From the IMG/VR virus record IMGVR_UViG_3300033075_000216: 64,000 bases of DNA. One strand, given 5' to 3'. How positions within the stretch are numbered: the first letter of the stretch is position 1; every line of letters begins with the position of its first letter. The position numbers and the translations under genes were made by a program. The DNA comes from an uncultured virus (IMG/VR IMGVR_UViG_3300033075_000216). Taxonomy: Duplodnaviria; Heunggongvirae; Uroviricota; Caudoviricetes. The notes beneath the pieces are model-generated. The model had not been told where the DNA came from, made no database searches, and saw only the letters and a program-made list of their open reading frames with translations. Shown in pieces: positions 1-64,000 of this stretch.

Positions 1-1882
1 TAGTACCTGGAACAAGACAGAACGGGTTGATAAAACTTAAAGCTTTTCTAGCGGCTTCAGCGGCAGCTGCGGCTGCTCGCTTTGTTTGTTCAGCTTGTTT
101 CATTGGATTAATGATGTTTTGAGCAACATTAGCGGAAGTAGATAATAGAGACTTATATGTTTGAGGATTTACAAGTTGACCAGCTGTTCCAACAACAGCG
201 CCAGGAGTGTTTTTAATCATCTCGCCGTAGCCTTTTGCTTGTCCTAATAACAAGTCTTTAGGATCGCCTGAAATAAGAGCATTAGCTGGTCCTAGAAGAG
301 ATTGTGCATAGCCGCGAGTAAGACCTACACGATTTGGATCAGAAGCCCAAGCTTGTACACCAAGATCTTGAAGGTTTGACATACCAGAATAAGGCATAAC
401 AGAACGTATAATGTCTGTGTCTGATTTAGCAAGAAAGTTAATAAGGTCGCCAAGCTTATCATCCGACACTGTTTGAGCGCCCTTTACATTTACATCTCCA
501 GAATCATATCCTGAAGCATAGTAATCTTGTAGAGCTTTTAAAGCGTCAGCTCCACGATATTTAAAACCTGTGTCAGCGGTGCCGGCAAGCTCTTCGTTTG
601 TTAAGAAGGCTTGATCTTGTGCGCGTCCACCAAGTCTATTTAAAGCCATAGCTTTTTTCACTTCATCTTTAGTTGCTAGATTTTCTTTAGTGAATAGCTC
701 TGGGTTTAGAGATTCGATATATTGAGTGAGGTCTACAGGCTTAGATTGTTGGATGTTGCGAATGTTGTATCCATCTACAGACTCTCCAGCTTTTCTTCCA
801 AGATATTTCTGAGCAGCGTCGCCTGTTAGTATGCGAACATTATCACTAGCTGTGTTAGTTGTAGAGCCTCCGAAAGCTCCACCGCCTTCTGAAGTTGTCT
901 GTCCTGGAGCGACAAGTTCTACACGAGACACGCGTTCTTTATCTCCTTGTCCACGAGTTAAATCGTACATGAATCTAAAAGTTTCACGTTGATTTTGAGG
1001 AACACCAAGAAGGTTTAAGTCCGCGTCAGTAAGTTCATTGCGTTGTCCAAGATTTTGTCTAACGGTTTTTTCTCTTTCGCCTATTTCTTTTCTAAAGTCT
1101 TCTACACGTTTAGATATGCCAGAAGTGAAGTCTGTTTCAGATCCAGTGAGAGACTTTCTAAGAAGATCTGCTGCTTGTCCCACTTCACCTGTAGCTTTTT
1201 GTCCTTCAGCTAAGGCTTGTTGTGTAGCTGTGGAAAGGTCACGCCCGGCTTCTGCTGAAATGCGTCTAAGAGATTGTAAGCCTTGTGTAGGTCCGCCTTG
1301 TAGAATAAGGTTGTCAAGAGTTTGTTGACCTCTTGTATAAGTAGGTTTATTGAACATGGTGCGAAGAAGATTAAACCTGCCGCCTTCTGTAGCACCTAGT
1401 TTTGATAAATTTTGAACGTTCTGAGTTTGGGCTTGAAGTTGTCCAGCATTCTGTAGTTCTTTAGGACCTTGATAAACGCCCGATCTAATTGTATCAAAAC
1501 GTTGTAGTCCTTGCTGATCTTGTTGAACAAACTTTGTCGGGTCTTGTAGAGCGGACTGTACAAACTGCTCACTGCCTTGAAATGGTTGTAAGGATTGTTG
1601 AGTTTTTTGTTGAAATTCTTGACGTTCTTTATCGATCTTAGATGTAACGTCTTCGGCCTTCTGTTGAACCTTAGAACTTAGGTTTTGTCCAAACTGACCA
1701 GGCTGATTGGCTTTAAGATAGTTTTGTAGGTTTGTAAATCGACCAGAAGACGTGCCTTTCTGTTGGGCAGGCATAGCTCCCCCTGCACCGCCAACGGCAC
1801 CTTGTACTCCGCCCACTTGAAGCTGTTGTTGTGGAGCGCCAACTTTATCTTTGTCTTTATCAGGCTTAAACTCTACTGCCAT
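1..1882 (-). CDS. Putative internal virion/ejection protein, runs off the left edge; possible Hint-domain start at the edge
   Basis: ATG at 1882, 5 nt after the late motif. Starts MAVEFKPDKD...SSGRFTNLQNYLKANQ; the same frame reads ...FINPFCLVPGT at the edge. Absent from the ORF track, presumably because no stop is in the window; frame spot-checked, not fully translated. Confidence 0.7.
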   Translation of the reverse strand, partial: MAVEFKPDKDKDKVGAPQQQLQVGGVQGAVGGAGGAMPAQQKGTSSGRFTNLQNYLKANQPGQFGQNLSSKVQQKAEDVTSKIDKERQEFQQKTQQSLQPFQGSEQFVQSALQDPTKFVQQDQQGLQRFDTIRSGVYQGPKELQNAGQLQAQTQNVQNLSKLGATEGGRFNLLRTMFNKPTYTRGQQTLDNLILQGGPTQGLQSLRRISAEAGRDLSTATQQALAEGQKATGEVGQAADLLRKSLTGSETDFTSGISKRVEDFRKEIGEREKTVRQNLGQRNELTDADLNLLGVPQNQRETFRFMYDLTRGQGDKERVSRVELVAPGQTTSEGGGAFGGSTTNTASDNVRILTGDAAQKYLGRKAGESVDGYNIRNIQQSKPVDLTQYIESLNPELFTKENLATKDEVKKAMALNRLGGRAQDQAFLTNEELAGTADTGFKYRGADALKALQDYYASGYDSGDVNVKGAQTVSDDKLGDLINFLAKSDTDIIRSVMPYSGMSNLQDLGVQAWASDPNRVGLTRGYAQSLLGPANALISGDPKDLLLGQAKGYGEMIKNTPGAVVGTAGQLVNPQTYKSLLSTSANVAQNIINPMKQAEQTKRAAAAAAEAARKALSFINPFCLVPGT

Positions 1883-1887
1883 ATACT

Positions 1888-1900
1888 ATATAGTTGTTAA
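1888..1900 (-). promoter_or_regulatory. Putative late promoter motif TTAACAACTATAT (copy 1)
   Basis: Exact 13-mer, 5 nt upstream of ATG 1882. Confidence 0.7.
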
Positions 1901-1915
1901 CCTTAAATAATTATT

Positions 1916-2335
1916 TTATCCGCCAATTAACAGGAGCTTTAAACGATACTTAACATCGGCTGTTAAGCCCTTTATAACCGTTATATTGACGTTAGTTTGC
2001 GTACCTTGATTAAAGTATACAAACGGAGCTGTATTAGGAAGACTTGTAGGATTTGAAAGGTTATCTAATCTAACTACTTGAATTCCTTTACAGTTTGACC
2101 TTAAACGTGTTCTAATCTCTAATGGAAGCTTTGGGTTGCCGTTGGCATCGACAGTGACATCGATATCGATTAAATCCTGATTAAGATTGTCTGCTATAGT
2201 GATATTCTTATCCAGAGCACCGAATAACCCATCAAAAGCCGAGTTTACAAGAAATCCTAGCTTACTTATGAGGTTTTGCTCTTCCGCAGCAAAGTCTTCC
2301 TTAATTATACGTTTAAACGAAGGTAGCTTAGCCAT
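1916..2335 (-). CDS. Hypothetical virion protein (139 aa)
   Basis: ORF translationally coupled to the upstream tail gene. Confidence 0.6.
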   Translation of the reverse strand: MAKLPSFKRIIKEDFAAEEQNLISKLGFLVNSAFDGLFGALDKNITIADNLNQDLIDIDVTVDANGNPKLPLEIRTRLRSNCKGIQVVRLDNLSNPTSLPNTAPFVYFNQGTQTNVNITVIKGLTADVKYRLKLLLIGG

Positions 2336-5300
2336 TATCTATACGCCTTACCGCTATAAAGCTTAAACTGAACAGAATATCCCAAGACGAACATATTCTC
2401 TCTAGCAATGCTATGCGCTATCTTAGGTATTAACAGTCTACAACGCTGTTTATTGCGAGGTACGAGAGTTCTTAGGGGTGACCTATCAGCATTGCCGCCA
2501 AAATGAGCCTCGTTGAATCCTGCTGCGCCAAAAGCACCATTCCCATACTCAGAGAACTCTATGTCCTCTAAGGCAGGGCTTATATCCGACGAAAAGCTTA
2601 GAGTCGCTTTAGTGAAGTCTGTTCTATCAAAGATAAATTTAGCCTCTGACACCTGTTTAAATATCTCAGGATTACCGAAGGTTTGAACGTTCCATATAGC
2701 GGACATAGGAATATGATTAAATATAGTTACAGGACCGGCTATAAAATTAGAATCTTTCATTATAGTAACTTTATTTGTAGTTTTATCAACACTATCTATT
2801 ATAGCTTCATAATCAACTGTACCAGAAGATAAGGCATAGTTAGAAAAAGAAACATTAACGTTAGAATTAAGCTTGTTTACTATAACGTTATAAGCGGCTT
2901 GTATATCTGAGAAGGAGTTTGTATAGGCAGCTATTGCAGCCGAGTGTGTATTGTCAGCTACTCCAGTGTCAGCATCTAGCTTAGTGGCTAGTTGTGTAAG
3001 CGTGTCTCTTAAGTTGTCACCGTTAAAAACCTCTAAAGAAGATAGATAGTTTGTATCTGTCACTCCCGTATCCAAATCAAGCTTCTCTAGCAGTTGGTTT
3101 AACTTGTACATAGTGAGATATTGAGTTTGTAACATGACATCGCCAGCAGATATGTTCGCAATACTACCGACATCTATAACTCTACCTACAACAGCGCCAG
3201 TATTAAGAGTACGAGACTCTTCTCTATCGGCGTAGTCTGTACGAGCAAAGTTTTTACGTTCTTGCTCAATCTTGTTGACATCGCCTGCGCCCAAGTAGAG
3301 TTTATCATTTACAACTAAACCACAGGTCTTTGTCATATCCCATTTGGTCCATTGGTTTGTAAACACGTTATATCTATAACAAACCGTGGATTTAGTGTCT
3401 GTTGAATTCTTCACTGTGAATAGTAGATAGCTTCTATCAGACTCATAAGACACGCCGAATGTAGCACTCTTAAAACCATTAAATTGAAGAAGGGGTATAA
3501 GAAGGTTCTCAATTTGACGAGATACAACAGAAATACCTGTGTCGCTTATAGAAACAACGCCTTGGTTTGTGAGACAATATACTTGATTGTTTAACACAGC
3601 AGGACTGTCGTAATTGGTTATAAGTGTACTGTTGTCAAACGGAGTGAGACTAAATCCGCCAAGAGCACTTTCTCCACTTATACGAAAGACTCCATCTTCC
3701 TTTAGAACGAATAAACTATCACGAAGAGGGATAATTCTAAATATAGGACTATCTTTAGAGCCTACGTCAATTGTATTTATTATAGGTACAGCTTCAGGCT
3801 GTTGAAACTTACTAAAATACACTCGGTTAGGTAGCACCTCGTTGTCAGATGCTACGTCTGTTTTAAAGAAACTTCCAGTAGTGCCTGCTGCTTGAACGTT
3901 AACCGGAACAGTGACTGTGTTCAAACCAGTTACTGTAATGGTACGAACGCCGTCAACAACAGGAGCGCTGTCTGAATTGAATATTACAACCTCATCACCG
4001 CTGGATAGATCGTGAGCAGTTGAAGTAATTACTCCAGGATTAGCTATAGCAATGTTTGTTATAGTTTTTACTTGAGGTAATACAGGATTAAAACTAGATC
4101 CCACCGTACTAGCATCATTACATCCCAAGTAGAAAGAAGCGTTTGCAAGATTCTTAGACTCAAGAAGAATAAGTCCAGGAACATCATTAACGCCAGAAAG
4201 ATAGAAGGCATTAACATTAGAACTAGAGGTCTTGTTTATAACTCTCACCAAGCTCTTAGCAGTTTCTTCAACCTGTTGAGAAGGAGTGGGTAGATCTGAC
4301 AATAATACCTTACTAGAAGAAGCATCTTCACCGGCACCTTGTACTATAGAGAGGGAGAAGCCGCTTGTAGCTGCTGTGGCGTTGGCAGTGATACCTTTCT
4401 TTACGCATGTAGCAATCACTTGATTAGTAGCGCCTGTTACAGTAAAGTCGCTCAATTGGTTAAGTTTTGCTCTTGTAGCAGAAGCAACAGTGTTTGCACT
4501 ATCATTTGTAGCAATTTCAACTAATACAGGAGTTTTACCTGATACAGCAGGATCGACTCCGCTTCCAGACACCTTATACCATACATAATACTCAGTTTCA
4601 TCCTGCCCAGAGTTTATCGTAAAGTAGGTACCAGCAAGAGAACCTGCAACGTCAGCAACTGTCGTTATTGTAGTTGCTTCAGCAGTGGGTGAATAAAATG
4701 TATAAGTGTTTGTTGTGAATCCATCTGATATTGTAACACTTGAAGACCCAGAAACGAAACTAGCCACACCAAGCATAGAAAATTGAAGTCTATTTTTGGT
4801 TTTCGTGTTCGCATAAAAAACACTCCCTTTAAATAGCGTAAGATCATTACATACAGGAGGAAGTTCATTGGATTGAAGAATACCTTCTCCGCTTTGAGGA
4901 TTAGTGTAAAGATTAGCCCCTCTAAAAGATTCCGGAGTAATGTCGTGTATGGTAACACTCTTAGCGGATATCTCAGCAGAAGAAGGATTAGCTTCTAATA
5001 CGAGACCCATTTCCTCACCTGGATCGATATCGTCTAAGCTAACAGCACTTTCCGCTTTAAATACAGCTGTTCTATAAACTTGATAAAAGTAGGCTGTTGT
5101 AATACCATCCGGAACAGTGAAAGTTAAATCTACTGTAGCACTTTGAGTAGAACTGTTTGTATCAAAGTCAGCAGGATTCTTGGAAGTAGGATTTAGTTGT
5201 AATATTTCAACAATACCGTCGTAGTAGGTTTGTAAAGCTTCAAGTTCAGAAGTTGAGGCTGGACTAGACGGGATAGCGGGTTGAGAAAGAGCATTAAACT

Positions 5301-6369
5301 CGTTTTGTAGCACCTTAGCGTTAGCGTCGGCGGTTGCGCCTACGTCCGGAGCAGTGACACTAAAAGAAACACTAGAAGCTCCGGTAGATGTTACAGTGAA
5401 CGTGCCATTTAACATAGTGATACCGACACCCGTAAATCCAGTTATCTTAATAGATATTCCAGGAACAACCCAAGAAGGAATTGCTGAAGAGAAGTTTACT
5501 GTAGCAACGTTTGATGTAATGGAAGCTGTAGAAGTGGTGCGTGTGAATGTACTGTCTGCAATAAGGTTTATGTCATTCTCAAGCTTATCAGCAAGAAGAA
5601 TGAGGTTTTCTCTTATTATAGTAGGCTCAGTGGAGTCGTATGGTATTTTAAGAGTGGATACGTAGTTTGTATCAGAAAGCTCGTCAGAGCCTGAAGAAGC
5701 AGCTGAGTTGTCTAGCTGCGCTAGTAGATTATTAAAGTCTTTAGTAAGGAGGTTTGTAAGAGAGTTTTCAACAACAAGACGTGAGCTAGGAGAACCTAAT
5801 ACGACATTATTGTTCTTATCTTTAATACCCCAAACAACACGATAGGCTACCTTAGAGTTTTGACTAAAGAAACCTATTTGACTGTTAAGAGCGGCTAGGG
5901 TGTCTAAAGCTTTAACACCTCCTGCGCTTGTTATATATCCGCTTGCTGTAGAGAACTGAGAAGCATTGCTAGCAGATATTTTCTTAACACCGTCAGATGT
6001 GGCAAAATAGAAGTTACCGTTGGCTTTAACAGACGCCATACGCTGACCTATGTTATTCTCAACATAAGTTCCAGCAAACGAGCTAAAGTTTCCAGACCCA
6101 TCATCAAATTGCAGTGTGGATCCGCCATTGGCCCCAAAGTGCCGCAAGATGCGACCCTTATAGGTTAAAAGTTGTCTAGCCTGATCCTGCGATGCACTAA
6201 CTCCCATAGCATTACCATATAGGTTTAGCCCCCTTCGAGGTTCTAGTACGCTGTCCTTGTTTAAAACGACATTATTGCAGTCAGCTAGACTTCCGGGCTC
6301 AACTTGTGAAAGCTCTGAGTTGTTTGTTTGTAAGCCCTTAACATTTATAATAGGGTTAATATTTTGCAT
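2335..6369 (-). CDS. Large tail protein (tail hub/nozzle, stabilisation-protein-like) with inserted beta-rich domains
   Basis: 1344 aa, beta-rich; follows the adaptor gene as in podovirus gene order. Confidence 0.55.
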   Translation of the reverse strand: MQNINPIINVKGLQTNNSELSQVEPGSLADCNNVVLNKDSVLEPRRGLNLYGNAMGVSASQDQARQLLTYKGRILRHFGANGGSTLQFDDGSGNFSSFAGTYVENNIGQRMASVKANGNFYFATSDGVKKISASNASQFSTASGYITSAGGVKALDTLAALNSQIGFFSQNSKVAYRVVWGIKDKNNNVVLGSPSSRLVVENSLTNLLTKDFNNLLAQLDNSAASSGSDELSDTNYVSTLKIPYDSTEPTIIRENLILLADKLENDINLIADSTFTRTTSTASITSNVATVNFSSAIPSWVVPGISIKITGFTGVGITMLNGTFTVTSTGASSVSFSVTAPDVGATADANAKVLQNEFNALSQPAIPSSPASTSELEALQTYYDGIVEILQLNPTSKNPADFDTNSSTQSATVDLTFTVPDGITTAYFYQVYRTAVFKAESAVSLDDIDPGEEMGLVLEANPSSAEISAKSVTIHDITPESFRGANLYTNPQSGEGILQSNELPPVCNDLTLFKGSVFYANTKTKNRLQFSMLGVASFVSGSSSVTISDGFTTNTYTFYSPTAEATTITTVADVAGSLAGTYFTINSGQDETEYYVWYKVSGSGVDPAVSGKTPVLVEIATNDSANTVASATRAKLNQLSDFTVTGATNQVIATCVKKGITANATAATSGFSLSIVQGAGEDASSSKVLLSDLPTPSQQVEETAKSLVRVINKTSSSNVNAFYLSGVNDVPGLILLESKNLANASFYLGCNDASTVGSSFNPVLPQVKTITNIAIANPGVITSTAHDLSSGDEVVIFNSDSAPVVDGVRTITVTGLNTVTVPVNVQAAGTTGSFFKTDVASDNEVLPNRVYFSKFQQPEAVPIINTIDVGSKDSPIFRIIPLRDSLFVLKEDGVFRISGESALGGFSLTPFDNSTLITNYDSPAVLNNQVYCLTNQGVVSISDTGISVVSRQIENLLIPLLQFNGFKSATFGVSYESDRSYLLFTVKNSTDTKSTVCYRYNVFTNQWTKWDMTKTCGLVVNDKLYLGAGDVNKIEQERKNFARTDYADREESRTLNTGAVVGRVIDVGSIANISAGDVMLQTQYLTMYKLNQLLEKLDLDTGVTDTNYLSSLEVFNGDNLRDTLTQLATKLDADTGVADNTHSAAIAAYTNSFSDIQAAYNVIVNKLNSNVNVSFSNYALSSGTVDYEAIIDSVDKTTNKVTIMKDSNFIAGPVTIFNHIPMSAIWNVQTFGNPEIFKQVSEAKFIFDRTDFTKATLSFSSDISPALEDIEFSEYGNGAFGAAGFNEAHFGGNADRSPLRTLVPRNKQRCRLLIPKIAHSIARENMFVLGYSVQFKLYSGKAYR

Positions 6370-6372
6370 ATT

Positions 6373-7326
6373 TTAATAGAAGAATCGTCTTCTTGTTATT
6401 TTGCTTGCTCTAATAATACTGTTTAGGTTATTTATCTTCTTAGGATTACCTTCGGATCTGTCGTCGATCATACTGTTAGCTTTGTTTTCCATTTCAGAAA
6501 CTTTAGCAACAGAAGCCGCCAATCCTTCTTGATCACCTAAAGAAGCCATACAACGTGCAACAACGCGTTCCACTAGTATGGAGTTTAATTCGGATGGTAT
6601 TTGTAATACCTTAGTTTGTCCAGCAACAGCTAAATGATCATTTACTATTAGAGTTGATGGAATATCTGTAGGTGCTACTGTTATAGTTTTATTTACAGTG
6701 TCTACGCCAAGAACAGGAACGTCGAACTTAATAGTACGATGTCCTGAGCGAGCTTGTACAAAGTCTATACCGTTGGATATAGTGAAGTTTTCAGGGATAG
6801 CAGATAGAGTTATTACGCCAGTTGAGGTATTAATTGCCGTAATGACACCAACTTGAGATTCCTTGACAATACTATTAGGACGCAGATAATACACTAAGCT
6901 TAAATAGCCGTTTGGGGTAGAGCCGACACCCGGCCATAAAACTATGTCGTTTCCTTGTAGGAAAAAACACTTATATCTGTTCTGAGAGGCGCCTTGAAAA
7001 TAATGTCTATCTTCCACTTCAATCCTAGTACAAGTGTATAAGTTACCTTCTGTATCTTTATACTTTATGTCTCTTACTTTTTGTCCTATTGCGCGGTAGG
7101 GAATAGCGTAGTTACTTTGATTTGGCTGTAACAACAAGTCTGTTGAATAAGTGAAATATTCCTCTTTAACCTGCATAATCATAGGCACTATAGAGTCATA
7201 AAGCTCCTCATTAATAAAGCGTATTAAGTCCTCATCTTTTAAGGTGTTTTGAGCATTAGGTAAGAATGCTCTTCTCTTAATGGCTTCTAGTAGCTGATTT
7301 GTTGTTAAACCGTCACCGCTAATCAT
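6373..7326 (-). CDS. Putative head-tail adaptor (tail tubular A-like)
   Basis: 317 aa; N-terminal helices 'QLLEAIKRRA...DEDLIRFINEEL'; position before the nozzle-like gene. Confidence 0.55.
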   Translation of the reverse strand: MISGDGLTTNQLLEAIKRRAFLPNAQNTLKDEDLIRFINEELYDSIVPMIMQVKEEYFTYSTDLLLQPNQSNYAIPYRAIGQKVRDIKYKDTEGNLYTCTRIEVEDRHYFQGASQNRYKCFFLQGNDIVLWPGVGSTPNGYLSLVYYLRPNSIVKESQVGVITAINTSTGVITLSAIPENFTISNGIDFVQARSGHRTIKFDVPVLGVDTVNKTITVAPTDIPSTLIVNDHLAVAGQTKVLQIPSELNSILVERVVARCMASLGDQEGLAASVAKVSEMENKANSMIDDRSEGNPKKINNLNSIIRASKITRRRFFY

Positions 7327-7329
7327 TTA

Positions 7330-7713
7330 TTACATTCCCATTTTTTTACGTTTAAGTTCTTCCAACTTCTTAATTTCTTGCTCGATATCTTCTAAAGACT
7401 GCTCTTCTTCCATAGGCTGTTCTTCAGATTCTTCTTCGCTCTCGTCAGACATCTCGTGAGAATGTTCGTGCATTTCGCCACACTCTTCACATGGAGCATC
7501 TGACATCTCTTCTTTAGATTCCAAGATCTCTTCAGCTTTCTCTAAGCCTTTTTTAAGGCCAGCGTCATCTTTAGCAGCAACAGTAACCTTCTTCATACTA
7601 CGAAGAGGTTCTGCCATCATACCGCTCATTTCTTTAATCATATCACTAAGAACAGATTTCTTAGCTTTCTTTTCTGTCTCGCTCATATCTCTTTTCTTAT
7701 CTTTAAACATCAT
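7330..7713 (-). CDS. Hypothetical highly charged protein
   Basis: 127 aa K/E-rich ORF in the operon. Confidence 0.55.
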   Translation of the reverse strand: MMFKDKKRDMSETEKKAKKSVLSDMIKEMSGMMAEPLRSMKKVTVAAKDDAGLKKGLEKAEEILESKEEMSDAPCEECGEMHEHSHEMSDESEEESEEQPMEEEQSLEDIEQEIKKLEELKRKKMGM

Positions 7714-7726
7714 AATTTACCTCTTA

Positions 7727-9589
7727 TTATGCTCTAATTCTTCTAACGTCAGCACGCATTGTTCTTGCATTACCGCTGTTAGTTGTTGTATATTTCACTT
7801 CAACGTCAGCTCCGTTAATAGCTGCGCTGAAACTTACACCGACATCTGCTGTGTCGTGAAAATTGTCTGTTACAGATACGTCTGTACCGTTTGTTACAAC
7901 AGTAAGCGTACCAAATCTAACTCTGTTTGTAGTAGCTTCTTTTACTTTATAAACCACTTCTAATGCTTCAAAACTGGCGTGTGCGAAAGTTAAGGCAGTT
8001 ATTACAGTGTCAGTTTGATTATTAGATAGAGTAGTTGCATCAACATATTGTTGCTCGATAAAGTTAGAAGAAGCCGCTCCTTCAGATCTTCTAAGAAGGG
8101 TTGCTTTAACATCTGTATTACCTGAACCGTGAGCGCTCAATACAACAGAACCATTGTTTCCTGTTGTTTGAACGGATAAGTTTGGATTAGAAGCGTCGTT
8201 ATGGCTTAAGCTGTGAGCAAACACATCTTTCCACTCGATAGCATCGCTACCCAAATCGTCTGTATTATTTGTATCCGAGATTAAAGATGTATTGATAGCA
8301 ACAGAAGCTAAGTTACTTAGAGCTGTGCTAGCTTTTCCATCTAGTTGTGTTTGAATAGCGCTTGTAACACCACTCAAATACTGAAACTCTGTATTGTCTA
8401 CTGAACCGTCAGCTATCTTGGTAGCATCGATGGCAGCAGAAGCATTGATCTTAGCGTTAGTGATTCCGCCGTCTTTTAAACGAAGTCCAGAAGCGCTCGA
8501 TTCGATAGTAGTAGCATCTACTTTAGCGCCAAGTTGATTAGATCCATCAATTTGTAAGCTAGGGTTAGAAGCTTCAAGTTTAACTCTTAGTTGACCAGCG
8601 GCGTTTCCAGGATTAGAAGACTCTAAACCAGATACTGTGGCTAGATCTACGCTGATTTGGTTACCAGAGATGCTGATCATATCATGACCAGTGAAAGCAT
8701 TAGATCCAATTTGTGAGAAGTTTACTGGATCTGTGCCAAGAGTAACAAGTTCTTGATATTGATAAAATAGCTTGTCTGCATTAGTAGAACCTTCTGATAC
8801 GGAGATAGCAGCAGAAGAAAGCTCTAGAACAGTATTTGCATCTGAAGATCGTGTGGCAGCAGAGGCAGCACCATTAAATACATATATACCGTTTTCTTCA
8901 GGAAGAGTTTGATCTTTAACCAACACTCTGTCGCCGCTAGAAAGTGTAATACCGTCTACAGCAGAAGGCATAGAAGCTAGGTTTAAGTTAGCAATAGAAG
9001 CTACTCTTGCATATTGTTTCCAGCTACGGCCATCAAGAAGTCCATCTACGTAGTTTTTTGTAGCAGCATCTTGAGCACTAACAGGATCAGCTACGTTAGT
9101 AAGTTTAAAAGATCCCATTGATTGGTCTGCTGTAAAAGCAACAGAACCGTCTTTAAGGATTACATCGCTAGGAGCAAAGCTTGCTGTTGTGACAACACCA
9201 GAACCATCTGTAGCAGCTACTCTAGAAGCTGTCAAAGCAGCCATCTTAGAGAAAGCTATTGCGGCAGCAGAGTTTATGTCTGCGTCAACGATCACACCTG
9301 CTTTAATTGTTAAACCGTTTGTGTGGTCAGCTTGAATGTCGCCAACAGTGTCTGTGTCGATAGCAGCAGACAGATTTGAAGCATCGCCTACGATGATTTC
9401 GCCGTCATTAAGAGCTTGTCCTGTAAGAGACACGCTACCAGCAGCAATGCTCGCCCAAGCACCGTTTACGTACTGTCTAATTGTATTTGTAGTTGTATTA
9501 TAAAATAATTGACCATTCTCAGGAGAAGAGGGGTCTGATGCTAAACTTACTAGTTTAATTGATTGTCCAAATTTAAATATATTTGCCAT
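7727..9589 (-). CDS. Tail fibre/structural protein
   Basis: 620 aa; fibre-type motifs 'NVADPVSAQDAATKNYVD' and 'GDRVLVKDQT..ENGIY'; shared C-terminal module. Confidence 0.7.
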   Translation of the reverse strand: MANIFKFGQSIKLVSLASDPSSPENGQLFYNTTTNTIRQYVNGAWASIAAGSVSLTGQALNDGEIIVGDASNLSAAIDTDTVGDIQADHTNGLTIKAGVIVDADINSAAAIAFSKMAALTASRVAATDGSGVVTTASFAPSDVILKDGSVAFTADQSMGSFKLTNVADPVSAQDAATKNYVDGLLDGRSWKQYARVASIANLNLASMPSAVDGITLSSGDRVLVKDQTLPEENGIYVFNGAASAATRSSDANTVLELSSAAISVSEGSTNADKLFYQYQELVTLGTDPVNFSQIGSNAFTGHDMISISGNQISVDLATVSGLESSNPGNAAGQLRVKLEASNPSLQIDGSNQLGAKVDATTIESSASGLRLKDGGITNAKINASAAIDATKIADGSVDNTEFQYLSGVTSAIQTQLDGKASTALSNLASVAINTSLISDTNNTDDLGSDAIEWKDVFAHSLSHNDASNPNLSVQTTGNNGSVVLSAHGSGNTDVKATLLRRSEGAASSNFIEQQYVDATTLSNNQTDTVITALTFAHASFEALEVVYKVKEATTNRVRFGTLTVVTNGTDVSVTDNFHDTADVGVSFSAAINGADVEVKYTTTNSGNARTMRADVRRIRA

Positions 9590-9600
9590 TTATTATTCCT

Positions 9601-11802
9601 TTATGACCATTTTTTGGTAAAATGTTTTAGTGTTGCGTTAAAGCCTGTATTAGAAGAAACATACTGAACTAGCACGTTACCTCCTGAAGTAGAGGCTGAA
9701 AATATTATTCCAGATGTTCCTAACTCTTCAAAATCATCTGTAAGAGTTACAAGAGTGCCGTCAGTCGTTACCAACAAACGTCCCACTCTATAATTTGAGT
9801 CTCTCTTTATGCTATATTCAATTATTGCAAAATTATTAGTAGCGGGGTAAGAGAAGGCTGTTGTTGCAGAGCCTGTATTATCTAGCAATGTGATAGCAGC
9901 GCTTAGTTGTGGAGCAGCTGGAGCAAGCTTATCAAGAGCATCCGCCACTTGAACAGGAGGACTTATCCAATCGGATGATGTAACAGGGCTGTATGCTAGA
10001 TTTGAAGACAACGATGTTCTTGTAAGTGTCGCACCACTGTTTAGTGTAGGAGCTGAGCTTAGAGAAGTTACGTCTGAGTCTAAGGTCGCATCAGCACCAC
10101 TTACTGTTGTAGATCCTGTAATGAAGCTACTGATAAGTTGTACAGCATTTTGTACACCTGAGCTTGTGATTGACAATGTTCCGCCAATAAAAGAGCTTAC
10201 GAATGTAGCTCCTGGATTAGCAACTGGAAGAGTGCCGTTATCAACAACAAGATTACCAGCTAGGAATAGATCTGTAAATGATCCACCAGCACCTCTAATG
10301 GTAAAGTTAGAGAAGCACAAACTTCCTCTCCACTGAAAGTATTGATTTGTATTATTTGGAGTGATGACAACAGCGCCATTTACACCAATGTCTTGTATCT
10401 CAATTACATGAGAGCCTGAAGCGGTTGCTGTAACGAAGTCTAAAGATATACCAGTTGAGCCTGTTAAATAGACATTAGTCATACCACAACGAGAGCTTCC
10501 AGAAGCAAACTCAGTTGGATGAAGTGTGATGGATCCGCTAGAAGCACTAAGTCTAGAAAGTCCCCAAGCATCACCATAATACCAAACAAACGGACGTAGG
10601 TAGATGTTAGTTTCTGTAATGGTTCCTTTAATGTGAATACCATAACGCTTAGAAGTAGAAGCATCTGTTATAATGGCATGAGCGGCTGCGGTTGTAGCAA
10701 ATGGTTTATCATATGTACCATCGCCAGTAACGTCACTTCCTTGTTGAGAAACATACACCCAAGCATTTACTGTTGGAGCTTGTGGTATAGGTCTGTTGTT
10801 AAATTGTGTCTGGATGTCAGAGGTTACGTTAGAAAGATATTGAAACTCTGTACTAGAAACAGATCCGTCAGCAATCTTAGAGGCGTCTATAGCAGCAGAA
10901 GCGTTCACTTGAGTGTTTGTAATGCCGCCGTCCGCAACCTTAATACCGCTAGCATCTTCAGCAAGTGTACTGCCAGAACGTCTAACGTCGGCGCTTACAA
11001 GCTGACCTGTGAGTGTCATATCAACGCTGTTAGTGTCTGTTACAGTAACTGGAGAGTGTGAGCCTTGGTCAATTGTAAAGCCAGAAGCACCTGGAGTGAG
11101 GGTGACAACACCTGCTGTATTGGGAGCTTTTAATGCCCATGAATTTCTATCAAGAGATGTTTTAACGTGTCCAGTAGGAGAACCTGCTTCTTCAATCTCA
11201 ATACCGCTGCTAGCACCGCTGCCAGCTCCGCCGCCATCATTAAGTGTTATTAAAGAGTCTGTAACGTTAAGGTTAGTTACATTATTGTTATTGACAGTGC
11301 CTGAGATGTTCACTGTAGCTGAAGGATTACCAATGTTGATGATACCCGCAGCCGAAGTACCTACAGAGAGTGTCGCTCCCACTGTAGTGACATCCACTCC
11401 GCCGTCTGCTAATATTGTAGCTGGGAATGTCTTTACACCAGCAATGGTTTGAGCAGCTGTAGTGATAAGACCTCTGTTTGAAGCAGAGGCGCTTGGAATG
11501 TTAAACGTGTGTGTGGAGGTGGAGGAAGAGATGTTGAAGTCTGTTCCAGAAGAGCCTGTAGCGAATGTCTGAGAAGATGATGTAAGAGTATTAAGAGATG
11601 TAATACCGCTTCCAGAAGAACTTACCCAAGAAGCTCCACCAGCATCCCAAACATATAAAAGATGTGTGTCTAGCGTAACTCTTATATCGCCGTCAGTGTT
11701 TCCTGTAGCAGGTAGTGAGGCAAAGTCAGCAACAGGATCTTTTACGAAACTATTGCCGCCGCTAGTTGCATCACTGGCTACGTTATTATAATAAAAACCC
11801 AT
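9601..11802 (-). CDS. Tail fibre/spike protein with possible beta-helix head
   Basis: 733 aa, S/T/G-rich; 'YVSQQGSDVTGDGTYDKPFAT' resembles the start of a pectate-lyase-like beta-helix. Confidence 0.65.
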   Translation of the reverse strand: MGFYYNNVASDATSGGNSFVKDPVADFASLPATGNTDGDIRVTLDTHLLYVWDAGGASWVSSSGSGITSLNTLTSSSQTFATGSSGTDFNISSSTSTHTFNIPSASASNRGLITTAAQTIAGVKTFPATILADGGVDVTTVGATLSVGTSAAGIINIGNPSATVNISGTVNNNNVTNLNVTDSLITLNDGGGAGSGASSGIEIEEAGSPTGHVKTSLDRNSWALKAPNTAGVVTLTPGASGFTIDQGSHSPVTVTDTNSVDMTLTGQLVSADVRRSGSTLAEDASGIKVADGGITNTQVNASAAIDASKIADGSVSSTEFQYLSNVTSDIQTQFNNRPIPQAPTVNAWVYVSQQGSDVTGDGTYDKPFATTAAAHAIITDASTSKRYGIHIKGTITETNIYLRPFVWYYGDAWGLSRLSASSGSITLHPTEFASGSSRCGMTNVYLTGSTGISLDFVTATASGSHVIEIQDIGVNGAVVITPNNTNQYFQWRGSLCFSNFTIRGAGGSFTDLFLAGNLVVDNGTLPVANPGATFVSSFIGGTLSITSSGVQNAVQLISSFITGSTTVSGADATLDSDVTSLSSAPTLNSGATLTRTSLSSNLAYSPVTSSDWISPPVQVADALDKLAPAAPQLSAAITLLDNTGSATTAFSYPATNNFAIIEYSIKRDSNYRVGRLLVTTDGTLVTLTDDFEELGTSGIIFSASTSGGNVLVQYVSSNTGFNATLKHFTKKWS

Positions 11803-12137
11803 TATTGCCTCTTGCTAGAAAGATATACCGTAAGTGTTCCGCCAGATCCAGCTGATCTAACCCAACGAACGCGCACAAAGCTATAGCCTGCGCGCTCTAC
11901 GTTGATAAGAGCTGATCCAGTTGTTTCCCCTGTAATGGAAGTAGTGCTGACCGGCACAAACACGCTGTCATCATTACTACCTTCTACTATTAAGTCCCCG
12001 GCAGCCGCAGTAGCACCAGACCATATAAACTGGACACTGAAAGCTAATGCATCATAAATTGCATCGCTAACAGATGTTTGACTTGACGCAAAACTCACAC
12101 CGTCTAATAATTTTTTATTTTCTATTTGTAATGTCAT
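11802..12137 (-). CDS. Small beta-sandwich virion protein
   Basis: 111 aa, coupled ORF. Confidence 0.55.
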   Translation of the reverse strand: MTLQIENKKLLDGVSFASSQTSVSDAIYDALAFSVQFIWSGATAAAGDLIVEGSNDDSVFVPVSTTSITGETTGSALINVERAGYSFVRVRWVRSAGSGGTLTVYLSSKRQ

Positions 12138-12139
12138 TT

Positions 12140-12994
12140 TTATTTATTCTCTTGTAATTTTCCGGTTAGTAATAAAGCTTCTTTTGTAGAAGTTCCAATT
12201 AAACCTTTATGTTCTGCTAGTTCTTTTGAGGAACCTTTGTGCTTATCGTACATTCTTTGTAAAAAATCTAATACCATTCTATGAGTAGGCTCTTTTCCTT
12301 GTTGTATTAGTTGAGCTTCCGCATTTAAAAACATAATGATATCCCTTTGTGCGGATCCGGCATTTATTCCAATTTGAGCTATATACATTAAATTACCTTC
12401 ATCAATTATGCCATTTCTAGATCTTGCTGCAGTTAAAGCTTGGTCGAAAGCTTTCTTTATGTGATATTCCTCTTCCTCGTTCTCAAAGTCTTCTTCACTA
12501 AAATGTTGTTTTCCGTATTTTGATAGTATTGATTTGTATTGTTCGGTGTAGTTGGTAAGTTTTCTAATAGCTCCAGAAATATACCCTTCGCTAGAATCTA
12601 TTCTAGTCATAATTTCCATTATTTCTAAATTTAAAAGATCTTGTTTAAGATAGTCTTTTTCTAACTCTAAGTCTCGCTGCTTAATCTTTAATTCTATCTC
12701 TAATTTCTTCTGCTTAAAGTGTGCCTCTTTTAAAGCTTCTGTCGCTTTGTTAATTTCGGCTAGTATTTGTCTAGCATTTCTAAGAGGAGTGGGGTGAGAT
12801 ACTGTCAGCATATTATCCATAAACTGACTTTGAGTTTTACAAAATAAACTAGTTCCTCTTTTGATTTCAGGTAAACTGTGCTGAATGATTTGTAGCATTT
12901 GAGTGTGTTCCGGCATGGACTCAACTAAGCTATTTACCGTATTATTCAAAACCAAATCCGTTGATTGAGATATAATATCCAAATTTTTATTCAT
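12140..12994 (-). CDS. Coiled-coil protein downstream of the repeat fibre gene (possible assembly chaperone)
   Basis: 284 aa, helical; adjacent to the repeat fibre gene. Confidence 0.5.
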   Translation of the reverse strand: MNKNLDIISQSTDLVLNNTVNSLVESMPEHTQMLQIIQHSLPEIKRGTSLFCKTQSQFMDNMLTVSHPTPLRNARQILAEINKATEALKEAHFKQKKLEIELKIKQRDLELEKDYLKQDLLNLEIMEIMTRIDSSEGYISGAIRKLTNYTEQYKSILSKYGKQHFSEEDFENEEEEYHIKKAFDQALTAARSRNGIIDEGNLMYIAQIGINAGSAQRDIIMFLNAEAQLIQQGKEPTHRMVLDFLQRMYDKHKGSSKELAEHKGLIGTSTKEALLLTGKLQENK

Positions 12995-13271
12995 AAGATT
13001 CTAAATTGTGCCTCTCTAAAAAACTATCTACCATACTAGTAGCTTGCTCTAATGTTAAAGGTTGTCTTGTTACGAAATCTGTTTCTACAAGCATCACTCT
13101 GTCTATTAACTGTTGACGAGTAAGAACTTGTACAGTAAGAGGGACGTGTCTTTTTGAACTATCTACAGAAATACCGACCAATTCTTCATTTAAAGGATAA
13201 AATCCTCCAGACTCAACAAATGAAGGTACGGCTCCGTTTCCTTCTAGAAGATATCTTATAACTTTTCTCAT
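12987..13271 (-). CDS. Hypothetical protein (likely start MRKVIRY at 13271)
   Basis: The ORF-track start at 13349 overlaps the upstream gene; ATG 13271 directly follows its stop. Confidence 0.55.
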   Translation of the reverse strand: MRKVIRYLLEGNGAVPSFVESGGFYPLNEELVGISVDSSKRHVPLTVQVLTRQQLIDRVMLVETDFVTRQPLTLEQATSMVDSFLERHNLESYE

Positions 13272-13272
13272 C

Positions 13273-15423
13273 TTATAATCCTCCGTGAGAGTTAGAACAG
13301 CCTGCCATGTTTCCTCTAGCTTGAGTAAGATCGCCAAAGTCTGTAGCATTACCTACAGAGGCTATAGTGTAATAATCTATTACGTTACTTGCTGTAGGTC
13401 CAGAAGCAATACCGCCACCAACTACTAATCTTGTAGAAGAAGCTCCGGAACCTGTTCCGTATCTAGCAACTGTTAAATCGCCAAAATCTGTAGCGTTACC
13501 GGCAGAAGCTATAGAAACATAGTCTGAAGTGTTAACAGCAATAGAAGTAAAGCCTCCGTTAAATATGGCTCTAGAAGAATTACTAGATCCAGAAACACTA
13601 TATCTAGCTTGAGTAAGATCGCCGAAGTCTGTAGCATTACCAGCAGAAGCTATGGTAACGTAATCAATTATGTTAGTAGACGCTGGGCCAGAAGCTAAAC
13701 CTCCGGCAAATAAACCTCTAACAGAAGAAGAAGCTCCTGCACCGTTAACACGTGCCGCAGTTAGATCCCCGAAGTCTACAGCATTTCCTGTAGTAGAGAA
13801 TGTTATATAATCAATTGTGTTAAAAAAGGCATTGTCAAAGCGTCCGCCAAATAACCCGGTAGTTGAGTTAGCACATCCAGCGGGTCCATTACCAGCTTGA
13901 CTTAAACTACCAAAACTTGTAGCGTTTGCGTTAGATCCGTATTGAACGTAATCCATTGTAGCTACTGTTGTACTTCCAGCTTCGTTACCACCGCCAGCAA
14001 ATACAGCCCTAGAAGCATTCGAAGCAGCTCCAACAAACTTTCTTGCTGCTGTCAAGTCGCCGAAGTCCGTAGCATTACCGGTAGTAGCTATAGAAATTCT
14101 ATCAATAACATTGCTGTCAGAAGCGTCACCGGTTGCAGTTTGCCCACCTGCAAATAGTGCTGTTGGTATAGTATTATCTTGTCCATTAAAAGCTGTTATA
14201 CGAAACCAGTCTGTTCCGTTAGATACATAACTTGTAGCATTGTAGTTTGTTGATATAAAGTCACTAGACGTATTATCATCTATTTTTTCAGAACCGTTTC
14301 TGGCTACTATTATTTGATTAGACGCAGCAAAACCTTTTGAATCTTTAATGGTTATTTTAAATCCAGCAAGAGGTGCTGGGAGGGTAATTGTAACAGATCC
14401 GCCAGTAGTATCTACTAAAAGAGTTCTACCATTATCACCACTTACGACAGAATAATTTGAAGTTATAGCGGAGCCTGGAGAAACAGAAGCAAGACCGCCT
14501 CCGGAAGCGGCTGCACCTAGTTGAGTAACAGTACCTGCATCATTTTTAAAATAAGCGAAACCGTCATCTCCGGCATAAAAAGCACCATATCCAGTAGATA
14601 CTGTCGGTCCTGTTGCAGGAGTGGTTTGTTCAGCAATATGAACAGCGTCCTCTGCTCTTATTTGACCTGTACCATCAACATCCAATGATAAGTTACTATT
14701 AGAAACTGGAGCAATGATAACATTACCTGAAGTAGAAGAAATGGTATTCCCATTTAAGTCTAAGTTATCTACGGAAATTTGAGTTTTGTTGGTGAGAGCT
14801 TCTGCGCCGGCAAGAGTGGCAACAGTTCCAGAAGTAGGAACAGTTAGAGAAGTTACTCCAGAGGTTGTTATTGTAACATTGTTTGCGCCGTATGTAAGAG
14901 TGCCGGCATTGCTTACGCCTGTACCGCCGCGTGTAGAAGAAAGCTGAGCTTCACTAGATAATACACCAGATACGTCGTTAATTACAACATGATCTGCTGT
15001 TCCTGAAGCAAGCTTAGAACGAACAATGGCCGCAGACGCATTCACATCCGCATCAACAATAGCTCCAGTTCCAGAAGTAATTTTTCCATTTATTTGAGTT
15101 TGAGCATCTGAAGTAAGACCGCCAATGTATTGAAATTCTGTGTTTGTAACAGAGCCGTCGGCAATCTTAGTGGCATCGATGGCAGCGGCAGCTTTAATGT
15201 CAGCGTTGTCGATGTTTGTAATGGTGTTTTGATCAGCGTCGATTGATTTCGAGGTTAAAGTTGCCGAGTGAGCTTCTGTAACGACAGGAGAATTACTTGT
15301 ACCGTTGTGATGACGAAGTTTGCCATCTGTAGACAATACTTCTAAGTCACCTTGCTCGTTAGACTCGGAAACCGCTTTAGGCTTCACTTGGATGCCTTTG
15401 AACCATTTTCTGTAAGATATCAT
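13273..15423 (-). CDS. Tail fibre protein with six C-terminal ~49-aa repeats (IDYxTIAxxGNATDFGDLT)
   Basis: 716 aa; repeats visible in protein and DNA; T4 baseplate/fibre-like 'LVDTTGGSVTITLP' motif. Confidence 0.7.
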   Translation of the reverse strand: MISYRKWFKGIQVKPKAVSESNEQGDLEVLSTDGKLRHHNGTSNSPVVTEAHSATLTSKSIDADQNTITNIDNADIKAAAAIDATKIADGSVTNTEFQYIGGLTSDAQTQINGKITSGTGAIVDADVNASAAIVRSKLASGTADHVVINDVSGVLSSEAQLSSTRGGTGVSNAGTLTYGANNVTITTSGVTSLTVPTSGTVATLAGAEALTNKTQISVDNLDLNGNTISSTSGNVIIAPVSNSNLSLDVDGTGQIRAEDAVHIAEQTTPATGPTVSTGYGAFYAGDDGFAYFKNDAGTVTQLGAAASGGGLASVSPGSAITSNYSVVSGDNGRTLLVDTTGGSVTITLPAPLAGFKITIKDSKGFAASNQIIVARNGSEKIDDNTSSDFISTNYNATSYVSNGTDWFRITAFNGQDNTIPTALFAGGQTATGDASDSNVIDRISIATTGNATDFGDLTAARKFVGAASNASRAVFAGGGNEAGSTTVATMDYVQYGSNANATSFGSLSQAGNGPAGCANSTTGLFGGRFDNAFFNTIDYITFSTTGNAVDFGDLTAARVNGAGASSSVRGLFAGGLASGPASTNIIDYVTIASAGNATDFGDLTQARYSVSGSSNSSRAIFNGGFTSIAVNTSDYVSIASAGNATDFGDLTVARYGTGSGASSTRLVVGGGIASGPTASNVIDYYTIASVGNATDFGDLTQARGNMAGCSNSHGGL

Positions 15424-15462
15424 ATATTTATCCTCTCTTTGTCGCTATTGTTCTTTGTTGCT

Positions 15463-15951
15463 TTATTGTAATAGTGCTTTTGCTTCAAACTTCATTGTGC
15501 CAACATAGTTAATGCCAGCTAAATTTGTACTTGTGTAACTAACAACGCCAGCGTCAGACACGGTAAAATCGATACCGGCGTCACCACCCATACTGTCTCG
15601 TTGCAATGTCCATTTAGAACCGATGCTAGCAGCTGCGTTGTAAATAAGGCTTATATTACCTTGCTCCAACACTACGTTAGAATCAGTGCTACGAAACACT
15701 GCGTAGGATATGTTAGCGGCCCTAACCTGAGCTGAGTCGAAAGAAAGACCTGTGACAGCAGCGGGAGCGGCTTGGTTGTTAGCAAGTGTAACAGAGGTTT
15801 CAGGAATATCGCCCACGCCTACAAGAGTAGAATAGGATGTTCCCAAAGCCTTTAAATAATCATTAAGCTCTTCCCCCCAAGGAGGAGAACTGTTTGGTTT
15901 CGGTATCTTATAGGTCGTACCCGACAGTGTTACTTCATCAAAATCTGCCAT
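15463..15951 (-). CDS. Virion structural protein sharing the C-terminal module of 7727 and 9601
   Basis: 162 aa; 'LANNQ...F...I.Y.V.R...G...YTSTN'. Confidence 0.6.
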   Translation of the reverse strand: MADFDEVTLSGTTYKIPKPNSSPPWGEELNDYLKALGTSYSTLVGVGDIPETSVTLANNQAAPAAVTGLSFDSAQVRAANISYAVFRSTDSNVVLEQGNISLIYNAAASIGSKWTLQRDSMGGDAGIDFTVSDAGVVSYTSTNLAGINYVGTMKFEAKALLQ

Positions 15952-15956
15952 ATATT

Positions 15957-15969
15957 ATATAGTTGTTAA
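15957..15969 (-). promoter_or_regulatory. Putative late promoter motif (copy 2)
   Basis: Exact TTAACAACTATAT, 5 nt before ATG 15951. Confidence 0.7.
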
Positions 15970-15997
15970 TCCTTTAAAATAATTGTAATGTATAGGT

Positions 15998-16162
15998 ATG
16001 ATTACAGTTTTCTTTGTTTCGCTATTACTACTTCTATACATTGAAGGTAAAAAAATCAGTAAAAACAAACCTTTGGCTTGTAAAATGCATGTTTGGGTGA
16101 GAATGGGTGAAAATACGGACATGTCTTACATGCAATGCTCTGTCTGTAAGCTAACTCTCTAA
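15998..16162 (+). CDS. Small membrane-anchored Zn-ribbon-like protein (54 aa, not in ORF track)
   Basis: MITVFFVSLLLLLYIEGKKISKNKPLACKMHVWVRMGENTDMSYMQCSVCKLTL; TM segment plus CxxH/CxxC. Confidence 0.45.
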   Translation: MITVFFVSLLLLLYIEGKKISKNKPLACKMHVWVRMGENTDMSYMQCSVCKLTL

Positions 16163-16603
16163 GGAGAAATGCATCCCGTCCTTACGTTTAAAATTGCCGC
16201 CCCATGTAAAGCCTGCGTCAGTGAAACACTTAACAAACGCATTAGAAAGCACTGGAGGCTTTCCTAGAGGGTTTTCCTTAGCGTTGATGTCTATAGCTAG
16301 GCCCCAAGAATGAAACGACTGTTGGCCCGGCAGAGCCCTTACATCGCGGATATTAAAGCAGCCATCGAAGGTCTTAAGCTCAGACAATAGGTTAGAAGCT
16401 TTTAATAAAGCCAAGGCCTTCATAAGCATAGGAGACATGTCTTTATTGATGTATATCTTTGTTACAGGCTTTCCTGTAGCAGAGTTAATCCAAGAAGCAC
16501 CATACTCAGCTGGTATTACTTGTACCATCATCCACTTAGCTTCATTGGACCATTTACCATCCACTATCTTACCGTAACGCTCTTCAGCTTCTTTTTGCGT
16601 CAT
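16151..16603 (-). CDS. Endolysin, M15-family peptidoglycan peptidase
   Basis: Motifs R...SFHSWGLAIDIN and WGG..KRKDGMHF. Confidence 0.85.
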   Translation of the reverse strand: MTQKEAEERYGKIVDGKWSNEAKWMMVQVIPAEYGASWINSATGKPVTKIYINKDMSPMLMKALALLKASNLLSELKTFDGCFNIRDVRALPGQQSFHSWGLAIDINAKENPLGKPPVLSNAFVKCFTDAGFTWGGNFKRKDGMHFSLES

Positions 16604-16606
16604 AAC

Positions 16607-16960
16607 TTAATTCTTATATTCTGAGGGACTTCCAAGTTGCATTAACAGCTCAGGATCACTCTCTAAATCTCTATATAAATAAGCCTCATCTCCATGAACC
16701 ATTCCGTGCGAGGCATTAAAGAACGGAGTGGTTATCTGACAACTTGCGTGGTTAAATAGAAATTCACACAATAGCGCAACAATGTTAGCGTCTGTATAAC
16801 TTACAGAAACACTTATCCTTAGTTTGTCAGGTACGCTTTTAGTGACAAATACTCTCATTACGTCAACGTTGCTATGTCTTATCAAAAGACAATGCTTATT
16901 AAGCTTTTTCACTTCAAATTGATTTTGTAAGGCTTCTCTTACTTGCTTTAACAGCTTCAT
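16607..16960 (-). CDS. Hypothetical protein (likely start MKLLKQV)
   Basis: AAGGA RBS before ATG 16960; the longer start overlaps the terminator. Confidence 0.55.
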   Translation of the reverse strand: MKLLKQVREALQNQFEVKKLNKHCLLIRHSNVDVMRVFVTKSVPDKLRISVSVSYTDANIVALLCEFLFNHASCQITTPFFNASHGMVHGDEAYLYRDLESDPELLMQLGSPSEYKN

Positions 16961-16985
16961 GCAACATCCTTTTTGTAATGAGTAT

Positions 16986-17018
16986 AAAAAAGAAGAGGAG
17001 GCCGAAGCCTCCCCTCCC
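16986..17018 (-). terminator. Rho-independent terminator after the major capsid gene
   Basis: GGGAGGGGAGGC-TTCG-GCCTCCTCTTC followed by a T-run. Confidence 0.85.
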
Positions 17019-17032
17019 AACAACTATCCTAA

Positions 17033-19808
17033 TTAAGGAATGTTGAATCCAGTGATCAATACGTTCTTACCTGGTGTAGAGGTGAAGATCGCGGTGTCGC
17101 ACCATGTACGTAGTTCATACGCAGCAGAGTTTTCAACATCGCGGAAGAATTCGCCTTCAGCAGCAGGACGCTTGAAAGTGATATCGCTAGAGCCAACTCT
17201 TACGAAGTCTTTCAAGTGCAACAAGAAGCAATGTCCTTGTTTTACGTAGATAGAAGGTTCGATTTCGATAGCGCCAGAAGCTGCGAAGAATCGCAACTTA
17301 CGGAAACCGTTCTCGCCTTCTTCTTTATCGTAGCTGTGGTCATACTTACGAAGAGCAGCTTCGTCAGCAACCAATACGCCGAAGATTTTTGGGTTTAGCA
17401 AGCACTTAACGTCGCCGTCCAAACCTTTCTCGATAGCGCGAGCAATAGCCAACTCGATCTTCTCTAGAGACAAGTCTCCAGAAGTCGCGTAGGTGTTACC
17501 TTGCCACAAGCTATATTGAGAAGCATCGATGCCGAACAAAGATCCAGTGTTAGTGATGATTTTGTGGATACCAGCAAATTCATTACCATAAGCACCTTTG
17601 AAGTACATCTTGTCAGTAGCAACAGTACCTACTGGAATAGCATCCAAGTAGATAGCTCTGTTGTCTAGGTCTGATCTAGTTACGTTTGCGTTGCCGCGAA
17701 GAGTACCAGAAGAAGATCTAACTTCTACAGGCATACCTTCAGCGCCAGCCCAAATACCAGCAGCCCATTCAGCAGCAGTGATAACAACGTTATCAACGTT
17801 TACAGTGCTGATTTCGCCCAAGCCCATTTGTCCGTAGATTGACTCTACTTCCAAACGCTTGTGCATAGATTGCAACATGTTTGCAACGATGTGTTTTGTA
17901 GCATCTTCGAAAGCACGTTGTCCACCGCCAGCAGCACGGCTAGCAGCAGTAAGGCCTAACATTGAACGCATTACGCGTGGGTTTCCAGATACTTGAGCGT
18001 TTTTAACAGCTCCAGCAACAGGAGGGTTTAAGTTAACATTTTGTTATCGCAAGGGCTCTTTATCCCCTGCTTCAATATGTTTCCATATTGATCGGACTAT
18101 CTCATCATCCCGAAGGATGCCGATGGCTCGTGGGTACATTTTATTCTATTTCTAGTTTCAGTACCTAGTCTCTGCGCGTGTTTAAAAATTTTACTTTTTA
18201 AGCTTCCGCTCTGATTAGCTTAGTTTTCACTTTAGCTTTCCAGTTTTTCCATCAGTTATTCAAGAGATATTTCTATCTCAGGGCACTAAACTGTTCCGTC
18301 CATGCATCATCGTCTGGTCCGCCGTATGACACTCCGTGCTCTGACTGGAGGATCACTGGCTGGTTGTATTTATTCATTTTGTTATCGCAAAAGCTCTTTA
18401 TCTTTTGCTTCTAATAATTACTTATTAGATCAGACTATATTTTAAACCTTTGTTTTAGAATCCCGAGTTCTTTTAGCATTCTTTTCACTGCTGTTGCAGA
18501 TATTTTATATTTAGCTGCTATTTTGTAAGAACTGTTTAGTTCTTGATAATCTTTTTTTAATTGATCATCAGATACTGGATTTTCTATTTTTTTATTCAAA
18601 GGTTCCGTCGGACTCGTGGGTATATTATATTCTAAATTAGAAAACTTTCTTATATACTTTTGTTCTAAAAATTTAAACTTATTTTTTATGGAAACACACT
18701 CTGGAAGTATTTTTCTAAGTTGAGACCACAAAACCATACTGTAAAATTGATTAAAAGCAATCTCGTTGTAATATTTTTTAGGGTATCTGCTTTTTACTTT
18801 TATCAAAGTAGATTCTACGTTTAAGTTTAATTTTAACCATTCTTGTATTTTTTTTACCTCTTCATCATTTTGATCATGTACACATAAAGTTAGGCTTGCC
18901 GTATTAACTATGTCATTTGTTTTAACATATCTTACGGTGCCATCATCACATAACCAGATTAGAAGTGCAAAAATTGGATGGTTTATATATTTTAAAAGAT
19001 CGGGTATTTTTTTATGACTATTTAAATAAACTTCTTCTCTAAGGTGCTTTATTCCACTATGACAAAACCAAGTAGATTGGTTCTTTTTTACACAAAGTCT
19101 AGCGGGGGATTTTCTATATTTATTTAAAATATCAAGTTTGAACTGGTTATAATCTGTTTGTTTATGACCATGTTCCACAACTAATTGTCCTTTTTTTGTT
19201 ATAGTTCCGTCGCCTATTGCTAAGATAGCTATAATTTCTTGTAAAGTCATTTTAGTTGTATTATATCATTATTTTCTATTTAGTGTCAATACCTAGTCGT
19301 TGCGGCTGGCAGTACCTTTAATTACCACCTTCACCTCGAATTGCCCTATATATTCAACCGTTTATATAGGGGATTTTCGTTTTTTCCGACGTGCTAATGT
19401 TAGATTACTCTAACAAAGGGCAAATACTTTACCTGGTTGTTTATCTTTCGCTACGAAAGGGATCATTTTATAAAGCTTAACACCATCTGGTATTAAGCAC
19501 TCTAGTGTATCAGCATATCAATCTTGTTATCGTATGAGCTTTTTATCTCATACATCAATGTATTACTACATTGTTCAGACTATATCTTCAACCGTGTTAG
19601 GGTTGTCGCGGCCTCTTGGAGACATTATTTCAGTCTCTAGTCGTTGCGGCTGGCTTGCGCCTTCACCTCGAATTTCCCTTACCTGTCAACTTAATAAGGA
19701 GTTTTTCGTTTTTTCCGCGATACAGCCTAGGCTATTACTAACCTAGCGGGCAAATGCTACCTGCTTGAATAAACCATTTAGAAGTGTTGTTGTATTTGCA
19801 GTTGACAT
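17033..19808 (-). CDS. Major capsid protein, spliced from 4 exons: 19808-19759, 19518-19431, 18374-18302, 18036-17033 (404 aa)
   Basis: Exons sum to 1215 nt in one frame: MSTANTTTLLNGLFKQV-YADTLECLIPDGVKLYKMIPFVAKDKQPG-NKYNQPVILQSEHGVSYGGPDDDAF-NLNPPVAGAVKNAQVSGNPRVMRSMLG... Lies downstream of the scaffold gene and ends in a strong terminator. Confidence 0.85.
18037..18301 (-). ncRNA. Group I intron 3 in MCP (265 nt, no ORF)
   Basis: Exon ends in U, intron ends in G; R-like CGCAGAGACTAG, S-like GAGATAGTCC; P3 CTGATGG/CCATCGG; P1 GCAU/GUGC with U-G. Confidence 0.9.
18435..19250 (-). CDS. LAGLIDADG homing endonuclease (two-motif type) with C-terminal HTH-like tail
   Basis: Motifs IAILAIGDGTI and ALLIWLCDDGT; AT-rich; lies inside the intron. 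Confidence 0.85.
   Translation of the reverse strand: MTLQEIIAILAIGDGTITKKGQLVVEHGHKQTDYNQFKLDILNKYRKSPARLCVKKNQSTWFCHSGIKHLREEVYLNSHKKIPDLLKYINHPIFALLIWLCDDGTVRYVKTNDIVNTASLTLCVHDQNDEEVKKIQEWLKLNLNVESTLIKVKSRYPKKYYNEIAFNQFYSMVLWSQLRKILPECVSIKNKFKFLEQKYIRKFSNLEYNIPTSPTEPLNKKIENPVSDDQLKKDYQELNSSYKIAAKYKISATAVKRMLKELGILKQRFKI
19260..19289 (-). promoter_or_regulatory. Sigma-70 consensus promoter inside intron 2, upstream of the endonuclease
   Basis: TTGACA-N18-TATAAT with an extended TG; ATG follows 9 nt after the -10. Confidence 0.7.
19519..19758 (-). ncRNA. Group I intron 1 in MCP (240 nt, no ORF)
   Basis: R CGCAACGACTAG, S AAGATATAGTCTG, P3 TCGCGG/CCGCGA, P10 AGCAU/AUGCU, terminal G. Confidence 0.9.
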
Positions 19809-19833
19809 TATTTATATTTCCTTTTTAATTATT

Positions 19834-20304
19834 TTATGCTCTGTCTTGTAACAAGCACTCAATAACAAGGCGATAAGTCACAGTGTCAGCAGCTAAGTTA
19901 GCTGTTGTTCCTGAGATCGTTAAAGCCAAGTTTCCATCTGACGTAATGCCAGATGAAGAGTCGCCTTTTAGAGACAAGGCCACTGTACCAGCTGTGCTAG
20001 TAACTTCAGATACAGAAGCTGAAAAAAGCTTTTGAATCTTTCCGCCAAGCAAGTTGGGGCAGTGTAGCAGAACGCCCATGATAGAAGCGCCTGCATTATT
20101 GTTTTCTATAGTACCAAATGTAGCTCCGGAGTCTTGAGAAGACACGTCGTCATTTCCCTCAGTCTGTAAAAATACAGATCCTGGAGCATCACTTGAGTGC
20201 TTTACGTTAGCTGCTGTAGCATTTCCTACAACACTAACATCCAACACAACACGTTTCATGCGCAACATGTGACTCATACCGGATTGTTCTTTAGGTAGCA
20301 ACAT
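19834..20304 (-). CDS. Putative capsid decoration/minor head protein
   Basis: 156 aa, beta-rich, between scaffold and MCP. Confidence 0.5.
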   Translation of the reverse strand: MLLPKEQSGMSHMLRMKRVVLDVSVVGNATAANVKHSSDAPGSVFLQTEGNDDVSSQDSGATFGTIENNNAGASIMGVLLHCPNLLGGKIQKLFSASVSEVTSTAGTVALSLKGDSSSGITSDGNLALTISGTTANLAADTVTYRLVIECLLQDRA

Positions 20305-20428
20305 TTTAGTTTCCTTTTGGTTAATGGTTAATAACGGATATGCGTATCTTTTGTTTTAGGTGATTCATTATTCAATTAAGGGTATAATGAAGCCGTATTG
20401 TCAAATTCTCGCAGTCCATTCAGTGAGC

Positions 20429-21364
20429 TTATCCGCGAAGGAAATCGCTCATTGAAATCTTCTTTTCGCCTTTCTTAGGCTTCTCTTCTGCCTTCTCACC
20501 TGTCGGTAAGATGTTAGAAGCGGTTTGAACAGGTTTTCTCATAGCAGCTACTTGTTTCTTTCGCATACCATTCAAACGCTCTTTTCCTAAGATAGCTTCA
20601 ATCACTTCATCCGGAGACGAAGCGAAATACTTCTTGATATCTTCTTCTAGTTCTTTTTTAACTAGAGGAGCCAAGTCTTGTGCAGAAACGTCTAAGTTAT
20701 TGTCTAACGCAACACTTAGCATTTCAGCAAACTTTTTAACAGCATATGGAGTGGTGGGGATGCCACTAGACTCTAAAGCAGAGATAACATCGTTTTGATA
20801 CTTCTCTTCGTACTCTTGTTGGAGTCTTTGAAACTCAGCATCCTTACGACGCTCTTCTTCATCTTTTTGCTGTTTACGAATTTCTTCTAATTCTTTTCTA
20901 GCTTTCTCAAGCTCTCTCTGTTCAGGAGATTTCTGTTCTTCTTCAATCTTTCGTTGTAGAAGTTTTACAGCCCATTCTTCTGGGTCCATGCCGATTTGTC
21001 TCATCACTTCTTCAGGAGATTCTTGTAAAGCTTTAGCAATTTGTTCCACTTGTTTCTTTAATGTTGCTGATTCTTGCATACGTTTTTGTGAAACTTTTGC
21101 CAGTTGTAAACGTTTAACAATCTCTTGCTCGTTGTCTAAATCCAACTCGTCTTCAAGTTCTTGTCCGTCCACTTTAAGCTTAAACTTTTTAATGTTTCTT
21201 TTAATTTCTTCTTGCTTCTTCTGTTCAGCTTTGCTAGGCTGTTCTTCAGAGCCGCCTTCTGAGGCAGAGGCTTCTAAGGCCTCGTTATTTGAAGATTCCA
21301 CTTCACTTGATTCTGAAGATGGAGCTTCCGCAGCAGGAGCTGCTTGTTCGTTATTATCAATCAT
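20429..21364 (-). CDS. Capsid scaffolding protein
   Basis: Acidic N-terminus, 'KFKLKVDGQELE' motif, coiled coil; upstream of MCP. Confidence 0.75.
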   Translation of the reverse strand: MIDNNEQAAPAAEAPSSESSEVESSNNEALEASASEGGSEEQPSKAEQKKQEEIKRNIKKFKLKVDGQELEDELDLDNEQEIVKRLQLAKVSQKRMQESATLKKQVEQIAKALQESPEEVMRQIGMDPEEWAVKLLQRKIEEEQKSPEQRELEKARKELEEIRKQQKDEEERRKDAEFQRLQQEYEEKYQNDVISALESSGIPTTPYAVKKFAEMLSVALDNNLDVSAQDLAPLVKKELEEDIKKYFASSPDEVIEAILGKERLNGMRKKQVAAMRKPVQTASNILPTGEKAEEKPKKGEKKISMSDFLRG

Positions 21365-21472
21365 AAGTACCTCTACGTCTTAATGATAGTATGGGCATAG
21401 TGCGTCCTTTCGGGTAGCTCTACGTCGCTTTGAGCGATATTAACGACAACATCCGTGTCGTTAGGTTCTGTT

Positions 21473-21850
21473 TTATTGTCTTAGTTTCTTTTCTTGTTCT
21501 TTTAGTAAGAAGTCAACAAGTTCGTCGCTGTTGAGTTTTCTTTCTATTTGTGCTTCGTTTGGCTGTTGAGGGGCAGCTTGTTCTTGCATGTCCATCTCAG
21601 CTCTACGTCTAGCTAAGTCTTTGAGAGGTTCCATTCCTGCCAAGGCTTTCTGTGGATCTGACACCATGGCTTGACTTTCTCTCGCAAACTTGCCAGCAGC
21701 GGCATCTTTAAGAGCTTGCTGTTCCAACACGTCTGGGGTGGGAGCGTTCATTGCTCTCATCTGATTGTCTTCTTTCTTACCTTTAATAAAATCTATTAGT
21801 TTAGACACTTGAGGGTTTAAGCCCTTTACGTCTGCGTAGCCTTTTGGCAT
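21473..21850 (-). CDS. Hypothetical helical protein
   Basis: 125 aa ORF in the head operon. Confidence 0.5.
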   Translation of the reverse strand: MPKGYADVKGLNPQVSKLIDFIKGKKEDNQMRAMNAPTPDVLEQQALKDAAAGKFARESQAMVSDPQKALAGMEPLKDLARRRAEMDMQEQAAPQQPNEAQIERKLNSDELVDFLLKEQEKKLRQ

Positions 21851-22002
21851 TATTTCTTCCTTATCTTTTCCTTAAGCTTTTTAAACCGATCCTTAGAGGT
21901 TGCTTCTATAAATTCTTTTGCCACTTTCTTAGACACTCCGGTTTTCTTACCAGACATTGTGGCATACATAAGTCTTGCTTGTGCTTTTGATTTTAACGGC
22001 AT
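21850..22002 (-). CDS. Small basic protein (50 aa, not in ORF track)
   Basis: MPLKSKAQARLMYATMSGKKTGVSKKVAKEFIEATSKDRFKKLKEKIRKK; TAATG coupling to the next gene. Confidence 0.6.
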   Translation of the reverse strand: MPLKSKAQARLMYATMSGKKTGVSKKVAKEFIEATSKDRFKKLKEKIRKK

Positions 22003-22259
22003 TTCCATCTCTTTCGAGCTTTACACAAACGCTTTTCTGGATTCTCTCGGCAGTCTATTCCCCACATCTCTTGTTGACCTTTGGAACGTGCGCAGAAGGA
22101 TTTCTGACGCTTGCCACCCTCAGGTTGAGGTTTCTTAAGGTTAGATCCTGTGGCTTTGTTATAAGCCTTTCTACCCTTCTCAGTAAGTCCGCCCTTATCG
22201 CTTTTGTGTTCAGATTTAAAGGAGAATTTAGATTTAATTTTGGAGAATCGTTCTGACAT
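21993..22259 (-). CDS. Small basic phage protein (DUF6321-like)
   Basis: GGLTEKGRKAYN..TGSNLK.P...R.KSFCAR...RL.KA..RWKC. Confidence 0.65.
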   Translation of the reverse strand: MSERFSKIKSKFSFKSEHKSDKGGLTEKGRKAYNKATGSNLKKPQPEGGKRQKSFCARSKGQQEMWGIDCRENPEKRLCKARKRWKCR

Positions 22260-22277
22260 AAAAAAATGCCTTATATC

Positions 22278-22290
22278 ATATAGTTGTTAA
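22278..22290 (-). promoter_or_regulatory. Putative late promoter motif (copy 3)
   Basis: Exact 13-mer, 18 nt before ATG 22259; heads the scaffold/capsid operon. Confidence 0.7.
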
Positions 22291-22407
22291 CAAATAAAAA
22301 TAATATTACAGCTATGTCAAATGCCAATAAGGCAAGAAACATATGCTTAAACTTACGAGAACTGTAGTAATATCGCTCTTTTATAGGCGTTTTAGTGGGG
22401 TTATATA

Positions 22408-22920
22408 CTATTCTCGCCACAGGCGCTTCCTAAGAGCCGCAAACTTACCTTCGTCTTTTGGTATAGCAGCCTCAACGTCTTCCGCTGTAATACCTTCCAT
22501 ATAGCTCTTCTTAGGCTTCATAGCCTTCGCAGCAAGCCCTTCGCCTTTAGCAATGGCAGCTTCGGCAGCTTCTTTAGAAAGATAGCTGGATGGAACGCCT
22601 CTTGAAGATATTCCTGCCATAACGTTACCTAGCATAGATTCAGCATACCGTCTATTAGCTTCTGACGCCTCTTCTGGGCTCATCTTAGTGGGTTGTCCTT
22701 GCATAGCCCTTATCTTGTCTTTCAAAGCCTCTGTGCTGTCATCCGAGAGCTTCTGACGCTCTTGGTCAGCTTCGTCCATCTTAGGTTTAAGCATGTTTTC
22801 ATAAAAAGCTGTCATTGTATCTGCAAGAGACTCTTTTTCAGATTCTTCAGGACTCTCTTCTAAATCAGGATTACCGAATACTCTGTTAAATTTCTTAGAA
22901 AGCTTTTCAAATTTAGGCAT
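22408..22920 (-). CDS. Hypothetical protein
   Basis: 170 aa, helical. Confidence 0.5.
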   Translation of the reverse strand: MPKFEKLSKKFNRVFGNPDLEESPEESEKESLADTMTAFYENMLKPKMDEADQERQKLSDDSTEALKDKIRAMQGQPTKMSPEEASEANRRYAESMLGNVMAGISSRGVPSSYLSKEAAEAAIAKGEGLAAKAMKPKKSYMEGITAEDVEAAIPKDEGKFAALRKRLWRE

Positions 22921-22921
22921 G

Positions 22922-23341
22922 TTATTTTTTCAACCTTTGTTTAATCTTATACTTACGCATTTCCGCTCTATTGCAAATGTCGCCAACAAGCTGCTCAACG
23001 CCAGGAGACACATCCTGAGATACAATTGCAGCAACCAATGAGCAAAGTTTATCTTCTAAAGCAAGTTGGAACATGTAGAAGCTACTGTTCTCTTTTACAC
23101 CTACGCTAGGCGCGCCCTTTAAGTTTGCCATTACGCCCATCATAAGGCTAGATAGTTCCATGTGCTCTTCGCCCATAGTGCCGATAATACGTTCAGCAAC
23201 ACCATCAAAGTCGCTCTCTGCTTCTTGATAAACAGAAGAGAAGAATTCGTGATCTGCGTGGAATGGAGCCCTTGCTACCAAGTGGTGAGCTGAATGGGCA
23301 AATAGTTGCATACTTCTTAATAATACTAATAATTCTTTCAT
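22922..23341 (-). CDS. Ferritin/Dps-like protein
   Basis: H..HH.V....FHADHEFF..VY......FD.VAER, a Dps-type ferroxidase pattern. Confidence 0.7.
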   Translation of the reverse strand: MKELLVLLRSMQLFAHSAHHLVARAPFHADHEFFSSVYQEAESDFDGVAERIIGTMGEEHMELSSLMMGVMANLKGAPSVGVKENSSFYMFQLALEDKLCSLVAAIVSQDVSPGVEQLVGDICNRAEMRKYKIKQRLKK

Positions 23342-23351
23342 AATACTCTCT

Positions 23352-23501
23352 TTATTTTATAATAATTTTTAAAATCAGACCTAATATAACAATAGCTTCT
23401 AAAGCAATAATCACATAAAGTAAGTTATTTCTCTTTTTATAATGTTTGGTGTTTGCTTGCTTTAGAGCTGTAGCATCTTTATTGAATACAATCTTACCCA
23501 T
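23352..23501 (-). CDS. Small C-terminal TM protein (49 aa, not in ORF track)
   Basis: MGKIVFNKDATALKQANTKHYKKRNNLLYVIIALEAIVILGLILKIIIK; TAATG coupling. Confidence 0.5.
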   Translation of the reverse strand: MGKIVFNKDATALKQANTKHYKKRNNLLYVIIALEAIVILGLILKIIIK

Positions 23502-24046
23502 TATAAATCCTTTTTAGTAATACTTAAAAAATCTAATTCGTTTTTGAGTCTAAGAATACTATCAAAAACACCGAGATGATTTATGTACACTCTATCTCTA
23601 TAAGTTCTTCCTAATCGAACAGCTTCAGCTTCTACCATTATAGTATCGCCTCCTTCAAAGTCCAAACCAGGAAATGTTGTTAGAGGTGTGTTTAGGTAGA
23701 AATAAGAATTTGGTAGTTCTGTGCCTGCAACTGTTGTTATAAATTCATCTACCCAATCAGGAGTAGTTACTTTATATAATCTAAAGGACATAGTGGAGGC
23801 GGAATCTACTGTTCCGTTAGCTGGGTTATATAAGTAAGCAACTATCTGCACATCCGACAAGGTAGTGTCATTAAACTTTGCAGCTATTTTTATAACCTGA
23901 CTACTAGCTAAGAAAGAAGCATCTTGAGCAAATAAAAATTGCCAATCGTTTGTATCGTTTACAATAAAACGTTTAGAGTGGTCAAGTTTTAATATTTGAT
24001 TTTCTTCATTGCTCTCTACAGCTACTAATTTTCTAGTGATAGGCAT
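23501..24046 (-). CDS. Hypothetical virion protein
   Basis: 181 aa ORF. Confidence 0.5.
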   Translation of the reverse strand: MPITRKLVAVESNEENQILKLDHSKRFIVNDTNDWQFLFAQDASFLASSQVIKIAAKFNDTTLSDVQIVAYLYNPANGTVDSASTMSFRLYKVTTPDWVDEFITTVAGTELPNSYFYLNTPLTTFPGLDFEGGDTIMVEAEAVRLGRTYRDRVYINHLGVFDSILRLKNELDFLSITKKDL

Positions 24047-24050
24047 TTTA

Positions 24051-25403
24051 TTAAGTACCTAAAAGTGTAAAGCCTTTATAAGATACTTTCTCAGACCCAT
24101 TCACTACTATCCCAATTTTCACAGAATAGTGTGTTAAGTCTGTCAATAAGGCTGCTGAGACTGGGGTTATTATAAACCTACCATTAACATCCGCACTAAT
24201 GCCGGATTGCGTTAGTCCGCCCACAGCTACACCTGATGCATCATACACTGTATAGTTTGCTGTACCTAGATTACTAAGTTCCACAACTCCGGAGGACTTT
24301 TGTGCCCAAAATACTGCTTGTAGTTGGTTAGATGCATTTATTGAAAATTGTGCTTTAACCTCATACTGAGGAACAGAAGCTTGAACGGCGAACATTTCAA
24401 CTAAGGTTACACTATCTGCTGTTAAGGTAACTCGTACAGAATAACCTGGATAATCCCCTGTTAGTAAACTTGATATAGCGGTTATTTTATATATTCCTTG
24501 TCCATCGGCGGATATACCGCTTTCCGTCATTCCGACAACAGCATTACCATTTTGATCGAACACTTGATAAGATGCTGTCCCTAGTCCTGTAGTTTTCATC
24601 ACTTCGTTAGCAGATATCCAAAAAGAACCATCAAACTGATTACTCTTATCCACAAAGAATAAACCAGATATATCATATTTAGGAGCTTCTTGGATAAGTT
24701 CTGAATAGCCTTCTCTAATAGCGCCATCTACAGTGATGTCTATTTTTACGAGGTAATGATCTAAAGTTTTATTTAGAGTGGATGATACAGGAGTTATAAT
24801 ATACTGACCGTTTGCGTCAGCAGTTATGCCACTTTGTGTCATACCAACAACGGCAGATCCGTTTTTATCATACACTTGATAGGATGCTGTTCCCATCGTA
24901 GCTGTTCCAGTTTTAGCTAGTACTGAGTTCTTTAAACACCACAAAGTTCCTTGAAGTTGATTGGATGAATTTAAGGCAAAGGCGCCTTGAACTTTATAAG
25001 TTTCAGCACTCACAAATACGCCAGTGGAGATAACACTAAAAGACACAGTATTACTGTCTAAATTAGATACACCGTCTCTAGCGCGCACACCGACATAATA
25101 GGTCGTTCCGTTTTGTAAAAAAGAACCATCTCTTAGTGTCCAGAAATCAAATCTAAGAGCGTCAGTAATACCAACCACATTACTAGGATTTGTAAATAAA
25201 CCTACACTAGTAGCTGCTTGACAATACACTTCATATCGAAGAGGTGTAGTTGCGTCTGTAGCTGCCGCCCAAGTTGCACTTATTTGACCTCTAGATCCTA
25301 TTGCCAGTGTTGAAATACCAGCAAATGTCGGAGGGGTCGTGTCGACAATACAGGCGGAAGATGTTCCAACATAGAAGTTATTATTTATTAATAAATTAGG
25401 CAT
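24051..25403 (-). CDS. Structural protein with FN3-like domain and three Ig-like repeats
   Basis: DTTPPTFAG...W.AATD...YYVGVRARD; three copies of G.A.Y.V.D..G.AV.G.T.SGI.AD. Confidence 0.6.
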   Translation of the reverse strand: MPNLLINNNFYVGTSSACIVDTTPPTFAGISTLAIGSRGQISATWAAATDATTPLRYEVYCQAATSVGLFTNPSNVVGITDALRFDFWTLRDGSFLQNGTTYYVGVRARDGVSNLDSNTVSFSVISTGVFVSAETYKVQGAFALNSSNQLQGTLWCLKNSVLAKTGTATMGTASYQVYDKNGSAVVGMTQSGITADANGQYIITPVSSTLNKTLDHYLVKIDITVDGAIREGYSELIQEAPKYDISGLFFVDKSNQFDGSFWISANEVMKTTGLGTASYQVFDQNGNAVVGMTESGISADGQGIYKITAISSLLTGDYPGYSVRVTLTADSVTLVEMFAVQASVPQYEVKAQFSINASNQLQAVFWAQKSSGVVELSNLGTANYTVYDASGVAVGGLTQSGISADVNGRFIITPVSAALLTDLTHYSVKIGIVVNGSEKVSYKGFTLLGT

Positions 25404-25405
25404 TA

Positions 25406-27685
25406 TTAGCTCTCTTTAATCGATGGACGCACATCAACGCCAGGAGGAGTTGTGAAAGTATATCTTACAAGAGTTCCTACAGTGTTGGGTATTGTTCCTA
25501 GAGCTGTCCAAGATAATCCATTAGTAGTAGAATATTCAAACTTAGAAGTGTCTGTGATTGTGTTATTGTTTATTAATAACGCATCTGACAAATCGTATGC
25601 TCTGAAGTATAAAGTAGGTACCGACGTAGCGTAAGCTTTCTTTAATCTAAAAGCAACTCTAGATGGGGTGTTATTGTCTGAGTAATCATCTGAAAATTCC
25701 CAATTATCGGATATTTCAGATAGAGTTTCAAAACCTAAAAACATCTCGCAAACTTGAGCTGGATTAGAACTACCTTCTGAATGCATTCTAAAAAGTATTT
25801 TAAATTGAATTTGACTTCCAGCAGCGTAGCCACTAAGATCTTCAAACGAAGGTAAGTCCGACCATCCACCAGAGATACTTCCAAATCCTGAAGTACGGTA
25901 TTGAACTTTAATATTACCAGTAACGTCATAATATTTTTCTATACTAGTAGTTACTTTCAATACGGCACTCGGAGTGTCTAATACAGGTGTGACTAAATAA
26001 GAGTAGTCATAGTCTGCTTCTGATCTTAAATCTGCTGTTAGTAATATACGTTGGCCTGTAGTTAAGCCAGTAGCAAAAAGTTTACCGTCTTCAAAATCTA
26101 ATCCACCAAAAGAGATTAAACCGATAGAAGCGGATTCTGGTAAAGAGAAACCTTCATAATATGTGTTATCTAATTCACCAAAGATATAATCTATTTGATT
26201 GTTTATAACTTGCTTCATTACTATCTTAGCACCGTTTGTTATATACAAAGCACTATCTAGCACATCTGACCACGAGGCCAAGGTTACAGTCGGAGCTGTT
26301 ATTTGATTAGTAGATCCTAAGATGTTTGATGTAACTAGAGTAGGTAGCGTGGTTGCTCCAGCAGTTAGATTACTTAAGCGCACCAGATATAGATTAGATG
26401 AGGTGGCGAAGAAGGCACAATCAAAACCTGCGTTTACGGTGTGTTGCGGTGCGGCCTTGTCTTCTGAATCTGAAGTTAAAAGCGTTCCGGTTAAAGCTGG
26501 AAGATTTGCTGTTTTATGACTCCACATAGCCGAAGTTTCTGCAAAAGCCCTACCAACAGTACAAGTTCCTGCGGTTGTTATGTTTATTGTAGCACCGCCA
26601 GAGGTTGCTGAAACTTGAAAAGTGTTAGCTGTTGCATTTCTTACAAAGTATATCGTGTTATTTGTTAATCCGACACCGCCAGAAAGATCACTAACTAAAA
26701 TTGGATCGTTATTTTGAAATGGGTGAGCATTGTATGTAATCGTATCAGAAACATCGCTAATAACTAATGACGTAACGTTTGAATACGTAGGTGTAGCGGA
26801 AGTATCGTATACATGATATTGATGTGTTGCAGCAACGCCATTATGAACATATAAGCGGTTAGCTGAACTATCTAGAACGCTACCAGCAACAGCTGTTTGA
26901 TAATATATTCCACCTATTTGAGCAGAGCCAGAAGATCCTGTAGTGTTTATAGAAGCTCCGCCTACGGTAGCTGACAATTCAAAGTCATTTACGCCAGGAT
27001 TACGAACGTAGTATGTTGTGTTTAGGGCTAATCCAGTAGGTAGTGTTCCATAAACAAAAATAACAGGGTCGTTTACGTGAAATGGGTGAGCTGTGTAACT
27101 TACTTTACCTGGAGAAGCTACGCTAACCGTAACAGCTGCTGTATTTACAGATACTCCATCTCTTAAACGATAAACAGCTTTTTGGTCATTACCTGTTGCG
27201 AAAGGTATGGTAGAGGGTATTGTCACAAAGTCTGCCAAATCAACTTTATTAACTAAAAGAGTTCCTCCGTTAAAAGCTACAGAACCTGATGTAGAAAAGA
27301 ATATTTTCCATCCAGTAGTTCCTGTATCTATTACCTTAAAAGCTCTTATTGTGTGCGTAGTAGCTGCGGTGTTTGGTACAGAGAATCTTATCTGACCTAC
27401 ATAAGTATTCACATTTGTTGTATTATTGTGCGTGTATAAGGCAACACCATAAGTACCGGCGACAACTAAGAAAGGAACGAAAACCCTTTGATTTGACGTT
27501 TTAAAAATAGGTCCTGCCGGAGCAACTCCGGAGTCTGTGAACATATCATTTATTTTTGTTAAGGGTGGGCCTAAGTAGTCTGCGCCGCCTAGAGTTTTTT
27601 GCGTAACTCTTCCTTGAATAGTTGTTTTTGTTTGATCATACGAACCTACTATGTTATCTAATAGGCCGGCTTTTATAAGTTTCAT
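25406..27685 (-). CDS. Structural protein with two internal repeat domains
   Basis: 759 aa; two copies of HPF..NDP......GL..NT.Y.VRN...N.F..SAT.GGA.IN.T. Confidence 0.6.
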   Translation of the reverse strand: MKLIKAGLLDNIVGSYDQTKTTIQGRVTQKTLGGADYLGPPLTKINDMFTDSGVAPAGPIFKTSNQRVFVPFLVVAGTYGVALYTHNNTTNVNTYVGQIRFSVPNTAATTHTIRAFKVIDTGTTGWKIFFSTSGSVAFNGGTLLVNKVDLADFVTIPSTIPFATGNDQKAVYRLRDGVSVNTAAVTVSVASPGKVSYTAHPFHVNDPVIFVYGTLPTGLALNTTYYVRNPGVNDFELSATVGGASINTTGSSGSAQIGGIYYQTAVAGSVLDSSANRLYVHNGVAATHQYHVYDTSATPTYSNVTSLVISDVSDTITYNAHPFQNNDPILVSDLSGGVGLTNNTIYFVRNATANTFQVSATSGGATINITTAGTCTVGRAFAETSAMWSHKTANLPALTGTLLTSDSEDKAAPQHTVNAGFDCAFFATSSNLYLVRLSNLTAGATTLPTLVTSNILGSTNQITAPTVTLASWSDVLDSALYITNGAKIVMKQVINNQIDYIFGELDNTYYEGFSLPESASIGLISFGGLDFEDGKLFATGLTTGQRILLTADLRSEADYDYSYLVTPVLDTPSAVLKVTTSIEKYYDVTGNIKVQYRTSGFGSISGGWSDLPSFEDLSGYAAGSQIQFKILFRMHSEGSSNPAQVCEMFLGFETLSEISDNWEFSDDYSDNNTPSRVAFRLKKAYATSVPTLYFRAYDLSDALLINNNTITDTSKFEYSTTNGLSWTALGTIPNTVGTLVRYTFTTPPGVDVRPSIKES

Positions 27686-27931
27686 TTATTCAACCTCGTC
27701 TGGAACTATTGTAAAATTGTTAACTATAAGTTTAGTGTCAACCATAACATCTAAAGTTTCTTCTAGAGTTAAGTTAATTCTAATTAAAATTTGCTCAGGA
27801 TAATCTTCGTAAAGTTCCATAACTTCAAATGAGCGTCCCCATAACGCATCGCTTGGAATATTAGTTTGAATATCTACGAAGTCCCCAACTTCTATATTTA
27901 CTCTTCTATTATCTACTATAGGAAATATCAT
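27686..27931 (-). CDS. Hypothetical protein
   Basis: 81 aa, coupled ORF. Confidence 0.45.
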   Translation of the reverse strand: MIFPIVDNRRVNIEVGDFVDIQTNIPSDALWGRSFEVMELYEDYPEQILIRINLTLEETLDVMVDTKLIVNNFTIVPDEVE

Positions 27932-28705
27932 TTAAATAACGCTCCAATTTTCTGAATCTCTTCTGTATTTTGTACCTACTAGTGTATACGAAAAAGAACG
28001 TCGAATCGTGTAACCAGGTATTGTACTGCTTGTGTACTCAATTTTTTCCACTCTTTGATTTTTTGTTCCAAAATCTAAATAAGAAAACGCAGCATTTCTA
28101 TCATGAGTACTTAAAATTTGTTCTTTTAGATTATTAACAAATACTCTTTGTACTCCGCCGATTGTTCCATTTTCTGTACCTATTGAAAGTCCATTATTAT
28201 CAGTAGGAAGAGCTAATATATTAGTATTTATATCATTTAAAATGGTGTCGGAGGAAGTGCTTAAAACATTTACATCTAAAGCAGACTGATCAGAAGCTAT
28301 TACAACAGGTACGCTAGCTACAGCTGCTTTTTGACCTAGAGTATTTAACTTATTGTTTATTGTAGATAATGTAGTTTCTGTAGCAACTCCGGCTACATTA
28401 ATACTACCATCTGAATTAATAGCTAAAGTGTCTGTGCCATCACTAATTGCGACATTATCGCCGTCGGCGGCATCAAGCTCTATGTCTAAAGTGGCGGTAT
28501 TAAGAGCTACATTGATACTACCGTCTGGATTTATAGCTAAATCATTTGTGCCATCACTAATTGCGACATTATCGCCATCATTGGCGTCCAGGCTTACGTC
28601 TATAGATCCTGATATAATAGCGGTAGCTGTCGTCCTTAACGCTTTATTAGGTTCATCGTAACAGTTTTGTAAAACTTGACCGGGAGAACTATGACTTTTT
28701 GACAT
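27932..28705 (-). CDS. Structural protein with internal tandem repeat
   Basis: Two copies of LDA.DGDNVAISDGT..LAIN.DGSINVA. Confidence 0.55.
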   Translation of the reverse strand: MSKSHSSPGQVLQNCYDEPNKALRTTATAIISGSIDVSLDANDGDNVAISDGTNDLAINPDGSINVALNTATLDIELDAADGDNVAISDGTDTLAINSDGSINVAGVATETTLSTINNKLNTLGQKAAVASVPVVIASDQSALDVNVLSTSSDTILNDINTNILALPTDNNGLSIGTENGTIGGVQRVFVNNLKEQILSTHDRNAAFSYLDFGTKNQRVEKIEYTSSTIPGYTIRRSFSYTLVGTKYRRDSENWSVI

Positions 28706-28717
28706 CAGTTATAATCC

Positions 28718-30799
28718 TTATTGTTGATTTAAAAGAACGGGGTTTTGTTGAAAAGGTGCGGGAGGAGAGGGTATGTTAGGAAGATTCACAGGCTGTTCCA
28801 TCCCAGGTCCCATTATCTCAGCTGGCATTTGACCTGCTTGTACCGCTTGCATTACAGAAGCATTCTCAGAAGACAAGCCTTGTGCTTGTTGAGGAGCTAC
28901 TTCAGAAGGCTGAGGTGCGTTCTGTTGAGGAGGAGGGATCGGAACTTGCCCAAGTACTTGAAGAAGTCTAGGATCAGTGTTCTGCAATAAGTCAATATGG
29001 TCGTATATGTGAGTAAGAACGTTTTGAACAAGAGTAGGATCTTTCTTAAGCTCTGGATCAAACAATACACTTTGATGACCTTTAATGTGTTTAACGTGAT
29101 CTTCAATAGCAACAGCCATAGGAAGATCGCCTGAGATGAGTTTTTCATTCTCTGCCCTGATTAACAATACTTCTTTTTGGACGTCTTCTGTAGCAGTTTC
29201 TAGTTTACCTGTATTAACAACAGATAGATACTGAGCTGGATCTTTTATTAGCTGATATTGTAAAAGAGACTCTGCAAGCTGAATCTTACCGCTGGTTGTG
29301 CGAGAAAGAGGATTAGCCATGTCTACAACAACGCGAGTAACGTTGCTTAGATCGTCGGCACTAAACTCTTTTACGTTAGTGTTGTTAGACACGCCTGAGA
29401 TGAGTGTTATGGTACGCTTCGTTACAGCGAAATCTTGCAACATCTTAACAAGAGATGTTCCCATGTCTTCAATAAGCTTAATATATTGAGATTGGAGGTT
29501 AGAAGCAAACTGAAGAGCTAAGCTTTGCACTAAGGCAAGAGCAGCGCCAGACTTAAGAGAAGACTCTGGATTACCGCGAGCAACACTGTTAACACCTGAA
29601 AGAGTTTCCATGTCTTTAATCATCATCTGAAGAAAATTAAATATCTCTGGAGGTGTGTTTGTTAAGTTTAAAGATTCAGGACGACCTGCGTTGGAGTTAC
29701 CTTCAATAACGTTAAGTCCGCCCTCAAGAGCGTTGATGGTAATGTCTGCTCCGCGAGGAACATAAATATTTTGTACACCAAACGCTGATTGGTTAGTCAT
29801 GATAGTACTATACAAACCGTTCACCGCCTCTTGAAGAGGAAGAAGATCGAACATAGGAGTGTATCCGTACGGAGTTCCTAGTAAGTCAGAAGGAGCAATG
29901 CGCAATACTGGAATAGTACGATATGGCATCTCTCCATCATAAAGAATAATGTCTTCTGCTAAGAACATCATGTAACGTCCTTTAGGCATGAATTCTGTAC
30001 GTTTATGATAAAATTCATATACAGCAACGTCGTCTGTATGTTCGGCAGTGAAGCCTGTAGAAAACTTAAACAAAATTTGATCTGACTTAGTTTGAAGACC
30101 TTTGATTTTGTTTTCAAGCTCTGGATAGCGAGCAGCTAAGTCATACTTATTCTTAAAGCTTCTTGTAACAACCCAGTCATGGTTCTGATCTTCTTTATAA
30201 GAATCAAACACTACGTCGAACGGAGAAAGATTGGTGAATTTAACGTCACCTTCGTACATAGGTTTTTCTGGGTCTAAATCTTCAGTGATAGAACCGTCAT
30301 CGTTTTGAATTTCTTTTGTTTCGTAGTCGTATATCTCACCGGCAATAGCGTCCCATTCCATCTTAATGAAACCGGCGCCGAATACGATAGCTTGTTCTAC
30401 AGCAGTTTTAATATAATATTCCATACGCTTCTCGCGCATGTAGTAGTCTAAGATACCGTTTGCTAGGATAGTTTGTACCTGAGACTTATAATCGGTGTTT
30501 ACAGCTCTAGCTTCCATAGCTGGTCTAGAAGAAGTGGTCATTACCAACATGTGCTGGGCTATGTTGCGGTAGTGATTTACTGGTATTTGAGCATACTCGC
30601 CTTGTTCGCCTCCGAACGTAATACTATGACCATATTGAACGTTGTCGTAGTAAGAACCGTAATAGGCTTTATACGAAGAAATCATCTTTTGTAGCCATCC
30701 GTTGGTCGAATGGAAGTTGTAGTATTGCCCTGCTCTTTGTAGAATAGTGGAGGCGCATTTCTGAGGTTCTTGGGCAGCGAAGTATTTAAATTGACTCAT
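28718..30799 (-). CDS. Portal protein (P22-like)
   Basis: 693 aa, directly after terminase; 'YGYTPMFDLLPLQEAVN', 'LSGVNSVARG...SGAAL'; Q/P-rich tail. Confidence 0.85.
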   Translation of the reverse strand: MSQFKYFAAQEPQKCASTILQRAGQYYNFHSTNGWLQKMISSYKAYYGSYYDNVQYGHSITFGGEQGEYAQIPVNHYRNIAQHMLVMTTSSRPAMEARAVNTDYKSQVQTILANGILDYYMREKRMEYYIKTAVEQAIVFGAGFIKMEWDAIAGEIYDYETKEIQNDDGSITEDLDPEKPMYEGDVKFTNLSPFDVVFDSYKEDQNHDWVVTRSFKNKYDLAARYPELENKIKGLQTKSDQILFKFSTGFTAEHTDDVAVYEFYHKRTEFMPKGRYMMFLAEDIILYDGEMPYRTIPVLRIAPSDLLGTPYGYTPMFDLLPLQEAVNGLYSTIMTNQSAFGVQNIYVPRGADITINALEGGLNVIEGNSNAGRPESLNLTNTPPEIFNFLQMMIKDMETLSGVNSVARGNPESSLKSGAALALVQSLALQFASNLQSQYIKLIEDMGTSLVKMLQDFAVTKRTITLISGVSNNTNVKEFSADDLSNVTRVVVDMANPLSRTTSGKIQLAESLLQYQLIKDPAQYLSVVNTGKLETATEDVQKEVLLIRAENEKLISGDLPMAVAIEDHVKHIKGHQSVLFDPELKKDPTLVQNVLTHIYDHIDLLQNTDPRLLQVLGQVPIPPPQQNAPQPSEVAPQQAQGLSSENASVMQAVQAGQMPAEIMGPGMEQPVNLPNIPSPPAPFQQNPVLLNQQ

Positions 30800-30804
30800 A
30801 TATT

Positions 30805-30817
30805 ATATAGTTGTTAA
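30805..30817 (-). promoter_or_regulatory. Putative late promoter motif (copy 4)
   Basis: Exact 13-mer, 5 nt before the portal ATG. Confidence 0.7.
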
Positions 30818-30818
30818 C

Positions 30819-32258
30819 CTATAAAGATTTTTTTGGTTTAAAGATTCCTCTAATTTGACTGTATAGAGGGTTTTCACCAGCTTTATCGTTCCTGAAGAAC
30901 CAGCTTTGCTTGTCTTTAAAGTCAAAGTTGGCTGGATAGGGGTTCTTATTCCACTGAATGTTACGACACATGTAGATAAGCGCAGCAAGAGCGTCATAGT
31001 GGCCGCCGTCAGCTGATTTATCAAATACGCGTGAGTTTCCCGTCTTCCAGGTTGCTGATTTTAAGTGTGATATCAAATACTTACACTTAGGGCTTATTAT
31101 TATCTTCTTACTGTTAATCAAGACACGTACGTTATTTACAGCAGCTTCTAGATCATCTTTCTGTGTAGGCATGAATAAAACGTTATGAAGCCTGTGCATA
31201 TCGTTTATAAAGAATAAGTTGGTGTCTGATATACGAAGATAAGGTTCTTTCTTCTCACCTGTAGAAGTGAAATAAAGAAGAGAATTCTCCTTATTTATTA
31301 TAGCCTTAGCTAGCACCTCGGTATTAAAGTTGGGCGTTAAGTCCTTATTCATTACAAGCTCATCTTCAATAACAAGCCTGCTATGCTTAAAATCCATATA
31401 ACCGAATAATACTGCCGTAAAGTCCTTAAAACCGATATCGGCAGCTACGTAATAATCGAAGTATGGAGGTCTATTAACATCCTTAACACAATCCATCTCC
31501 ACTTCAGGGCTAAATTCTGGTATAACGCTACTATTAACGTCTACAACCATCTCAGCTAGATACTCTCGTCTAAACTCGTTATTCTTCATCCCGCCTTGAT
31601 ATTGGGAGATAATCTCGTTAACCTGAGCAGGGCTAAAACGTGTATTGTCAAAGATTGTCTTCTTTATTAAAGTATTGTCGTGCATCGCTTCTTTTACAAA
31701 CTGAGCGAAATCGTGACCTGGAGATCTTGGAGGAGTAGATGATAAGATTAGTTTTCCACCTGTCGTAGAAAGAGTGGGGAGAAGCACAGATCGCACCGCA
31801 TAAGAAAGATCGTCACAGAAGCCAGCCTCATCCACGATACATAGATGTGCAAGACCGCCTCGAAGATTCTCCACTCTTCCGTTATCAGTTCCTGCAAGCT
31901 GTATCTCACTACCATTAGGAAATACATATTTAGCGTCGTTCCTGTTGTAAGTGGGGCGTAAGGCTTTAGGGCAGTCTTCTAATATCTGTCTAAAGATGGG
32001 TTGAAGAATAGCTCTAATCATCTTTTGAGTAGGACAGAGATACTTAATGACAGTTCCAGGAGAAGCAAGACATGTTTCAATAGCCACTACAGAGAGTGTG
32101 TGAGATTTGCCAAAACGTCGAGAGCAAAGCCATGTAACAACACGCTTTTGACTTTTTTTATATAAATCGTACATCTCTTTCTGACCGGCATCTAGCTTCC
32201 AATGAAGGATGCCTTTTGCCCAGAGATTACTGATTGCTTGTTTCTTTGATATCTGCAT
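30819..32258 (-). CDS. terL: Terminase large subunit
   Basis: Walker A SRRFGKS, Walker B CIVDEA, coupling motif SSTP, nuclease motif AADIGFKD. Confidence 0.92.
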   Translation of the reverse strand: MQISKKQAISNLWAKGILHWKLDAGQKEMYDLYKKSQKRVVTWLCSRRFGKSHTLSVVAIETCLASPGTVIKYLCPTQKMIRAILQPIFRQILEDCPKALRPTYNRNDAKYVFPNGSEIQLAGTDNGRVENLRGGLAHLCIVDEAGFCDDLSYAVRSVLLPTLSTTGGKLILSSTPPRSPGHDFAQFVKEAMHDNTLIKKTIFDNTRFSPAQVNEIISQYQGGMKNNEFRREYLAEMVVDVNSSVIPEFSPEVEMDCVKDVNRPPYFDYYVAADIGFKDFTAVLFGYMDFKHSRLVIEDELVMNKDLTPNFNTEVLAKAIINKENSLLYFTSTGEKKEPYLRISDTNLFFINDMHRLHNVLFMPTQKDDLEAAVNNVRVLINSKKIIISPKCKYLISHLKSATWKTGNSRVFDKSADGGHYDALAALIYMCRNIQWNKNPYPANFDFKDKQSWFFRNDKAGENPLYSQIRGIFKPKKSL

Positions 32259-32661
32259 TAGATATTGCCTGTAGAAGCGTCTTTTCGTCTATAGCTTCAA
32301 GTTGATGCTCTGAGTCTTCTTTTTGCTGTTCAGACATTTGACGTTTAATAGCCAATAGATTTTTGGTGTAAATGTCAAACTTCTTAGCTTCTTCAAAAGA
32401 AAGTTCTCTATTTGCAGCCAACACCTGTAAACGTTTAATTTCCATTTCACAAACAAGCATCTCAGGTGGAACAAGACTTATAGACTTAACACTACTGTCT
32501 AGCATAGAGCGCAGATGAGCTATTTCCTTATTCTGCTCTTCTATACGAATAACAGCAGATTGTAGCTTATTAAATAACGTATCAGCATATTGTTTAATTT
32601 CTGTTACGTTTTTAAACTTCCCAGCTATTTGTTTGATGTTAACAAGTTTATCGTCGGACAT
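32227..32661 (-). CDS. Candidate terminase small subunit
   Basis: 144 aa, helical, overlapping the terL start; positional call only. Confidence 0.4.
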   Translation of the reverse strand: MSDDKLVNIKQIAGKFKNVTEIKQYADTLFNKLQSAVIRIEEQNKEIAHLRSMLDSSVKSISLVPPEMLVCEMEIKRLQVLAANRELSFEEAKKFDIYTKNLLAIKRQMSEQQKEDSEHQLEAIDEKTLLQAISNADIKETSNQ

Positions 32662-32665
32662 AATT

Positions 32666-32923
32666 TTAGAATTTAAAGTTGACGTTTTGTGGCTTTTTAA
32701 TATTAGCCATGTTGGTTGTGCTTATATGACTTTTGATGATGTCTATTTCTTTTTTAATAGCTTCTAAGTCATCAATCTTCTTATTCTCCATAAAAACAGA
32801 AAAACCATACCCAGACACCAAAGAAAGAACGATAAGGGCGTCAGATATGGAAGGAGACTGTATTAGATATTTCACACAAAGAGCAATGATAGCCCCTAAG
32901 AAAATTACGCTTAATTTCTTCAT
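32666..32923 (-). CDS. Two-TM membrane protein (holin-like)
   Basis: Two hydrophobic helices and a charged C-terminus. Confidence 0.45.
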   Translation of the reverse strand: MKKLSVIFLGAIIALCVKYLIQSPSISDALIVLSLVSGYGFSVFMENKKIDDLEAIKKEIDIIKSHISTTNMANIKKPQNVNFKF

Positions 32924-33034
32924 AACCTAACCTTTTAATTTATTGTGAGTATATCGGCGACGTAACAGGCGTTTGAGTTGTTTAAATGGACTATATGTCC
33001 TTATATTCCTTATTGTCAGAGGAGTACACTCATA

Positions 33035-33047
33035 ATATAGTTGTTAA
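33035..33047 (-). promoter_or_regulatory. Putative late promoter motif (copy 5), start of the packaging operon
   Basis: Exact 13-mer at the strand switch. Confidence 0.7.
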
Positions 33048-33075
33048 TATTGAAAAATAATGTTACCTTATTGTT

Positions 33076-33351
33076 ATGGTTATGGAAGCTTTATTAGACG
33101 CTCCTAAGTATAACGATGCTGTTAAAACTGCTGAGCAGGCCTTTATAAGGCAGGTACACTTAGACGATATGGGGCAGAAAATATTAAACGATTTTGCTAA
33201 GTTATCTCCTACAGCAGCTTGGATTGGTGGGGCAGCAGGAGCATCTGTTAAAGCATATAGAGACAAGCAGTTGCAGTATAGATATAGAAACATATCCACA
33301 ACCATAAGACAAAATCTCATTTATTTGGAGTATAAATGGACAATGTATTAA
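33076..33351 (+). CDS. Hypothetical protein
   Basis: First gene of the plus-strand block. Confidence 0.5.
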   Translation: MVMEALLDAPKYNDAVKTAEQAFIRQVHLDDMGQKILNDFAKLSPTAAWIGGAAGASVKAYRDKQLQYRYRNISTTIRQNLIYLEYKWTMY

Positions 33352-33548
33352 AGTTTAACTTAGTTAAGAATAATGAAGAAGCTATTACTGAAGAATTTAT
33401 TAAGTTTACCTTGACTTGGGACGGAAGCCTTTTGGTTGTAGCTAGAAATAATAGAATGCTCACTGTAGTGAAACAGCTATCAGAGCACTCCACTAATGAG
33501 CTGATTAAGGAGAAGGCTAAATGGGTATTATTTTTATTACGATCCTAG
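33336..33548 (+). CDS. Hypothetical protein
   Basis: GGAG RBS; 70 aa. Confidence 0.45.
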   Translation: MDNVLKFNLVKNNEEAITEEFIKFTLTWDGSLLVVARNNRMLTVVKQLSEHSTNELIKEKAKWVLFLLRS

Positions 33549-33790
33549 CCTTATTGACAGGAGCTTGCGGAGTTAAGGTATCTTCAGATCCTGTAAAGGT
33601 TGAGCGTGTCACTGTTGATCATAATATCAACATAAATCTACAGAACGTAGCCCTTTACTACCGTGGTGTTTGCGAGCTGGAGCTTACTAAAGCACCTCCA
33701 GAACCTGCGCCTACTGAACAAGAGATACAAGCGTGCGTGGATAAGAAGGTGATTGACTTTAACAACGCTTATAACTTTGGCGGTATCTAG
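33521..33790 (+). CDS. Putative lipoprotein
   Basis: Hydrophobic signal and lipobox-like LTGAC. Confidence 0.55.
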   Translation: MGIIFITILALLTGACGVKVSSDPVKVERVTVDHNININLQNVALYYRGVCELELTKAPPEPAPTEQEIQACVDKKVIDFNNAYNFGGI

Positions 33791-34470
33791 TGCGTTTTTT
33801 TAGGGAAGCGACGCCTTACGCAACTGTCTATTATAAAATGGAAGGTATTCGTATATTTCTATTTATATACTGGTATAAACCTGCGGTATGGATGGATACG
33901 GATGAACTACTCAGCTACGGTGGATTATTAGATAGCGCAAAAGAAATAACCTCAGCAGTAAATTCTAAATACGGGAGACTCAAGTATAAACATTTATTAG
34001 AAGCTAAGAATGTTTCATATCATGAGCTATACGAAGATTGATCAGATATTATAAAATACCACGAGCACAATTACTGTACAAAGTTCACGGAGATAACTTT
34101 TACTTTGTAGCAGAGTGGCCCGAGGAGCCTTTGTGGGTACCTTTAAAAATATACTATTTAGACGCTCTTTTATCTAGAGGCGCAAAAGACGTCACTTCTA
34201 TTATAAACTCTAAATGGGGATTGCTTAAGTATGGACGTTTAGTGTCAGCTAAAGAGAGAGATTGTGAGATATTATAAAACAAAAGATGGGGATGTTTTTT
34301 ATAAGCTAGATGGGAGATATTTATATGTTTTTTTTCCGTCAAAAGTTTGGCGTTTTATATCAGAACCTATGCATATACCGAGCATTCCAGAAATTACTAG
34401 AATACTAACTACTAAGTATGGTAAGATTAAGTATAAACATTTATTAGAAGCTGAAAATAAGGAGTGGTAA
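33790..34470 (+). other. Three paralogous small CDS (33790-34041, 34038-34277, 34264-34470) with the shared C-terminal motif
   Basis: NSKYGRLKYKHLL / NSKWGLLKYGRLV / TTKYGKIKYKHLL; identical 24-bp DNA at 33982-34005 and 34429-34452. Confidence 0.65.
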
Positions 34471-34685
34471 TGAAAACGCAAGCAAATTTTACTAAGGTGT
34501 ACATTAATAACGAAGGAAAACTGACATCTTCGCCTGTTCGTTGGGAGAAGGATGAAGAAGGTAAGCCAAAACTCGTAGACAACACTCCAGCGCTAGACGA
34601 TACAGGCAGACAAAAGATCGCTCCTTTAAATAGGCGCGCTAGGCGTGCGATGAAGAGTAAGAAATGGGGAGGACCTCTACTGTAA
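34464..34685 (+). CDS. Hypothetical protein
   Basis: 73 aa, contains a basic NRRARR motif. Confidence 0.5.
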   Translation: MVMKTQANFTKVYINNEGKLTSSPVRWEKDEEGKPKLVDNTPALDDTGRQKIAPLNRRARRAMKSKKWGGPLL

Positions 34686-35215
34686 TGGGACTCAACGGAA
34701 ATAATAGAGAGTATGAATATAAGTTTACTAGCACGCAAGCAATGAACACGCTTGCTTCTGTCATCAAAGCCAACTTTAAGGTTATAGGCACTAAAAAAGG
34801 ATCTTCTTATGATATCTTCTGGGAACCTAAGATAACAGATACCTGTGACTTTGTACGTTTGCGACACTTTGATAAGATTAAAGGTGAGCTTACACTGAAA
34901 CACACAGATAAGTCTACAATACGTGATAGGTTTGAAGTGGATGTTCCCGTGTCAAATACAGACCAAGCTCGCATACTACTCACCATGGCGCTAGGTAAAC
35001 CAAAGGGCGACTTGTATAAGATATTTACTGTATACTTTTTAGACAAGTTTGGTACAAACATCTCCATCTATCAAATAACCAAAGATAATGTTGTTTTCGT
35101 CGAAGTGGAAAGTAACACTATGAAGAAAGCAAGAAGAATAACAAATCAACTTAAAAAATTACTTAAATTAAAAGTTGAAAATCGCAGCTTGTATACGATA
35201 TACTTTAAGTCATGA
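34685..35215 (+). CDS. CYTH-like (triphosphate tunnel) protein
   Basis: ExExKF (EYEYKF), VRLR, LTLK, RFEVDV, FVEVE. Confidence 0.75.
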   Translation: MGLNGNNREYEYKFTSTQAMNTLASVIKANFKVIGTKKGSSYDIFWEPKITDTCDFVRLRHFDKIKGELTLKHTDKSTIRDRFEVDVPVSNTDQARILLTMALGKPKGDLYKIFTVYFLDKFGTNISIYQITKDNVVFVEVESNTMKKARRITNQLKKLLKLKVENRSLYTIYFKS

Positions 35216-35406
35216 GAGCGTTAGTTATCTGCAACTATTGCGGACATAAGATTAAGTTTACAAACTCTTACGGGGCGCCAACAGCATGTTGGAGGTGTAA
35301 GGGTACGGATTTGGAGATAAAGAAATATGACGGCAATCAATACGGCTACGAAGAAGATGAAAAAGAAGACAATGTACCAGACGATGGATATACAGTACTC
35401 GATTAA
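35212..35406 (+). CDS. Zn-ribbon protein
   Basis: CNYCG...CWRC. Confidence 0.55.
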   Translation: MRALVICNYCGHKIKFTNSYGAPTACWRCKGTDLEIKKYDGNQYGYEEDEKEDNVPDDGYTVLD

Positions 35407-35577
35407 CAGCCTTAATGATAAAGGCTACATTGTAGACTTTATGCAGAAGATGGACGACACTTGGGCAGTGTGTGTCACTAATAAACATAGCGGACGTAAG
35501 TATGTTACAGAAGCTAAGTCAATTACTTCGGCGTTGAGTGTTGCTGTAGGGGCTATTGAGAAGGAGAATAATGCTTT

Positions 35578-36270
35578 ATGCTAAGTGCTAAGGAAGACGT
35601 TCTACGCGAGCATGTAGATCAAGATAGACAGATAGTTATAGATAGGTTTCCTTCTAAATGGTCCACTGGCAATGGTCTTATGACCACAGGCCTGTTCTAC
35701 ACCTTATGTAGCTTGCTTGGAGACATTGACGACGCTGATAGAGATAGATTTGAAATTGCTGTGATGCTTTGTCAACAAGATCCTGGGGTGTACAATAGAA
35801 ACCCAAATAGACGTGATGCTAATGCTCACGACGACGTTGTTGGGGTTGTGGCAGCTTCTGTCATGATGAATGAAACCTTTCACATTGATGTCCTGACACA
35901 CGGAAGAACTAATAAGTTTATATACAATAATACAGAAGATACAAGCTTTACAAGAAATACGCCAAACATGACTAAGTGGCAATGGTGGAGCTTTCGTTTA
36001 AGGTTTCCTTTTGAAATTCTATGGTATTATATTGTGAATAATCAGTTAACGGTTTTAAAACCTATTTTATACTTACAGCTAATGTCACATAAATCATCAG
36101 ACTATCATGCAATACTAAACATGATGAGGTTTGTCAGTGCGTTCGGTCCATCCAAGCGCTATTTTACAGAACGTCGTAAAAGGGACATTAAGTTTGCAAT
36201 GGCAGACTATTTCAAATCAGTCTATCATCCGATGTATAAACTTATGGCAGCGTTTTTAGACACTGTATGA
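35578..36270 (+). CDS. Hypothetical helical protein (230 aa)
   Basis: AAGGAG RBS; no motif recognised. Confidence 0.55.
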   Translation: MLSAKEDVLREHVDQDRQIVIDRFPSKWSTGNGLMTTGLFYTLCSLLGDIDDADRDRFEIAVMLCQQDPGVYNRNPNRRDANAHDDVVGVVAASVMMNETFHIDVLTHGRTNKFIYNNTEDTSFTRNTPNMTKWQWWSFRLRFPFEILWYYIVNNQLTVLKPILYLQLMSHKSSDYHAILNMMRFVSAFGPSKRYFTERRKRDIKFAMADYFKSVYHPMYKLMAAFLDTV

Positions 36271-36602
36271 TTTGCGAATGCGGAGCCTGGAAAGCCGAGC
36301 AACCAGGGCATAGTTTTTGGTGTCAATGTTTTGAGAAAACACACTACCAATGTTTTAATATGTTGGACGGTAAGCGTGCTTACTATGTCACAAACGACAC
36401 ACTCAAGATTGACTACGGAAAAAATTCATTAAACTATATATCTTATAACAAGACAATAGGAACAGTGGAGAGTTTTAGAAACTATGTGTCTAATGGTAAT
36501 ATACCTGATATAGTGTTTATAGAAAGACAAGCGGATCCACAAAGAGATCTTTTTTACGAAATATCTTTCGCTCTAACAAACACTACGATATACTACATTT
36601 AG
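36267..36602 (+). CDS. Hypothetical protein with N-terminal CxC...HxxWC motif
   Basis: CECGA......HSFWC. Confidence 0.5.
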   Translation: MICECGAWKAEQPGHSFWCQCFEKTHYQCFNMLDGKRAYYVTNDTLKIDYGKNSLNYISYNKTIGTVESFRNYVSNGNIPDIVFIERQADPQRDLFYEISFALTNTTIYYI

Positions 36603-36612
36603 GAGAAGGGAC

Positions 36613-36828
36613 ATGAACAAACAATTATTTCAAACGCTAGTAAGAGGAACAGTTACATTATACGAAGACATCTTAATGGAAGAGCTTAAGTATAGAGAAA
36701 AAGACAACACCATATTCTATAATAAAAAACGTCGAATTGTTACTGAAGCTTTAAGACAACAACTTATTAAAGACATTGAAGTGGCGGCTGCGGACATTCA
36801 TCGCCATTTTAATGACACCACTCACTAG
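36613..36828 (+). CDS. Hypothetical protein
   Basis: AGGAG RBS. Confidence 0.45.
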   Translation: MNKQLFQTLVRGTVTLYEDILMEELKYREKDNTIFYNKKRRIVTEALRQQLIKDIEVAAADIHRHFNDTTH

Positions 36829-36831
36829 AAC

Positions 36832-37221
36832 ATGAAAATATTAGTCATAGCACAAAACCCGTCTAAGAAAAACTTAGATGTTAATGTTCCTTTAGTTGGG
36901 ACAAAGTCATTGAAAATCTTTCTAGCTTGGTGTAAAGAGATGTTTATAGAAGAGTGCTTTATTATAAACGCTTCTGACAAACTAGGTAAGGTTTCGCTAA
37001 AGGACGCTAACCTTGAACGCATACAGAAACATGTGGTTGATGGGGGTTACGATAAAATTGTATGTCTAGGTAAGTATGCGGAGAAGAGTTTAAAGAAAGC
37101 TTGTCCGTACATTCGCCACTACACACTACCTCACCCCTCTGGTTTAAATAGAAAATTAAACAATAAGCACTATGTTAAAGCCGAATTAACAAACTGCTTA
37201 AGGTATTTGGTGGAGCCGTGA
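36832..37221 (+). CDS. Uracil-DNA glycosylase-like protein
   Basis: ILVIAQNPS, IVCLG, LPHPSGLNR. Confidence 0.75.
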   Translation: MKILVIAQNPSKKNLDVNVPLVGTKSLKIFLAWCKEMFIEECFIINASDKLGKVSLKDANLERIQKHVVDGGYDKIVCLGKYAEKSLKKACPYIRHYTLPHPSGLNRKLNNKHYVKAELTNCLRYLVEP

Positions 37222-37637
37222 GATATCTTATACAGAGTGTAATATTTCACATGCTTCCGTTATTACTGTTGCTCTTACAGGGCGGAGGAACTGGTAACGG
37301 AGACTACGAGTCTTACGATGATATAACAAAACGCGGAGGGCAAGATGGCGCTAAAGAAGAAACGGTGGAAGTGGAAGGCCTAGTGCCTCATGCTGACGAG
37401 CCGTGTGAGCATTTCTACGGCGGTATTGGTATAGTGCATGGAGCGGGTAATAAGATTGAAACTGTATATCCAGGTTACCCTGCGGACCTTGCTGGCATGG
37501 AAGCTGGTGATGAGATTATTTCTCCCGAAAGTGATATACGAGGGGAAATTGGTACAGAAGTTGCAATAGTGTATAAGAACAAAACTGGTAAAATAATTAC
37601 TTTACGATTAATTCGAGATAAAATTTGCACAAGATAG
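37218..37637 (+). CDS. Membrane-anchored PDZ-domain protein
   Basis: YGGIGI...VYPGYPADLAGMEAGDEI...IRGEIGTEV, like the PDZ of C-terminal processing proteases. Confidence 0.75.
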   Translation: MRYLIQSVIFHMLPLLLLLLQGGGTGNGDYESYDDITKRGGQDGAKEETVEVEGLVPHADEPCEHFYGGIGIVHGAGNKIETVYPGYPADLAGMEAGDEIISPESDIRGEIGTEVAIVYKNKTGKIITLRLIRDKICTR

Positions 37638-37673
37638 CGAGTAGTGTTAATTTAGTTTTAAAGGAGAAGGGAA

Positions 37674-38747
37674 GTGAATATAAAAGAAGTTCAAGAAGCA
37701 GTTAGGTTAATCCACGAGCATACAAACGTTACACCTATTCTAGTGGGACATCACGGAAAAGGTAAGTCCCAAGTTATACAACAAATTGCAAAAGAGGACG
37801 GCGTTGGTTTTATTGATTTGCGTCTAAGCACACAGGAAACCGGCGATCTTCTAGGTCTTCCTGAAATTATTCGCGACCACGAAGGTACTCCTGTTGCTAC
37901 AACGTTTATGAAGCCAAACTGGTTTCCAACAGAAGGACGCGGCATATTGTTCCTAGACGAGTTCAATCGTGCTAAGAAAGATGTGTTGCAGTCTATGCTT
38001 CAACTTGTTTTAGATAGACAATTTCACACACATGTTCTTCCTGAAGGCTGGAAGATTGTTGCTGCGTGTAATCCTGAGACAGATGACTATCCTGGTCTTG
38101 CTATTGATGACAAAGCCCTTATCGATAGATTCTGTTACATTAAATTTGAACCCACTGTAAACGAGTGGTTGTCTTTTGCTGAGTCTCAAGGCGCAAGCCC
38201 TGCTATCTTAGGCTTTATTCGTAAACAGCCTGAGATGTTAGAAGGTAAGCTTGAAGAGTTTTCTTTAGATTTCGTAGAGCCTTCTAGACGTTCTCTTCTC
38301 ACTCTAGCAAAACTACACAACAAGATTAAAGACAATCCTCTTTTTAAAGAAATTGCTTTCGGTATGATCGGTATTACAGCAACTGCTGCTATGATGAAAC
38401 ACATTCAAGAAAACGAAGTGTCTATTAGTGGCATGGAGCTACTTGCTAACTATCACGGAAATAAAGAGCTTATTGAGAAGCTTGTGACAAACTATCGAAT
38501 GGATGTCCTTAATACAGCAATTGATGAGATTGTTGCTAAACAAGACATCATAATCCAACATCACACTAATAATCTAAAACCTCTACTACTCGCTATTCCA
38601 GCCGAAGTGGGAATTAAACTATATAACCTATTAGAGAACATTCTCATGGAAGTAGAAAACGAAGATATTCTTTCCTACTTTAACGACGATGATTTGGTAA
38701 ACCATTTCGCCGCTGAAGCCGAGAAGACAGATGAGCCTCAAGAATAA
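37674..38747 (+). CDS. MoxR-like AAA+ ATPase
   Basis: Walker A GHHGKGKS, Walker B LFLDEFNR, IVAACNP, DKALIDRF. Confidence 0.85.
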   Translation: MNIKEVQEAVRLIHEHTNVTPILVGHHGKGKSQVIQQIAKEDGVGFIDLRLSTQETGDLLGLPEIIRDHEGTPVATTFMKPNWFPTEGRGILFLDEFNRAKKDVLQSMLQLVLDRQFHTHVLPEGWKIVAACNPETDDYPGLAIDDKALIDRFCYIKFEPTVNEWLSFAESQGASPAILGFIRKQPEMLEGKLEEFSLDFVEPSRRSLLTLAKLHNKIKDNPLFKEIAFGMIGITATAAMMKHIQENEVSISGMELLANYHGNKELIEKLVTNYRMDVLNTAIDEIVAKQDIIIQHHTNNLKPLLLAIPAEVGIKLYNLLENILMEVENEDILSYFNDDDLVNHFAAEAEKTDEPQE

Positions 38748-39837
38748 GTTTCAACAGGCGCTTTATAAAACTGTAAGTGATTATCCATATTACGGAAGTG
38801 TTATACTAAATTTACCAATTGAGTTTACAGATAAAATTCCCACTATGGGCATTACAGCCAAGGGTAAACTTAAACTCGTTGTTAATTTAAATTTTCTAGA
38901 ACCTTATTCCATAGAAGATTGTGTTAAGTTCATCATACACGAAGCTCAGCATATAACAAACGGACACGTCCTTCGTGGAAAAGATCTAAACCATCAACAG
39001 TTTAACATAGCGGCGGACATTGCAATAAATCAGAATATTAAAGATATGCCAGACACAGGGGCCAATGAAGTAATGTTTGCAACATTAAACAACGCTAAAA
39101 AGCATAGTCCTGATTTGCTACCAAATAAGCCTGCTGAGTATTATTACAACAGTATGCCCGAAAGCACTACTGTCGAATTAACCACATCTGACATTCACGA
39201 TTGGCTAGAAAGTGACATGATCGATGAAGAGATGAAAGAGCAGCTTCGCGACATACTAAAGAAATCAGAAGAATATGCTAAGGCTGTTAGCTCGTCAGTG
39301 CCTCCGGAACATCACACAACTATAAACGAACTAGCTCCTCCTAGACTATCTTGGAAAGCTCTTCTAAGACGCTTTGTCACTTCTGTTACAAGCATTGAAA
39401 CAGAAGAAACTAGGAAAAAACGTCACAGACGCTATGGAACACTTCACCCAGGGAACAAACGTCTGGAGAAAGTAAATCTCGGTGTTGCTGTGGACACTTC
39501 TGGCAGCATATCTGACGAAGAACTTCAAATGTTCATGTCTGAGATAAACGCCATTCACAAGCAAGGCGTAGAAATTACCCTCATCGAATGTGATGCTGAA
39601 GTGAGAAACGTATCTAAATTTAGTCCTAAGAAGAACAAAACCTTCAGCGGACGCGGAGGCACAGCCTACCAACCTGCCTTTGATAAAGCTAGAGAACTTG
39701 GCGTAGACGCTATTGTGTTCTTTGGTGACGGAGACAGCGCAGACACTCCCACTAAACCACGCTATCCGGTTCTTTGGGTTATGGTTAGAGGCAACGAACC
39801 GCCAGTGACATGGGGACGTGTGTCGAAGCTGTCTTAA
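38731..39837 (+). CDS. Metallopeptidase-VWA protein (DUF2201-like)
   Basis: HEAQH, FNIAADIAIN, MIDAS DTSGS, GRGGT, FGDG. Confidence 0.85.
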   Translation: MSLKNKFQQALYKTVSDYPYYGSVILNLPIEFTDKIPTMGITAKGKLKLVVNLNFLEPYSIEDCVKFIIHEAQHITNGHVLRGKDLNHQQFNIAADIAINQNIKDMPDTGANEVMFATLNNAKKHSPDLLPNKPAEYYYNSMPESTTVELTTSDIHDWLESDMIDEEMKEQLRDILKKSEEYAKAVSSSVPPEHHTTINELAPPRLSWKALLRRFVTSVTSIETEETRKKRHRRYGTLHPGNKRLEKVNLGVAVDTSGSISDEELQMFMSEINAIHKQGVEITLIECDAEVRNVSKFSPKKNKTFSGRGGTAYQPAFDKARELGVDAIVFFGDGDSADTPTKPRYPVLWVMVRGNEPPVTWGRVSKLS

Positions 39838-39840
39838 GAC

Positions 39841-40675
39841 ATGTCTCCCACTTACTTAACAACGTTAGATCTCCCGCCTAATTTAATAGTGTCTGTTGAC
39901 GTAAACTTCACTCATGGAAGCCTTGTCGTGTTTGTCTACACTACAGATAGAACTGTTGTCAATCGCATCGATGTAGATTGGGCGGTTATGTACAATACAC
40001 CCAAACTGGAAGCTGTGGTTAAAAACACACCCTTATATAAACTATATGATTCTAAGTATTATAGAAAAAAGCATACCAAAAAATCTTAGGTTTCACACTC
40101 GATACGCGACCAGCTCCGACTCCTATATAATATCCCTATTTTATAATAAAAGAATACAACAGTTTGAGGTGGCAATGCCTATAAACGAAGAGGGTATGCT
40201 TGAGGCTATAAAACAATGTATTCTGTACAAATTAGCAACAAGTAAATGGGGGATGCGTGCTTCTGACAGACTTTGAGAGAATGGTGAAACAGCATAATCC
40301 TGATATAAGACTTTTCCACGACTACTATCAGGAGCATGTCGTAGTGTTTTCTGACAAGTATAGCTATATAATTGACTTTTATAGAGTGTCTAGTGGAAAC
40401 CTACCTAAGTCGTTTTATAGGTTTCTAACTGTTTCGTCGTCTAAATGGATAAAAAGGAGAATGTTGTGTCAAAAGAAGAATTTGAAGACTTGGTGATGAA
40501 AACACATCCCAAGCTGTTCCTGGTGACGTATGATCACAAAGACGTCGTAGGACTATACTACAACGACACTTACTTGTTCGATGTAACAGGATATGAGTTG
40601 GCGCAACCTCAGCTACCCGATAGAGTAAGGCGCATATTAAAACTATGTAGTACTAAGTGGGCTCGTCTGCCTTAG
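39841..40675 (+). other. Four small CDS (39841-40089, 40046-40276, 40257-40496, 40445-40675) with the shared C-terminal motif
   Basis: DSKYYRKK / TSKWGMR / SSKWIKRR / STKWARL. Confidence 0.55.
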
Positions 40676-40832
40676 GGCGATATTTCTTCCTTCCCCACTT
40701 GGTGTTGTCTCTTATGTTTTTAAACCTTTTAAGACGAGGAAGCAGGTCGTCTCGTTCATGAGGCTCTAATATACCAATCATAACCAACACCTCAAGTTCA
40801 TGCTCTATTTCTTCAAGCTCGCCGCTAAACAT
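40653..40832 (-). CDS. Small protein (59 aa, not in ORF track) with the shared motif
   Basis: MFSGELEEIEHELEVLVMIGILEPHERDDLLPRLKRFKNIRDNTKWGRKKYRPKADEPT. Confidence 0.55.
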   Translation of the reverse strand: MFSGELEEIEHELEVLVMIGILEPHERDDLLPRLKRFKNIRDNTKWGRKKYRPKADEPT

Positions 40833-41100
40833 TTTGACGAGTCTTCTTATTCATACATTTCTTAGAACACATACGAGCCGTGTGTCTGGCAGGGGTGAAG
40901 GTCTCCCCGCATATAACGCACGCCTTGGGGGCATGGCTGCGTTTAACGTAGCCGGTACGAAGCCTACCCTTAAAACAGTCATAGCACGTCCTACCGTGCC
41001 ATTGGCCGCCGTTATCATCGATGTAGACGAAGTTACGCCCTTCTGTCACACCCTTTAATACATACTGCTTCTCTACATTACAAATTTTACAAGTTCTCAT
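40825..41100 (-). CDS. Double Zn-finger protein
   Basis: CKIC, CYDC, CVIC, CSKKC; directly after late motif copy 6. Confidence 0.7.
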   Translation of the reverse strand: MRTCKICNVEKQYVLKGVTEGRNFVYIDDNGGQWHGRTCYDCFKGRLRTGYVKRSHAPKACVICGETFTPARHTARMCSKKCMNKKTRQNV

Positions 41101-41103
41101 ATA

Positions 41104-41116
41104 ATATAGTTGTTAA
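41104..41116 (-). promoter_or_regulatory. Putative late promoter motif (copy 6)
   Basis: Exact 13-mer, 3 nt before ATG 41100. Confidence 0.65.
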
Positions 41117-41144
41117 TTGCCTGTAAAAATCCTATACTGTTATT

Positions 41145-41844
41145 ATGAAGAAGGGTGACTTAGTGATATTCCGCACTCCTTGGGACGACTCGCGCAGTTT
41201 AGGTGTTCTTGTAGAAGATGTGACCTCTAAACATGTTCATATATTCATATTGAGTGATGACTTGCGCTGCCCTCGTTATTCTGTAGTTTCAGCTGATTGT
41301 TTAACCCTTATAGAGTGTAAGTGGCTTCGCTATAAGAATAAGACCCTTATAGATAAGGTAACCTTAAAATGAAGAAAGGTGACCTTGCGTTTACAACTTC
41401 TCCTTGGGATAGAAGTTTATGCATATTAGCGGAAGACGTGGTATCGGAGTATGTTCACGTGTATACCGTTAAATGGGGAGTTATAGCTACCAGAGACGAG
41501 CTAACTGTCATAGAATGTAAATGGTTGAAGCTTAAATATAGAAAATATGTAGACGATGCTAAACAAGGACGTTTGTCATGAAACTTGGAGACCTGGTGAT
41601 GGTTACCCGAGAAGATAGATATGGCTATGGCCTGGTGGGGGTGTATGTCAGCCCTTATTATACAAACCTAGCCAGGGTGCACTTCCGCAACCACGAACAC
41701 TCTGGATTATATAGTATCAGTGCTTTAAGGGTTGTAAACTGTAAATGGTTAGAGTATAAGTATAGAAAGGAGATAAATTATGTTAAAGAGAATGATAGAG
41801 CGTTTAAGGAACTTATTGATGAATTTAAGAAACAGGGCGTCTGA
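41145..41844 (+). other. Three paralogous KOW/SH3-like small CDS (41145-41372, 41369-41581, 41578-41844)
   Basis: MKxGDL N-termini; [IV][EN]CKWL..K C-termini. Confidence 0.6.
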
Positions 41845-42151
41845 GGTTCAAGAAGCCCTACCCTCTCCTCCGGCTACTTATAACGAGGTGGCTAACGTAA
41901 ACACTGTTACTATTAGAGTGTCGTTGGATAATGGTTTATTCGTCAATAAAGTGTTTGAATCTCGCTGGGATGCTGATGGTCATCTAGAGGAATCTGCACT
42001 GGAGCAGTATGAAGGCTTCAAACGTGACCTTGCGTTTAACTCCGGGAAAGGATTCTTTAAATTAGAGAATGTAGCCCACTATGCAGGGGTTACAAAGATC
42101 GAAGAGTTTTACGCAGTGAGCACAGTGACGGTTACCAGGAAGGCCGCGTAA
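41780..42151 (+). CDS. Hypothetical protein
   Basis: AAGGAG RBS; 123 aa. Confidence 0.5.
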   Translation: MLKRMIERLRNLLMNLRNRASEVQEALPSPPATYNEVANVNTVTIRVSLDNGLFVNKVFESRWDADGHLEESALEQYEGFKRDLAFNSGKGFFKLENVAHYAGVTKIEEFYAVSTVTVTRKAA

Positions 42152-42181
42152 GCGCTAACGCCTTACAGCCTGACACTGTTT

Positions 42182-43167
42182 ATGACCATACATTATGTAC
42201 GCCTAGACAAGACAGGCTATTACATCGTGCATCAAGACAGCCGCACCTACTTACTTCACTTAGACGACAACAGAGCTTTGGAGATATTGAATACAAAGTT
42301 TATGAAAAAGAAGTTATATCGCATTAAACATCTTATAACATTAGCAGATGTCTACAAGGGGATAAAGCTTGAAGATACTTAGAGTGCATGTAGATCCTAA
42401 TCATATCGTTGTGTTATATGACGACTGGACAATAGCCACCGACCATAGTGCTAGAGCAAAGTTATATACGATTGATAACTTAATGGATTATGACTATTTT
42501 ATGAACGGTAGGATATGTAAAAACATTACACATATTTATACGACAAAGTGGGGACGGAGAAGATATGGGAAAAGACTTAACGTCTTACAGCTTAGCATTG
42601 GTTTATGAAAATATACAAGATGTCTAAAATTCCGCCTACTTACGTAGTTGATATTCCCAACCTGGTAAGATTAGTTGTTGTTGAAAGAAATAGACGCGGA
42701 AAGTATATTCTTCAAAAAAAACCTGCTACAGAAATAGAAATTAGACTTTGTAAGCTATTGAATACAAAGCACTATCGCAATAGGTTGAATAGATTATGAT
42801 ATTACGAGCGCACATAGGTGAGGAAAGAATTAGCATCTTACAGCTCGGCATTGCTCTCCCCACCTTCGGACAAGATATGAAGATATATAAAGTAATGTGG
42901 TTTTCAGCTTGTAATAAGGTAAAGGAGCAAGACTTATTAATAAATACTAGAAACAATTGGTTTAAATATACAAACAATGAGCTTATTAGTATTCCTACTT
43001 GTACAGAGATGTTACATTTTTCAGATGATGTGTATAGCATTAGTTGTAAGTGTACTTTTATGTGTAGGATTCTTATAAAGCCCAAGTTAAATATAAATAA
43101 CACTAAATGGCATAGGATTAAACATAGAAAGCTATTCATTGCTATAGAGGGACTTAATGCATTATGA
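42182..43167 (+). other. Four small CDS (42182-42382, 42369-42608, 42605-42799, 42877-43167) with the shared C-terminal motif
   Basis: NTKFMKKK / TTKWGRRRY / NTKHYRNR / NTKWHRIKH. Confidence 0.55.
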
Positions 43168-43487
43168 AGATAGCATGTTTAAGGCCTCTAGCAGGCTGTC
43201 TGTTGAACGTAAACAGAGTGGTTGAGGGTAAGGTAGCAACCAGGGTGTGTTTGTGGCTATAGAGGGGAAACAGGTGCGGGAGGAATGAAGGTTTTACAGG
43301 GTGATGTTTTCTCAAAGTGGTGGAGAGGGTATAAGTCTATTCCCACTCCCCCTCAAACCTCCCCTACCCCCCTGGCATGCCCGCTGGATAAAACAAGACA
43401 GCATACGTTTTGCTTTCGCAAAGCCGTGGTGTTGGTTGACAACTAGGTTAGATTAGGCTAACATGTTAATAAGGTGTATGTTTTATG

Positions 43488-43505
43488 TTGGCATGCTTTT
43501 TGCAA
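43488..43505 (+). promoter_or_regulatory. Sigma-54-like -24/-12 element
   Basis: TTGGCATGCTTTTTGCAA, GG-N10-GC; no clear downstream ORF. Confidence 0.45.
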
Positions 43506-43989
43506 GACAACGTGTTTTCGTTTGATGAAAGCAAGTTATTGTAATTCTTAGTAAGAAGGTTTAAGTATTGAGAATGTTTAAGGAATAAAAACGTATTGGA
43601 GATGTATTGCACTAACCCTCTCCTTCCTTCCCTCTTCTCTCCTCTTCCATGTCTTCATCCAACCACATGTCTTCGTTGTATATATTCATTATAGAAACAC
43701 ATATAAACCTGTACAGCTATGTTATTGACATGCTTAGATATTGGTGTCTCGCCCTCACTTGATGGTTCGGGCTACAAAACAACGGGAAGAATGCCCGAGA
43801 CGTGCGAACGTATTACAAGCTCTTGGCTTGTCGCTAGACAAACGAACTGGGCGTCGCTTGACGCGCGCCGGTTGCGACTGTTCGCTAACATGCTTATGTT
43901 TAAGATATTCTGTAATATACAGAGACTCAATAGCTCAGCGAGCCAACAAAGGCGAGCGATAGTGTTTAAAACAAAGTAGGGTTTACTAG

Positions 43990-44481
43990 ACATACCAGTC
44001 CCAATAATGCCTAATTGTTCATGGGCAAGTTGTTGCTGTTGATAAAGAATACCAACCTATATGCTTTCCTTTTACCTAGCCCGGAAAGTTAGGGCTTCCT
44101 TGATTTTGTAACCGTGTATTTCTTACCCTGTAAGTTCATTACACTCACTACAGATAGATGACACGAACAATAGGTTTTCAAGGTACCATGTAGAGCCTTT
44201 TGGGTTTACACTCGTGTGGCTTCTGGTAGGACATTTATCCTATTCGTCCAGTATGTGGCCTACAGTCTATTTGATAGTAGGTCCCACGGTGCATGTCTCT
44301 CTACATTGCCCTGGCTACCACGACAAGTGTCTTTTGGTGCTTGCCCCACGCTCTGAGCCAGATCTTAGCATCATCCAAGCTTGCGGCTTGGCGGGTACGT
44401 TCTATTACCATGCCAGACTAAACGTACAACTTTCTGACAATATGCTTAATACATTAACACTGCCGGTGACACAGTGTCAAT
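43990..44481 (-). ncRNA. Candidate large structured ncRNA
   Basis: Begins right after late motif copy 7; many nested stems; three stems give G-U pairs on minus but A-C mismatches on plus. Confidence 0.5.
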
Positions 44482-44494
44482 ATATAGTTGTTAA
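44482..44494 (-). promoter_or_regulatory. Putative late promoter motif (copy 7), not followed by an ORF
   Basis: Exact 13-mer. Confidence 0.6.
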
Positions 44495-44553
44495 TTCTCC
44501 AAGATATTCTTATGGTGACATTTTACGTCAATACAACAGTAATAGTTTCGCGT

Positions 44554-44651
44554 GGTTCAAAAATTGTCAGACATTCGTCTAAGTCTTAAACACATAAACT
44601 ACATCCAACCTCTTGATGTTCTTAGCCGCGCGTTGTGGCACAGCACATGCA
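44554..44651 (+). promoter_or_regulatory. Sigma-54 promoter with conserved upstream box (early 1)
   Basis: TGGCACAGCACATGCA (GG at 44637); box AAATTGTCAGACATTCGTCTAAGTCTTAAACA. Confidence 0.6.
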
Positions 44652-44664
44652 TTAGCTTATATAC

Positions 44665-44766
44665 ATGAACGCTTTATTAAACCTAACAATAGCGATAGTA
44701 ATAATGGCCGCTTGTTTCTATGTTCATCCTGTTCTTGGCATCATTAGCGTTTGGGCTTTGTTATAA
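44665..44766 (+). CDS. Small hydrophobic protein (33 aa)
   Basis: MNALLNLTIAIVIMAACFYVHPVLGIISVWALL, just after the sigma-54 site. Confidence 0.45.
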   Translation: MNALLNLTIAIVIMAACFYVHPVLGIISVWALL

Positions 44767-44779
44767 TCTAGGAGGTTTT

Positions 44780-44929
44780 ATGACACAACTTATACAAGAG
44801 TACATGCGTATACATTCAAAGTGGGTGTACAATTCAATAGAGGGCGTGCCAGAGGCCTTAAAATGGGAATATACACAAGACCAACTTATGCTTAGCTGGC
44901 TTAGAACTAAAATACAGGAAATGTTATGA
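44780..44929 (+). CDS. Hypothetical protein (start MTQLIQEY)
   Basis: AGGAGG RBS before ATG 44780. Confidence 0.5.
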   Translation: MTQLIQEYMRIHSKWVYNSIEGVPEALKWEYTQDQLMLSWLRTKIQEML

Positions 44930-45159
44930 AACGCACAATTACAATAAAGAAATTACATAAGGACCTAGGCTTTGCTTTGGCGGATTCTTACGATGTTAAG
45001 GACGTTTTTATCAGCGTTGCGTCTAAGTTTTCAAACAAACAAGAGTTTAAACATTTAGAAATAGGTGATAAGCTTAAAGTATCAATTGTGGAATGCGAAA
45101 GAGGTTTATTTGCCTATAGTATCAATTACGTAACTAAGGCTTTTAAGGAGATGTTGTGA
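44926..45159 (+). CDS. Cold-shock/OB-fold-like protein
   Basis: K.L....GFA......DVF.......F..LE.GD.L...I....RG..A. Confidence 0.55.
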   Translation: MKRTITIKKLHKDLGFALADSYDVKDVFISVASKFSNKQEFKHLEIGDKLKVSIVECERGLFAYSINYVTKAFKEML

Positions 45160-45296
45160 GACTACAAATGAGTACGTACTCATTTGTTGGGACAGTACCT
45201 AAGCCACTTTATAATATTAGTCATAGCAATAAAAAGTTATTATAATGGCTAAAAAACTTATGATTTGGATGCATGATAATGGTCTAGGAGCTTAAT

Positions 45297-45578
45297 ATGA
45301 ACAATGTAGAGTTTAAACGTAAAGCACTTGGGGACTTGAAAGATCGCTTACCTGAGCGTATATTATTTACTCTTCAACGTGAGCTAGAGAATTGGAAGAA
45401 TAAAGATCCAAGCGGACTACTCGACGAACATAAAATGCGATATACTTTCTTATCCGTACTTAAATGGCACGGAGTTGAATGTCCACATCCATGGCGCAAA
45501 CAGATACACGAGCATATACCTATGGAAGATGGATATGAATGTACAATGTGCCGAGCTTATATCATGAGGAAACTTTAA
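45297..45578 (+). CDS. Hypothetical Zn-binding protein
   Basis: CPH...CTMC. Confidence 0.5.
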   Translation: MNNVEFKRKALGDLKDRLPERILFTLQRELENWKNKDPSGLLDEHKMRYTFLSVLKWHGVECPHPWRKQIHEHIPMEDGYECTMCRAYIMRKL

Positions 45579-45889
45579 TGGCTAAAAACTTATATAAGAA
45601 AAGACTTAAGGGTCATTATACTCAAGGTAAAGAATATAAAGGCGATTCTTTTGAGCGAGCCTATGCTAAAAAAGAAATTGTTGAATCAGTAAAAGAAATG
45701 AATGAAAACTATAAGCATCCATATAAAAAATCTAAACGTAACAGAAACATAAAGGCAAAGCTAAAGTATAAAATTGAATACTATGAAAAAGTCATTGAGT
45801 TATATAAAGAACTTAATGATAAAAAAATTTTAGCTATTCTACAAAAAGGTCTTATAAAAGCTAAGAAACAATATGAGGAAGAACAATGA
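45578..45889 (+). CDS. Basic hypothetical protein
   Basis: TAATG coupling; starts MAKNLYKK. Confidence 0.5.
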   Translation: MAKNLYKKRLKGHYTQGKEYKGDSFERAYAKKEIVESVKEMNENYKHPYKKSKRNRNIKAKLKYKIEYYEKVIELYKELNDKKILAILQKGLIKAKKQYEEEQ

Positions 45890-46155
45890 GCAATATTAAT
45901 TGGAACGAAGTAGCATGGTACGCTTATAAGTGTAGTTATCCTAATATGTTACAGTTAGCTCTAAACAACGGAGCTATAGTTAATTGGAACGACGTAACAT
46001 ATTATGCATATAATTATCCTAACATGTTATATCTAGCACTAAATAATGGGGCTTCAATTAGTTGTGGTAGGGTAGCATATTATAGCATAAAAAACAATCA
46101 CAAAGAATTATTAAAATTAGCTATTGAAAATAACGCTGATATGACTTGTTTGTAG
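45886..46155 (+). CDS. Ankyrin-like repeat protein
   Basis: Three repeats ending ML.LALNNGA / LLKLAIENNA. Confidence 0.5.
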   Translation: MSNINWNEVAWYAYKCSYPNMLQLALNNGAIVNWNDVTYYAYNYPNMLYLALNNGASISCGRVAYYSIKNNHKELLKLAIENNADMTCL

Positions 46156-46216
46156 CCTCTTTTGAATGGACAGGCTATCGTACTTAATGATTAAACAAGC
46201 TATAAGGTGTGTATAA

Positions 46217-46477
46217 ATGGGACTAAGACAATGTAAACATTGTGGATGGGTGCACTTTGCTGTATCTTTGAAACAGGCACAGGATGAAGTGGACAGGTTT
46301 AATACCTACTTTAATGCTCTCCCACTTGAACAGCGATAAAAGTATTATAGAAATAAACCGGCTTCTATTAAACGATATAAACAGTGCTTTGGTTGCGGCG
46401 GACCGCACACAAACTTCACTAATACAATAACATCAGATGTTACTGGTAAGACAATACAGAGTATATTAGAAGAATAG
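46217..46477 (+). pseudogene. Zn-finger gene interrupted by an in-frame TAA (46337-46339)
   Basis: MGLRQCKHCGWVHF...EQR*KYYRNKPASIKRYKQCFGCGG...; the two CxxC pairs lie on either side of the stop. Confidence 0.55.
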
Positions 46478-46575
46478 TGACGTAAATTGTTATACACTGT
46501 CTACTTCTTACACACACGCCACAAGCACTAAGTATTGAAAAACATTACAATGTCATGTTGGCACACTGTCTGCAA
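46477..46575 (+). promoter_or_regulatory. Sigma-54 promoter with conserved upstream box (early 2)
   Basis: TTGGCACACTGTCTGCAA (GG at 46560); box GTGACGTAAATTGTTATACACTGTCTACTTCTTACACA. Confidence 0.65.
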
Positions 46576-46586
46576 TAAATAGTAGT

Positions 46587-46997
46587 ATGAAACATTTAAT
46601 AATAGCTCTCCTGTTAATCAATAGCGCTTCCGGAGCACCCCTTAAAGAAAGCAGCTTAAAAGCTATATATGTTGCAGCAAAGACCTATAACGTTGACGCG
46701 CAAGACCTTGTTCGCATTGCGTTTTTAGAATCTTCTTTTAACGAACACGCAAAACGGGTAAACAAGAACAACACAATAGACTTCGGTTTATTTCAAATAA
46801 ATTCTGTTCATTGGTCTACAACATGCAAGCAATATGACATATTTAAGGTGACTGGTAATACCTTGTGTGCCGCGAAGCTTCTCGCACAAGCAAAGAAACA
46901 CGCAACTACCGATAAGCATTGGAAAGGTCGCTATCACAGCAAGACACCGAGTAAAAAACAGTTGTATGCCACTAAAATTGAGTTAGCATTAAGATAA
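46587..46997 (+). CDS. Secreted lytic transglycosylase (SLT)
   Basis: Signal peptide; IAFLESSF, DFGLFQINS, GRYHS. Confidence 0.85.
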   Translation: MKHLIIALLLINSASGAPLKESSLKAIYVAAKTYNVDAQDLVRIAFLESSFNEHAKRVNKNNTIDFGLFQINSVHWSTTCKQYDIFKVTGNTLCAAKLLAQAKKHATTDKHWKGRYHSKTPSKKQLYATKIELALR

Positions 46998-47007
46998 GGA
47001 GATTAGT

Positions 47008-47637
47008 GTGAAACATTACAAGTTGACAGATGAATATATAGAAAAAGCAGGTAGAAAACTTTATAGAATACAGGCAACTGTAGACATGCCGCAACATGGT
47101 GTGAAGGCAGGAGACCTTGGCGGGTTTGTGGAATCATACGAAAACTTGTTAGGAAATGCGTGGGTTGCAGACAATGCTAAGGTTTTTGATAATGCACGGG
47201 TTTTTGAAAATGCAAAGGTTTTTGGAAATGCGCAGGTTTCTGGAAATGCACGGGTTTTTGAAAATGCGCAGGTCTACGGAAATGCGCGGGTTTCTGAAAA
47301 TGCTAAGGTTTACGGAAATGCGCTGGTTTACAGAAATGCTTTGATTACAGATAACTCTACGGTTTATGGAAATGCGCGGGTTTATGGAAATGTGCAGGTT
47401 TATGGAGATGCCTGGGTTTGCCTAGGAAATATATCAAAACAAAACCAGCTTTCAACATTTCAAATAGGAAAAGGTTTTCATGCAACGGTAACACCTAAAC
47501 ATGCTACAATAGGGTGCACAACAAAAACACATAAAGAATGGTTAAAGGTTACAAAGAAACAAGCTGTTAAAATGGGTTTACCAGCAAAATTATATAATGT
47601 TTATAAGTCTACATTAAAAGCTGTAATAAGGAGGTAG
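47008..47637 (+). CDS. Hexapeptide-repeat (left-handed beta-helix) protein, paralogue 1
   Basis: LYRIQA..DMP.HGVKAGDLGGFVESYENL plus (GNAxVx)n. Confidence 0.75.
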   Translation: MKHYKLTDEYIEKAGRKLYRIQATVDMPQHGVKAGDLGGFVESYENLLGNAWVADNAKVFDNARVFENAKVFGNAQVSGNARVFENAQVYGNARVSENAKVYGNALVYRNALITDNSTVYGNARVYGNVQVYGDAWVCLGNISKQNQLSTFQIGKGFHATVTPKHATIGCTTKTHKEWLKVTKKQAVKMGLPAKLYNVYKSTLKAVIRR

Positions 47638-47641
47638 ATGT

Positions 47642-47863
47642 ATGACACAGTTAATTGCTCTCAGGACGCAAGCAGATATAAAAGATATTCTTTCGCACAC
47701 TGCTGGTGCGAAAGACGCAAGGAAGAGTCTCTTACGACGTTTAAATGACATGTTACAAGCCGCTGAAAGATATAAGGCTGTTGGAGACGAGTTTCACAAG
47801 AAAGCTTGTTTAGAAAGCGCACAGGCTTATTGTGAAGCTGCGAATGAGTTGAGAGGAGGATAG
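47642..47863 (+). CDS. Hypothetical protein
   Basis: AGGAGG RBS. Confidence 0.45.
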   Translation: MTQLIALRTQADIKDILSHTAGAKDARKSLLRRLNDMLQAAERYKAVGDEFHKKACLESAQAYCEAANELRGG

Positions 47864-47988
47864 TATGAGTCATAAAGAAAGTGTAATTAGGTTTTTAAAG
47901 ACGATTAGAGAGCGTCATTTGAACAGCGACGTTGATGTGGATGTTGAATATATTGCCGCCATTGATGACCTATTAGATAAAATGACAA

Positions 47989-48312
47989 GTGAGGAATGAT
48001 ATGATAACTGCAAAAGAAGCAAGAGAACAAGTTGATAAATTAATGAGCATAGAAAATCATTGTAAATATATCGACGAAAGGATAAGGGAAGCTTGTTCGC
48101 GAGGTTTGATAGGTTGTGATATTAGGACAAGCATGTTGTCAAACTTATCAGAACCCGATTCATTAGATCTTTTAATGATGTTTTTAGAAGAAGAAGAGAA
48201 CAGAAACAAATTAAGCGAACACTTAAATACGTTAGGTTACAACACTTCATATAATATAAAACAACACCCTGTAGCTAAAACAAACTCTATAACCTTAATT
48301 ATTCGCTGGTGA
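47989..48312 (+). CDS. Hypothetical protein (MITAKEAR type)
   Basis: ORF; likely start about 48001. Confidence 0.5.
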   Translation: MRNDMITAKEAREQVDKLMSIENHCKYIDERIREACSRGLIGCDIRTSMLSNLSEPDSLDLLMMFLEEEENRNKLSEHLNTLGYNTSYNIKQHPVAKTNSITLIIRW

Positions 48313-48405
48313 CGTAAATTGTTAGACACTGATTAAGTATTATACATCTATTTGTGTTGTATGTAATTGAAACTATTGATTCGTATTTTGGCACGCTGTC
48401 TGCAT
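48309..48405 (+). promoter_or_regulatory. Sigma-54 promoter with conserved upstream box (early 3)
   Basis: TTGGCACGCTGTCTGCAT (GG at 48390); box GTGACGTAAATTGTTAGACACTGATTAAGTATTATACA. Confidence 0.65.
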
Positions 48406-48428
48406 TAGTATATAAGTGAGAGGTAGTT

Positions 48429-48902
48429 ATGAATAAAATATCAATAAAAAGTGTTCGGGCTAAGATTCAAGAATGCATGGACGATGATATAAAGAACCTC
48501 GCTTTATTTAATACGCTTTGTGAACAACTAAAGAAGTATGACGGAAAGTCCATTGATAAGAGAGTTGAGAAGGTTGTAGACGGTAGACTTGAAAAATATT
48601 CAAGCTTTGTATGTCTTCGCCTAAATAATTTAGATAAGACTTTCACACTCTACTATACAAATCAACCTAGTTTTAGTTTGCAAGCATTTAAAGAATATAA
48701 TACTTGGACCGGAGAAGCTGCACAAAAACGTATAGAAGCTAATACAGCATTATTAAATGATAAAGATAGACTTAAGTTAATAGAGCATTCTTTAAATAAT
48801 GTATTAAAAGCTCAAGAGGCGCTACGTGTTGAACGTGAGGAAAGAGACAATGATGCAATGTATAACATCATGACACTATTGCCGGAGAGAGTGAAACTAT
48901 GA
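48429..48902 (+). CDS. Hypothetical protein
   Basis: GAGG RBS after the sigma-54 site. Confidence 0.5.
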   Translation: MNKISIKSVRAKIQECMDDDIKNLALFNTLCEQLKKYDGKSIDKRVEKVVDGRLEKYSSFVCLRLNNLDKTFTLYYTNQPSFSLQAFKEYNTWTGEAAQKRIEANTALLNDKDRLKLIEHSLNNVLKAQEALRVEREERDNDAMYNIMTLLPERVKL

Positions 48903-49075
48903 GCACAAAAGAAGAAAAGTTAAGAGCCTTAATAAGAACTAGACAATTCTTATTTGACCTCTTAGACCCTAAGAAAACACCCAAGGTGCCGCGATTTATA
49001 AGACGCCGCGCAAGTGACTGCCTAAAACACTATCCGTTTATGTTGCAAGATATTAAGGAGCTTAAAAATGAGTAA
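48899..49075 (+). CDS. Small protein, BPSL0761-like (58 aa, not in ORF track)
   Basis: E..RAL..TR.FL.DLLDP.KTP.VP..IR..A...LKHYP. Confidence 0.55.
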   Translation: MSTKEEKLRALIRTRQFLFDLLDPKKTPKVPRFIRRRASDCLKHYPFMLQDIKELKNE

Positions 49076-49141
49076 TATAATTGAACTAACTTATTATGTC
49101 GTACTAATAGCAACTGTATATCTAACCACAGGACACTAAAC

Positions 49142-49800
49142 ATGAAACACATCGAACTAGCAGTGAGCAACTACAAAGAGTTAAAAGAAGAGATCAAGAA
49201 ACTAGAAGAAGAGCTATCTTTCTACAAGAATGAGATTGAAAACTATCTATTAACAGTGCCAGAATTTAAAGATGAAAAGATTGGTTGCAGCATGGTAGAA
49301 TGTACTAGAGAGTCAGTGAATGTCAAAAAACTTAAGGAAGAACTTGGAGAAAACGCATATAAATTCGTAAAGACAACACACTATTCAATGTTAAAGGTTG
49401 TAAGGTAATATGTACACAAAGACTTTTGAAGTGGAATTAAACGGTGAGATGTATGAAGTGGAGGCGGAAGTGGACAATTCACAAACGTTTATGTTTGTTG
49501 AAGCCTTGAACATACTTCACAAAAAACTAGACGGAACAGATTCTATTGTAGATTTTAACGCTAAATTATTTGACGACATTGAACAATCTATCATAGTTCA
49601 ATTGGGAGGTTAATATGTACACACTTGTTTACGGAGCGCATGAGTTTAAGTTTGAGACACTAGATCAAGTTAAAAAGTATCTACAAGACAATTGGGCAAA
49701 CTTAGAAGATGTAAAGCTAGCAATGGAAGACTGTAAGACAAAAGGACATACGCGACTACACTTTGGCATGTATGGTTCGTATATGTTTTCAGAGGAATAG
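49142..49800 (+). other. Three small hypothetical CDS (49142-49408, 49410-49613, 49615-49800)
   Basis: Tightly packed ORFs. Confidence 0.5.
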
Positions 49801-50232
49801 ATGGACGCTATTTTGTTAATAAAACTTTACGCCGCAGCAGCCGGGTTAGATCCTAACATGGCGCTGGCAGTGGCTAAGGTTGAGTCAAACTTTAATCATC
49901 AAGTGGTGGGGCCAGTGGGTGAAGTGGGTATCATGCAACTAAACCCGCGCTACTTTGACAAGAGAAAGGTTAAGGACTTAAAAGAGAATATAAAACAAGG
50001 TATAAAACACATCCTACAAGTAAGACAAGAATGTAAGCATAAACTAAACATGGCTTGGGGTGTGTGTTATAACAGAGGAGTGCTGGGTGGAAATAAAACA
50101 AATCCTGAAAGTAATGGTTATGTGCTTAGGCTTCGCGATGCCTATAGAAAGTTCACACTCCTTGACATATGTAAGAGAAGAAAGGAATCGAATTGTAGTG
50201 ATAGATTCGGGAATGTTCGACGCAAACGCTGA
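49801..50232 (+). CDS. Lytic transglycosylase (SLT) 2
   Basis: AVAKVESNF, GIMQL, NIKQG, YNRG. Confidence 0.8.
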   Translation: MDAILLIKLYAAAAGLDPNMALAVAKVESNFNHQVVGPVGEVGIMQLNPRYFDKRKVKDLKENIKQGIKHILQVRQECKHKLNMAWGVCYNRGVLGGNKTNPESNGYVLRLRDAYRKFTLLDICKRRKESNCSDRFGNVRRKR

Positions 50233-50737
50233 CTTTTGGTGTAAAGATAATAGTCACAAAGATTTCACAGGAACAAACTTGATTGATAACATCGGACATT
50301 CTGAAGCTGTTGTCAAGGCAATTCTTTTAAATATGAATGTAAAACGCTTCTGCATCACTATGTTTAAATGGTGGGATGGGATGTATTCGGCTGCACATGT
50401 AAAATCGTATAGCAATTCCCTGAAAAATTTGGATAAAATTCGGTTTGTCACAATTGCGGCATCGGGTTCGGGATATATTTCTGAAGAATATAATGCATTA
50501 AAATCTTTAATAAATAAAAATGTAACTATTGTAGTAGCTGCAGGAAATGATCATAAAAATTTAGATAAAAGTTGCGACGTCTATCCAGCATGTTATAATT
50601 TGGATATGGTTGTGGCTTCAGATAATGTTAAAAGTAATTATGGAAGTGTTGTAGATAAATATGTAAGTGTTATAATAAACAATCAAACAGGTTCGTCTTT
50701 AAGTGCCGGGTATGTCACAGGGCAGTTAGCAAAATAG
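50060..50737 (+). CDS. Minimal subtilisin-like (S8) protease; start uncertain
   Basis: VVIDSG (D), GHSE (H), VAAGN (oxyanion N), TGSSLSA (S). Confidence 0.7.
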   Translation: MCVITEECWVEIKQILKVMVMCLGFAMPIESSHSLTYVREERNRIVVIDSGMFDANADFWCKDNSHKDFTGTNLIDNIGHSEAVVKAILLNMNVKRFCITMFKWWDGMYSAAHVKSYSNSLKNLDKIRFVTIAASGSGYISEEYNALKSLINKNVTIVVAAGNDHKNLDKSCDVYPACYNLDMVVASDNVKSNYGSVVDKYVSVIINNQTGSSLSAGYVTGQLAK

Positions 50738-50756
50738 AGAGAAGGGAGAGAACTAA

Positions 50757-52664
50757 ATGTATTTAGGAATAAGAGAAGGGTTGAGTGGGCAAACAAAGCT
50801 AGTTAAGTATAACGGAGATTTAACTTCACTAATATTTGCTGATAATAAAGATCACTATGTTACTCTATTTCAGTATGATGAATTTCAAAAAGATAAAATT
50901 GTAGCTGCGGGAAACAGAACTGCCGGCATAACAAATACAACAACCAACTTCTTATTCTTCGACCTAGATGACGCTGCTGACGTAGAACGTGCCGCAGAGG
51001 ATGCTAGAACTCTTGTACAGAGACTTTTAGACAATAAGTTTCAACCAGAAAACATCCTTTGTACGTTCAGTGGAAAGAAAGGCTTTGGTGTGTACGTAAA
51101 ACTAGATTACACAATAAGCAATGCAGAATTTAAGGCAATTACACAGGCGTTAGCGGGAGACTTGGAGACATTTGATCAAGTGGTGTCTGATCCTAATAGA
51201 ATTATTCGAGCTGTAAACACTTGTCATCAAGGGACTAATTTATTTAAAATACCATTGTCATTAGAAGAGCTGGATACACTATTTGTAGAAGATATTAAGA
51301 AACTTGCAACTTCTAAGCGAGAGTTTAAATCTTTACAAGCTTCTAAAGTTAAGTTTGCAGTGAAGGCAGTAGAGCCGGTTAAAAAAATTGCAATAAATGT
51401 GGCTGATCTTGATTGGACTAGCAAACCAACTTTCTTAACAAATTGCAGATATGCGTTACAAAACGGGTACATTGGAGAAGGAGAAAGAAACAACGCGCTG
51501 CTTGTTCTCGCTGCCACATATAAGAACCTAGGATTTGACATTGACCATACATACAGACTACTAAAGGGTGTTTGTGAAATTGAGTCTAAACGTAACAATA
51601 GAGAAAGGTTTGCTGACGCAGAGCTATACAACAATATATGTCTACAAGTATACTCTCCTACATGGAGAGGAGGACAAAGCTCTTGTAAACAAGATGGCTG
51701 GTTAAAAAGCTACTGCGAAAAGCTTGGACATAATAAATGTTCTCATGCAGATTTGGCTCCTGTTGTAGAGATAACAGATGTGTTTAGTAAGGTAGTGAAT
51801 TTTGCTAAGAACATTGAAAAGAATACAATTAAAACCGGAATACCAGAACTAGACTCTCGTATGCGTCTTATAACAGGACAACACACTGCTATTCTTGGCG
51901 CACCCTCCTCAGGTAAGTCTAGCTTAGCGCTACAGTTGCTTGAGAATACGTCATTAGCCGGCGTTAATAGTATATTCTTCTCTATGGACATGTCAGACAT
52001 CATTACAACTCTCAAATTATCATCGAGAGTGTCCAATCTTTCTATGGAAGATGTTATAGCCACAGCAAAAAACAATAGCGCAAAACTTCCAGACATTCAG
52101 AAAGGACTTAATGAACGTTATAAAAATGTTAGATTTTGTTTTAGAAATGGCCTATCCATCGAGAACATTAGAGAAATTATAGTAAGTGAAAAGAAGAGTA
52201 AGGACGTCAAGCTTATTGTTGTAGATTACGCAACACGTATCTTAGGACCTTGGTCGGATTCTAACGCCAACGGTGTGTACATCGCTAACGGGCTTCGCTC
52301 CATTGCTAACGAATTTGGTATACAGGTAGTGACTCTTGTACAGCCTCCTAAGTCTGCCGGAGATGCTAGGGATGAAATAACATCCATGAGACAGATTAAA
52401 GGCTCTTCTGTATTTGAAGAATCCATTGACAATCTTATCGCGGTTTATAGACCAGGCTTTGACAGTAACAATAGTGAGAATGATCGTTATCTAGTCATGC
52501 CCATATTAAAACATAGACTAGGTGAACTATTTACGCTAAACTTTAGATGGGAAGGTCGTACCGGCTCTATTAAGAGCTGCGGCTTTGAAGACGAAGAAAC
52601 TATTAAAGAACTTATGGAGAAGAATAGGAGTAGGGGTAGTGGAAACGAAGACGGCTGGAGTTAA
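50757..52664 (+). CDS. Primase-helicase (AEP-type primase + PriCT-like + DnaB-like SF4 helicase)
   Basis: FFDLD, FSGKKGF, RIIR; GERNNALL; Walker A GAPSSGKS; IVVDY. Confidence 0.85.
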   Translation: MYLGIREGLSGQTKLVKYNGDLTSLIFADNKDHYVTLFQYDEFQKDKIVAAGNRTAGITNTTTNFLFFDLDDAADVERAAEDARTLVQRLLDNKFQPENILCTFSGKKGFGVYVKLDYTISNAEFKAITQALAGDLETFDQVVSDPNRIIRAVNTCHQGTNLFKIPLSLEELDTLFVEDIKKLATSKREFKSLQASKVKFAVKAVEPVKKIAINVADLDWTSKPTFLTNCRYALQNGYIGEGERNNALLVLAATYKNLGFDIDHTYRLLKGVCEIESKRNNRERFADAELYNNICLQVYSPTWRGGQSSCKQDGWLKSYCEKLGHNKCSHADLAPVVEITDVFSKVVNFAKNIEKNTIKTGIPELDSRMRLITGQHTAILGAPSSGKSSLALQLLENTSLAGVNSIFFSMDMSDIITTLKLSSRVSNLSMEDVIATAKNNSAKLPDIQKGLNERYKNVRFCFRNGLSIENIREIIVSEKKSKDVKLIVVDYATRILGPWSDSNANGVYIANGLRSIANEFGIQVVTLVQPPKSAGDARDEITSMRQIKGSSVFEESIDNLIAVYRPGFDSNNSENDRYLVMPILKHRLGELFTLNFRWEGRTGSIKSCGFEDEETIKELMEKNRSRGSGNEDGWS

Positions 52665-54783
52665 CATACACTCTATAGATTCAGATGAAAAGTTAATCTA
52701 CTTAATAGACTATATTAAAGAAAATAACTTTGAGCATGTTGTATTTGATACAGAAACTGATAGTGTAGAAGAGAAGCTTGCAACGTTATATGTTATAGGT
52801 GTATATTTTGGTTATGATGATGCTTTTTATGTAGTTGTTAGAGATAAGGCTGGAAATGAAACATTATCAGCAGAACTTTTAAACCAATTTATAACCAAAT
52901 GTTTATTGTCACAAAAGTTAATAGCCCACAACGGTATATATGATATACTTGTTATAAAAAACAATACCGGAATAGATCTAACAGAAAGCCTATATCACGA
53001 TACGATACTTTCTAAGCATCTTATTGACGAAGAGCGTCCTTTTGAACTTAAGAAAGTGGGTGTTAAGTATTTAGGCGCATGGGCCGATGTGTCCCAAAAA
53101 GAGTTGTACGATAACATTAAGCAAAACGGCGGCTCTGTCACTAAAGACAATATGGAGATGTATAAAGCTGATACGGAAGTGTTGGGTCGCTATTGCTGTG
53201 TAGATACGATCATAACCTATAAGCTATATCAAATATTTAATGAAGAACTTGATAAGCAAAATTTAAGAAGTTTATACGAAACAGAAGTGATGCCTTTATA
53301 TAAACTATGCGTTATACCTATGAAGGATAGAGGGTTTCCAATTGATACAGCGCATTTTGAAAAACTCAAGCATGAGATAGAAGTGGAGCTTATAAGACTT
53401 GAGAGAGAGATATACGAAGATATAAAGAACGACGTGTCTGAGTTCGAACTTGAACTTATAAAGAAAGACATAAAGATAACAAAAAACAGCACCTTAGGAA
53501 AATTCTTAATTAAAGAAGGTGTGCAAGATATTTCCTGGGATAATAGTGTTGTTGTTGAACGAGCTAGAGAGTTTTTGTGTAATAAAGAAGAGCGTCTCTC
53601 TGTATTTAACATAACAAGCAATCGTCATTTGGCTTGGTTATTCTTTACTAAATATGAAATAAAACCTACGAGTTTTACTGAAAAAGGCGCGCCTCAACTG
53701 AACGCTGAAACTTTAGACAGCTTTAGTGGAGAACACCCTTTCGCCGACAAGATCATTGAATACAAAAAACTACAAAAGCTATTAAGCACTTATATTATAG
53801 GAGCATTAGATAAGCAAGTAAACGGTGTTATTTATGCAAGCTTTCTCATGTTTGGCACTACAAGCGGAAGGTTCTCTTGTACAGGATATAACTTACAAAA
53901 CCTACCTAGAATCAAAGACGACGATTCTAATCTATCTCCTCTCGTACTTAAATACACTAATCAGATAAAAGAAGGCTTTGTAGCTCCAAAAGGCTATAAG
54001 ATCGTAAATGCTGACCAAGAGGCGTTAGAGCCTAAAGCGTTTGCGGAAGCGTCAGGAGACAAAAAGCTACAACAAGTATTTATAGATAGACTTGATTTAT
54101 ATTGTGCTATTGCAATCGAAACATTTGGACTTAGTGAATATAGTTCTAATAAGAAGGCGGAGAACTATTTAAAGAATCATAAACCCGAAGCTAGGCAAAA
54201 AGCTAAGGTCATTGCTTTAGCGTGTGTTTACGGTGCTGGCGCTGGCCGCATTGCACAGATATTAGGATGTGAGTATGAAGAAGCTCAAAAGATTATAGAC
54301 GACTACCTAGATGCCTATCCGGATCTTAAAAAGTATATGGAAACTTGCGATAAGCTTGCTATGACACAAGGTCTTTGTTACACTAAGTTCGGAAGGGTTA
54401 GACATTTACCTCTAGCAAAAGATGTATACGCGCGTTACGGTAAAAGATTGCTTGAGGGTAAGTGGGCTAAGATGAACGGATTATCCGAGCTACGTAAGCA
54501 ATTTAAGAATTGCTTAAATAATGCAAAGAACTTTCCAATACAAGGAGTGGCTGCTCACATCATTAACCGCGCCATGATAGAGATAATGAAAGAATTTAAG
54601 AAACAAGGCATTGATGGATATATATGCGCTCAGGTGCATGATGAAATTACTTGTATAGTGAGAGAAGATCAGGCGGAACAGGTGGCTAAGATAGTACAAG
54701 ACAAAATGGAAAATACAACGAAGATATCCGTGCCGCTTCAAGCTAACCCTCTCATTGCAAATAATTGGGCGGAGGCAAAATGA
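52639..54783 (+). CDS. polA: DNA polymerase, family A, with 3'-5' exonuclease
   Basis: Exo motifs DTET, HNGIYD, YCCVD; TSGRFS; motif A DQEALE; motif B RQKAK...YG; motif C HDE. Likely GTG start at 52639. Confidence 0.93.
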   Translation: METKTAGVNIHSIDSDEKLIYLIDYIKENNFEHVVFDTETDSVEEKLATLYVIGVYFGYDDAFYVVVRDKAGNETLSAELLNQFITKCLLSQKLIAHNGIYDILVIKNNTGIDLTESLYHDTILSKHLIDEERPFELKKVGVKYLGAWADVSQKELYDNIKQNGGSVTKDNMEMYKADTEVLGRYCCVDTIITYKLYQIFNEELDKQNLRSLYETEVMPLYKLCVIPMKDRGFPIDTAHFEKLKHEIEVELIRLEREIYEDIKNDVSEFELELIKKDIKITKNSTLGKFLIKEGVQDISWDNSVVVERAREFLCNKEERLSVFNITSNRHLAWLFFTKYEIKPTSFTEKGAPQLNAETLDSFSGEHPFADKIIEYKKLQKLLSTYIIGALDKQVNGVIYASFLMFGTTSGRFSCTGYNLQNLPRIKDDDSNLSPLVLKYTNQIKEGFVAPKGYKIVNADQEALEPKAFAEASGDKKLQQVFIDRLDLYCAIAIETFGLSEYSSNKKAENYLKNHKPEARQKAKVIALACVYGAGAGRIAQILGCEYEEAQKIIDDYLDAYPDLKKYMETCDKLAMTQGLCYTKFGRVRHLPLAKDVYARYGKRLLEGKWAKMNGLSELRKQFKNCLNNAKNFPIQGVAAHIINRAMIEIMKEFKKQGIDGYICAQVHDEITCIVREDQAEQVAKIVQDKMENTTKISVPLQANPLIANNWAEAK

Positions 54784-55403
54784 AGCATTATAAACTAACA
54801 GAAGAATGTATATTTTTTGGAAATAGAAAACTATATAGAATACAAGCGTTAATAGACATGCCGCAACATGGTGTAAAGGCAGGAGACCTTGGAGGCTATA
54901 TCGAATCTTATGAAAACCTGTCAGGAAATGCGTGGGTTGGTGGAGATGCGAAGGTTTTTGGAAATGCAAAGGTTTATGGAGATGCGTGGGTTCTTGGAAA
55001 TGCGCATGTTTCTGGAAATGCGCAGGTTTATGGAAATGCATATGTTTATGGAAATGCTAAAATTTACGATGATGCAAAATTATTTGATAATGCTGCGCTG
55101 AACGTAAGTGCTAGTATATACGGAAACGCTAAAGTGTATGGAAATGCTAGCGTAGGTGGAAATGCTAAAATATTTAACGATGCTAGAATTTTTGATAACG
55201 CAAGAGTGTTCCAAGAAGCGCAGGTTTATGGAATGGCTAAAGTGTCAGGAGATGTTTGTGTGCATGAGAATGCTAAAGTATACGGCCATGCTCAAGTGCG
55301 AGGTGGTGCTGTAGTGTTAGGAAGCACAGAAGTGTTTAATAGGATAATAATCGGGGATAAAAGAAGACCTGTTACAAAGTGGGATATATGCCAGCTAGGA
55401 TAA
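54780..55403 (+). CDS. Hexapeptide-repeat protein, paralogue 2
   Basis: Same N-domain; ATGA overlap with the pol stop. Confidence 0.75.
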   Translation: MKHYKLTEECIFFGNRKLYRIQALIDMPQHGVKAGDLGGYIESYENLSGNAWVGGDAKVFGNAKVYGDAWVLGNAHVSGNAQVYGNAYVYGNAKIYDDAKLFDNAALNVSASIYGNAKVYGNASVGGNAKIFNDARIFDNARVFQEAQVYGMAKVSGDVCVHENAKVYGHAQVRGGAVVLGSTEVFNRIIIGDKRRPVTKWDICQLG

Positions 55404-56248
55404 ATTACATAAAAGAAAATGACAAACTAGTGTCGAGTAGACAGTTTAAAAGTAATGACGGTAGATTATTAAAAGTTATAGCAAACCTCACCTTTACCCA
55501 AGCACAAATACAAGTTGTAGAAACTGGTGAAGTGTTATATTCTATAACCAATACATCTAAAACATATACACAAAGACGTATTAAGAAACATTTAAAGAAG
55601 TATACAGAAGAAGTGTTTTCAGTAAAAAAACCTAAAAACTATTTAAATTTTCCAGGATACAGATGAAACTTACACACAAAAAGCTGCAAGAAATTAAAGA
55701 TTGTCTAGACGCAAACGAGATACAAAGATATAATGATTATGATTATAGAGACATTGCTTTTATTATGGGGATAATTGCAGCTGTCAATTATTTAAACAAA
55801 GAAAACTTAGTGCCTAAAGATTTTACAGTGGAGTTACTAGATAAATGAAAGCTATGATTTATTTAAAAGACGGTAGCGTTATTCAAACGGAAGACTTAAA
55901 CAGCACTCTTGCTGATCGTATCATGTTAACTGTTATATATGCATCTAATAACAGAGTAGCTTCAGGAGCAAAACTAATGATACCAATGTCTAACATTTCT
56001 TTTATAGAGATTTTATGACAGTTGCAGACTTAAAAGAAGCAATAGCCTCAGGATATTTAATAAGACATATAAACTTTTTAGACGTATGTTTCATCCCAAC
56101 TTTAATAGTTGAAACTACAGAACCAGATTTACAAGTAAAAGGGTTTTGGTTTAACGTATCTTATGGTAAACTAGTAACAGACAGTGCCGATTATATAACA
56201 ATTAGAAAAGACTTACTGGAGAACTGGCGTGTATTACAAAGGCGTTAA
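55379..56248 (+). other. Small hypothetical CDS (55379-55666, 55663-55848, 56015-56248)
   Basis: Packed ORFs. Confidence 0.45.
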
Positions 56249-56714
56249 TTATCTTAAACAAAAACGTGAAGAGACGTGTGTTTCTGTTGCAATTATAAAT
56301 GCGTTAAAATGGGCAGGATCTAAATCTGTATCTGATAAACATGTAAAGTCCGTTCATCGCCTTATATGGAAGAATAAAACATACACACAAATATCAAACA
56401 TAAGAAATGTTTTAAAAAAATGCACAAAGTATTTTTCAGCAGTATATAAAAAGCATCCTACAGTAGAAGAGCTACTTTCTCACTTAGAGAAAGAAAATAC
56501 GGCCTTGCTTTTCAGCTATTTCTTTAGGCATCATAACGATGAGATAGAAGAGGGTCATTGTATTCTTGTACTAAAACACTCCCCAAATAAACTTGTACTT
56601 GTAAACGAATCTTTACAAAAACCTGTAAAAATAATAACACTTAAAACGTTTAAAAGTAAATATATGAAAAAAACCGAGTGTTATCCGGATGCTTTTTTAT
56701 TGGAGAAAGTATAG
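56229..56714 (+). CDS. C39-like cysteine peptidase
   Basis: Q.....C...AIINAL; GHCILV; LVN. Confidence 0.6.
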   Translation: MYYKGVNYLKQKREETCVSVAIINALKWAGSKSVSDKHVKSVHRLIWKNKTYTQISNIRNVLKKCTKYFSAVYKKHPTVEELLSHLEKENTALLFSYFFRHHNDEIEEGHCILVLKHSPNKLVLVNESLQKPVKIITLKTFKSKYMKKTECYPDAFLLEKV

Positions 56715-57196
56715 TGAAGCATTATAAACTAACAGACAAACCTATAAAAGTAGGAAGTAGAAAACTATACAGAATACAAGCAACTGTAGACTTACCTAAA
56801 TATTACATTAAAGCAGGAGATCTTGGTGGGTTTGTAGAGTCATATGAAAACCTGTCAGGAAATGCTTGGGTTAGTGACAACGCTGTAGTTTATGGAAATG
56901 CAAGGGTTTATGGTAATGCGCTTGTTTCTGGAAATTCGTGGGTCTACGGAAATGCGCACGTTTTTGAAAACGCTACAGTAGAAGATAATGCACGCGTTTA
57001 TGGAAATGCGTGGGTTTACGGAAAAGCCCGTATACAAGATTATGCAAAGGTTTGTGGATATTCAAAAGTTTATGGACATACTTACGTAGACAACATACAA
57101 GAAATTTATAACATTGTCGTAAAAGAGAACACATATAGAGCCGTTACTACGTGGGATAAAAAAAATAGACATATTCACGAACAAGAGAAGGATTAA
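56714..57196 (+). CDS. Hexapeptide-repeat protein, paralogue 3
   Basis: GTG start at 56714; same N-domain. Confidence 0.75.
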   Translation: MKHYKLTDKPIKVGSRKLYRIQATVDLPKYYIKAGDLGGFVESYENLSGNAWVSDNAVVYGNARVYGNALVSGNSWVYGNAHVFENATVEDNARVYGNAWVYGKARIQDYAKVCGYSKVYGHTYVDNIQEIYNIVVKENTYRAVTTWDKKNRHIHEQEKD

Positions 57197-57205
57197 GCAA
57201 TTAGT

Positions 57206-57439
57206 ATGCAAATTTATGATATAAAACTTCTAAAAGTGTCTAAAACTATTATAGAAAAGGTTCCAAACATTTTAACAAACATTGACAAAACTATAAACAT
57301 GCTTCAGAATGAATCTGACATGCCTAATAATCTTGTTATAACCAATCTTATAAAAGATCTTAATAATCATAAGTGGGTGTTGTCTAAACAGCTTGAGTCG
57401 GCTAGGAAATGTTTAGAAACTAAAGGGAGAATTCAATGA
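57206..57439 (+). CDS. Hypothetical protein
   Basis: 77 aa. Confidence 0.45.
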   Translation: MQIYDIKLLKVSKTIIEKVPNILTNIDKTINMLQNESDMPNNLVITNLIKDLNNHKWVLSKQLESARKCLETKGRIQ

Positions 57440-58236
57440 GCAATTTAAAAATATTAGTGGTGGATATAGAGACCGCTCCCATAATGGCTCATGTTTGGGG
57501 ACTCTGGCAACAAGACGTATCTCTTACACAAATAGAAAAAGATTGGCATGTAATGGCCTGGTGCGCTAAGTGGTTTAAAGCTGCAGATGGTACAGTGTAC
57601 GGTCCTCATAGTAATTTAATCTACAGAGATCAGAGAAACGCTAAAGACTTAACTGACGACAAAGAAATACTAAAAGACATTAGAAAGCTTTTAGATGAAG
57701 CTGATATTGTCATTGGACAGAATAGTAAGAACTTCGACATCAAAAAACTTAATGCTAGATTTATTCTTAATGGTTTAAAACCATATAGCAAGTTTAAACA
57801 TGTCGACACTAAACAAATTGCAAGTAAGCACTTTGCTTTTACAAGTAATAAGCTTGAATATTTATCAGAAAAGCTGTGTACAAAACACAAAAAGTCTAAG
57901 CACGCAAAGTTTTTTGGGTTCAATCTTTGGCTAGCTTGTATGGCTGGTAATAAGAAAGCTTGGAAAGAAATGGAGCATTACAATAAACGCGATGTATTAG
58001 CAACAGAAGAGTTGTACATAAAGTTACAGCCCTGGGATAACTCTATTAATTTGGATTTATATGCTGATGATGTGATGAGAAAGTGTATATGCGGTAGTAC
58101 TAAATTTAATAAGAATGGCTACTCTTATACAAGCACAGGACGTTTTCAACGTTACTATTGTGCTAATTGCGGAGCTGAGAACAGAGAGAAAGTGAATCTA
58201 TTATCTAAAGAGAAACGTAAATCTTTAAGAGCTTAA
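57436..58236 (+). CDS. DEDDy/RNase H-like exonuclease with C-terminal Zn ribbon
   Basis: DIET, QN...FD, YNKRD; CICGS...CANCG. Confidence 0.85.
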   Translation: MSNLKILVVDIETAPIMAHVWGLWQQDVSLTQIEKDWHVMAWCAKWFKAADGTVYGPHSNLIYRDQRNAKDLTDDKEILKDIRKLLDEADIVIGQNSKNFDIKKLNARFILNGLKPYSKFKHVDTKQIASKHFAFTSNKLEYLSEKLCTKHKKSKHAKFFGFNLWLACMAGNKKAWKEMEHYNKRDVLATEELYIKLQPWDNSINLDLYADDVMRKCICGSTKFNKNGYSYTSTGRFQRYYCANCGAENREKVNLLSKEKRKSLRA

Positions 58237-58416
58237 TAATGAGCGCTTATCATAGACCTATAGAAAAACCAGCCCCAATAGAAATAACAGAATTAGAAAA
58301 AAATATAAGTATGTATGGATATATCCTTTTGGAATAAGGTTTTATACAAACCAGCGTATAAATGTTATACAAAGGTTATACATGAAGTTTCGTTATAATA
58401 TACAGGTAAGAGAGCT

Positions 58417-58719
58417 TTGATTAAAAAAAGAACAACCGCTAAGTCTAGAACACATAAAAGCGAGCTTGAACGTTTACGAGAAGAAAATAGACGTTTAGAA
58501 GGCGTTGTGCGAGATTTAAAGAAACAACTATCTAGAAAGAATAAAATAACAGCCGCGTATGAAGATCATTTAATAGATAATGACGAAACTTACGTTGATT
58601 GGAAAACAGAACGCACCTGCCAAGATTGCGGAAAAGGTGAACTTAAAGAAACATCCTTAGGTATACGAACTCTAACTACTTGTTCTGTTTGTAATTATCA
58701 AAAGATAACAAAAAGTTAG
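58417..58719 (+). CDS. Coiled-coil + Zn-ribbon protein
   Basis: CQDCG...CSVC. Confidence 0.55.
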   Translation: MIKKRTTAKSRTHKSELERLREENRRLEGVVRDLKKQLSRKNKITAAYEDHLIDNDETYVDWKTERTCQDCGKGELKETSLGIRTLTTCSVCNYQKITKS

Positions 58720-58769
58720 TTGACTTGATTTAGTATTTATATAATAATGATTTTAGGAGAAATTATTTT

Positions 58770-59393
58770 ATGGAATATCTATTGCTTTTGTTAGTGTTTT
58801 TAACTGGTTGCGGTAAGGATACAGAAATAGTTGAGCGTGTTGTAGAGGTGCCAGCAGCCGTAACAACAACATCTGAAACTGTTAAGATTGTTCAAGAAGA
58901 AAACGCTTATAGAAAAGCTGCAGGACAACAACCTCTTACAGAAGGCCTAGCTTGTACATTACATAACGTTGCAGCAACAACTCCCTCCACTATACCAAAC
59001 AGCCTTCCGTCCGCTGTTGCTACGTTTATATTAAACGCCTCTTTTAATGTAGTAGATTCTTCCACTTCTTCAGGGTTACCTTTGTTGCCAGACGCGCTAA
59101 AAGCAACATATAAAACGCAATATGTTTTAAAGTGTCAAGGCAGCGTCATTATCGAGACAAGCGACTACGCTTTATTTGAAGTTATTAGTGACGATGGCTC
59201 TAAACTATACATCGACGGTTCGTTGTTAGTTGATAACGACGGCCTACACTCCTCACAGTCACGCTCAGCTTCTAGGTTGTTGAAACGCGGAGTTCATACC
59301 TTCAGAATAGATTACTTACAGGCAAACGGAAACCAAAGCCTTATTGTTAAAATGAACGGATCTGTAATATCCTCAACAAGTTTTTATAGGTAA
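58770..59393 (+). CDS. Lipoprotein with PA14 domain
   Basis: Lipobox LTGC; SDDGSKLYIDG.LLVDNDGLH. Confidence 0.8.
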   Translation: MEYLLLLLVFLTGCGKDTEIVERVVEVPAAVTTTSETVKIVQEENAYRKAAGQQPLTEGLACTLHNVAATTPSTIPNSLPSAVATFILNASFNVVDSSTSSGLPLLPDALKATYKTQYVLKCQGSVIIETSDYALFEVISDDGSKLYIDGSLLVDNDGLHSSQSRSASRLLKRGVHTFRIDYLQANGNQSLIVKMNGSVISSTSFYR

Positions 59394-59404
59394 GAGGTAA
59401 AAAT

Positions 59405-60049
59405 ATGAAAAGATATTATAAATTAACAAAACAAAGCAGAAAATTGTACGGAAGAAAACTATATAGAATACAGGCTTTAGTGGATATGCCGCAACATGGT
59501 GTTAAGGCAGGAGATCTTGGCGGGTTTGTAGAGTCATATGAAAACCTGTCAGGAAATGCTTGGGTTAGTGATGACGCTAAGGTTTTTGACGATGCGAAGG
59601 TTTTTGGAAATGCTAAAGTTTCTGGTAATGCTGAAATATCAGGCATGGTTAAAATTTTTAATTATGCACAAGTTTATGGAAATGCTCAGATTTGGGGAAG
59701 TGCTGTTATTTTTCAAAGCGCTAGTGTTTTTGATGACGCCAACGTTTTTGGAGATGTAACTATTTGTGGAGATGCAAGAATTTATAAAAAAACTCTGCTA
59801 TGCGGACAATCCACACCGATTAATACAGGAGACATAACAAATTCTAATCAAGTTTCTACTTTTAGAATAGGAGGCTTTATTGGAGTAACGATTTTGCCAA
59901 AGTGTGCAATAATGGGTGGAGAAATTTTAACACACAAAGAAGCTGTGAAACTTAAAAAACAAGAACTAGTGAAGTTAGGTTTACCAGCAAAGTTGCACAG
60001 TGTTTATAGATCAACATTAAAAGCTATAATAAAGAGTGTACCGTGCTAG
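59405..60049 (+). CDS. Hexapeptide-repeat protein, paralogue 4
   Basis: Same N-domain and type-A C-domain. Confidence 0.75.
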   Translation: MKRYYKLTKQSRKLYGRKLYRIQALVDMPQHGVKAGDLGGFVESYENLSGNAWVSDDAKVFDDAKVFGNAKVSGNAEISGMVKIFNYAQVYGNAQIWGSAVIFQSASVFDDANVFGDVTICGDARIYKKTLLCGQSTPINTGDITNSNQVSTFRIGGFIGVTILPKCAIMGGEILTHKEAVKLKKQELVKLGLPAKLHSVYRSTLKAIIKSVPC

Positions 60050-60468
60050 TAATTAAATGTAAAAAAACTCATCAAAATGCGAGCCTACCTAAACAAAGCC
60101 AGCCAGGCGATGCTGGATTGGATCTAACCTGCGCAGTTTGGGAAATACAAGGTGATCAGTTTATAGTGGATACCGGAATTGCTGTAGACCTGCCACAAGG
60201 TTGCCCAGCTCTTATTCTTCCTAGAAGCGGCATAGTAGGCACTGGACTTAGGCTTGCAAATGGTGTAGGGTTGATAGATCCAAACTATCGAGGATCACTT
60301 AAACTAGTCTTTGATATAGTGGATAAAACAAAAGATCGTTATAAGATCGGAGATAGAGTAGGCCAGTTACTAGTGTTGAGAAACATAGCTCCAGTTCAGT
60401 GTATCGAGGCGACGGAATTGTCAACATCCAATCGCGGAACAAAAGGATTTGGGTCATCAGGCAAATGA
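60043..60468 (+). CDS. dut: Trimeric dUTPase
   Basis: Five motifs: AGLDL, RSG, GLIDPNYRG, GDRVGQ, RGTKGFGSSG. Confidence 0.93.
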   Translation: MLVIKCKKTHQNASLPKQSQPGDAGLDLTCAVWEIQGDQFIVDTGIAVDLPQGCPALILPRSGIVGTGLRLANGVGLIDPNYRGSLKLVFDIVDKTKDRYKIGDRVGQLLVLRNIAPVQCIEATELSTSNRGTKGFGSSGK

Positions 60469-61496
60469 AAAAACTAAGCTATAGCAGAATAAAGTCCTAT
60501 CAAGAATGTCCAAAAAAGTTTGAATATCATTATATTAAAAAGATACGGGACCCTATTGCGCAGTCTTCACTACTGTTCGGCTCGGCTTTAGATAAAACCA
60601 TCAATGACATGCTCTTGGATAAGAAGAACAATAATTTAAAGAAGCTTGGAGAGTATGTAAAAGCTTTTAGAGAAAACTGGCGCTTTGGCTATGTTAACGA
60701 TATTCTTACTGAACTTAAACACTGCACTGATATTGCTTATGCAGAATCTGACATAGACTATGAAATTATAAAGACAGACATTAAACGTCACAAAGAACTG
60801 GTAGAGAAGAAGAAAGAAGTTACGCAGCTTAAGATGGGTAAGAAAGATGTCGCAGAAATGAACGCCGTGTTTTGGGAATGTCTTGCGGTTAAGGGTAGAT
60901 GCATGGTTGAGACATTTTACAAGGTGTTTCTACCTGACATTAAAGAAGTTTTAGAAGTGCAGAAAAGAGTGTCCTTAAAAAATGCGGATGGCGATGAGGT
61001 GGAAGGGTATGTAGATTGTGTTTTGGATTTAGGAGACGGTCCCGTTATATGCGATTTAAAAACATCTTCCATAAAATACACCGGCTACTCCGCAAACATT
61101 AGTCCACAGTTAGCTACATACGTAAATGCCTTAAGGTCTGAATATAACACTAATAAAGTTGCCTTCATTGTATTGTACAAACAAATGATGAAGGATAAGA
61201 TTAAGATGTGCGAGACGTGTCTGGTTCAATGTATGTCCCAGGCTCGAAAGTGCGATAATATTATAGAGGGTATTAGGTGTAATGGAGCATTCACTACAGA
61301 TATAAATCCTAAGGCAAAGCTTGAAGTTATTACAGGCTTTATTAAAGATAGTTTTGAAGAGCATGTTATGGAAAATTATCATACAATACTACACGCAATT
61401 AGAGAGGAGATATTTCCTCGTAATTGGAATAGTTGTATGGCATATAATAGACCATGTCCTTACATGGAAGCTTGTCATAAGGGGAAGAAGATATGA
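60465..61496 (+). CDS. PD-(D/E)XK exonuclease (RecB/Cas4-like)
   Basis: LSYS.I..Y..CP, G.VD, DLKT, QL..Y, C-terminal C......CPY...C. Confidence 0.85.
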   Translation: MKKLSYSRIKSYQECPKKFEYHYIKKIRDPIAQSSLLFGSALDKTINDMLLDKKNNNLKKLGEYVKAFRENWRFGYVNDILTELKHCTDIAYAESDIDYEIIKTDIKRHKELVEKKKEVTQLKMGKKDVAEMNAVFWECLAVKGRCMVETFYKVFLPDIKEVLEVQKRVSLKNADGDEVEGYVDCVLDLGDGPVICDLKTSSIKYTGYSANISPQLATYVNALRSEYNTNKVAFIVLYKQMMKDKIKMCETCLVQCMSQARKCDNIIEGIRCNGAFTTDINPKAKLEVITGFIKDSFEEHVMENYHTILHAIREEIFPRNWNSCMAYNRPCPYMEACHKGKKI

Positions 61497-62211
61497 AAAG
61501 ACATTATAAATTAACGAAAAAAAGTATAAAATTGTACGGTAGAAAACTATATAGAATACAAGCAAACATAGACATGCCACAACATAATGTGAAGGTGGGA
61601 GACCTTGGTGGCTACGTTGAGTCTTATGAAAACCTGTTAGACAATGCTTGGGTTGGCGAAAATGCAAGGGTTTGTGATAATGCGAGGGTACGCGGAAATG
61701 CGCGGGTTTCTGGAGATGCATGCGTTTCTGGAAATGCATGTGTTTCTGGAAATGCAAGTGTTAGTGGAAATGTATTGGTTTTTGATAATGCTTGGATTTA
61801 TGGACGTGCGTATGTTTATGGAGACGCACGGGTTTTCAATAATGCTTGGATTTATGGACATGCGCAGGTTTACGGAAAGGCATTGGTTTGCGAAAATGCG
61901 CAGGTTTACGGAAATGCATTGGTTTGCGAAAATGCGCGTGTTTACGTAGATGCAAAGGTTTGTGTAGGAAAGCTAACAAAAACACAACAAGTTTCAACAT
62001 TTCAAATAAGAAGTGGTTGTCGTGTGACAGTGACACCTAAGCATGCTACAATAGGATGTAAAACTATGACGCATAAAGAGTGGCTAAAGGCTACAAAAAA
62101 GCAAATAATTGAAACGGGTTTACCAGAAGAGTTGTATGATATTTATAAATCAACACTAAAAGCTGTAATAAAGAGCATGTCGTGTTAGTTTACATGGAAG
62201 CTTGTCATAAG
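61460..62211 (+). repeat. 22-bp direct repeat TTACATGGAAGCTTGTCATAAG (61460-61481, 62190-62211) flanking paralogue 5
   Basis: Exact match read from the sequence. Confidence 0.85.
61493..62188 (+). CDS. Hexapeptide-repeat protein, paralogue 5
   Basis: Same architecture. Confidence 0.75.
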   Translation: MKRHYKLTKKSIKLYGRKLYRIQANIDMPQHNVKVGDLGGYVESYENLLDNAWVGENARVCDNARVRGNARVSGDACVSGNACVSGNASVSGNVLVFDNAWIYGRAYVYGDARVFNNAWIYGHAQVYGKALVCENAQVYGNALVCENARVYVDAKVCVGKLTKTQQVSTFQIRSGCRVTVTPKHATIGCKTMTHKEWLKATKKQIIETGLPEELYDIYKSTLKAVIKSMSC

Positions 62212-62219
62212 TGGAAGAT

Positions 62220-62858
62220 ATGAATAGAAATTCTAAACTAACAGAAGAAAGTGTACAAATATACGGTAGAAAATTATACAGAATACAGGCTCTCGTAGAC
62301 ATGCCGCAACATGGAGTGAGGGCAGGAGACCTTGGCGGATATGTGGAATCTTATAATAATCTACTAGACAGTGCTTGGGTAGGAAATAATGCACTAGTTT
62401 TTGGTGGTGCGCAGGTTCGAGGAAATGCATGTGTTTATGAGTATGCACGAGTTTTTGGAAATGCGCAGGTTTATGATAATGCAAAAGTTTACGGAAATAC
62501 GGTAGTTTCGGAAAACTCAAGAGTTTATGAAGATGCGAGAGTTTATGGTCACGCACTACTTTGTCTAGATGCTAGTGTTTATGGAAATGCAGAGGTTTAT
62601 GGAAGTGTATATGTTCCTGGAAATGCGAAGGTTTGTGTAGGAAATATATCAAAACAAGATCAACTCTCAACATTTCAAATAGGCAAAGGCCCTAATGTAA
62701 CAATAACTCCTAAGCATGCTACAATAGTAGACAAAACGTTAACACATAAACAATGGTTAAAAATAACAAAGAAGCGTGCATTTAGAATAGGCATACCGGA
62801 AGATTTGCTTAACGTTTATAAATCAACATTAAAAGTTATAATGAGGAGAGTTTCGTGA
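62220..62858 (+). CDS. Hexapeptide-repeat protein, paralogue 6
   Basis: Same architecture. Confidence 0.75.
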   Translation: MNRNSKLTEESVQIYGRKLYRIQALVDMPQHGVRAGDLGGYVESYNNLLDSAWVGNNALVFGGAQVRGNACVYEYARVFGNAQVYDNAKVYGNTVVSENSRVYEDARVYGHALLCLDASVYGNAEVYGSVYVPGNAKVCVGNISKQDQLSTFQIGKGPNVTITPKHATIVDKTLTHKQWLKITKKRAFRIGIPEDLLNVYKSTLKVIMRRVS

Positions 62859-63202
62859 TATTCTTTACAAAGAAAAAAGGTCCGTTCTCAAAAGATTTAA
62901 AAGATGGTACTCGTGTTACTGTAGCGTTCTCTAACGTAGACACAGCAAACGCTATATTTACAAAAATATTTGAACCAGAAACTTATAAAGGAATTAGACA
63001 CTTGCCTGAAAATGAAGAAAATCGTAACGCTGTTGGCATGTTTTTTGATAAAAGTGCTGGACACTATAAGATGGTAGTGCTAGAGTATAATATATCTACG
63101 GGCGAATGTTGTATTGCAGAGATTAAAGAAGCCGCTGTAATGAAACATCACGCCAAGAGAAAGTTTGAAGTTGAGTTAGTAAATAAAAAGGTTTTAGATT
63201 AA
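62855..63202 (+). CDS. Hypothetical protein
   Basis: 115 aa. Confidence 0.45.
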   Translation: MIFFTKKKGPFSKDLKDGTRVTVAFSNVDTANAIFTKIFEPETYKGIRHLPENEENRNAVGMFFDKSAGHYKMVVLEYNISTGECCIAEIKEAAVMKHHAKRKFEVELVNKKVLD

Positions 63203-63212
63203 GGAGAACACT

Positions 63213-63776
63213 ATGTTAATGAGTAATAGTATCACAAATATTTCAGGAGCTATGCTAACTGCCCAAAGATCTATGGGAGAAGCTAAGAAAGACAGCACTA
63301 ACCCTTATTTTCGTAGCAGCTATGCTGATTTGAATTCTATTCGTGAAGTGGCGCTTCCGGCGCTTAACGCAGCCGGCATTAGCGTGCTTCAACCTACAGT
63401 GTCTATTGATGGTCGTAATTATGTTCGCACTCTTTTAATTCATGAAAGCGGTGAGTGGCTTGCTTCTGATACAGAAATCGTTGCTGCTAAAGCTAACGAC
63501 CCACAAGCTTACGGTAGCGGCATTTCTTATGCTCGCCGTTACGGTTTACAGAGTATGCTAAATATCGGCGCAGTGGATGATGATGGCGAAAGAGCCATGG
63601 TACGCGCGCCAAAAACACCGGAGCTGGCTTTAGCCCCAACCCCTTCTCAAGCTGGCTCCACGGACGGTGTGCCTAATGACAATACTTCCGCAACTCCTAC
63701 GGAAGCTTCTAATTCTCGCCGCCGTCCGCCCTCATTTAAGTTTCCCAAGCAAGCGTCAGGCGGAGGTTTTGAGTAA
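63213..63776 (+). CDS. erf: ERF-family single-strand annealing protein
   Basis: KDSTNPYF.S.YADL, T.L.HESGEW, PQAYGS.ISYARRY.L, DDDG. Confidence 0.88.
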   Translation: MLMSNSITNISGAMLTAQRSMGEAKKDSTNPYFRSSYADLNSIREVALPALNAAGISVLQPTVSIDGRNYVRTLLIHESGEWLASDTEIVAAKANDPQAYGSGISYARRYGLQSMLNIGAVDDDGERAMVRAPKTPELALAPTPSQAGSTDGVPNDNTSATPTEASNSRRRPPSFKFPKQASGGGFE

Positions 63777-64000
63777 TGTCTGAAAGTGCAGAACAATCGG
63801 CATTATTCTTTGCCAGTCACATTAAACCCTTTAAAGACAAGATTAGAGACTTGTCTAAAAAAGAACTGCAACGGTTAATATATGCAATGACCGTGCATCC
63901 TCTTCAAGAAGAATACGAGGCTATTATAACCTCTAAAGCAGAAGAAGAAATGTTAAACTTGCATATTGCATTACTTAATGCTAAACTAGTTATGTTCGCA
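63776..64000 (+). CDS. Hypothetical protein, partial
   Basis: TAATG coupling; starts MSESAEQSALFF and runs off the window. Confidence 0.5.
   Translation, partial: MSESAEQSALFFASHIKPFKDKIRDLSKKELQRLIYAMTVHPLQEEYEAIITSKAEEEMLNLHIALLNAKLVMFA

Follow-up and report, generated by a model that had tools for sequence, protein, structure and literature searches.

Genomic Context and Exon Structure of the Capsid Locus

What lies at this locus, and how is its central gene put together? The window—the whole 64,000-nt stretch of DNA that was analyzed—is phage DNA. On its minus strand, the genes are ordered as terminase large subunit (30819-32258), portal (28718-30799), a 311-aa Glu/Lys-rich open reading frame (ORF) that has no family match and that we read as scaffold-like (20429-21364), the capsid gene, and an M15 peptidase (16151-16603); the replication module is on the plus strand. 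A tRNA search of the window found none. Just 3' of the capsid stop is an intrinsic terminator-like hairpin with a T run (16991..17018, minus strand; 12 pairs, 7 of them G-C), which explains a weak Rfam match to L20_leader that we rejected as false.

The capsid gene consists of four exons and three intervening sequences, all on the minus strand. Exon 1 (19759..19808; 50 nt) starts with the ATG at 19808, directly 5' of which an AAGGA-type ribosome site can be read from the sequence, and comprises codons 1–16 plus 2 nt; the N termini of homologues align with it. Exons 2 (19431..19518; 88 nt) and 3 (18302..18374; 73 nt) were delimited by alignment with homologues, and exon 4 (17033..18036; 1004 nt including the stop) carries a match to PHROG 14242. 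Intron 1 (19519..19758; 240 nt) falls in codon 17, intron 2 (18375..19430; 1056 nt) between codons 46 and 47, and intron 3 (18037..18301; 265 nt) in codon 71; the first and third are ORF-less, and the second contains an endonuclease ORF. Joined, the four exons make 1215 nt, or 404 codons plus the stop. The exon 3' ends read ..CAGGT, ..CAGGT, and ..TGCAT, placing a T at all three 5' splice sites, and the introns end in ..ATTG, ..AATG, and ..AATG, respectively, giving each a terminal G.

These results bear on a preliminary description of the locus, which had proposed that removing 19758-19519, 19430-18375, and 18301-18037 from the minus strand yields a 404-codon frame, with every exon ending in U and every intron in G. 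The coordinates are exact, the junctions are right to the base, and the terminal letters hold at all three sites. Its core reading, that three group I introns divide a major capsid gene and that one of them carries an endonuclease gene, is likewise supported by frame, homology, and core helices. Intein, frameshift, and read-through readings were rejected: an in-frame TAG, read directly from the sequence, lies five codons into intron 1, where unspliced RNA would stop, and the inserts carry ribozyme cores. We conclude that the capsid gene of this uncultured tailed phage (~80 kb) very probably holds three mobile group I introns that are related to one another and would be spliced out of its transcript.

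Identity of the Capsid Protein

Does the joined frame encode a capsid protein? Taken by itself, exon 4 has a match to the major head protein family PHROG 14242 (E 1.4e-11). Among 5.8 billion proteins searched, 1811 relatives were found; of the 120 listed, most are 402-420 aa long and 14 are shorter than 390 aa, and the uninterrupted homologues P0004-P0039 measure 404-410 aa. The preliminary description had suggested an alignment with uninterrupted homologues as a check, and this alignment is gapless over all three junctions: against 38 homologues, the spliced product shows no gap through FKQ/VYAD, QPG/NKY, or DDA/FNL, and the residues flanking the junctions on both sides are among the invariant positions of the family.

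A second suggested check, a profile or structure search for an HK97 fold, gave the PHROG match and a set of structural matches to capsids, the latter obtained with a modeled homologue, P0004, which is uninterrupted and 74% identical to the spliced window protein. The AlphaFold model of P0004 has a mean pLDDT of 71.9, with residues 41-80—a stretch containing the sites of introns 2 and 3—below 50. With Foldseek it matched 302 PDB chains at E<=0.001, headed by the capsids of SU10, Pa223, and A-1(L); the best match was the SU10 capsid (7z45_C, E 6.7e-11, probability 1.0). Sequence searches reached less far. The capsid has no match in Pfam, a sequence profile of its family searched against the PDB gave nothing meaningful, and tblastn of a capsid homologue against cultured phages gave a best hit of 28% identity, with no cultured relative found; megablast of the locus against cultured phages matched solely 70 nt of intron. 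The PHROG match, the gapless alignment across the junctions, and the HK97-fold matches together identify the gene as a capsid gene. As judged from the model of P0004, its product is predicted to be an HK97-fold major capsid protein.

Group I Cores in All Three Introns

What evidence is there that the inserts are group I introns? In a scan of the region with the Rfam group I model RF00028, which the preliminary description had proposed as a check, intron 3 scored above the threshold (55.7 bits, gathering 50; E 9.5e-13), but intron 2 matched in its 3' part only (22.1 bits) and intron 1 had no match at E<=10. The match to intron 2 is partial because its 816-nt ORF breaks the model. A default gathering scan of the entire window returned 0 matches; since the region scan found intron 3, this blank is a filter effect.

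The core helices speak more uniformly. We laid them out by hand and checked the pairing by script: in each of the three introns, P2, P3, P4, P5, P6, P7, P7.1, P8, P9, and P9.2 pair along their full length; the P2-P9.2 core of the 240-nt intron 1 contains the P7.1 hairpin. P4 and P7 are alike among the three, and the remaining helices differ in sequence. The P7 pairing GACTA...TAGTC, the P3 pairing, and the common 3' end, all noted in the preliminary description, are present in every intron. Minimum free energy folds of the two ORF-less introns recover most of this layout: P2, P4-P6, P7.1, P8, P9, and P9.2 in intron 1 (z -3.67), and the nested helices of P2-P9.2 in intron 3 (z -5.02). We also ran RNAalifold on five ORF-less introns, namely the two in the window, the terL intron of Streptococcus thermophilus phage 2972, and two introns of another capsid-family locus, L082. 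The consensus contains P2, P7.1, P8, P9, and P9.2 and has 35 pairs, 21 of them with a compensatory change; this count excludes P3-P7, because in the MAFFT alignment the P4-P6 domain of intron 1 is out of register with that of the intron 3 types, and P3 and P7 are hand-assigned rather than predicted by RNAalifold.

Sequence profiles also place the introns. A profile of the 3' domain has three matches in the 64-kb window, all within the capsid gene. Profiles built solely from the introns of other phages, the phage 2972 terL intron among them, again gave three matches, each ending 1-6 nt from a predicted 3' splice site, with E values of 7.7e-34 for intron 3, 8.1e-10 and 2e-12 for intron 2, and 1.7e-8 and 1.6e-10 for intron 1. 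By these profile statistics, the three matches are far beyond chance. A weak extra match at 18635-18609 (E 0.35) agrees with the presence of core strands within the endonuclease ORF.

The P1 helix fits less well. Its guide position was taken as homologous to that of the S. thermophilus phage intron; automatic P1 picks for introns 1 and 2 were discarded as chance pairings inside P2/P3. The preliminary description had claimed a P1 with a U-G pair for each intron. A U is found at all three sites, and starting from the U-G, intron 3 forms four pairs, but introns 1 and 2 form just three contiguous pairs (GGU/GCC). By direct reading, the P1 of intron 1 reaches six of seven pairs with one A-C mismatch; related introns elsewhere have P1 helices of 7-8 pairs. 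We propose that the capsid pre-mRNA would lose all three introns by guanosine-initiated self-splicing, leaving a message for the 404-aa protein.

A Putative Homing Endonuclease in Intron 2

The ORF of intron 2 (18435..19250, minus strand; 271 aa) matches Pfam PF03161 (LAGLIDADG_2; E 7.4e-13, 49.2 bits against a cut-off of 25), marking it as a LAGLIDADG homing endonuclease gene. Both LAGLIDADG motifs are present, and G13-D14-G15 and D102-D103-G104 are invariant among three homologues. The gene is laid over the ribozyme itself: it starts in the P7.1 loop, covers the 3' strands of P7.1 and P3 and both strands of P8, and its stop codon TAG falls inside the 3' strand of P7. Because the stretch encoded by the core and the final Ile-stop are both retained in homologues at ~40% identity (P0123/P0124), this overlap between ORF and core is maintained. 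The same homologues also keep a conserved C-terminal stretch that we read as a helix-turn-helix.

How might the gene be expressed? A sigma-70-type promoter-like site (19260..19289, minus strand) lies in the P7.1 loop, 9 nt 5' of the endonuclease ATG. It reads TTGACA-18-TATAAT, a 12/12 match with TG before the -10, and is the sole 12/12 match among nine promoter-like sites in 3.5 kb; shuffled sequences likewise average nine sites. To judge from its sequence and position, the site may serve the endonuclease gene. Homing of intron 2 would be driven by the putative LAGLIDADG endonuclease.

Optional Introns in a Phage Population

Are the introns fixed features of this gene? We compared contigs from four DNA runs at the locus; as the comparison used contigs, positions that they do not cover carry no meaning. 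A 27.6-kb contig is identical to the window there and could be where the window sequence comes from. A 6.1-kb contig from another study, X3, is ~97.5% identical and runs from exon 1 through intron 1 and exon 2 as far as 19429, after which come 46 letters and then the sequence from 18326 onward. Intron 2 and exon 3 both begin with AA, which leaves two ambiguous bases at this junction; 46 plus 2 accounts for all 48 nt of exon 3 lying before 18326, and thus intron 2 is absent at exactly the predicted borders. X3 keeps introns 1 and 3, the latter ~660 nt longer than in the window, the extra sequence perhaps holding an ORF of its own. In an 858-nt contig from a third study, X7, intron 2 is present with ~56 nt replacing the 842 nt that hold the ORF. 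Such coexistence of ORF-bearing and ORF-less forms is as expected of homing elements.

More distant relatives extend the pattern. The 370-aa protein P0003, 85% identical, runs straight through junctions 2 and 3, i.e., its gene is without introns 2 and 3, and P0004 and most homologues have no intron. Among capsid-family loci in IMG/VR, 71 of 80 are uninterrupted and 9 are interrupted in the 5' region; in metagenomes from JGI, most loci of the family are uninterrupted and at least 2 of 45 are interrupted. Since alleles without introns occur among relatives, each intron is optional in the population. The preliminary description had suggested that the two ORF-less introns spread by co-conversion with the endonuclease of intron 2. 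Their sites, 88 and 73 nt away, make this possible, but it is not needed, because the 97.5%-identical X3 contig keeps introns 1 and 3 without intron 2.

Could the phage nevertheless, as the preliminary description suggested, use three splicing steps to delay or limit capsid output, so that the introns would be more than neutral selfish DNA? All three introns must be removed. In addition, CAGGT precedes both intron 1 and intron 2, and the two have the guide region ATTTGCCC in common, so that joining of exon 1 to exon 3 is conceivable, which would skip 88 nt and shift the frame. Exon skipping has reportedly been seen in the three-intron gene of phage Twort. Yet among close relatives, X3 lacks intron 2, P0003 lacks both intron 2 and intron 3, and P0004 and most homologues are intron-free, and the intron sets and sites vary by genome as expected of mobile parasites rather than of conserved control. 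We therefore consider a timing function unlikely. The reading that fits best is one of selfish elements gained and lost within the phage population rather than of a regulatory device.

Another reading accepts the introns as real and holds that at least one no longer splices, making this copy of the capsid gene dead, as in a defective phage or a decaying allele. The very short P1 of introns 1 and 2, the failure of Rfam to recognize these two introns, and the course of the endonuclease ORF across the core helices of intron 2, where translation could hinder folding, all point that way. A dead copy is nonetheless quite improbable: each of the three introns has its core helices completely paired, the exons remain conserved and intact, 97.5%-identical contigs from other studies retain introns 1 and 3, and the overlap with the core is preserved in endonuclease homologues at 40% identity, so the arrangement is maintained. 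Finally, the notion that the true capsid protein is the 312-aa product starting at M17971, with the upstream pieces as remnants, is scarcely credible, for although gene callers give exactly this protein (P0002), the 93 residues upstream of M17971 are among the best conserved in the family (with N11, F14, K15, G46, Q51, E58-H59-G60, and D69-A70-F71 invariant) and are present, in frame, and stop-free in the window's exons.

A Probably Mobile Intron Lineage in Many Genes

How are the three introns related to one another, and where else do their kin occur? Their 3' domains are 73-77% alike. In the 5' halves, introns 1 and 2 are 69% identical, and each is 53-55% identical to intron 3. Other interrupted members of the capsid family show comparable crowding: in one genome (L056), three introns follow codons 14, 50, and 83; L082 packs three into ten codons, at codons 71, ~74, and 79/80; and in L052 two introns follow codons 14 and 60. 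Several of the introns in these relatives pass or approach the Rfam threshold, that of L076 reaching 97.3 bits. Across the various genomes, members of the lineage sit in capsid genes at codon 17, 46/47, 60/61, 71, ~74, 79/80, and 83/84.

One tentative account of this spread is that a single lineage with the 3' signature GATAAAGAGC..CGATAACA moved repeatedly within the first 84 capsid codons, its guide being re-tuned at each site. We find this possible, if rather doubtful. The fit of P1 to the local exon at each site and the likeness of introns 1 and 2 are what guide-directed transposition (reverse splicing) would leave, rather than endonuclease homing. If the account is true, the capsid family would be a natural record of group I introns colonizing new sites.

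Across IMG/VR, the 3' signature has at least 126 matching stretches. We examined the downstream genes of 82 matches in 80 loci with flanks, of which 69 have an open downstream frame of at least 50 codons; these 69 were compared with PHROGs. Tape measure genes lead (20/69), followed by major head protein genes of several unrelated families (16/69), ATPase (3/69), terL (2/69), DNA polymerase (2/69), and others (8/69), with no match for 18/69; some of these counts are raised by near-duplicate contigs. One 279-kb contig holds five signature copies within 4.5 kb, adjoining a head-protein exon (loci L197-L200). The preliminary description had phage group I introns typically residing in nucleotide-metabolism, polymerase, terminase, or lysin genes. 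That view is outdated, given the 16 of 69 head genes here and the capsid introns of crAss-like phages described in PMC7886860.

Practical consequences follow for the study of such phages. Gene callers report the 312-aa fragment, so unless the introns are taken out first, capsid-based classification and counting of phages mishandle this family. Together with its relatives, the locus also offers a small collection of related group I introns at many nearby sites, suited to the study of intron gain, loss, and retargeting, with intron-less and ORF-less alleles occurring in near-identical genomes. Knowledge of how such introns work is unchanged by the locus.

Comparison with Known Systems

How does this locus compare with phage introns already described? 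Elements of this kind are already known, and they are common in this class of gene; the novelty of the locus is modest, both capsid-gene introns and multi-intron phage genes being already in print. According to Yutin et al. (2021, PMC7886860), crAss-like phages of the Delta and Zeta groups carry group I introns in their MCP genes, and a capsid ORF of the Zeta group is split into five fragments. The likeness is that of introns in the major capsid gene of uncultured phages. In contrast, the window phage belongs to a different group with an unrelated capsid family (~404 aa), and the crAss-like introns were found via protein domains, whereas here cores, exact junctions, and intron-less alleles were worked out. 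The phage introns covered in the available portions of five other papers (PMC6669764, PMC8541194, PMC13346280, PMC9769974, and PMC8557907) include none in a capsid gene. Jumbo gut phages, for their part, carry a mean of 18.5 group I introns per genome.

Kin of these introns are found in cultured S. thermophilus phages. The terL intron of phage 2972, located between the annotated pieces orf3 and orf4 and scoring 53.3 bits in Rfam, and that of 46 other S. thermophilus phages belong to the same lineage as the window introns: a 70-nt stretch of the 3' domain shows 87.5% identity with intron 3, and the guide region and 3' tail are similar. They differ in host gene and phage family, and the terL intron is single and ORF-less.

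Two classical systems offer further points of reference. The td, nrdB, and sunY introns of phage T4 (subgroup IA2) are, like those of the window, compact, with an extra hairpin between P7 and P3, and in introns of this type the endonuclease gene, where present, lies in a peripheral loop and has its own promoter. In intron 2 of the window, by contrast, the ORF takes in both the P7.1 and the P8 loop together with the intervening core strands. The orf142 gene of Staphylococcus phage Twort, reportedly described by Landthaler and Shub in 1999, is said to be a late gene with three group I introns separated by short exons. Our locus resembles it in packing three group I introns into a short stretch of one phage gene with short exons between them; it differs in that the host gene is a predicted HK97-fold capsid gene, that one of the introns has a LAGLIDADG ORF, and that splicing is here deduced from sequence.

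Related Capsid Genes with Three Introns

Is a capsid gene interrupted three times at its 5′ end peculiar to the window? A relative at IMG/VR locus L056 (1218–4006) has introns after codons 14, 50, and 83, which contain a LAGLIDADG, a GIY-YIG, and a further GIY-YIG ORF, respectively; the last of these introns belongs to the window's own lineage (i.e., relatives of its introns recognized by a common 3′ signature). Because L056 also carries three introns, the three-intron 5′ end is not unique to the window. In a second related gene (66% identical; L082, 3405–4997), all three introns are packed into a span of ten codons, and the exons between them measure about 9 and 17 nt. The second of these introns contains a GIY-YIG ORF, and protein alignment indicates that its 5′ exon seemingly ends in A, not U.

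Predicted Expression Signals in and around the Window Capsid Gene

Intron 2, which encodes a LAGLIDADG endonuclease, contains a perfect match to the sigma-70 consensus (19289–19260, minus strand), a predicted promoter consisting of TTGACA, an 18-nt spacer, and TATAAT, with TG preceding the −10 element. The endonuclease ATG lies just 9 nt downstream, which suggests that the endonuclease mRNA is nearly leaderless and made independently of the capsid message. At its other end, the ORF overlaps the ribozyme core (18623–18433, minus strand): strands of P7.1, P3, and P8 are endonuclease coding sequence, and the stop codon sits in P7. Since the ORF crosses these core strands, and the overlap is retained in endonuclease homologues at 40% identity, translation and ribozyme folding may compete for one stretch of RNA. 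An L056 intron has a comparable TTGACA-17-TATAAT at about 2397–2431.

Directly 3′ of the capsid stop codon is a strong terminator-like hairpin (17018–16991, minus strand), the source of weak, spurious matches to L20_leader and a Brucella sRNA in an Rfam E-value scan.

Host Genes of the Intron Lineage

Which other genes carry this lineage? On one 279-kb IMG/VR contig (L197–L200, positions 73558–78000), the 3′ signature occurs five times in 4.5 kb, one copy being followed by a major-head-protein exon; the stretch is likely to be the capsid gene of a jumbo phage, interrupted by at least five introns. We sampled 69 loci, defined as IMG/VR signature matches with a downstream open frame of at least 50 codons, and compared these frames with PHROGs. 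ATPase genes (phrog_1297) are the hosts in three. The window has such an ATPase gene, followed by a 368-aa ORF that overlaps it by 17 nt and matches phrog_1314, labeled HNH endonuclease (37674–39837, plus strand); a search for the lineage signature at this locus found none. Tape measure genes are the commonest hosts (20 of the 69: L129, L131, L133, L143, L151, and 15 further loci), many being from one sample series and possibly near-duplicates. To our knowledge, such genes are seldom named as hosts of phage introns.

Follow-up and report, generated by a model that had tools for sequence, protein, structure and literature searches.

A shared internal lysine–aromatic motif in fifteen small proteins with differing front parts from an uncultured tailed phage

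Fifteen small genes clustered in the window (the whole 64,000-nucleotide stretch of an uncultured Caudoviricetes genome analyzed here) encode proteins of at least five sequence groups that have one short segment in common: the tripeptide [S/T/C]-K-[W/Y/F/H] and, after it, basic and aromatic residues (Table 1). Our preferred interpretation, to which we assign a probability of about 0.45, is a lineage-restricted, fast-evolving early array for host takeover, in which variable front parts are combined with one conserved basic/aromatic binding helix. Members of the same group lie in contiguous runs and are 59–96 aa in length, and the array occupies the first portion of the plus-strand arm, upstream of the replication genes. 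We infer early expression from gene order only. The divergent region before the array holds a sigma-70-like site (33013–33041), and a promoter/terminator scan yielded 31 promoter-like sites versus 34.1 expected, that is, no excess.

Table 1. Motif-bearing genes and neighboring features, with positions in the window.
Group or feature	Positions	Strand	Length (aa)	Motif peptide	Orthologues	Remarks
A	33790..34041	+	83	NSKYGRLKY	P0003, P0007	orthologues retain motif
A	34038..34277	+	79	NSKWGLLKY	P0005, P0030
A	34264..34470	+	68	TTKYGKIKY	P0006, P0008, P0010	structure model
B	39841..40089	+	82	DSKYYRKKH	P0019	DSKHYRKKH in orthologue
B	40046..40276	+	76	TSKWGMRAS	P0022, P0023	structure model
B	40257..40496	+	79	SSKWIKRRM		full-length link with 40445
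B	40445..40675	+		STKWARLP		later start probable
E	40653..40832	-	59	NTKWGRKKY	P0027–P0029
C	41145..41372	+		ECKWLRYKN	P0015	MKKGDL start, SH3/KOW-like
C	41369..41581	+	70	ECKWLKLKY	P0016	Atlas model
C	41578..41844	+	88	NCKWLEYKY	P0014
D	42182..42382	+	66	NTKFMKKKL
D/A-like	42369..42608	+	79	TTKWGRRRY	P0009
D	42605..42799	+	64	NTKHYRNRL		Atlas model
D	42796..43167	+	96	NTKWHRIKH		orthologue P0026; length from probable start 42877
Candidate 16th copy, outside block	23352..23501	-	49	NTKHYKKRN		12.7 bits, best non-member
Possible degenerate variant	34464..34685	+		KSKKWGGPLL		C-terminal, one extra Lys; by eye
PDZ protein	37218–37637	+				inside array
MoxR-type AAA	37674–38747	+				inside array
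DUF2201 peptidase-VWA	38731–39837	+				inside array

All 15 open reading frames of the original prediction were verified at the starts given there, each with the exact peptide quoted; the coordinates attached to those peptides are gene starts rather than motif positions. The ungapped alignment of the 15 reads h-x-h-h-[NTDSE]-[STC]-K-[W10 Y3 F1 H1]-x-[basic 12/15]-x-[basic 13/15]-[Y/H 9/15], in which Lys is the sole invariant column, and Gly directly follows the aromatic residue in six members. Net charge from the Ser/Thr/Cys to the C-terminus is +1 to +7, and that of the front parts is −5 to +8. Two start sites need revision: ORF 40445 probably begins a few codons downstream, because the DNA there has a GTG behind AAGGAG and comparison with the paralogue agrees, and the true start of ORF 42796–43167 is probably 42877, because its orthologue P0026 is 94 aa long and begins MKIYK.

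The motif is enriched over shuffled controls. The tripeptide occurs in 15 of the 23 small ORFs of the block and in 5 of 46 elsewhere, and 2000 composition-preserving shuffles gave a mean of 3.27 for the block (sd 1.61, maximum 10); with the added demand that at least three of the next six residues be basic or aromatic, the count is 12/23 against 0.85 expected (maximum 5). When a motif HMM was run over the 893 six-frame ORFs with 30 aa or more, the members scored 19.6–26.0 bits, highest for 42369..42608, while the best of the 878 other frames reached 12.7 bits and the remainder at most 6.8. In that best non-member, NTKHYKKRN immediately precedes a hydrophobic, transmembrane-like stretch. The possible variant at 34464..34685 is missing from the top 45 frames of the profile. 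As had been noted from the sequence, the six-frame ORFs past 44.6 kb hold no copy detectable by the HMM, and a negative control, the 43-kb record of a Silvanigrella phage, gave no more than 5.2 bits over 604 frames. When each group was left out of the profile in turn, 11 of the 15 held-out members ranked within the top 6 of non-training frames; given the four misses (40046, 40257, 41145, and 41578), groups B and C conform only loosely to the cross-group motif.

Beyond the motif, the groups have little in common. Pairwise hhalign of 11 subgroup alignments (55 pairs) confined cross-group similarity to 10–25 motif columns, the strongest such link being A–E (85% over 10 columns) and the only full-length link being 40257–40445 (60 columns). 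Profiles of the N-terminal parts matched nothing in any other group. BLAST in a 15-sequence database returned links within groups, plus one from group A to 42369 (E 4e-5). Full-length similarity between groups, by which a single paralogous family would be recognized, was thus not found, and at the level of these alignments the front parts are without detectable relation. Common descent of the groups is likewise not demonstrable from hhalign or the N-terminal profiles, which are blank between groups. The proposed combination of a variable front part with a common motif accordingly holds, as similarity across groups is found only at the motif and the predicted architectures differ.

In the structure models, the motif belongs to the fold and sits at a predicted break between helices. 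In the AlphaFold model of group A (34264, pLDDT 87), a meander of four strands is accompanied by short helices and T50 is the lone non-helical residue in the break between two of them; in that of group B (40046, pLDDT 81), composed of a helix, three strands, and three helices, S66 likewise is the lone non-helical residue separating two helices. The Atlas model of group C (41369, pLDDT 0.67) has neighbors at TM 0.58–0.70, none of which passes the tool's naming threshold; they include NusG, KOW, and SH3-type clusters. The predicted architecture of this group is like an SH3/KOW barrel, and no Pfam family, KOW and SH3 included, was matched at E up to 0.1. Groups A–D are predicted to have a like order of elements (strands, then helices) in unlike numbers, a comparison based on the two AlphaFold models (A and B) and two low-confidence Atlas models (C and D) without superposition. 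By eye, the front part of the group E protein appears all-helical, with no strand-like portion. The motif had been described as a C-terminal tag; it is instead internal, lying in the C-terminal third and 7–34 residues from the stop, within confidently predicted helices, and the last three residues are unlike in all 15 proteins, none of which ends in the motif with conserved final residues.

The mini-proteins are rare: no relative was found in Pfam, PHROG, NCBIfam, PDB, or BFVD, and a set of 1.84 billion representative proteins contains just four clusters of family A. The tripeptide is retained in 18 of 18 orthologue pairs, and no orthologues were found for 40257, 40445, 42182, and 42605. Identity between orthologues is 83% at the motif 9-mer (133/161) versus 72% in the remainder (835/1155); at the DNA level, the motif segments of group A are 61–74% identical. 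A related 68.5-kb contig is collinear with the window, with 531 nt of group C swapped for 1042 other letters, which indicates fast turnover.

Several other explanations of the shared segment must be weighed. One is that a signal in the DNA (a promoter, ribosome site, terminator, or coupling element) imposes the peptide on an overlapping frame. This would fit the overlap of the 40257 motif codons with AAGGAG and the start of the following gene, but its chance is negligible, as it is already contradicted by free variation at synonymous sites. The Lys is encoded by AAA or AAG, the Ser/Thr/Cys by TCT, AGT, ACT, ACC, ACA, or TGT, the Gly by GGG, GGA, or GGT, and the aromatic position by TGG, TAY, TTT, or CAC. 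Moreover, anywhere from 7 to 34 codons separate the motif from the next start, and promoter-like sites are not in excess. Because the minus-strand member codes for the same peptide and synonymous codons vary, the signal lies in the protein and not in the DNA; selection on the motif acts at the protein level, as the retained tripeptide and the higher motif identity in orthologue pairs also show. It is rather unlikely that the array is one diverged paralogous family with a single fold, in which the motif (a helix cap and a core aromatic residue) is the best-kept piece of structural core and no ligand is shared. Tandem runs in the same orientation, similar sizes, the strands-then-helices order in A–D, the BLAST link from group A to 42369, and orthologue identity moderately higher at the motif all agree with such a family. 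The aromatic residue also belongs to a hydrophobic stripe; in our reading, the hydrophobic positions −6 and −4/−3 and the aromatic at +1 form one continuous helical stripe. However, the only invariant residue is the Lys, followed by conserved basic positions, and such a combination is unusual in a purely structural core. The dissimilar N-termini, the differing predicted architectures (four-strand meander, helix plus three strands, and SH3-like barrel), and the strandless appearance of the group E front also speak against a single fold.

The original prediction was that a phage hub within the block, either the MoxR AAA and DUF2201 peptidase-VWA pair or the PDZ protein, reads the motif as a portable docking tag. 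The position of the AAA/VWA pair inside the array, with group B beginning 4 nt past the VWA gene, is in line with this proposal, as is the occurrence of the motif on unrelated-looking fronts, an apparently all-helical protein, and possibly a membrane protein. We nonetheless regard it as very unlikely. PDZ domains bind free C-termini, whereas the motif lies well before non-conserved C-terminal residues and within predicted helices; the PDZ protein has a hydrophobic, signal-like N-terminus, and the mini-proteins have no such segment. The ligands of VWA MIDAS sites are typically acidic, yet the motif is basic, and the motif profile has no match in the AAA, VWA, or PDZ proteins. No result ties these three genes to the motif; of the docking-tag model, the variable front with a common motif is supported, and the terminal tag and the neighboring reader are not. 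Membrane targeting, with the basic/aromatic helix drawing the mini-proteins to the cytoplasmic membrane at its inner face, is likewise very unlikely. The Trp/Tyr and Lys/Arg composition suits this role, and in the best non-member the motif abuts the membrane-span-like stretch. Against it, the hydrophobic moment over 11 residues from the Lys is 0.16–0.75 and below 0.45 in 11 of 15 members (absolute values), mean hydrophobicity is −0.92 to +0.07 and negative in 14 of 15, the six members noted above have Gly directly after the aromatic residue, and the segment is predicted to lie within the fold rather than in a free tail.

In the host-takeover reading that we favor, tandem duplication of small early phage genes from one ancestor would have produced proteins in which a fast-diverging, mostly beta-rich front is joined to a conserved rear element. 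This element would consist of an amphipathic helix with a terminal polar pair, the Ser/Thr/Cys serving as cap or kink, and a second helix that opens with the invariant Lys and the aromatic residue and continues in basic and aromatic residues (K-W-x-R-x-K-Y). As the common working surface of every member, it may contact one shared target through the Lys, the ring of the aromatic residue, and the Arg/Lys/Tyr after it; an anionic ligand (DNA or RNA) would be the most probable target, and one host hub protein the other candidate. The variable fronts would give the members differing second specificities, comparable to host-takeover or counter-defence sets. The aromatic residue may be buried in the core, in which case its conservation would be partly structural. 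This computational analysis identified no binding partner or ligand for the motif, and the surroundings of the array yielded no recurring RNA or DNA element as a candidate common target.

Inhibitors of host machines and counter-defence factors have their main unexplored source in small early phage proteins, which are hard to study, being orphans in most cases. In this array, a conserved element containing an invariant Lys connects 15 such orphans, such that one target assignment could serve the whole set and could reveal phages diversifying one binding helix over many bodies. We think it unlikely that the array is an adaptor library, in which at least 15 mini-proteins with unrelated fronts dock through the internal S/T-K-W basic helix into one machine, be it the nucleoid, the ribosome, RNA polymerase, a protease, or the phage's own MoxR/VWA-peptidase pair. 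If it were, many cargoes or inhibitors would be brought to one site, with members swapped quickly among relatives.

The view that no system of this form has been described is too strong, as the T-even internal proteins IPI, IPII, and IPIII are reported to be highly diverse bodies sharing only one short capsid-targeting sequence (PMC3012670). The likeness is one of diverse small bodies with a single short peptide in common. The T-even tag sits at the N-terminus, steers the proteins into the prohead, and is cut off by the prohead protease, whereas the present motif lies inside the protein, within predicted helices of the C-terminal third. The array also differs in lying on the early/replication arm, and no prohead protease was recognized among the 24 structural-arm proteins. 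The C-terminal clamp-binding tails of T4 gp43, gp33, and gp55 are another case of a short peptide on unrelated proteins that is read by one hub, but those tails are hydrophobic, strictly terminal, and disordered, unlike the basic/aromatic, internal, and helical motif. Arginine-rich RNA-binding helices (lambda N, HIV Tat/Rev) are short, basic, and portable between proteins and contain an aromatic residue. The motif resembles them in its short predicted helix, its basic residues, and its aromatic residue and differs in its fixed S/T-K-aromatic start; a search for a cognate RNA hairpin gave no Rfam family, nor did any hairpin recur near the array. Membrane-targeting amphipathic helices with aromatic and basic residues occur near the C-terminus of MinD and FtsA, and the likeness in composition is offset by the apparently low amphipathicity of the motif segment and its embedding in the predicted fold. 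The host-takeover module of phage SPO1 is reported to consist of many adjacent small early genes of unknown fold (10.1101/569657). The array is similar as a cluster of small early genes whose folds are unknown. We know of no motif common to the SPO1 host-takeover genes, whereas here one motif unites 15 genes.

The 15 mini-proteins encoded between 33790 and 43167 were sorted into group A (33790, 34038 and 34264, members being named by gene start), group B (39841, 40046, 40257 and 40445), group C (41145, 41369 and 41578), group D (42182, 42369, 42605 and 42877), and group E (the minus-strand gene 40653-40832). All 15 open reading frames (ORFs) were confirmed, and each contains the peptide quoted for it in the original prediction. 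Their ungapped alignment yields the pattern h-x-h-h-[polar]-[S/T/C]-K-[W/Y/F/H]-x-[+]-x-[+]-[Y/H], in which Lys is the sole invariant column. The tripeptide occurs in 15/23 small ORFs of the block versus 5/46 of those elsewhere. When the in-block proteins were each shuffled, the count averaged 3.27 ± 1.61 and never exceeded 10 over 2000 trials, and the proposed enrichment over shuffled controls thus holds. When at least three basic or aromatic residues are also required among the next six, 12/23 ORFs qualify against 0.85 expected. The motif is a real and statistically solid feature.

A profile of 18 columns from the 15 segments was run on all 893 six-frame ORFs 30 or more amino acids long, of which the members scored 19.6–26.0 bits, the next frame 12.7 bits, and all others no more than 6.8 bits; the unrelated control, a 43-kb Silvanigrella phage record, reached 5.2 bits at most. 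Because a profile trained on the members builds in part of this gap, each group was left out in turn. Members of group A then ranked 1, 3, and 4, group E ranked 1, and group D ranked 1, 2, 4, and 6, with two of the four group B members at 2 and 3 and one of the three group C members at 3, while 40046, 40257, 41145, and 41578 fell outside the top 8. Thus, the cross-group signal is strong in groups A, D, and E but less tight in B and C. Synonymous sites vary across the motif codons, with four codon types at the aromatic position, and the member on the minus strand carries the same peptide; these features rule out a nucleotide-level signal and place the constraint on the protein.

BLAST among the 15 recovers group A, the pair 40257/40445, and group C, and links group A weakly to 42369. 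Comparison of 11 subgroup alignments (orthologues included) by hhalign confined the between-group alignments to 10–25 motif columns, the strongest, A–E, spanning 10 columns at 85% probability; the one full-length link is 40257–40445, over 60 columns. Profiles of the N-terminal parts matched nothing outside their own group. The modular appearance that had been proposed, a variable front joined to a common motif, is accordingly upheld at the sequence level. The front parts of the last array member, 42877-43164, and of its orthologue P0026 weakly resemble residues 79–119 of the phage's own PD-(D/E)XK nuclease (60399-61493), with pairwise BLAST E values of 3e-5 and 6e-4 and a profile match of E 0.0054 among 893 frames, uncorrected for 11 profiles; this likeness may reflect a gene-fragment copy or chance. 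Upstream of the group E gene on the minus strand, 40825-41100 encodes a 91-residue, zinc-ribbon-like protein with four CxxC pairs and overlaps the start of 40653-40832 by 8 nt, the two forming a cassette inverted inside the plus-strand array.

Short ENA and Logan contigs yielded orthologues of 11 of the 15 genes and none of 40257, 40445, 42182, or 42605. The tripeptide is retained in all 18 orthologue pairs, the single change (Y to H) lying inside the allowed set, and identity is 133/161 over the motif 9-mer versus 835/1155 elsewhere. Contigs from a second study (runs X3-X6) represent a collinear relative, a 68.5-kb contig, at roughly 85–90% DNA identity. This relative is without the uracil-DNA glycosylase (UDG) gene at 36832-37221, the joint running from 36827 to 37223, and carries 1042 other letters in place of 531 nt of group C (41341-41873). 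The array therefore turns over quickly, and 36832-37221 and 41341-41873 are hot spots of gene turnover within the block. Tandem duplication from one ancestor is the simplest origin for the set, though not a demonstrable one.

Library searches returned little. Pfam gave no match for 14 of the 15 mini-proteins and one sub-threshold match, PHROGs two weak matches to families of unknown function, and NCBIfam two weak, meaningless matches among 18 proteins; the motif profile found no lead among PDB sequences (best E 0.46). Fold searches with VIA-align peaked at Z 4.1 for the group A model and Z 5.3 for the group B model (hibernation factor, T7 Gp1.2, AcrIF24), both below the tool's noise guide, and neither model had a BFVD match at E up to 0.001. 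Against GenBank phages the block DNA had no match and tblastn of two members reached E 2–3 at best. No relative was found in JGI metagenomes or in IMG/VR with the AAA query, and 60 IMG/VR pattern matches for group A included no relatives, which is about chance level by a rough, uncomputed estimate. A HMMER search of 1.84 billion representatives with the group A profile gave five matches: the three members themselves, a true relative bearing LSKWGKIKY (P0030), and a repetitive artefact (P0031). Terminase (TerL) relatives at 46–47% identity occur in two MAG contigs (L002 and L003); the motif was not found in these, but their available sequence omits the equivalent block and so has no bearing on its absence. 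The sequencing runs listed no RNA sample carrying the sequence and gave no habitat labels. A limited literature search, on terms other than the motif's letters, turned up no description of it, and absence from print is not claimed. The gene set carrying the motif is undescribed and lineage-restricted.

The window lies within a 79,003-bp contig from an uncharacterised tailed phage, whose nearest GenBank phage by terminase (Silvanigrella phage CP017838.1) shares only 30% identity. The structural arm runs along the minus strand between 1.9 and 32.9 kb and also encodes tail and decoration proteins. From 33.0 kb onward genes lie on the plus strand throughout, beginning with the mini-protein block, inside which sit the UDG, a PDZ protein, a MoxR-type AAA protein, and a DUF2201 peptidase-VWA protein; beyond it are a lytic transglycosylase, DNA polymerase A, exonucleases, the PD-(D/E)XK nuclease, and an ERF recombinase. 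This gene order, with the block first and the replication genes further on, suggests that the block is the promoter-proximal portion of an early/replication arm. A sigma-70-like site lies at 33013-33041, and a promoter scan found no excess of such sites. A repeated core, ATATAGTTGTTAA (minus-strand form TTAACAACTATAT), occurs at 1883, 15952, 22273, ~30800, 33030, and 44477, with at least three copies directly 5′ of minus-strand start codons, and may be a promoter or leader specific to the phage. Its copy at 44477 falls within one of two plus-strand stretches without convincing ORFs, 43167-44720 (~1.5 kb; weak repeats only) and 50737-52585 (~1.8 kb), in which scanning found no tRNA or Rfam family.

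Coordinates of structural-arm genes and of the six-member paralogue family
Feature	Coordinates	Strand	Remark
Portal	28718-30799	-	structural arm
Large terminase	30819-32258	-	structural arm
Major-head-protein match	17033-17971	-	structural arm
LAGLIDADG homing endonuclease	18435-19250	-	between ORFs 17033-17971 and 19834-20304
Six paralogues, ~170-230 aa	47008-47637, 54765-55403, 56678-57196, 59405-60049, 61493-62188, 62211-62858	+	common start

The major head protein appears split across 17033-20304 (minus strand). ORF 17033-17971 matches only the C-terminal part (positions 163–368 of 396) of a major-head PHROG, and repeats D9 and D18 flank the homing endonuclease gene at 18033-19654. The region probably contains one or two introns; Rfam reported none there. 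The six paralogues, scattered among the replication genes, all begin MK(H/R)YKLT...GRKLYRIQA. The one scanned, 47008, matches YdcK beta-solenoid repeats, and an 18-nt repeat periodicity is visible in DNA repeat families D1-D4.

For group A (34264; nine-row alignment; pLDDT 87, two confident models out of five), the predicted structure runs from four strands into short helices at 45–49, 51–56, and 58–61; for group B (40046; seven rows; pLDDT 81), it comprises one helix, three strands, and three helices. Group C resembles an SH3/KOW-like barrel by ESM Atlas model neighbours, all under the tool's naming bar; the model for group D has low confidence, and by eye group E appears all-helical. In both the A and B models the motif Ser/Thr (T50 in 34264, S66 in 40046) is the lone non-helical residue separating two helices, which suggests that the motif is a helix cap or kink ahead of a basic helix, within the fold. 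The original prediction envisaged a common C-terminal docking tag that a hub such as the MoxR/VWA pair or PDZ protein of the same block could read. The stop codon follows 7 to 34 residues past the motif, which is thus C-terminal only loosely and not a free terminal tag, and the docking reading is not supported; nothing apart from adjacency favours those proteins as hubs, and complex prediction of the VWA-peptidase with group A (score 0.01 against a mark of 0.32) was uninformative either way.

The invariant Lys, the adjoining aromatic ring, and the following basic/Tyr positions would form a putative ligand-contacting surface that stays constant while the remainder of each protein drifts, a constancy favouring a shared binding helix; the tails carry net charges of +1 to +7. 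On this reading the helix would bind an anionic ligand, nucleic acid being the first choice, or one hub protein, and the front parts would add diversity. A membrane anchor is weakened by the modest amphipathicity of the motif (moment 0.16–0.75; mean hydrophobicity mostly negative), although in the top non-member match, the 49-residue product of 23352-23501 (minus strand), NTKHYKKRN stands right ahead of a membrane-span-like stretch. That gene and 22271-22420 (minus strand) encode two paralogue-like 49-residue membrane mini-proteins within the structural arm, each with MxxIV(F/Y)N... and then a hydrophobic span. A WGR domain was rejected, as Pfam gave no such match, and so was self-cleavage of the Nup98 or intein type at Asn-[S/T/C], since Asn precedes S/T/C in only 7/15 and no catalytic domain is present.

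The T-even internal proteins' capsid-targeting sequence is N-terminal and tied to packaging, whereas the mini-protein motif stands 7 to 34 residues before the stop. Their logic of diverse bodies with one common short sequence is nevertheless the nearest described: these proteins have diverse, defence-countering bodies and share the capsid-targeting sequence alone (PMC3012670).

Follow-up and report, generated by a model that had tools for sequence, protein, structure and literature searches.

A candidate late transcription unit for a structured non-coding RNA in a phage genome of the Caudoviricetes

We examined a 64,000-nt stretch of DNA (hereafter the window) from the virus record IMGVR_UViG_3300033075_000216 of IMG/VR, and observed a block without coding signal that carries an exact copy of a motif otherwise found before late genes. 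The block is better conserved among relatives than the neighbouring gene, and one compensatory base-pair change was observed within it. With moderate confidence, we propose from the sequence that the block is transcribed late, as a discrete unit, into a structured RNA of about 515 nt, which would represent a new family. The features described below are collected in Table 1.

Table 1. Positions of the features observed or predicted in the window. X3-X6 are four metagenome sequencing runs whose contigs align to parts of the region; strand is given where it applies.
Feature	Positions	Strand	Remarks
Whole non-coding gap	43168-44779		between plus-strand genes 42796-43167 and 44780-44929
Seventh copy of TTAACAACTATAT, presumed late promoter	44482-44494	-	the sole copy with no ORF behind it
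Conserved block	43951-44513		about 93-100% identity in X3-X6 contigs; all four runs cover parts
Proposed non-coding RNA, about 515 nt	43966-44481	-	putative ends; fold z, non-coding codons, no Rfam, tRNA or Pfam match
5'-terminal hairpin, 11 bp, 7-nt loop	44481-44471/44463-44453	-	pair probability 0.96; begins one base after the motif
Central multi-branch domain, predicted	44074-44363	-	closing helices 44363-44355/44082-44074 (0.96) and 44348-44343/44095-44090 (0.87)
Two hairpins, CCUAC/GUAGG and CUGG+UAGGAU/GUCCUA+CCAG	44223-44284	-	probabilities 0.95-1.00; in the most conserved core
Hairpin GUGAGU/ACUUAC	44130-44148	-	probability 0.95; site of the sole compensatory change seen
Peripheral hairpin GUUGGUA/UAUCAAC	44038-44056	-	specific to this phage; lost in relatives
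3' extended hairpin, candidate terminator	43967-44020	-	helix probabilities 0.84-0.98; 3' arm runs into UUUGUUUU
X3 block piece	43986-44277		12 differences
X3 block piece	44294-44458		1 difference
X4 block piece	44057-44215		5 differences
X5 block piece	43951-44159		15 differences
X5 block piece	44286-44513		7 differences
X6 block piece	43979-44145		7 differences
X6 block piece	44168-44318		0 differences
X3 flank piece, coding	44615-44931		30 differences in 317 nt
X4 flank piece	43487-43739		14 differences in 253 nt (about 94% identity)
X5 flank piece	42082-42229		14 differences in 148 nt
GCATTTCCATAAAC repeat sites	47231-47411, 54967-55147, 56901-57009, 59613-59685, 61737-61917, 62464-62590

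Results

A late-gene motif with one orphan copy

The window contains most of a phage genome, and a close relative was absent from the collections searched. Open reading frames (ORFs) at positions 1-33320 lie on the minus strand and include those for the terminase large subunit, the portal and a tail-fibre-like protein, while the ORFs from 33521 on lie on the plus strand and include those for a MoxR-type ATPase, a VWA-like protein, a primase-helicase, a DNA polymerase, a PD-(D/E)XK nuclease and an ERF protein. A 13-mer, TTAACAACTATAT, was observed seven times in the window, with all seven copies exact and all seven on the minus strand, compared with a mean of 0.33 copies in 100 shuffles, none of which reached seven. 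Six of the seven copies precede late ORFs, one of them directly before the portal gene and another before the operon with the terminase large-subunit gene. An ATG ORF of at least 40 aa begins 3-5 nt after the motif at four copies, 18 nt after it at one and 111 nt after it at one. Because the motif is placed before structural operons we infer that it is a late promoter. A T-rich stretch was observed upstream of every copy, including the seventh, and related contigs carry their own versions of the motif (ATAACATATA in G001, AAACATATATA in G002, AATAACATATAG in G004 and TTAACAACTTAT in G005). A scan of window proteins revealed neither an RNA polymerase nor a sigma factor. A literature search with the motif string returned only unrelated papers and no relevant match, and the RNA itself was sought by this string together with general terms.

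Several side observations concern the other copies and repeats. The late operons at the copies at 1888, 15957, 30805 and 41104 have their ATG 3-5 nt after the motif with no Shine-Dalgarno sequence, unlike many internal genes, where one is present, and the first late mRNAs may therefore be leaderless or near-leaderless. The copy at 41104 heads a second late unit inside the early region (40656-41116, minus strand), in which the first gene behind the motif encodes 91 aa and weakly matches HNH-endonuclease-related PHROGs; an overlapping ORF of about 58 aa, read from the sequence by eye, comes next. The commonest word in the window, GCATTTCCATAAAC, recurs with its near copies at an 18-nt period and is a coding repeat, not a regulatory motif. 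It belongs to several paralogous genes of the YdcK-type beta-solenoid or hexapeptide kind, at least six of which are in the replication region, and the same kind of 18-nt coding repeat was seen in G001.

The gap around the seventh copy

The seventh copy lies within a gap whose non-coding-like interval (1552 nt) is longer than any other in the window or in five related contigs. The GC content of the gap is 0.427 versus 0.385 for the window, with values of 0.42-0.52 within 44100-44499 versus 0.32-0.40 in the flanking genes. None of the three largest gap ORFs had a Pfam match. Using a codon-usage log-odds score (LLR) trained on 22 long window ORFs, all 11 gap ORFs scored 0.10 per codon or less, while 14 of 15 neighbouring small genes presumed to be real scored above 0.10. 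Together with the lack of any ATG ORF of 40 aa or more in the 400 nt behind the motif, these results confirm an initial annotation of the window in which the seventh copy had no credible ORF behind it. On the opposite strand, no plus-strand ORF with coding-like codon usage was found in 43951-44513, and there is no overlap with an opposite-strand gene of the kind that defines a cis-antisense RNA. No iterons were found in the gap and no tandem repeats in the block, the window has no second copy of the block, and a hand count showed no enrichment of GGA motifs.

The remainder of the gap and its edges have features of their own. A long G-rich/C-rich hairpin at 43262-43374 contains four minus-strand G-runs, for which a G-quadruplex may be possible, and a 33-nt pure polypyrimidine tract lies on the plus strand at 43613-43650 (TRF: CCTCT x6). 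To the left, four successive small plus-strand ORFs (42369, 42605, 42876, 43164) start with MKI(L/Y/A), with TATGAAGATA repeated at two of the starts, and look like a run of early paralogues ending at the gap edge. To the right, the gene at 44780-44929 has an AGGAGG site before its ATG, and an extended -10-like sequence, TGtTATAAT, was noted by eye at 44759-44767 on the plus strand, 12 nt before this ATG. This sequence, which the signal scan did not call, may be a promoter at the gap edge that belongs to the right-hand early block. An inverted repeat of 33 nt (43174-43207/44833-44865, about 85% matched) brackets the whole gap and scored above a local shuffle control. In a region-wide control its score of 36 lay between the mean (27.9) and the maximum (42) of the shuffles, and the repeat is probably a chance occurrence. 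Transposon ends and an invertible switch at the gap were rejected because the repeat was not above this region-wide control.

Conservation of the block among relatives

A sequencing-run index gave two runs with 99% of the stretch, from which the record probably derives, and four runs (X3-X6) with 6-10% of it, none listed as RNA. The latter come from four studies and were sampled from a biofilm, two wastewaters and a groundwater. Contigs of X3-X6, with depths of 2-6, were aligned to 42000-46000 with an aligner threshold of 80 in 100 letters. Because words taken from 43000-45000 were used to retrieve these runs, their coverage here is partly a product of selection, and our conservation counts use only the parts with contig cover in X3-X6. 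The core of the block had 1 difference in 316 nt, whereas the coding piece beside it had 30 in 317 nt (Fisher p = 1.5e-8). Summed over all pieces, the block had 47 differences in 1371 nt and the flanks had 71 in 1010 nt (p = 8e-5). The X5 contigs align through the seventh motif copy as far as 44513 and turn unlike past this point (16 letters) and past 43951 (255 letters), which places the ends of the conserved block slightly upstream of the motif and slightly beyond the 3' hairpin. Two length changes were observed within it, a net 17-nt deletion at 44034-44056 in X3, X5 and X6 and a net 8-nt indel at 44473-44482 in X5 (an insertion), neither of them a multiple of three. Judged by these comparisons, the block behaves as a discrete selected non-coding unit, in which the apparent parts are the motif, the 5' hairpin, the conserved core, a variable peripheral hairpin and the 3' hairpin with its U-tract.

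The same alignments bear on whether a small protein gene was missed, for example the 73-aa ORF at 43772-43993 (minus strand) or the 122-aa ORF at 44214-44582 (plus strand). Although gap ORFs of 73-122 aa exist, we consider such a gene very improbable, since neither ORF had a Pfam match and their codon LLR values (-0.13 and -0.01, respectively) are in the non-coding range. The insertion seen in X5 falls within the 122-aa ORF, and relatives change the ATG of the 73-aa ORF at 43993, with similarity falling under the threshold just inside it.

The high identity of the block could alternatively reflect recent recombination. A decaying remnant, in which a fortuitous or leftover promoter copy has no present function and the identity comes from recent descent or recombination, would fit with the observation that every homologue is a close relative, with the modest fold z and with two substitutions that break predicted pairs (see below). 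We nevertheless think this improbable, as the 13-mer is exact, the core carries its single difference against the 30 of the neighbouring gene in the same run (X3), and the block has been kept across four studies and different habitats.

Searches for known families and further homologues

Rfam 15 gave no match at the gathering score in the whole window. With E values up to 10, five weak hits were obtained in 42500-45200, all far under gathering, and the sole hit inside the block was SNORD66 with 15.4 bits versus a gathering score of 32. The initial annotation had recognised no known RNA family here, and the block matched none in these searches. ARAGORN detected no tRNA or tmRNA in the 64-kb window, and a blastn search of a phage collection with 43100-44700 found no DNA similarity. 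Relatives in IMG/VR were collected by their terminase, giving 35 loci that were at most 49% identical. Four whole IMG/VR contigs have structural and replication genes in common with the window. Of the window ORFs at about 33-50 kb, however, only three have a match in these contigs, and all three are about 2 kb or more away from the gap. BLAST and nhmmer searches with the gap against 179 loci (1.10 Mb) returned the motif alone or nothing. The VWA-like neighbour had no relative in IMG/VR; the primase-helicase had one relative in the JGI metagenomes (35%), and no block homologue was found in the JGI metagenomes reached through it. Three exact core probes had no hits in IMG/VR, one exact core probe had none in prokaryote genomes, and a single-sequence covariance model of 44098-44183 recovered only itself in 49 sources (0.77 Mb). 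Homologues of the block were found only in close relatives, at about 90-100% identity.

Searches built on the motif itself were set aside. The motif plus one base gave 120 hits that were mostly chance, the motif plus ATTGACA gave 12 hits in IMG/VR that lie within coding sequence and are chance, and three IMG/VR fragments (G006-G008) have the exact motif in common with the window and no match beyond it. The block showed no complementarity to the rest of the window above chance. Its best complement to a phage mRNA, a perfect 14 nt between 44003-44016 and 25394-25407 in the start region of the late gene 24051-25403, had an E value of 0.1 and is at chance level, and relatives change position 44014 inside it.

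Predicted fold of the minus strand

The minus strand of 43990-44481 had a minimum free energy (MFE) of -142.7 kcal/mol with a z of -1.59, and 9 of 100 shuffles were as good, while the plus strand had -124.2 kcal/mol and a z of +0.06. With the 3' hairpin added (43960-44481) the minus strand reached a z of -2.06, with 3 of 100 shuffles as good. The best local windows of 150 nt on the minus strand were 44175-44324 (z -3.34) and 44400-44549 (z -3.15), the latter with a z of +0.68 on the plus strand. As controls, a 653-nt coding stretch gave -0.82 and a 722-nt non-coding gap of G001 gave +0.36 and +0.21. Folding beyond chance is predicted to be modest and confined to one strand. The initial annotation had expected an energy better than that of shuffled sequence, which holds modestly for the minus strand and fails for the plus strand; its view that the better-folding strand is that of the promoter agrees with our results.

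A number of the stems proposed in the initial annotation recur in the computed ensemble. The hairpin placed straight behind the seventh copy is predicted with one pair more than the 10 bp first counted, and the stems CCAAGC/GCTTGG (0.91), CCTAC/GTAGG (1.00) and TAGGAT/GTCCTA (0.97) are all predicted with high pair probability. For GTTGGTA/TATCAAC the pairing itself is predicted at 0.99, but the stem is missing in relatives through the net 17-nt deletion. The long-range pairing ATGTAGAG/CTCTACAT is present in the MFE fold, though a competing pairing leaves each at about 0.5. The stems CTGGCT/AGCCAG, AGCCC/GGGCT and GTACGTT/AACGTAC are weakened by other pairings that compete with them, and the long-range stem GGGCAAG/CTTGCCC was found in no MFE, centroid or MEA fold and would be broken by the relatives' change at 44344. 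The 3' hairpin is AU-rich and would be an atypical terminator; canonical GC-rich terminators occur elsewhere in this phage, and a consensus terminator scan did not call the hairpin.

We assessed 13 substitutions against this fold among the differences listed (30 substitutions and 15 indels lie outside, and four indel-region sites were left out). Five fall at unpaired positions, six keep a pair, counting one two-sided change, and two break a pair. The two-sided change, observed in X3 and X5, combines 44147 U>G with 44131 A>C and converts a U-A pair to G-C in the hairpin at 44130-44148, a compensatory replacement. In the same two runs 44146 G>A converts G-U to A-U. A change at 44020 in the 3' hairpin likewise turns G-U into A-U, one at 44477 in the 5' hairpin turns A-U into G-U, and one at 44217 keeps its pair via G-U. 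The pair-breaking changes, 44344 G>A and 44063 C>A, affect pairs predicted at 0.95-0.96. The former breaks one pair of the closing helix 44348-44343/44095-44090, which argues against this helix as well as against the long-range stem that the initial annotation had placed there. Read from the plus strand, the window version of the hairpin at 44130-44148 contains an A-C mismatch. Read from the minus strand, the hairpin pairs in the window and in the relatives alike, which speaks for the minus strand. A single compensatory pair out of about 13 changes, seen in relatives that are still about 90-100% identical, is suggestive but falls short of proof.

Strand and conservation also bear on two other readings of the block. 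In the first, the orphan late promoter fires against early plus-strand transcripts that cross the gap, as late antisense transcription or transcription interference, and the fold is incidental. The unit does lie between two plus-strand gene blocks and points against both. An orphan copy of the G004 motif (28503, minus strand) offers a parallel, having the same layout as the unit here: a contig's own late motif within the early region, directed against early genes, with no ORF behind it. In this 82-kb phage contig, 28080-28503 on the minus strand (8080-8503 of locus L162) is antisense to plus-strand ORFs including one for a 35-aa hydrophobic peptide, with about 390 nt running antisense to small plus-strand ORFs. 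Unlike the G004 unit, the block overlaps no credible plus-strand ORF; the G004 unit shows no fold signal (z -0.76) and no similarity to the block (local alignment score of 12 versus a shuffle mean of 12.05). Moreover, the core has changed far less than the neighbouring gene, and interference needs neither a compensatory pair nor folding specific to the minus strand. We regard this reading as unlikely.

In the second, the block acts at the DNA level as a cis element (a replication origin, a packaging site or genome ends), with the promoter only opening or marking the DNA. T7 has gene-less promoters near its ends and origin, and the gene-less promoter observed here resembles these; the long non-coding gap between operons and the odd adjoining tracts (the G-run hairpin and the polypyrimidine tract) would also suit such an element. 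However, the block is raised in GC and not AT-rich, iterons and tandem repeats are absent, the flanking inverted repeat is not above chance, folding differs by strand, and one pair is kept via G-U on the minus strand only. A cis element seems to us improbable.

Discussion

In the reading that we favour, the block (43951-44513) would be transcribed late, as a self-contained unit, into a non-coding RNA. Synthesis would run along the minus strand from just after the seventh motif copy, and the RNA would start with the tight 5' hairpin and continue for about 515 nt through the multi-branched fold. Its end would probably be the long hairpin followed by the U-tract, at about 43967, with read-through to about 43170 as an alternative. 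The left part of the gap (43170-43960) itself folds on the minus strand (z -2.87, versus -0.97 on the plus strand, 20 shuffles each), and a longer late transcript may thus be possible. The RNA would most likely work through its fold, persisting late in infection and either binding a protein or self-assembling, and base-pairing to a target would be a less likely mode. The same view is taken of the large phage RNAs GOLLD and ROOL and of an abundant ICP1 transcript.

The RNAs that come nearest to the candidate in size, in phage origin and in having no known function would be GOLLD, ROOL and this transcript of phage ICP1. GOLLD and ROOL are described in PMC7567579 as several hundred nt long, highly structured, often found in phages or prophages, often beside tRNA genes, and of unknown function, with GOLLD accumulating in lytic growth. 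A cryo-EM study reports that both form RNA-only multimers (bioRxiv 10.1101/2024.12.08.627333). While alike in the three respects named above, the candidate differs in having no Rfam match at E up to 10 and no tRNA in the window. The ICP1 RNA is described as an abundant and large non-coding transcript that arises in a gap without ORFs in a lytic phage, not beside tRNAs and with a function given as unknown (PMC7567579). The candidate would likewise come from an ORF-free gap with no tRNAs nearby; its gap (43100-44700) has no DNA similarity to records of the phage collection, which may or may not include ICP1. The candidate would be a new family of a known kind of RNA.

Among phage RNAs with a late role, the pRNA of phi29 is a phage-encoded structured RNA of about 170 nt that takes part in DNA packaging. 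The candidate is much longer and matches no Rfam family, and the phage studied here has an ordinary terminase large subunit and portal. A part in packaging was one of the roles suggested in the initial annotation, which also named a decoy and an antisense RNA.

The approach taken here shows that metagenome contigs of low depth can reveal a non-coding block to be under selection even when it has no database homologue. A further and more specific proposal, which we put forward as doubtful, is that the candidate founds a new family of large late phage RNAs that work as a folded machine or a decoy. If this were true, the RNA might be a part of the packaging or assembly apparatus, or a sponge that sequesters a host protein of defence or RNA decay, and the late promoter of the phage would have been recruited for making the RNA in bulk at the time when virions are built. 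The assets of the unit are a defined phage promoter, a likely terminator and a small conserved core, and the material is apparently culturable, with two runs holding 99% of the stretch. Such a compact example would offer a tractable system for asking what these large RNAs do.
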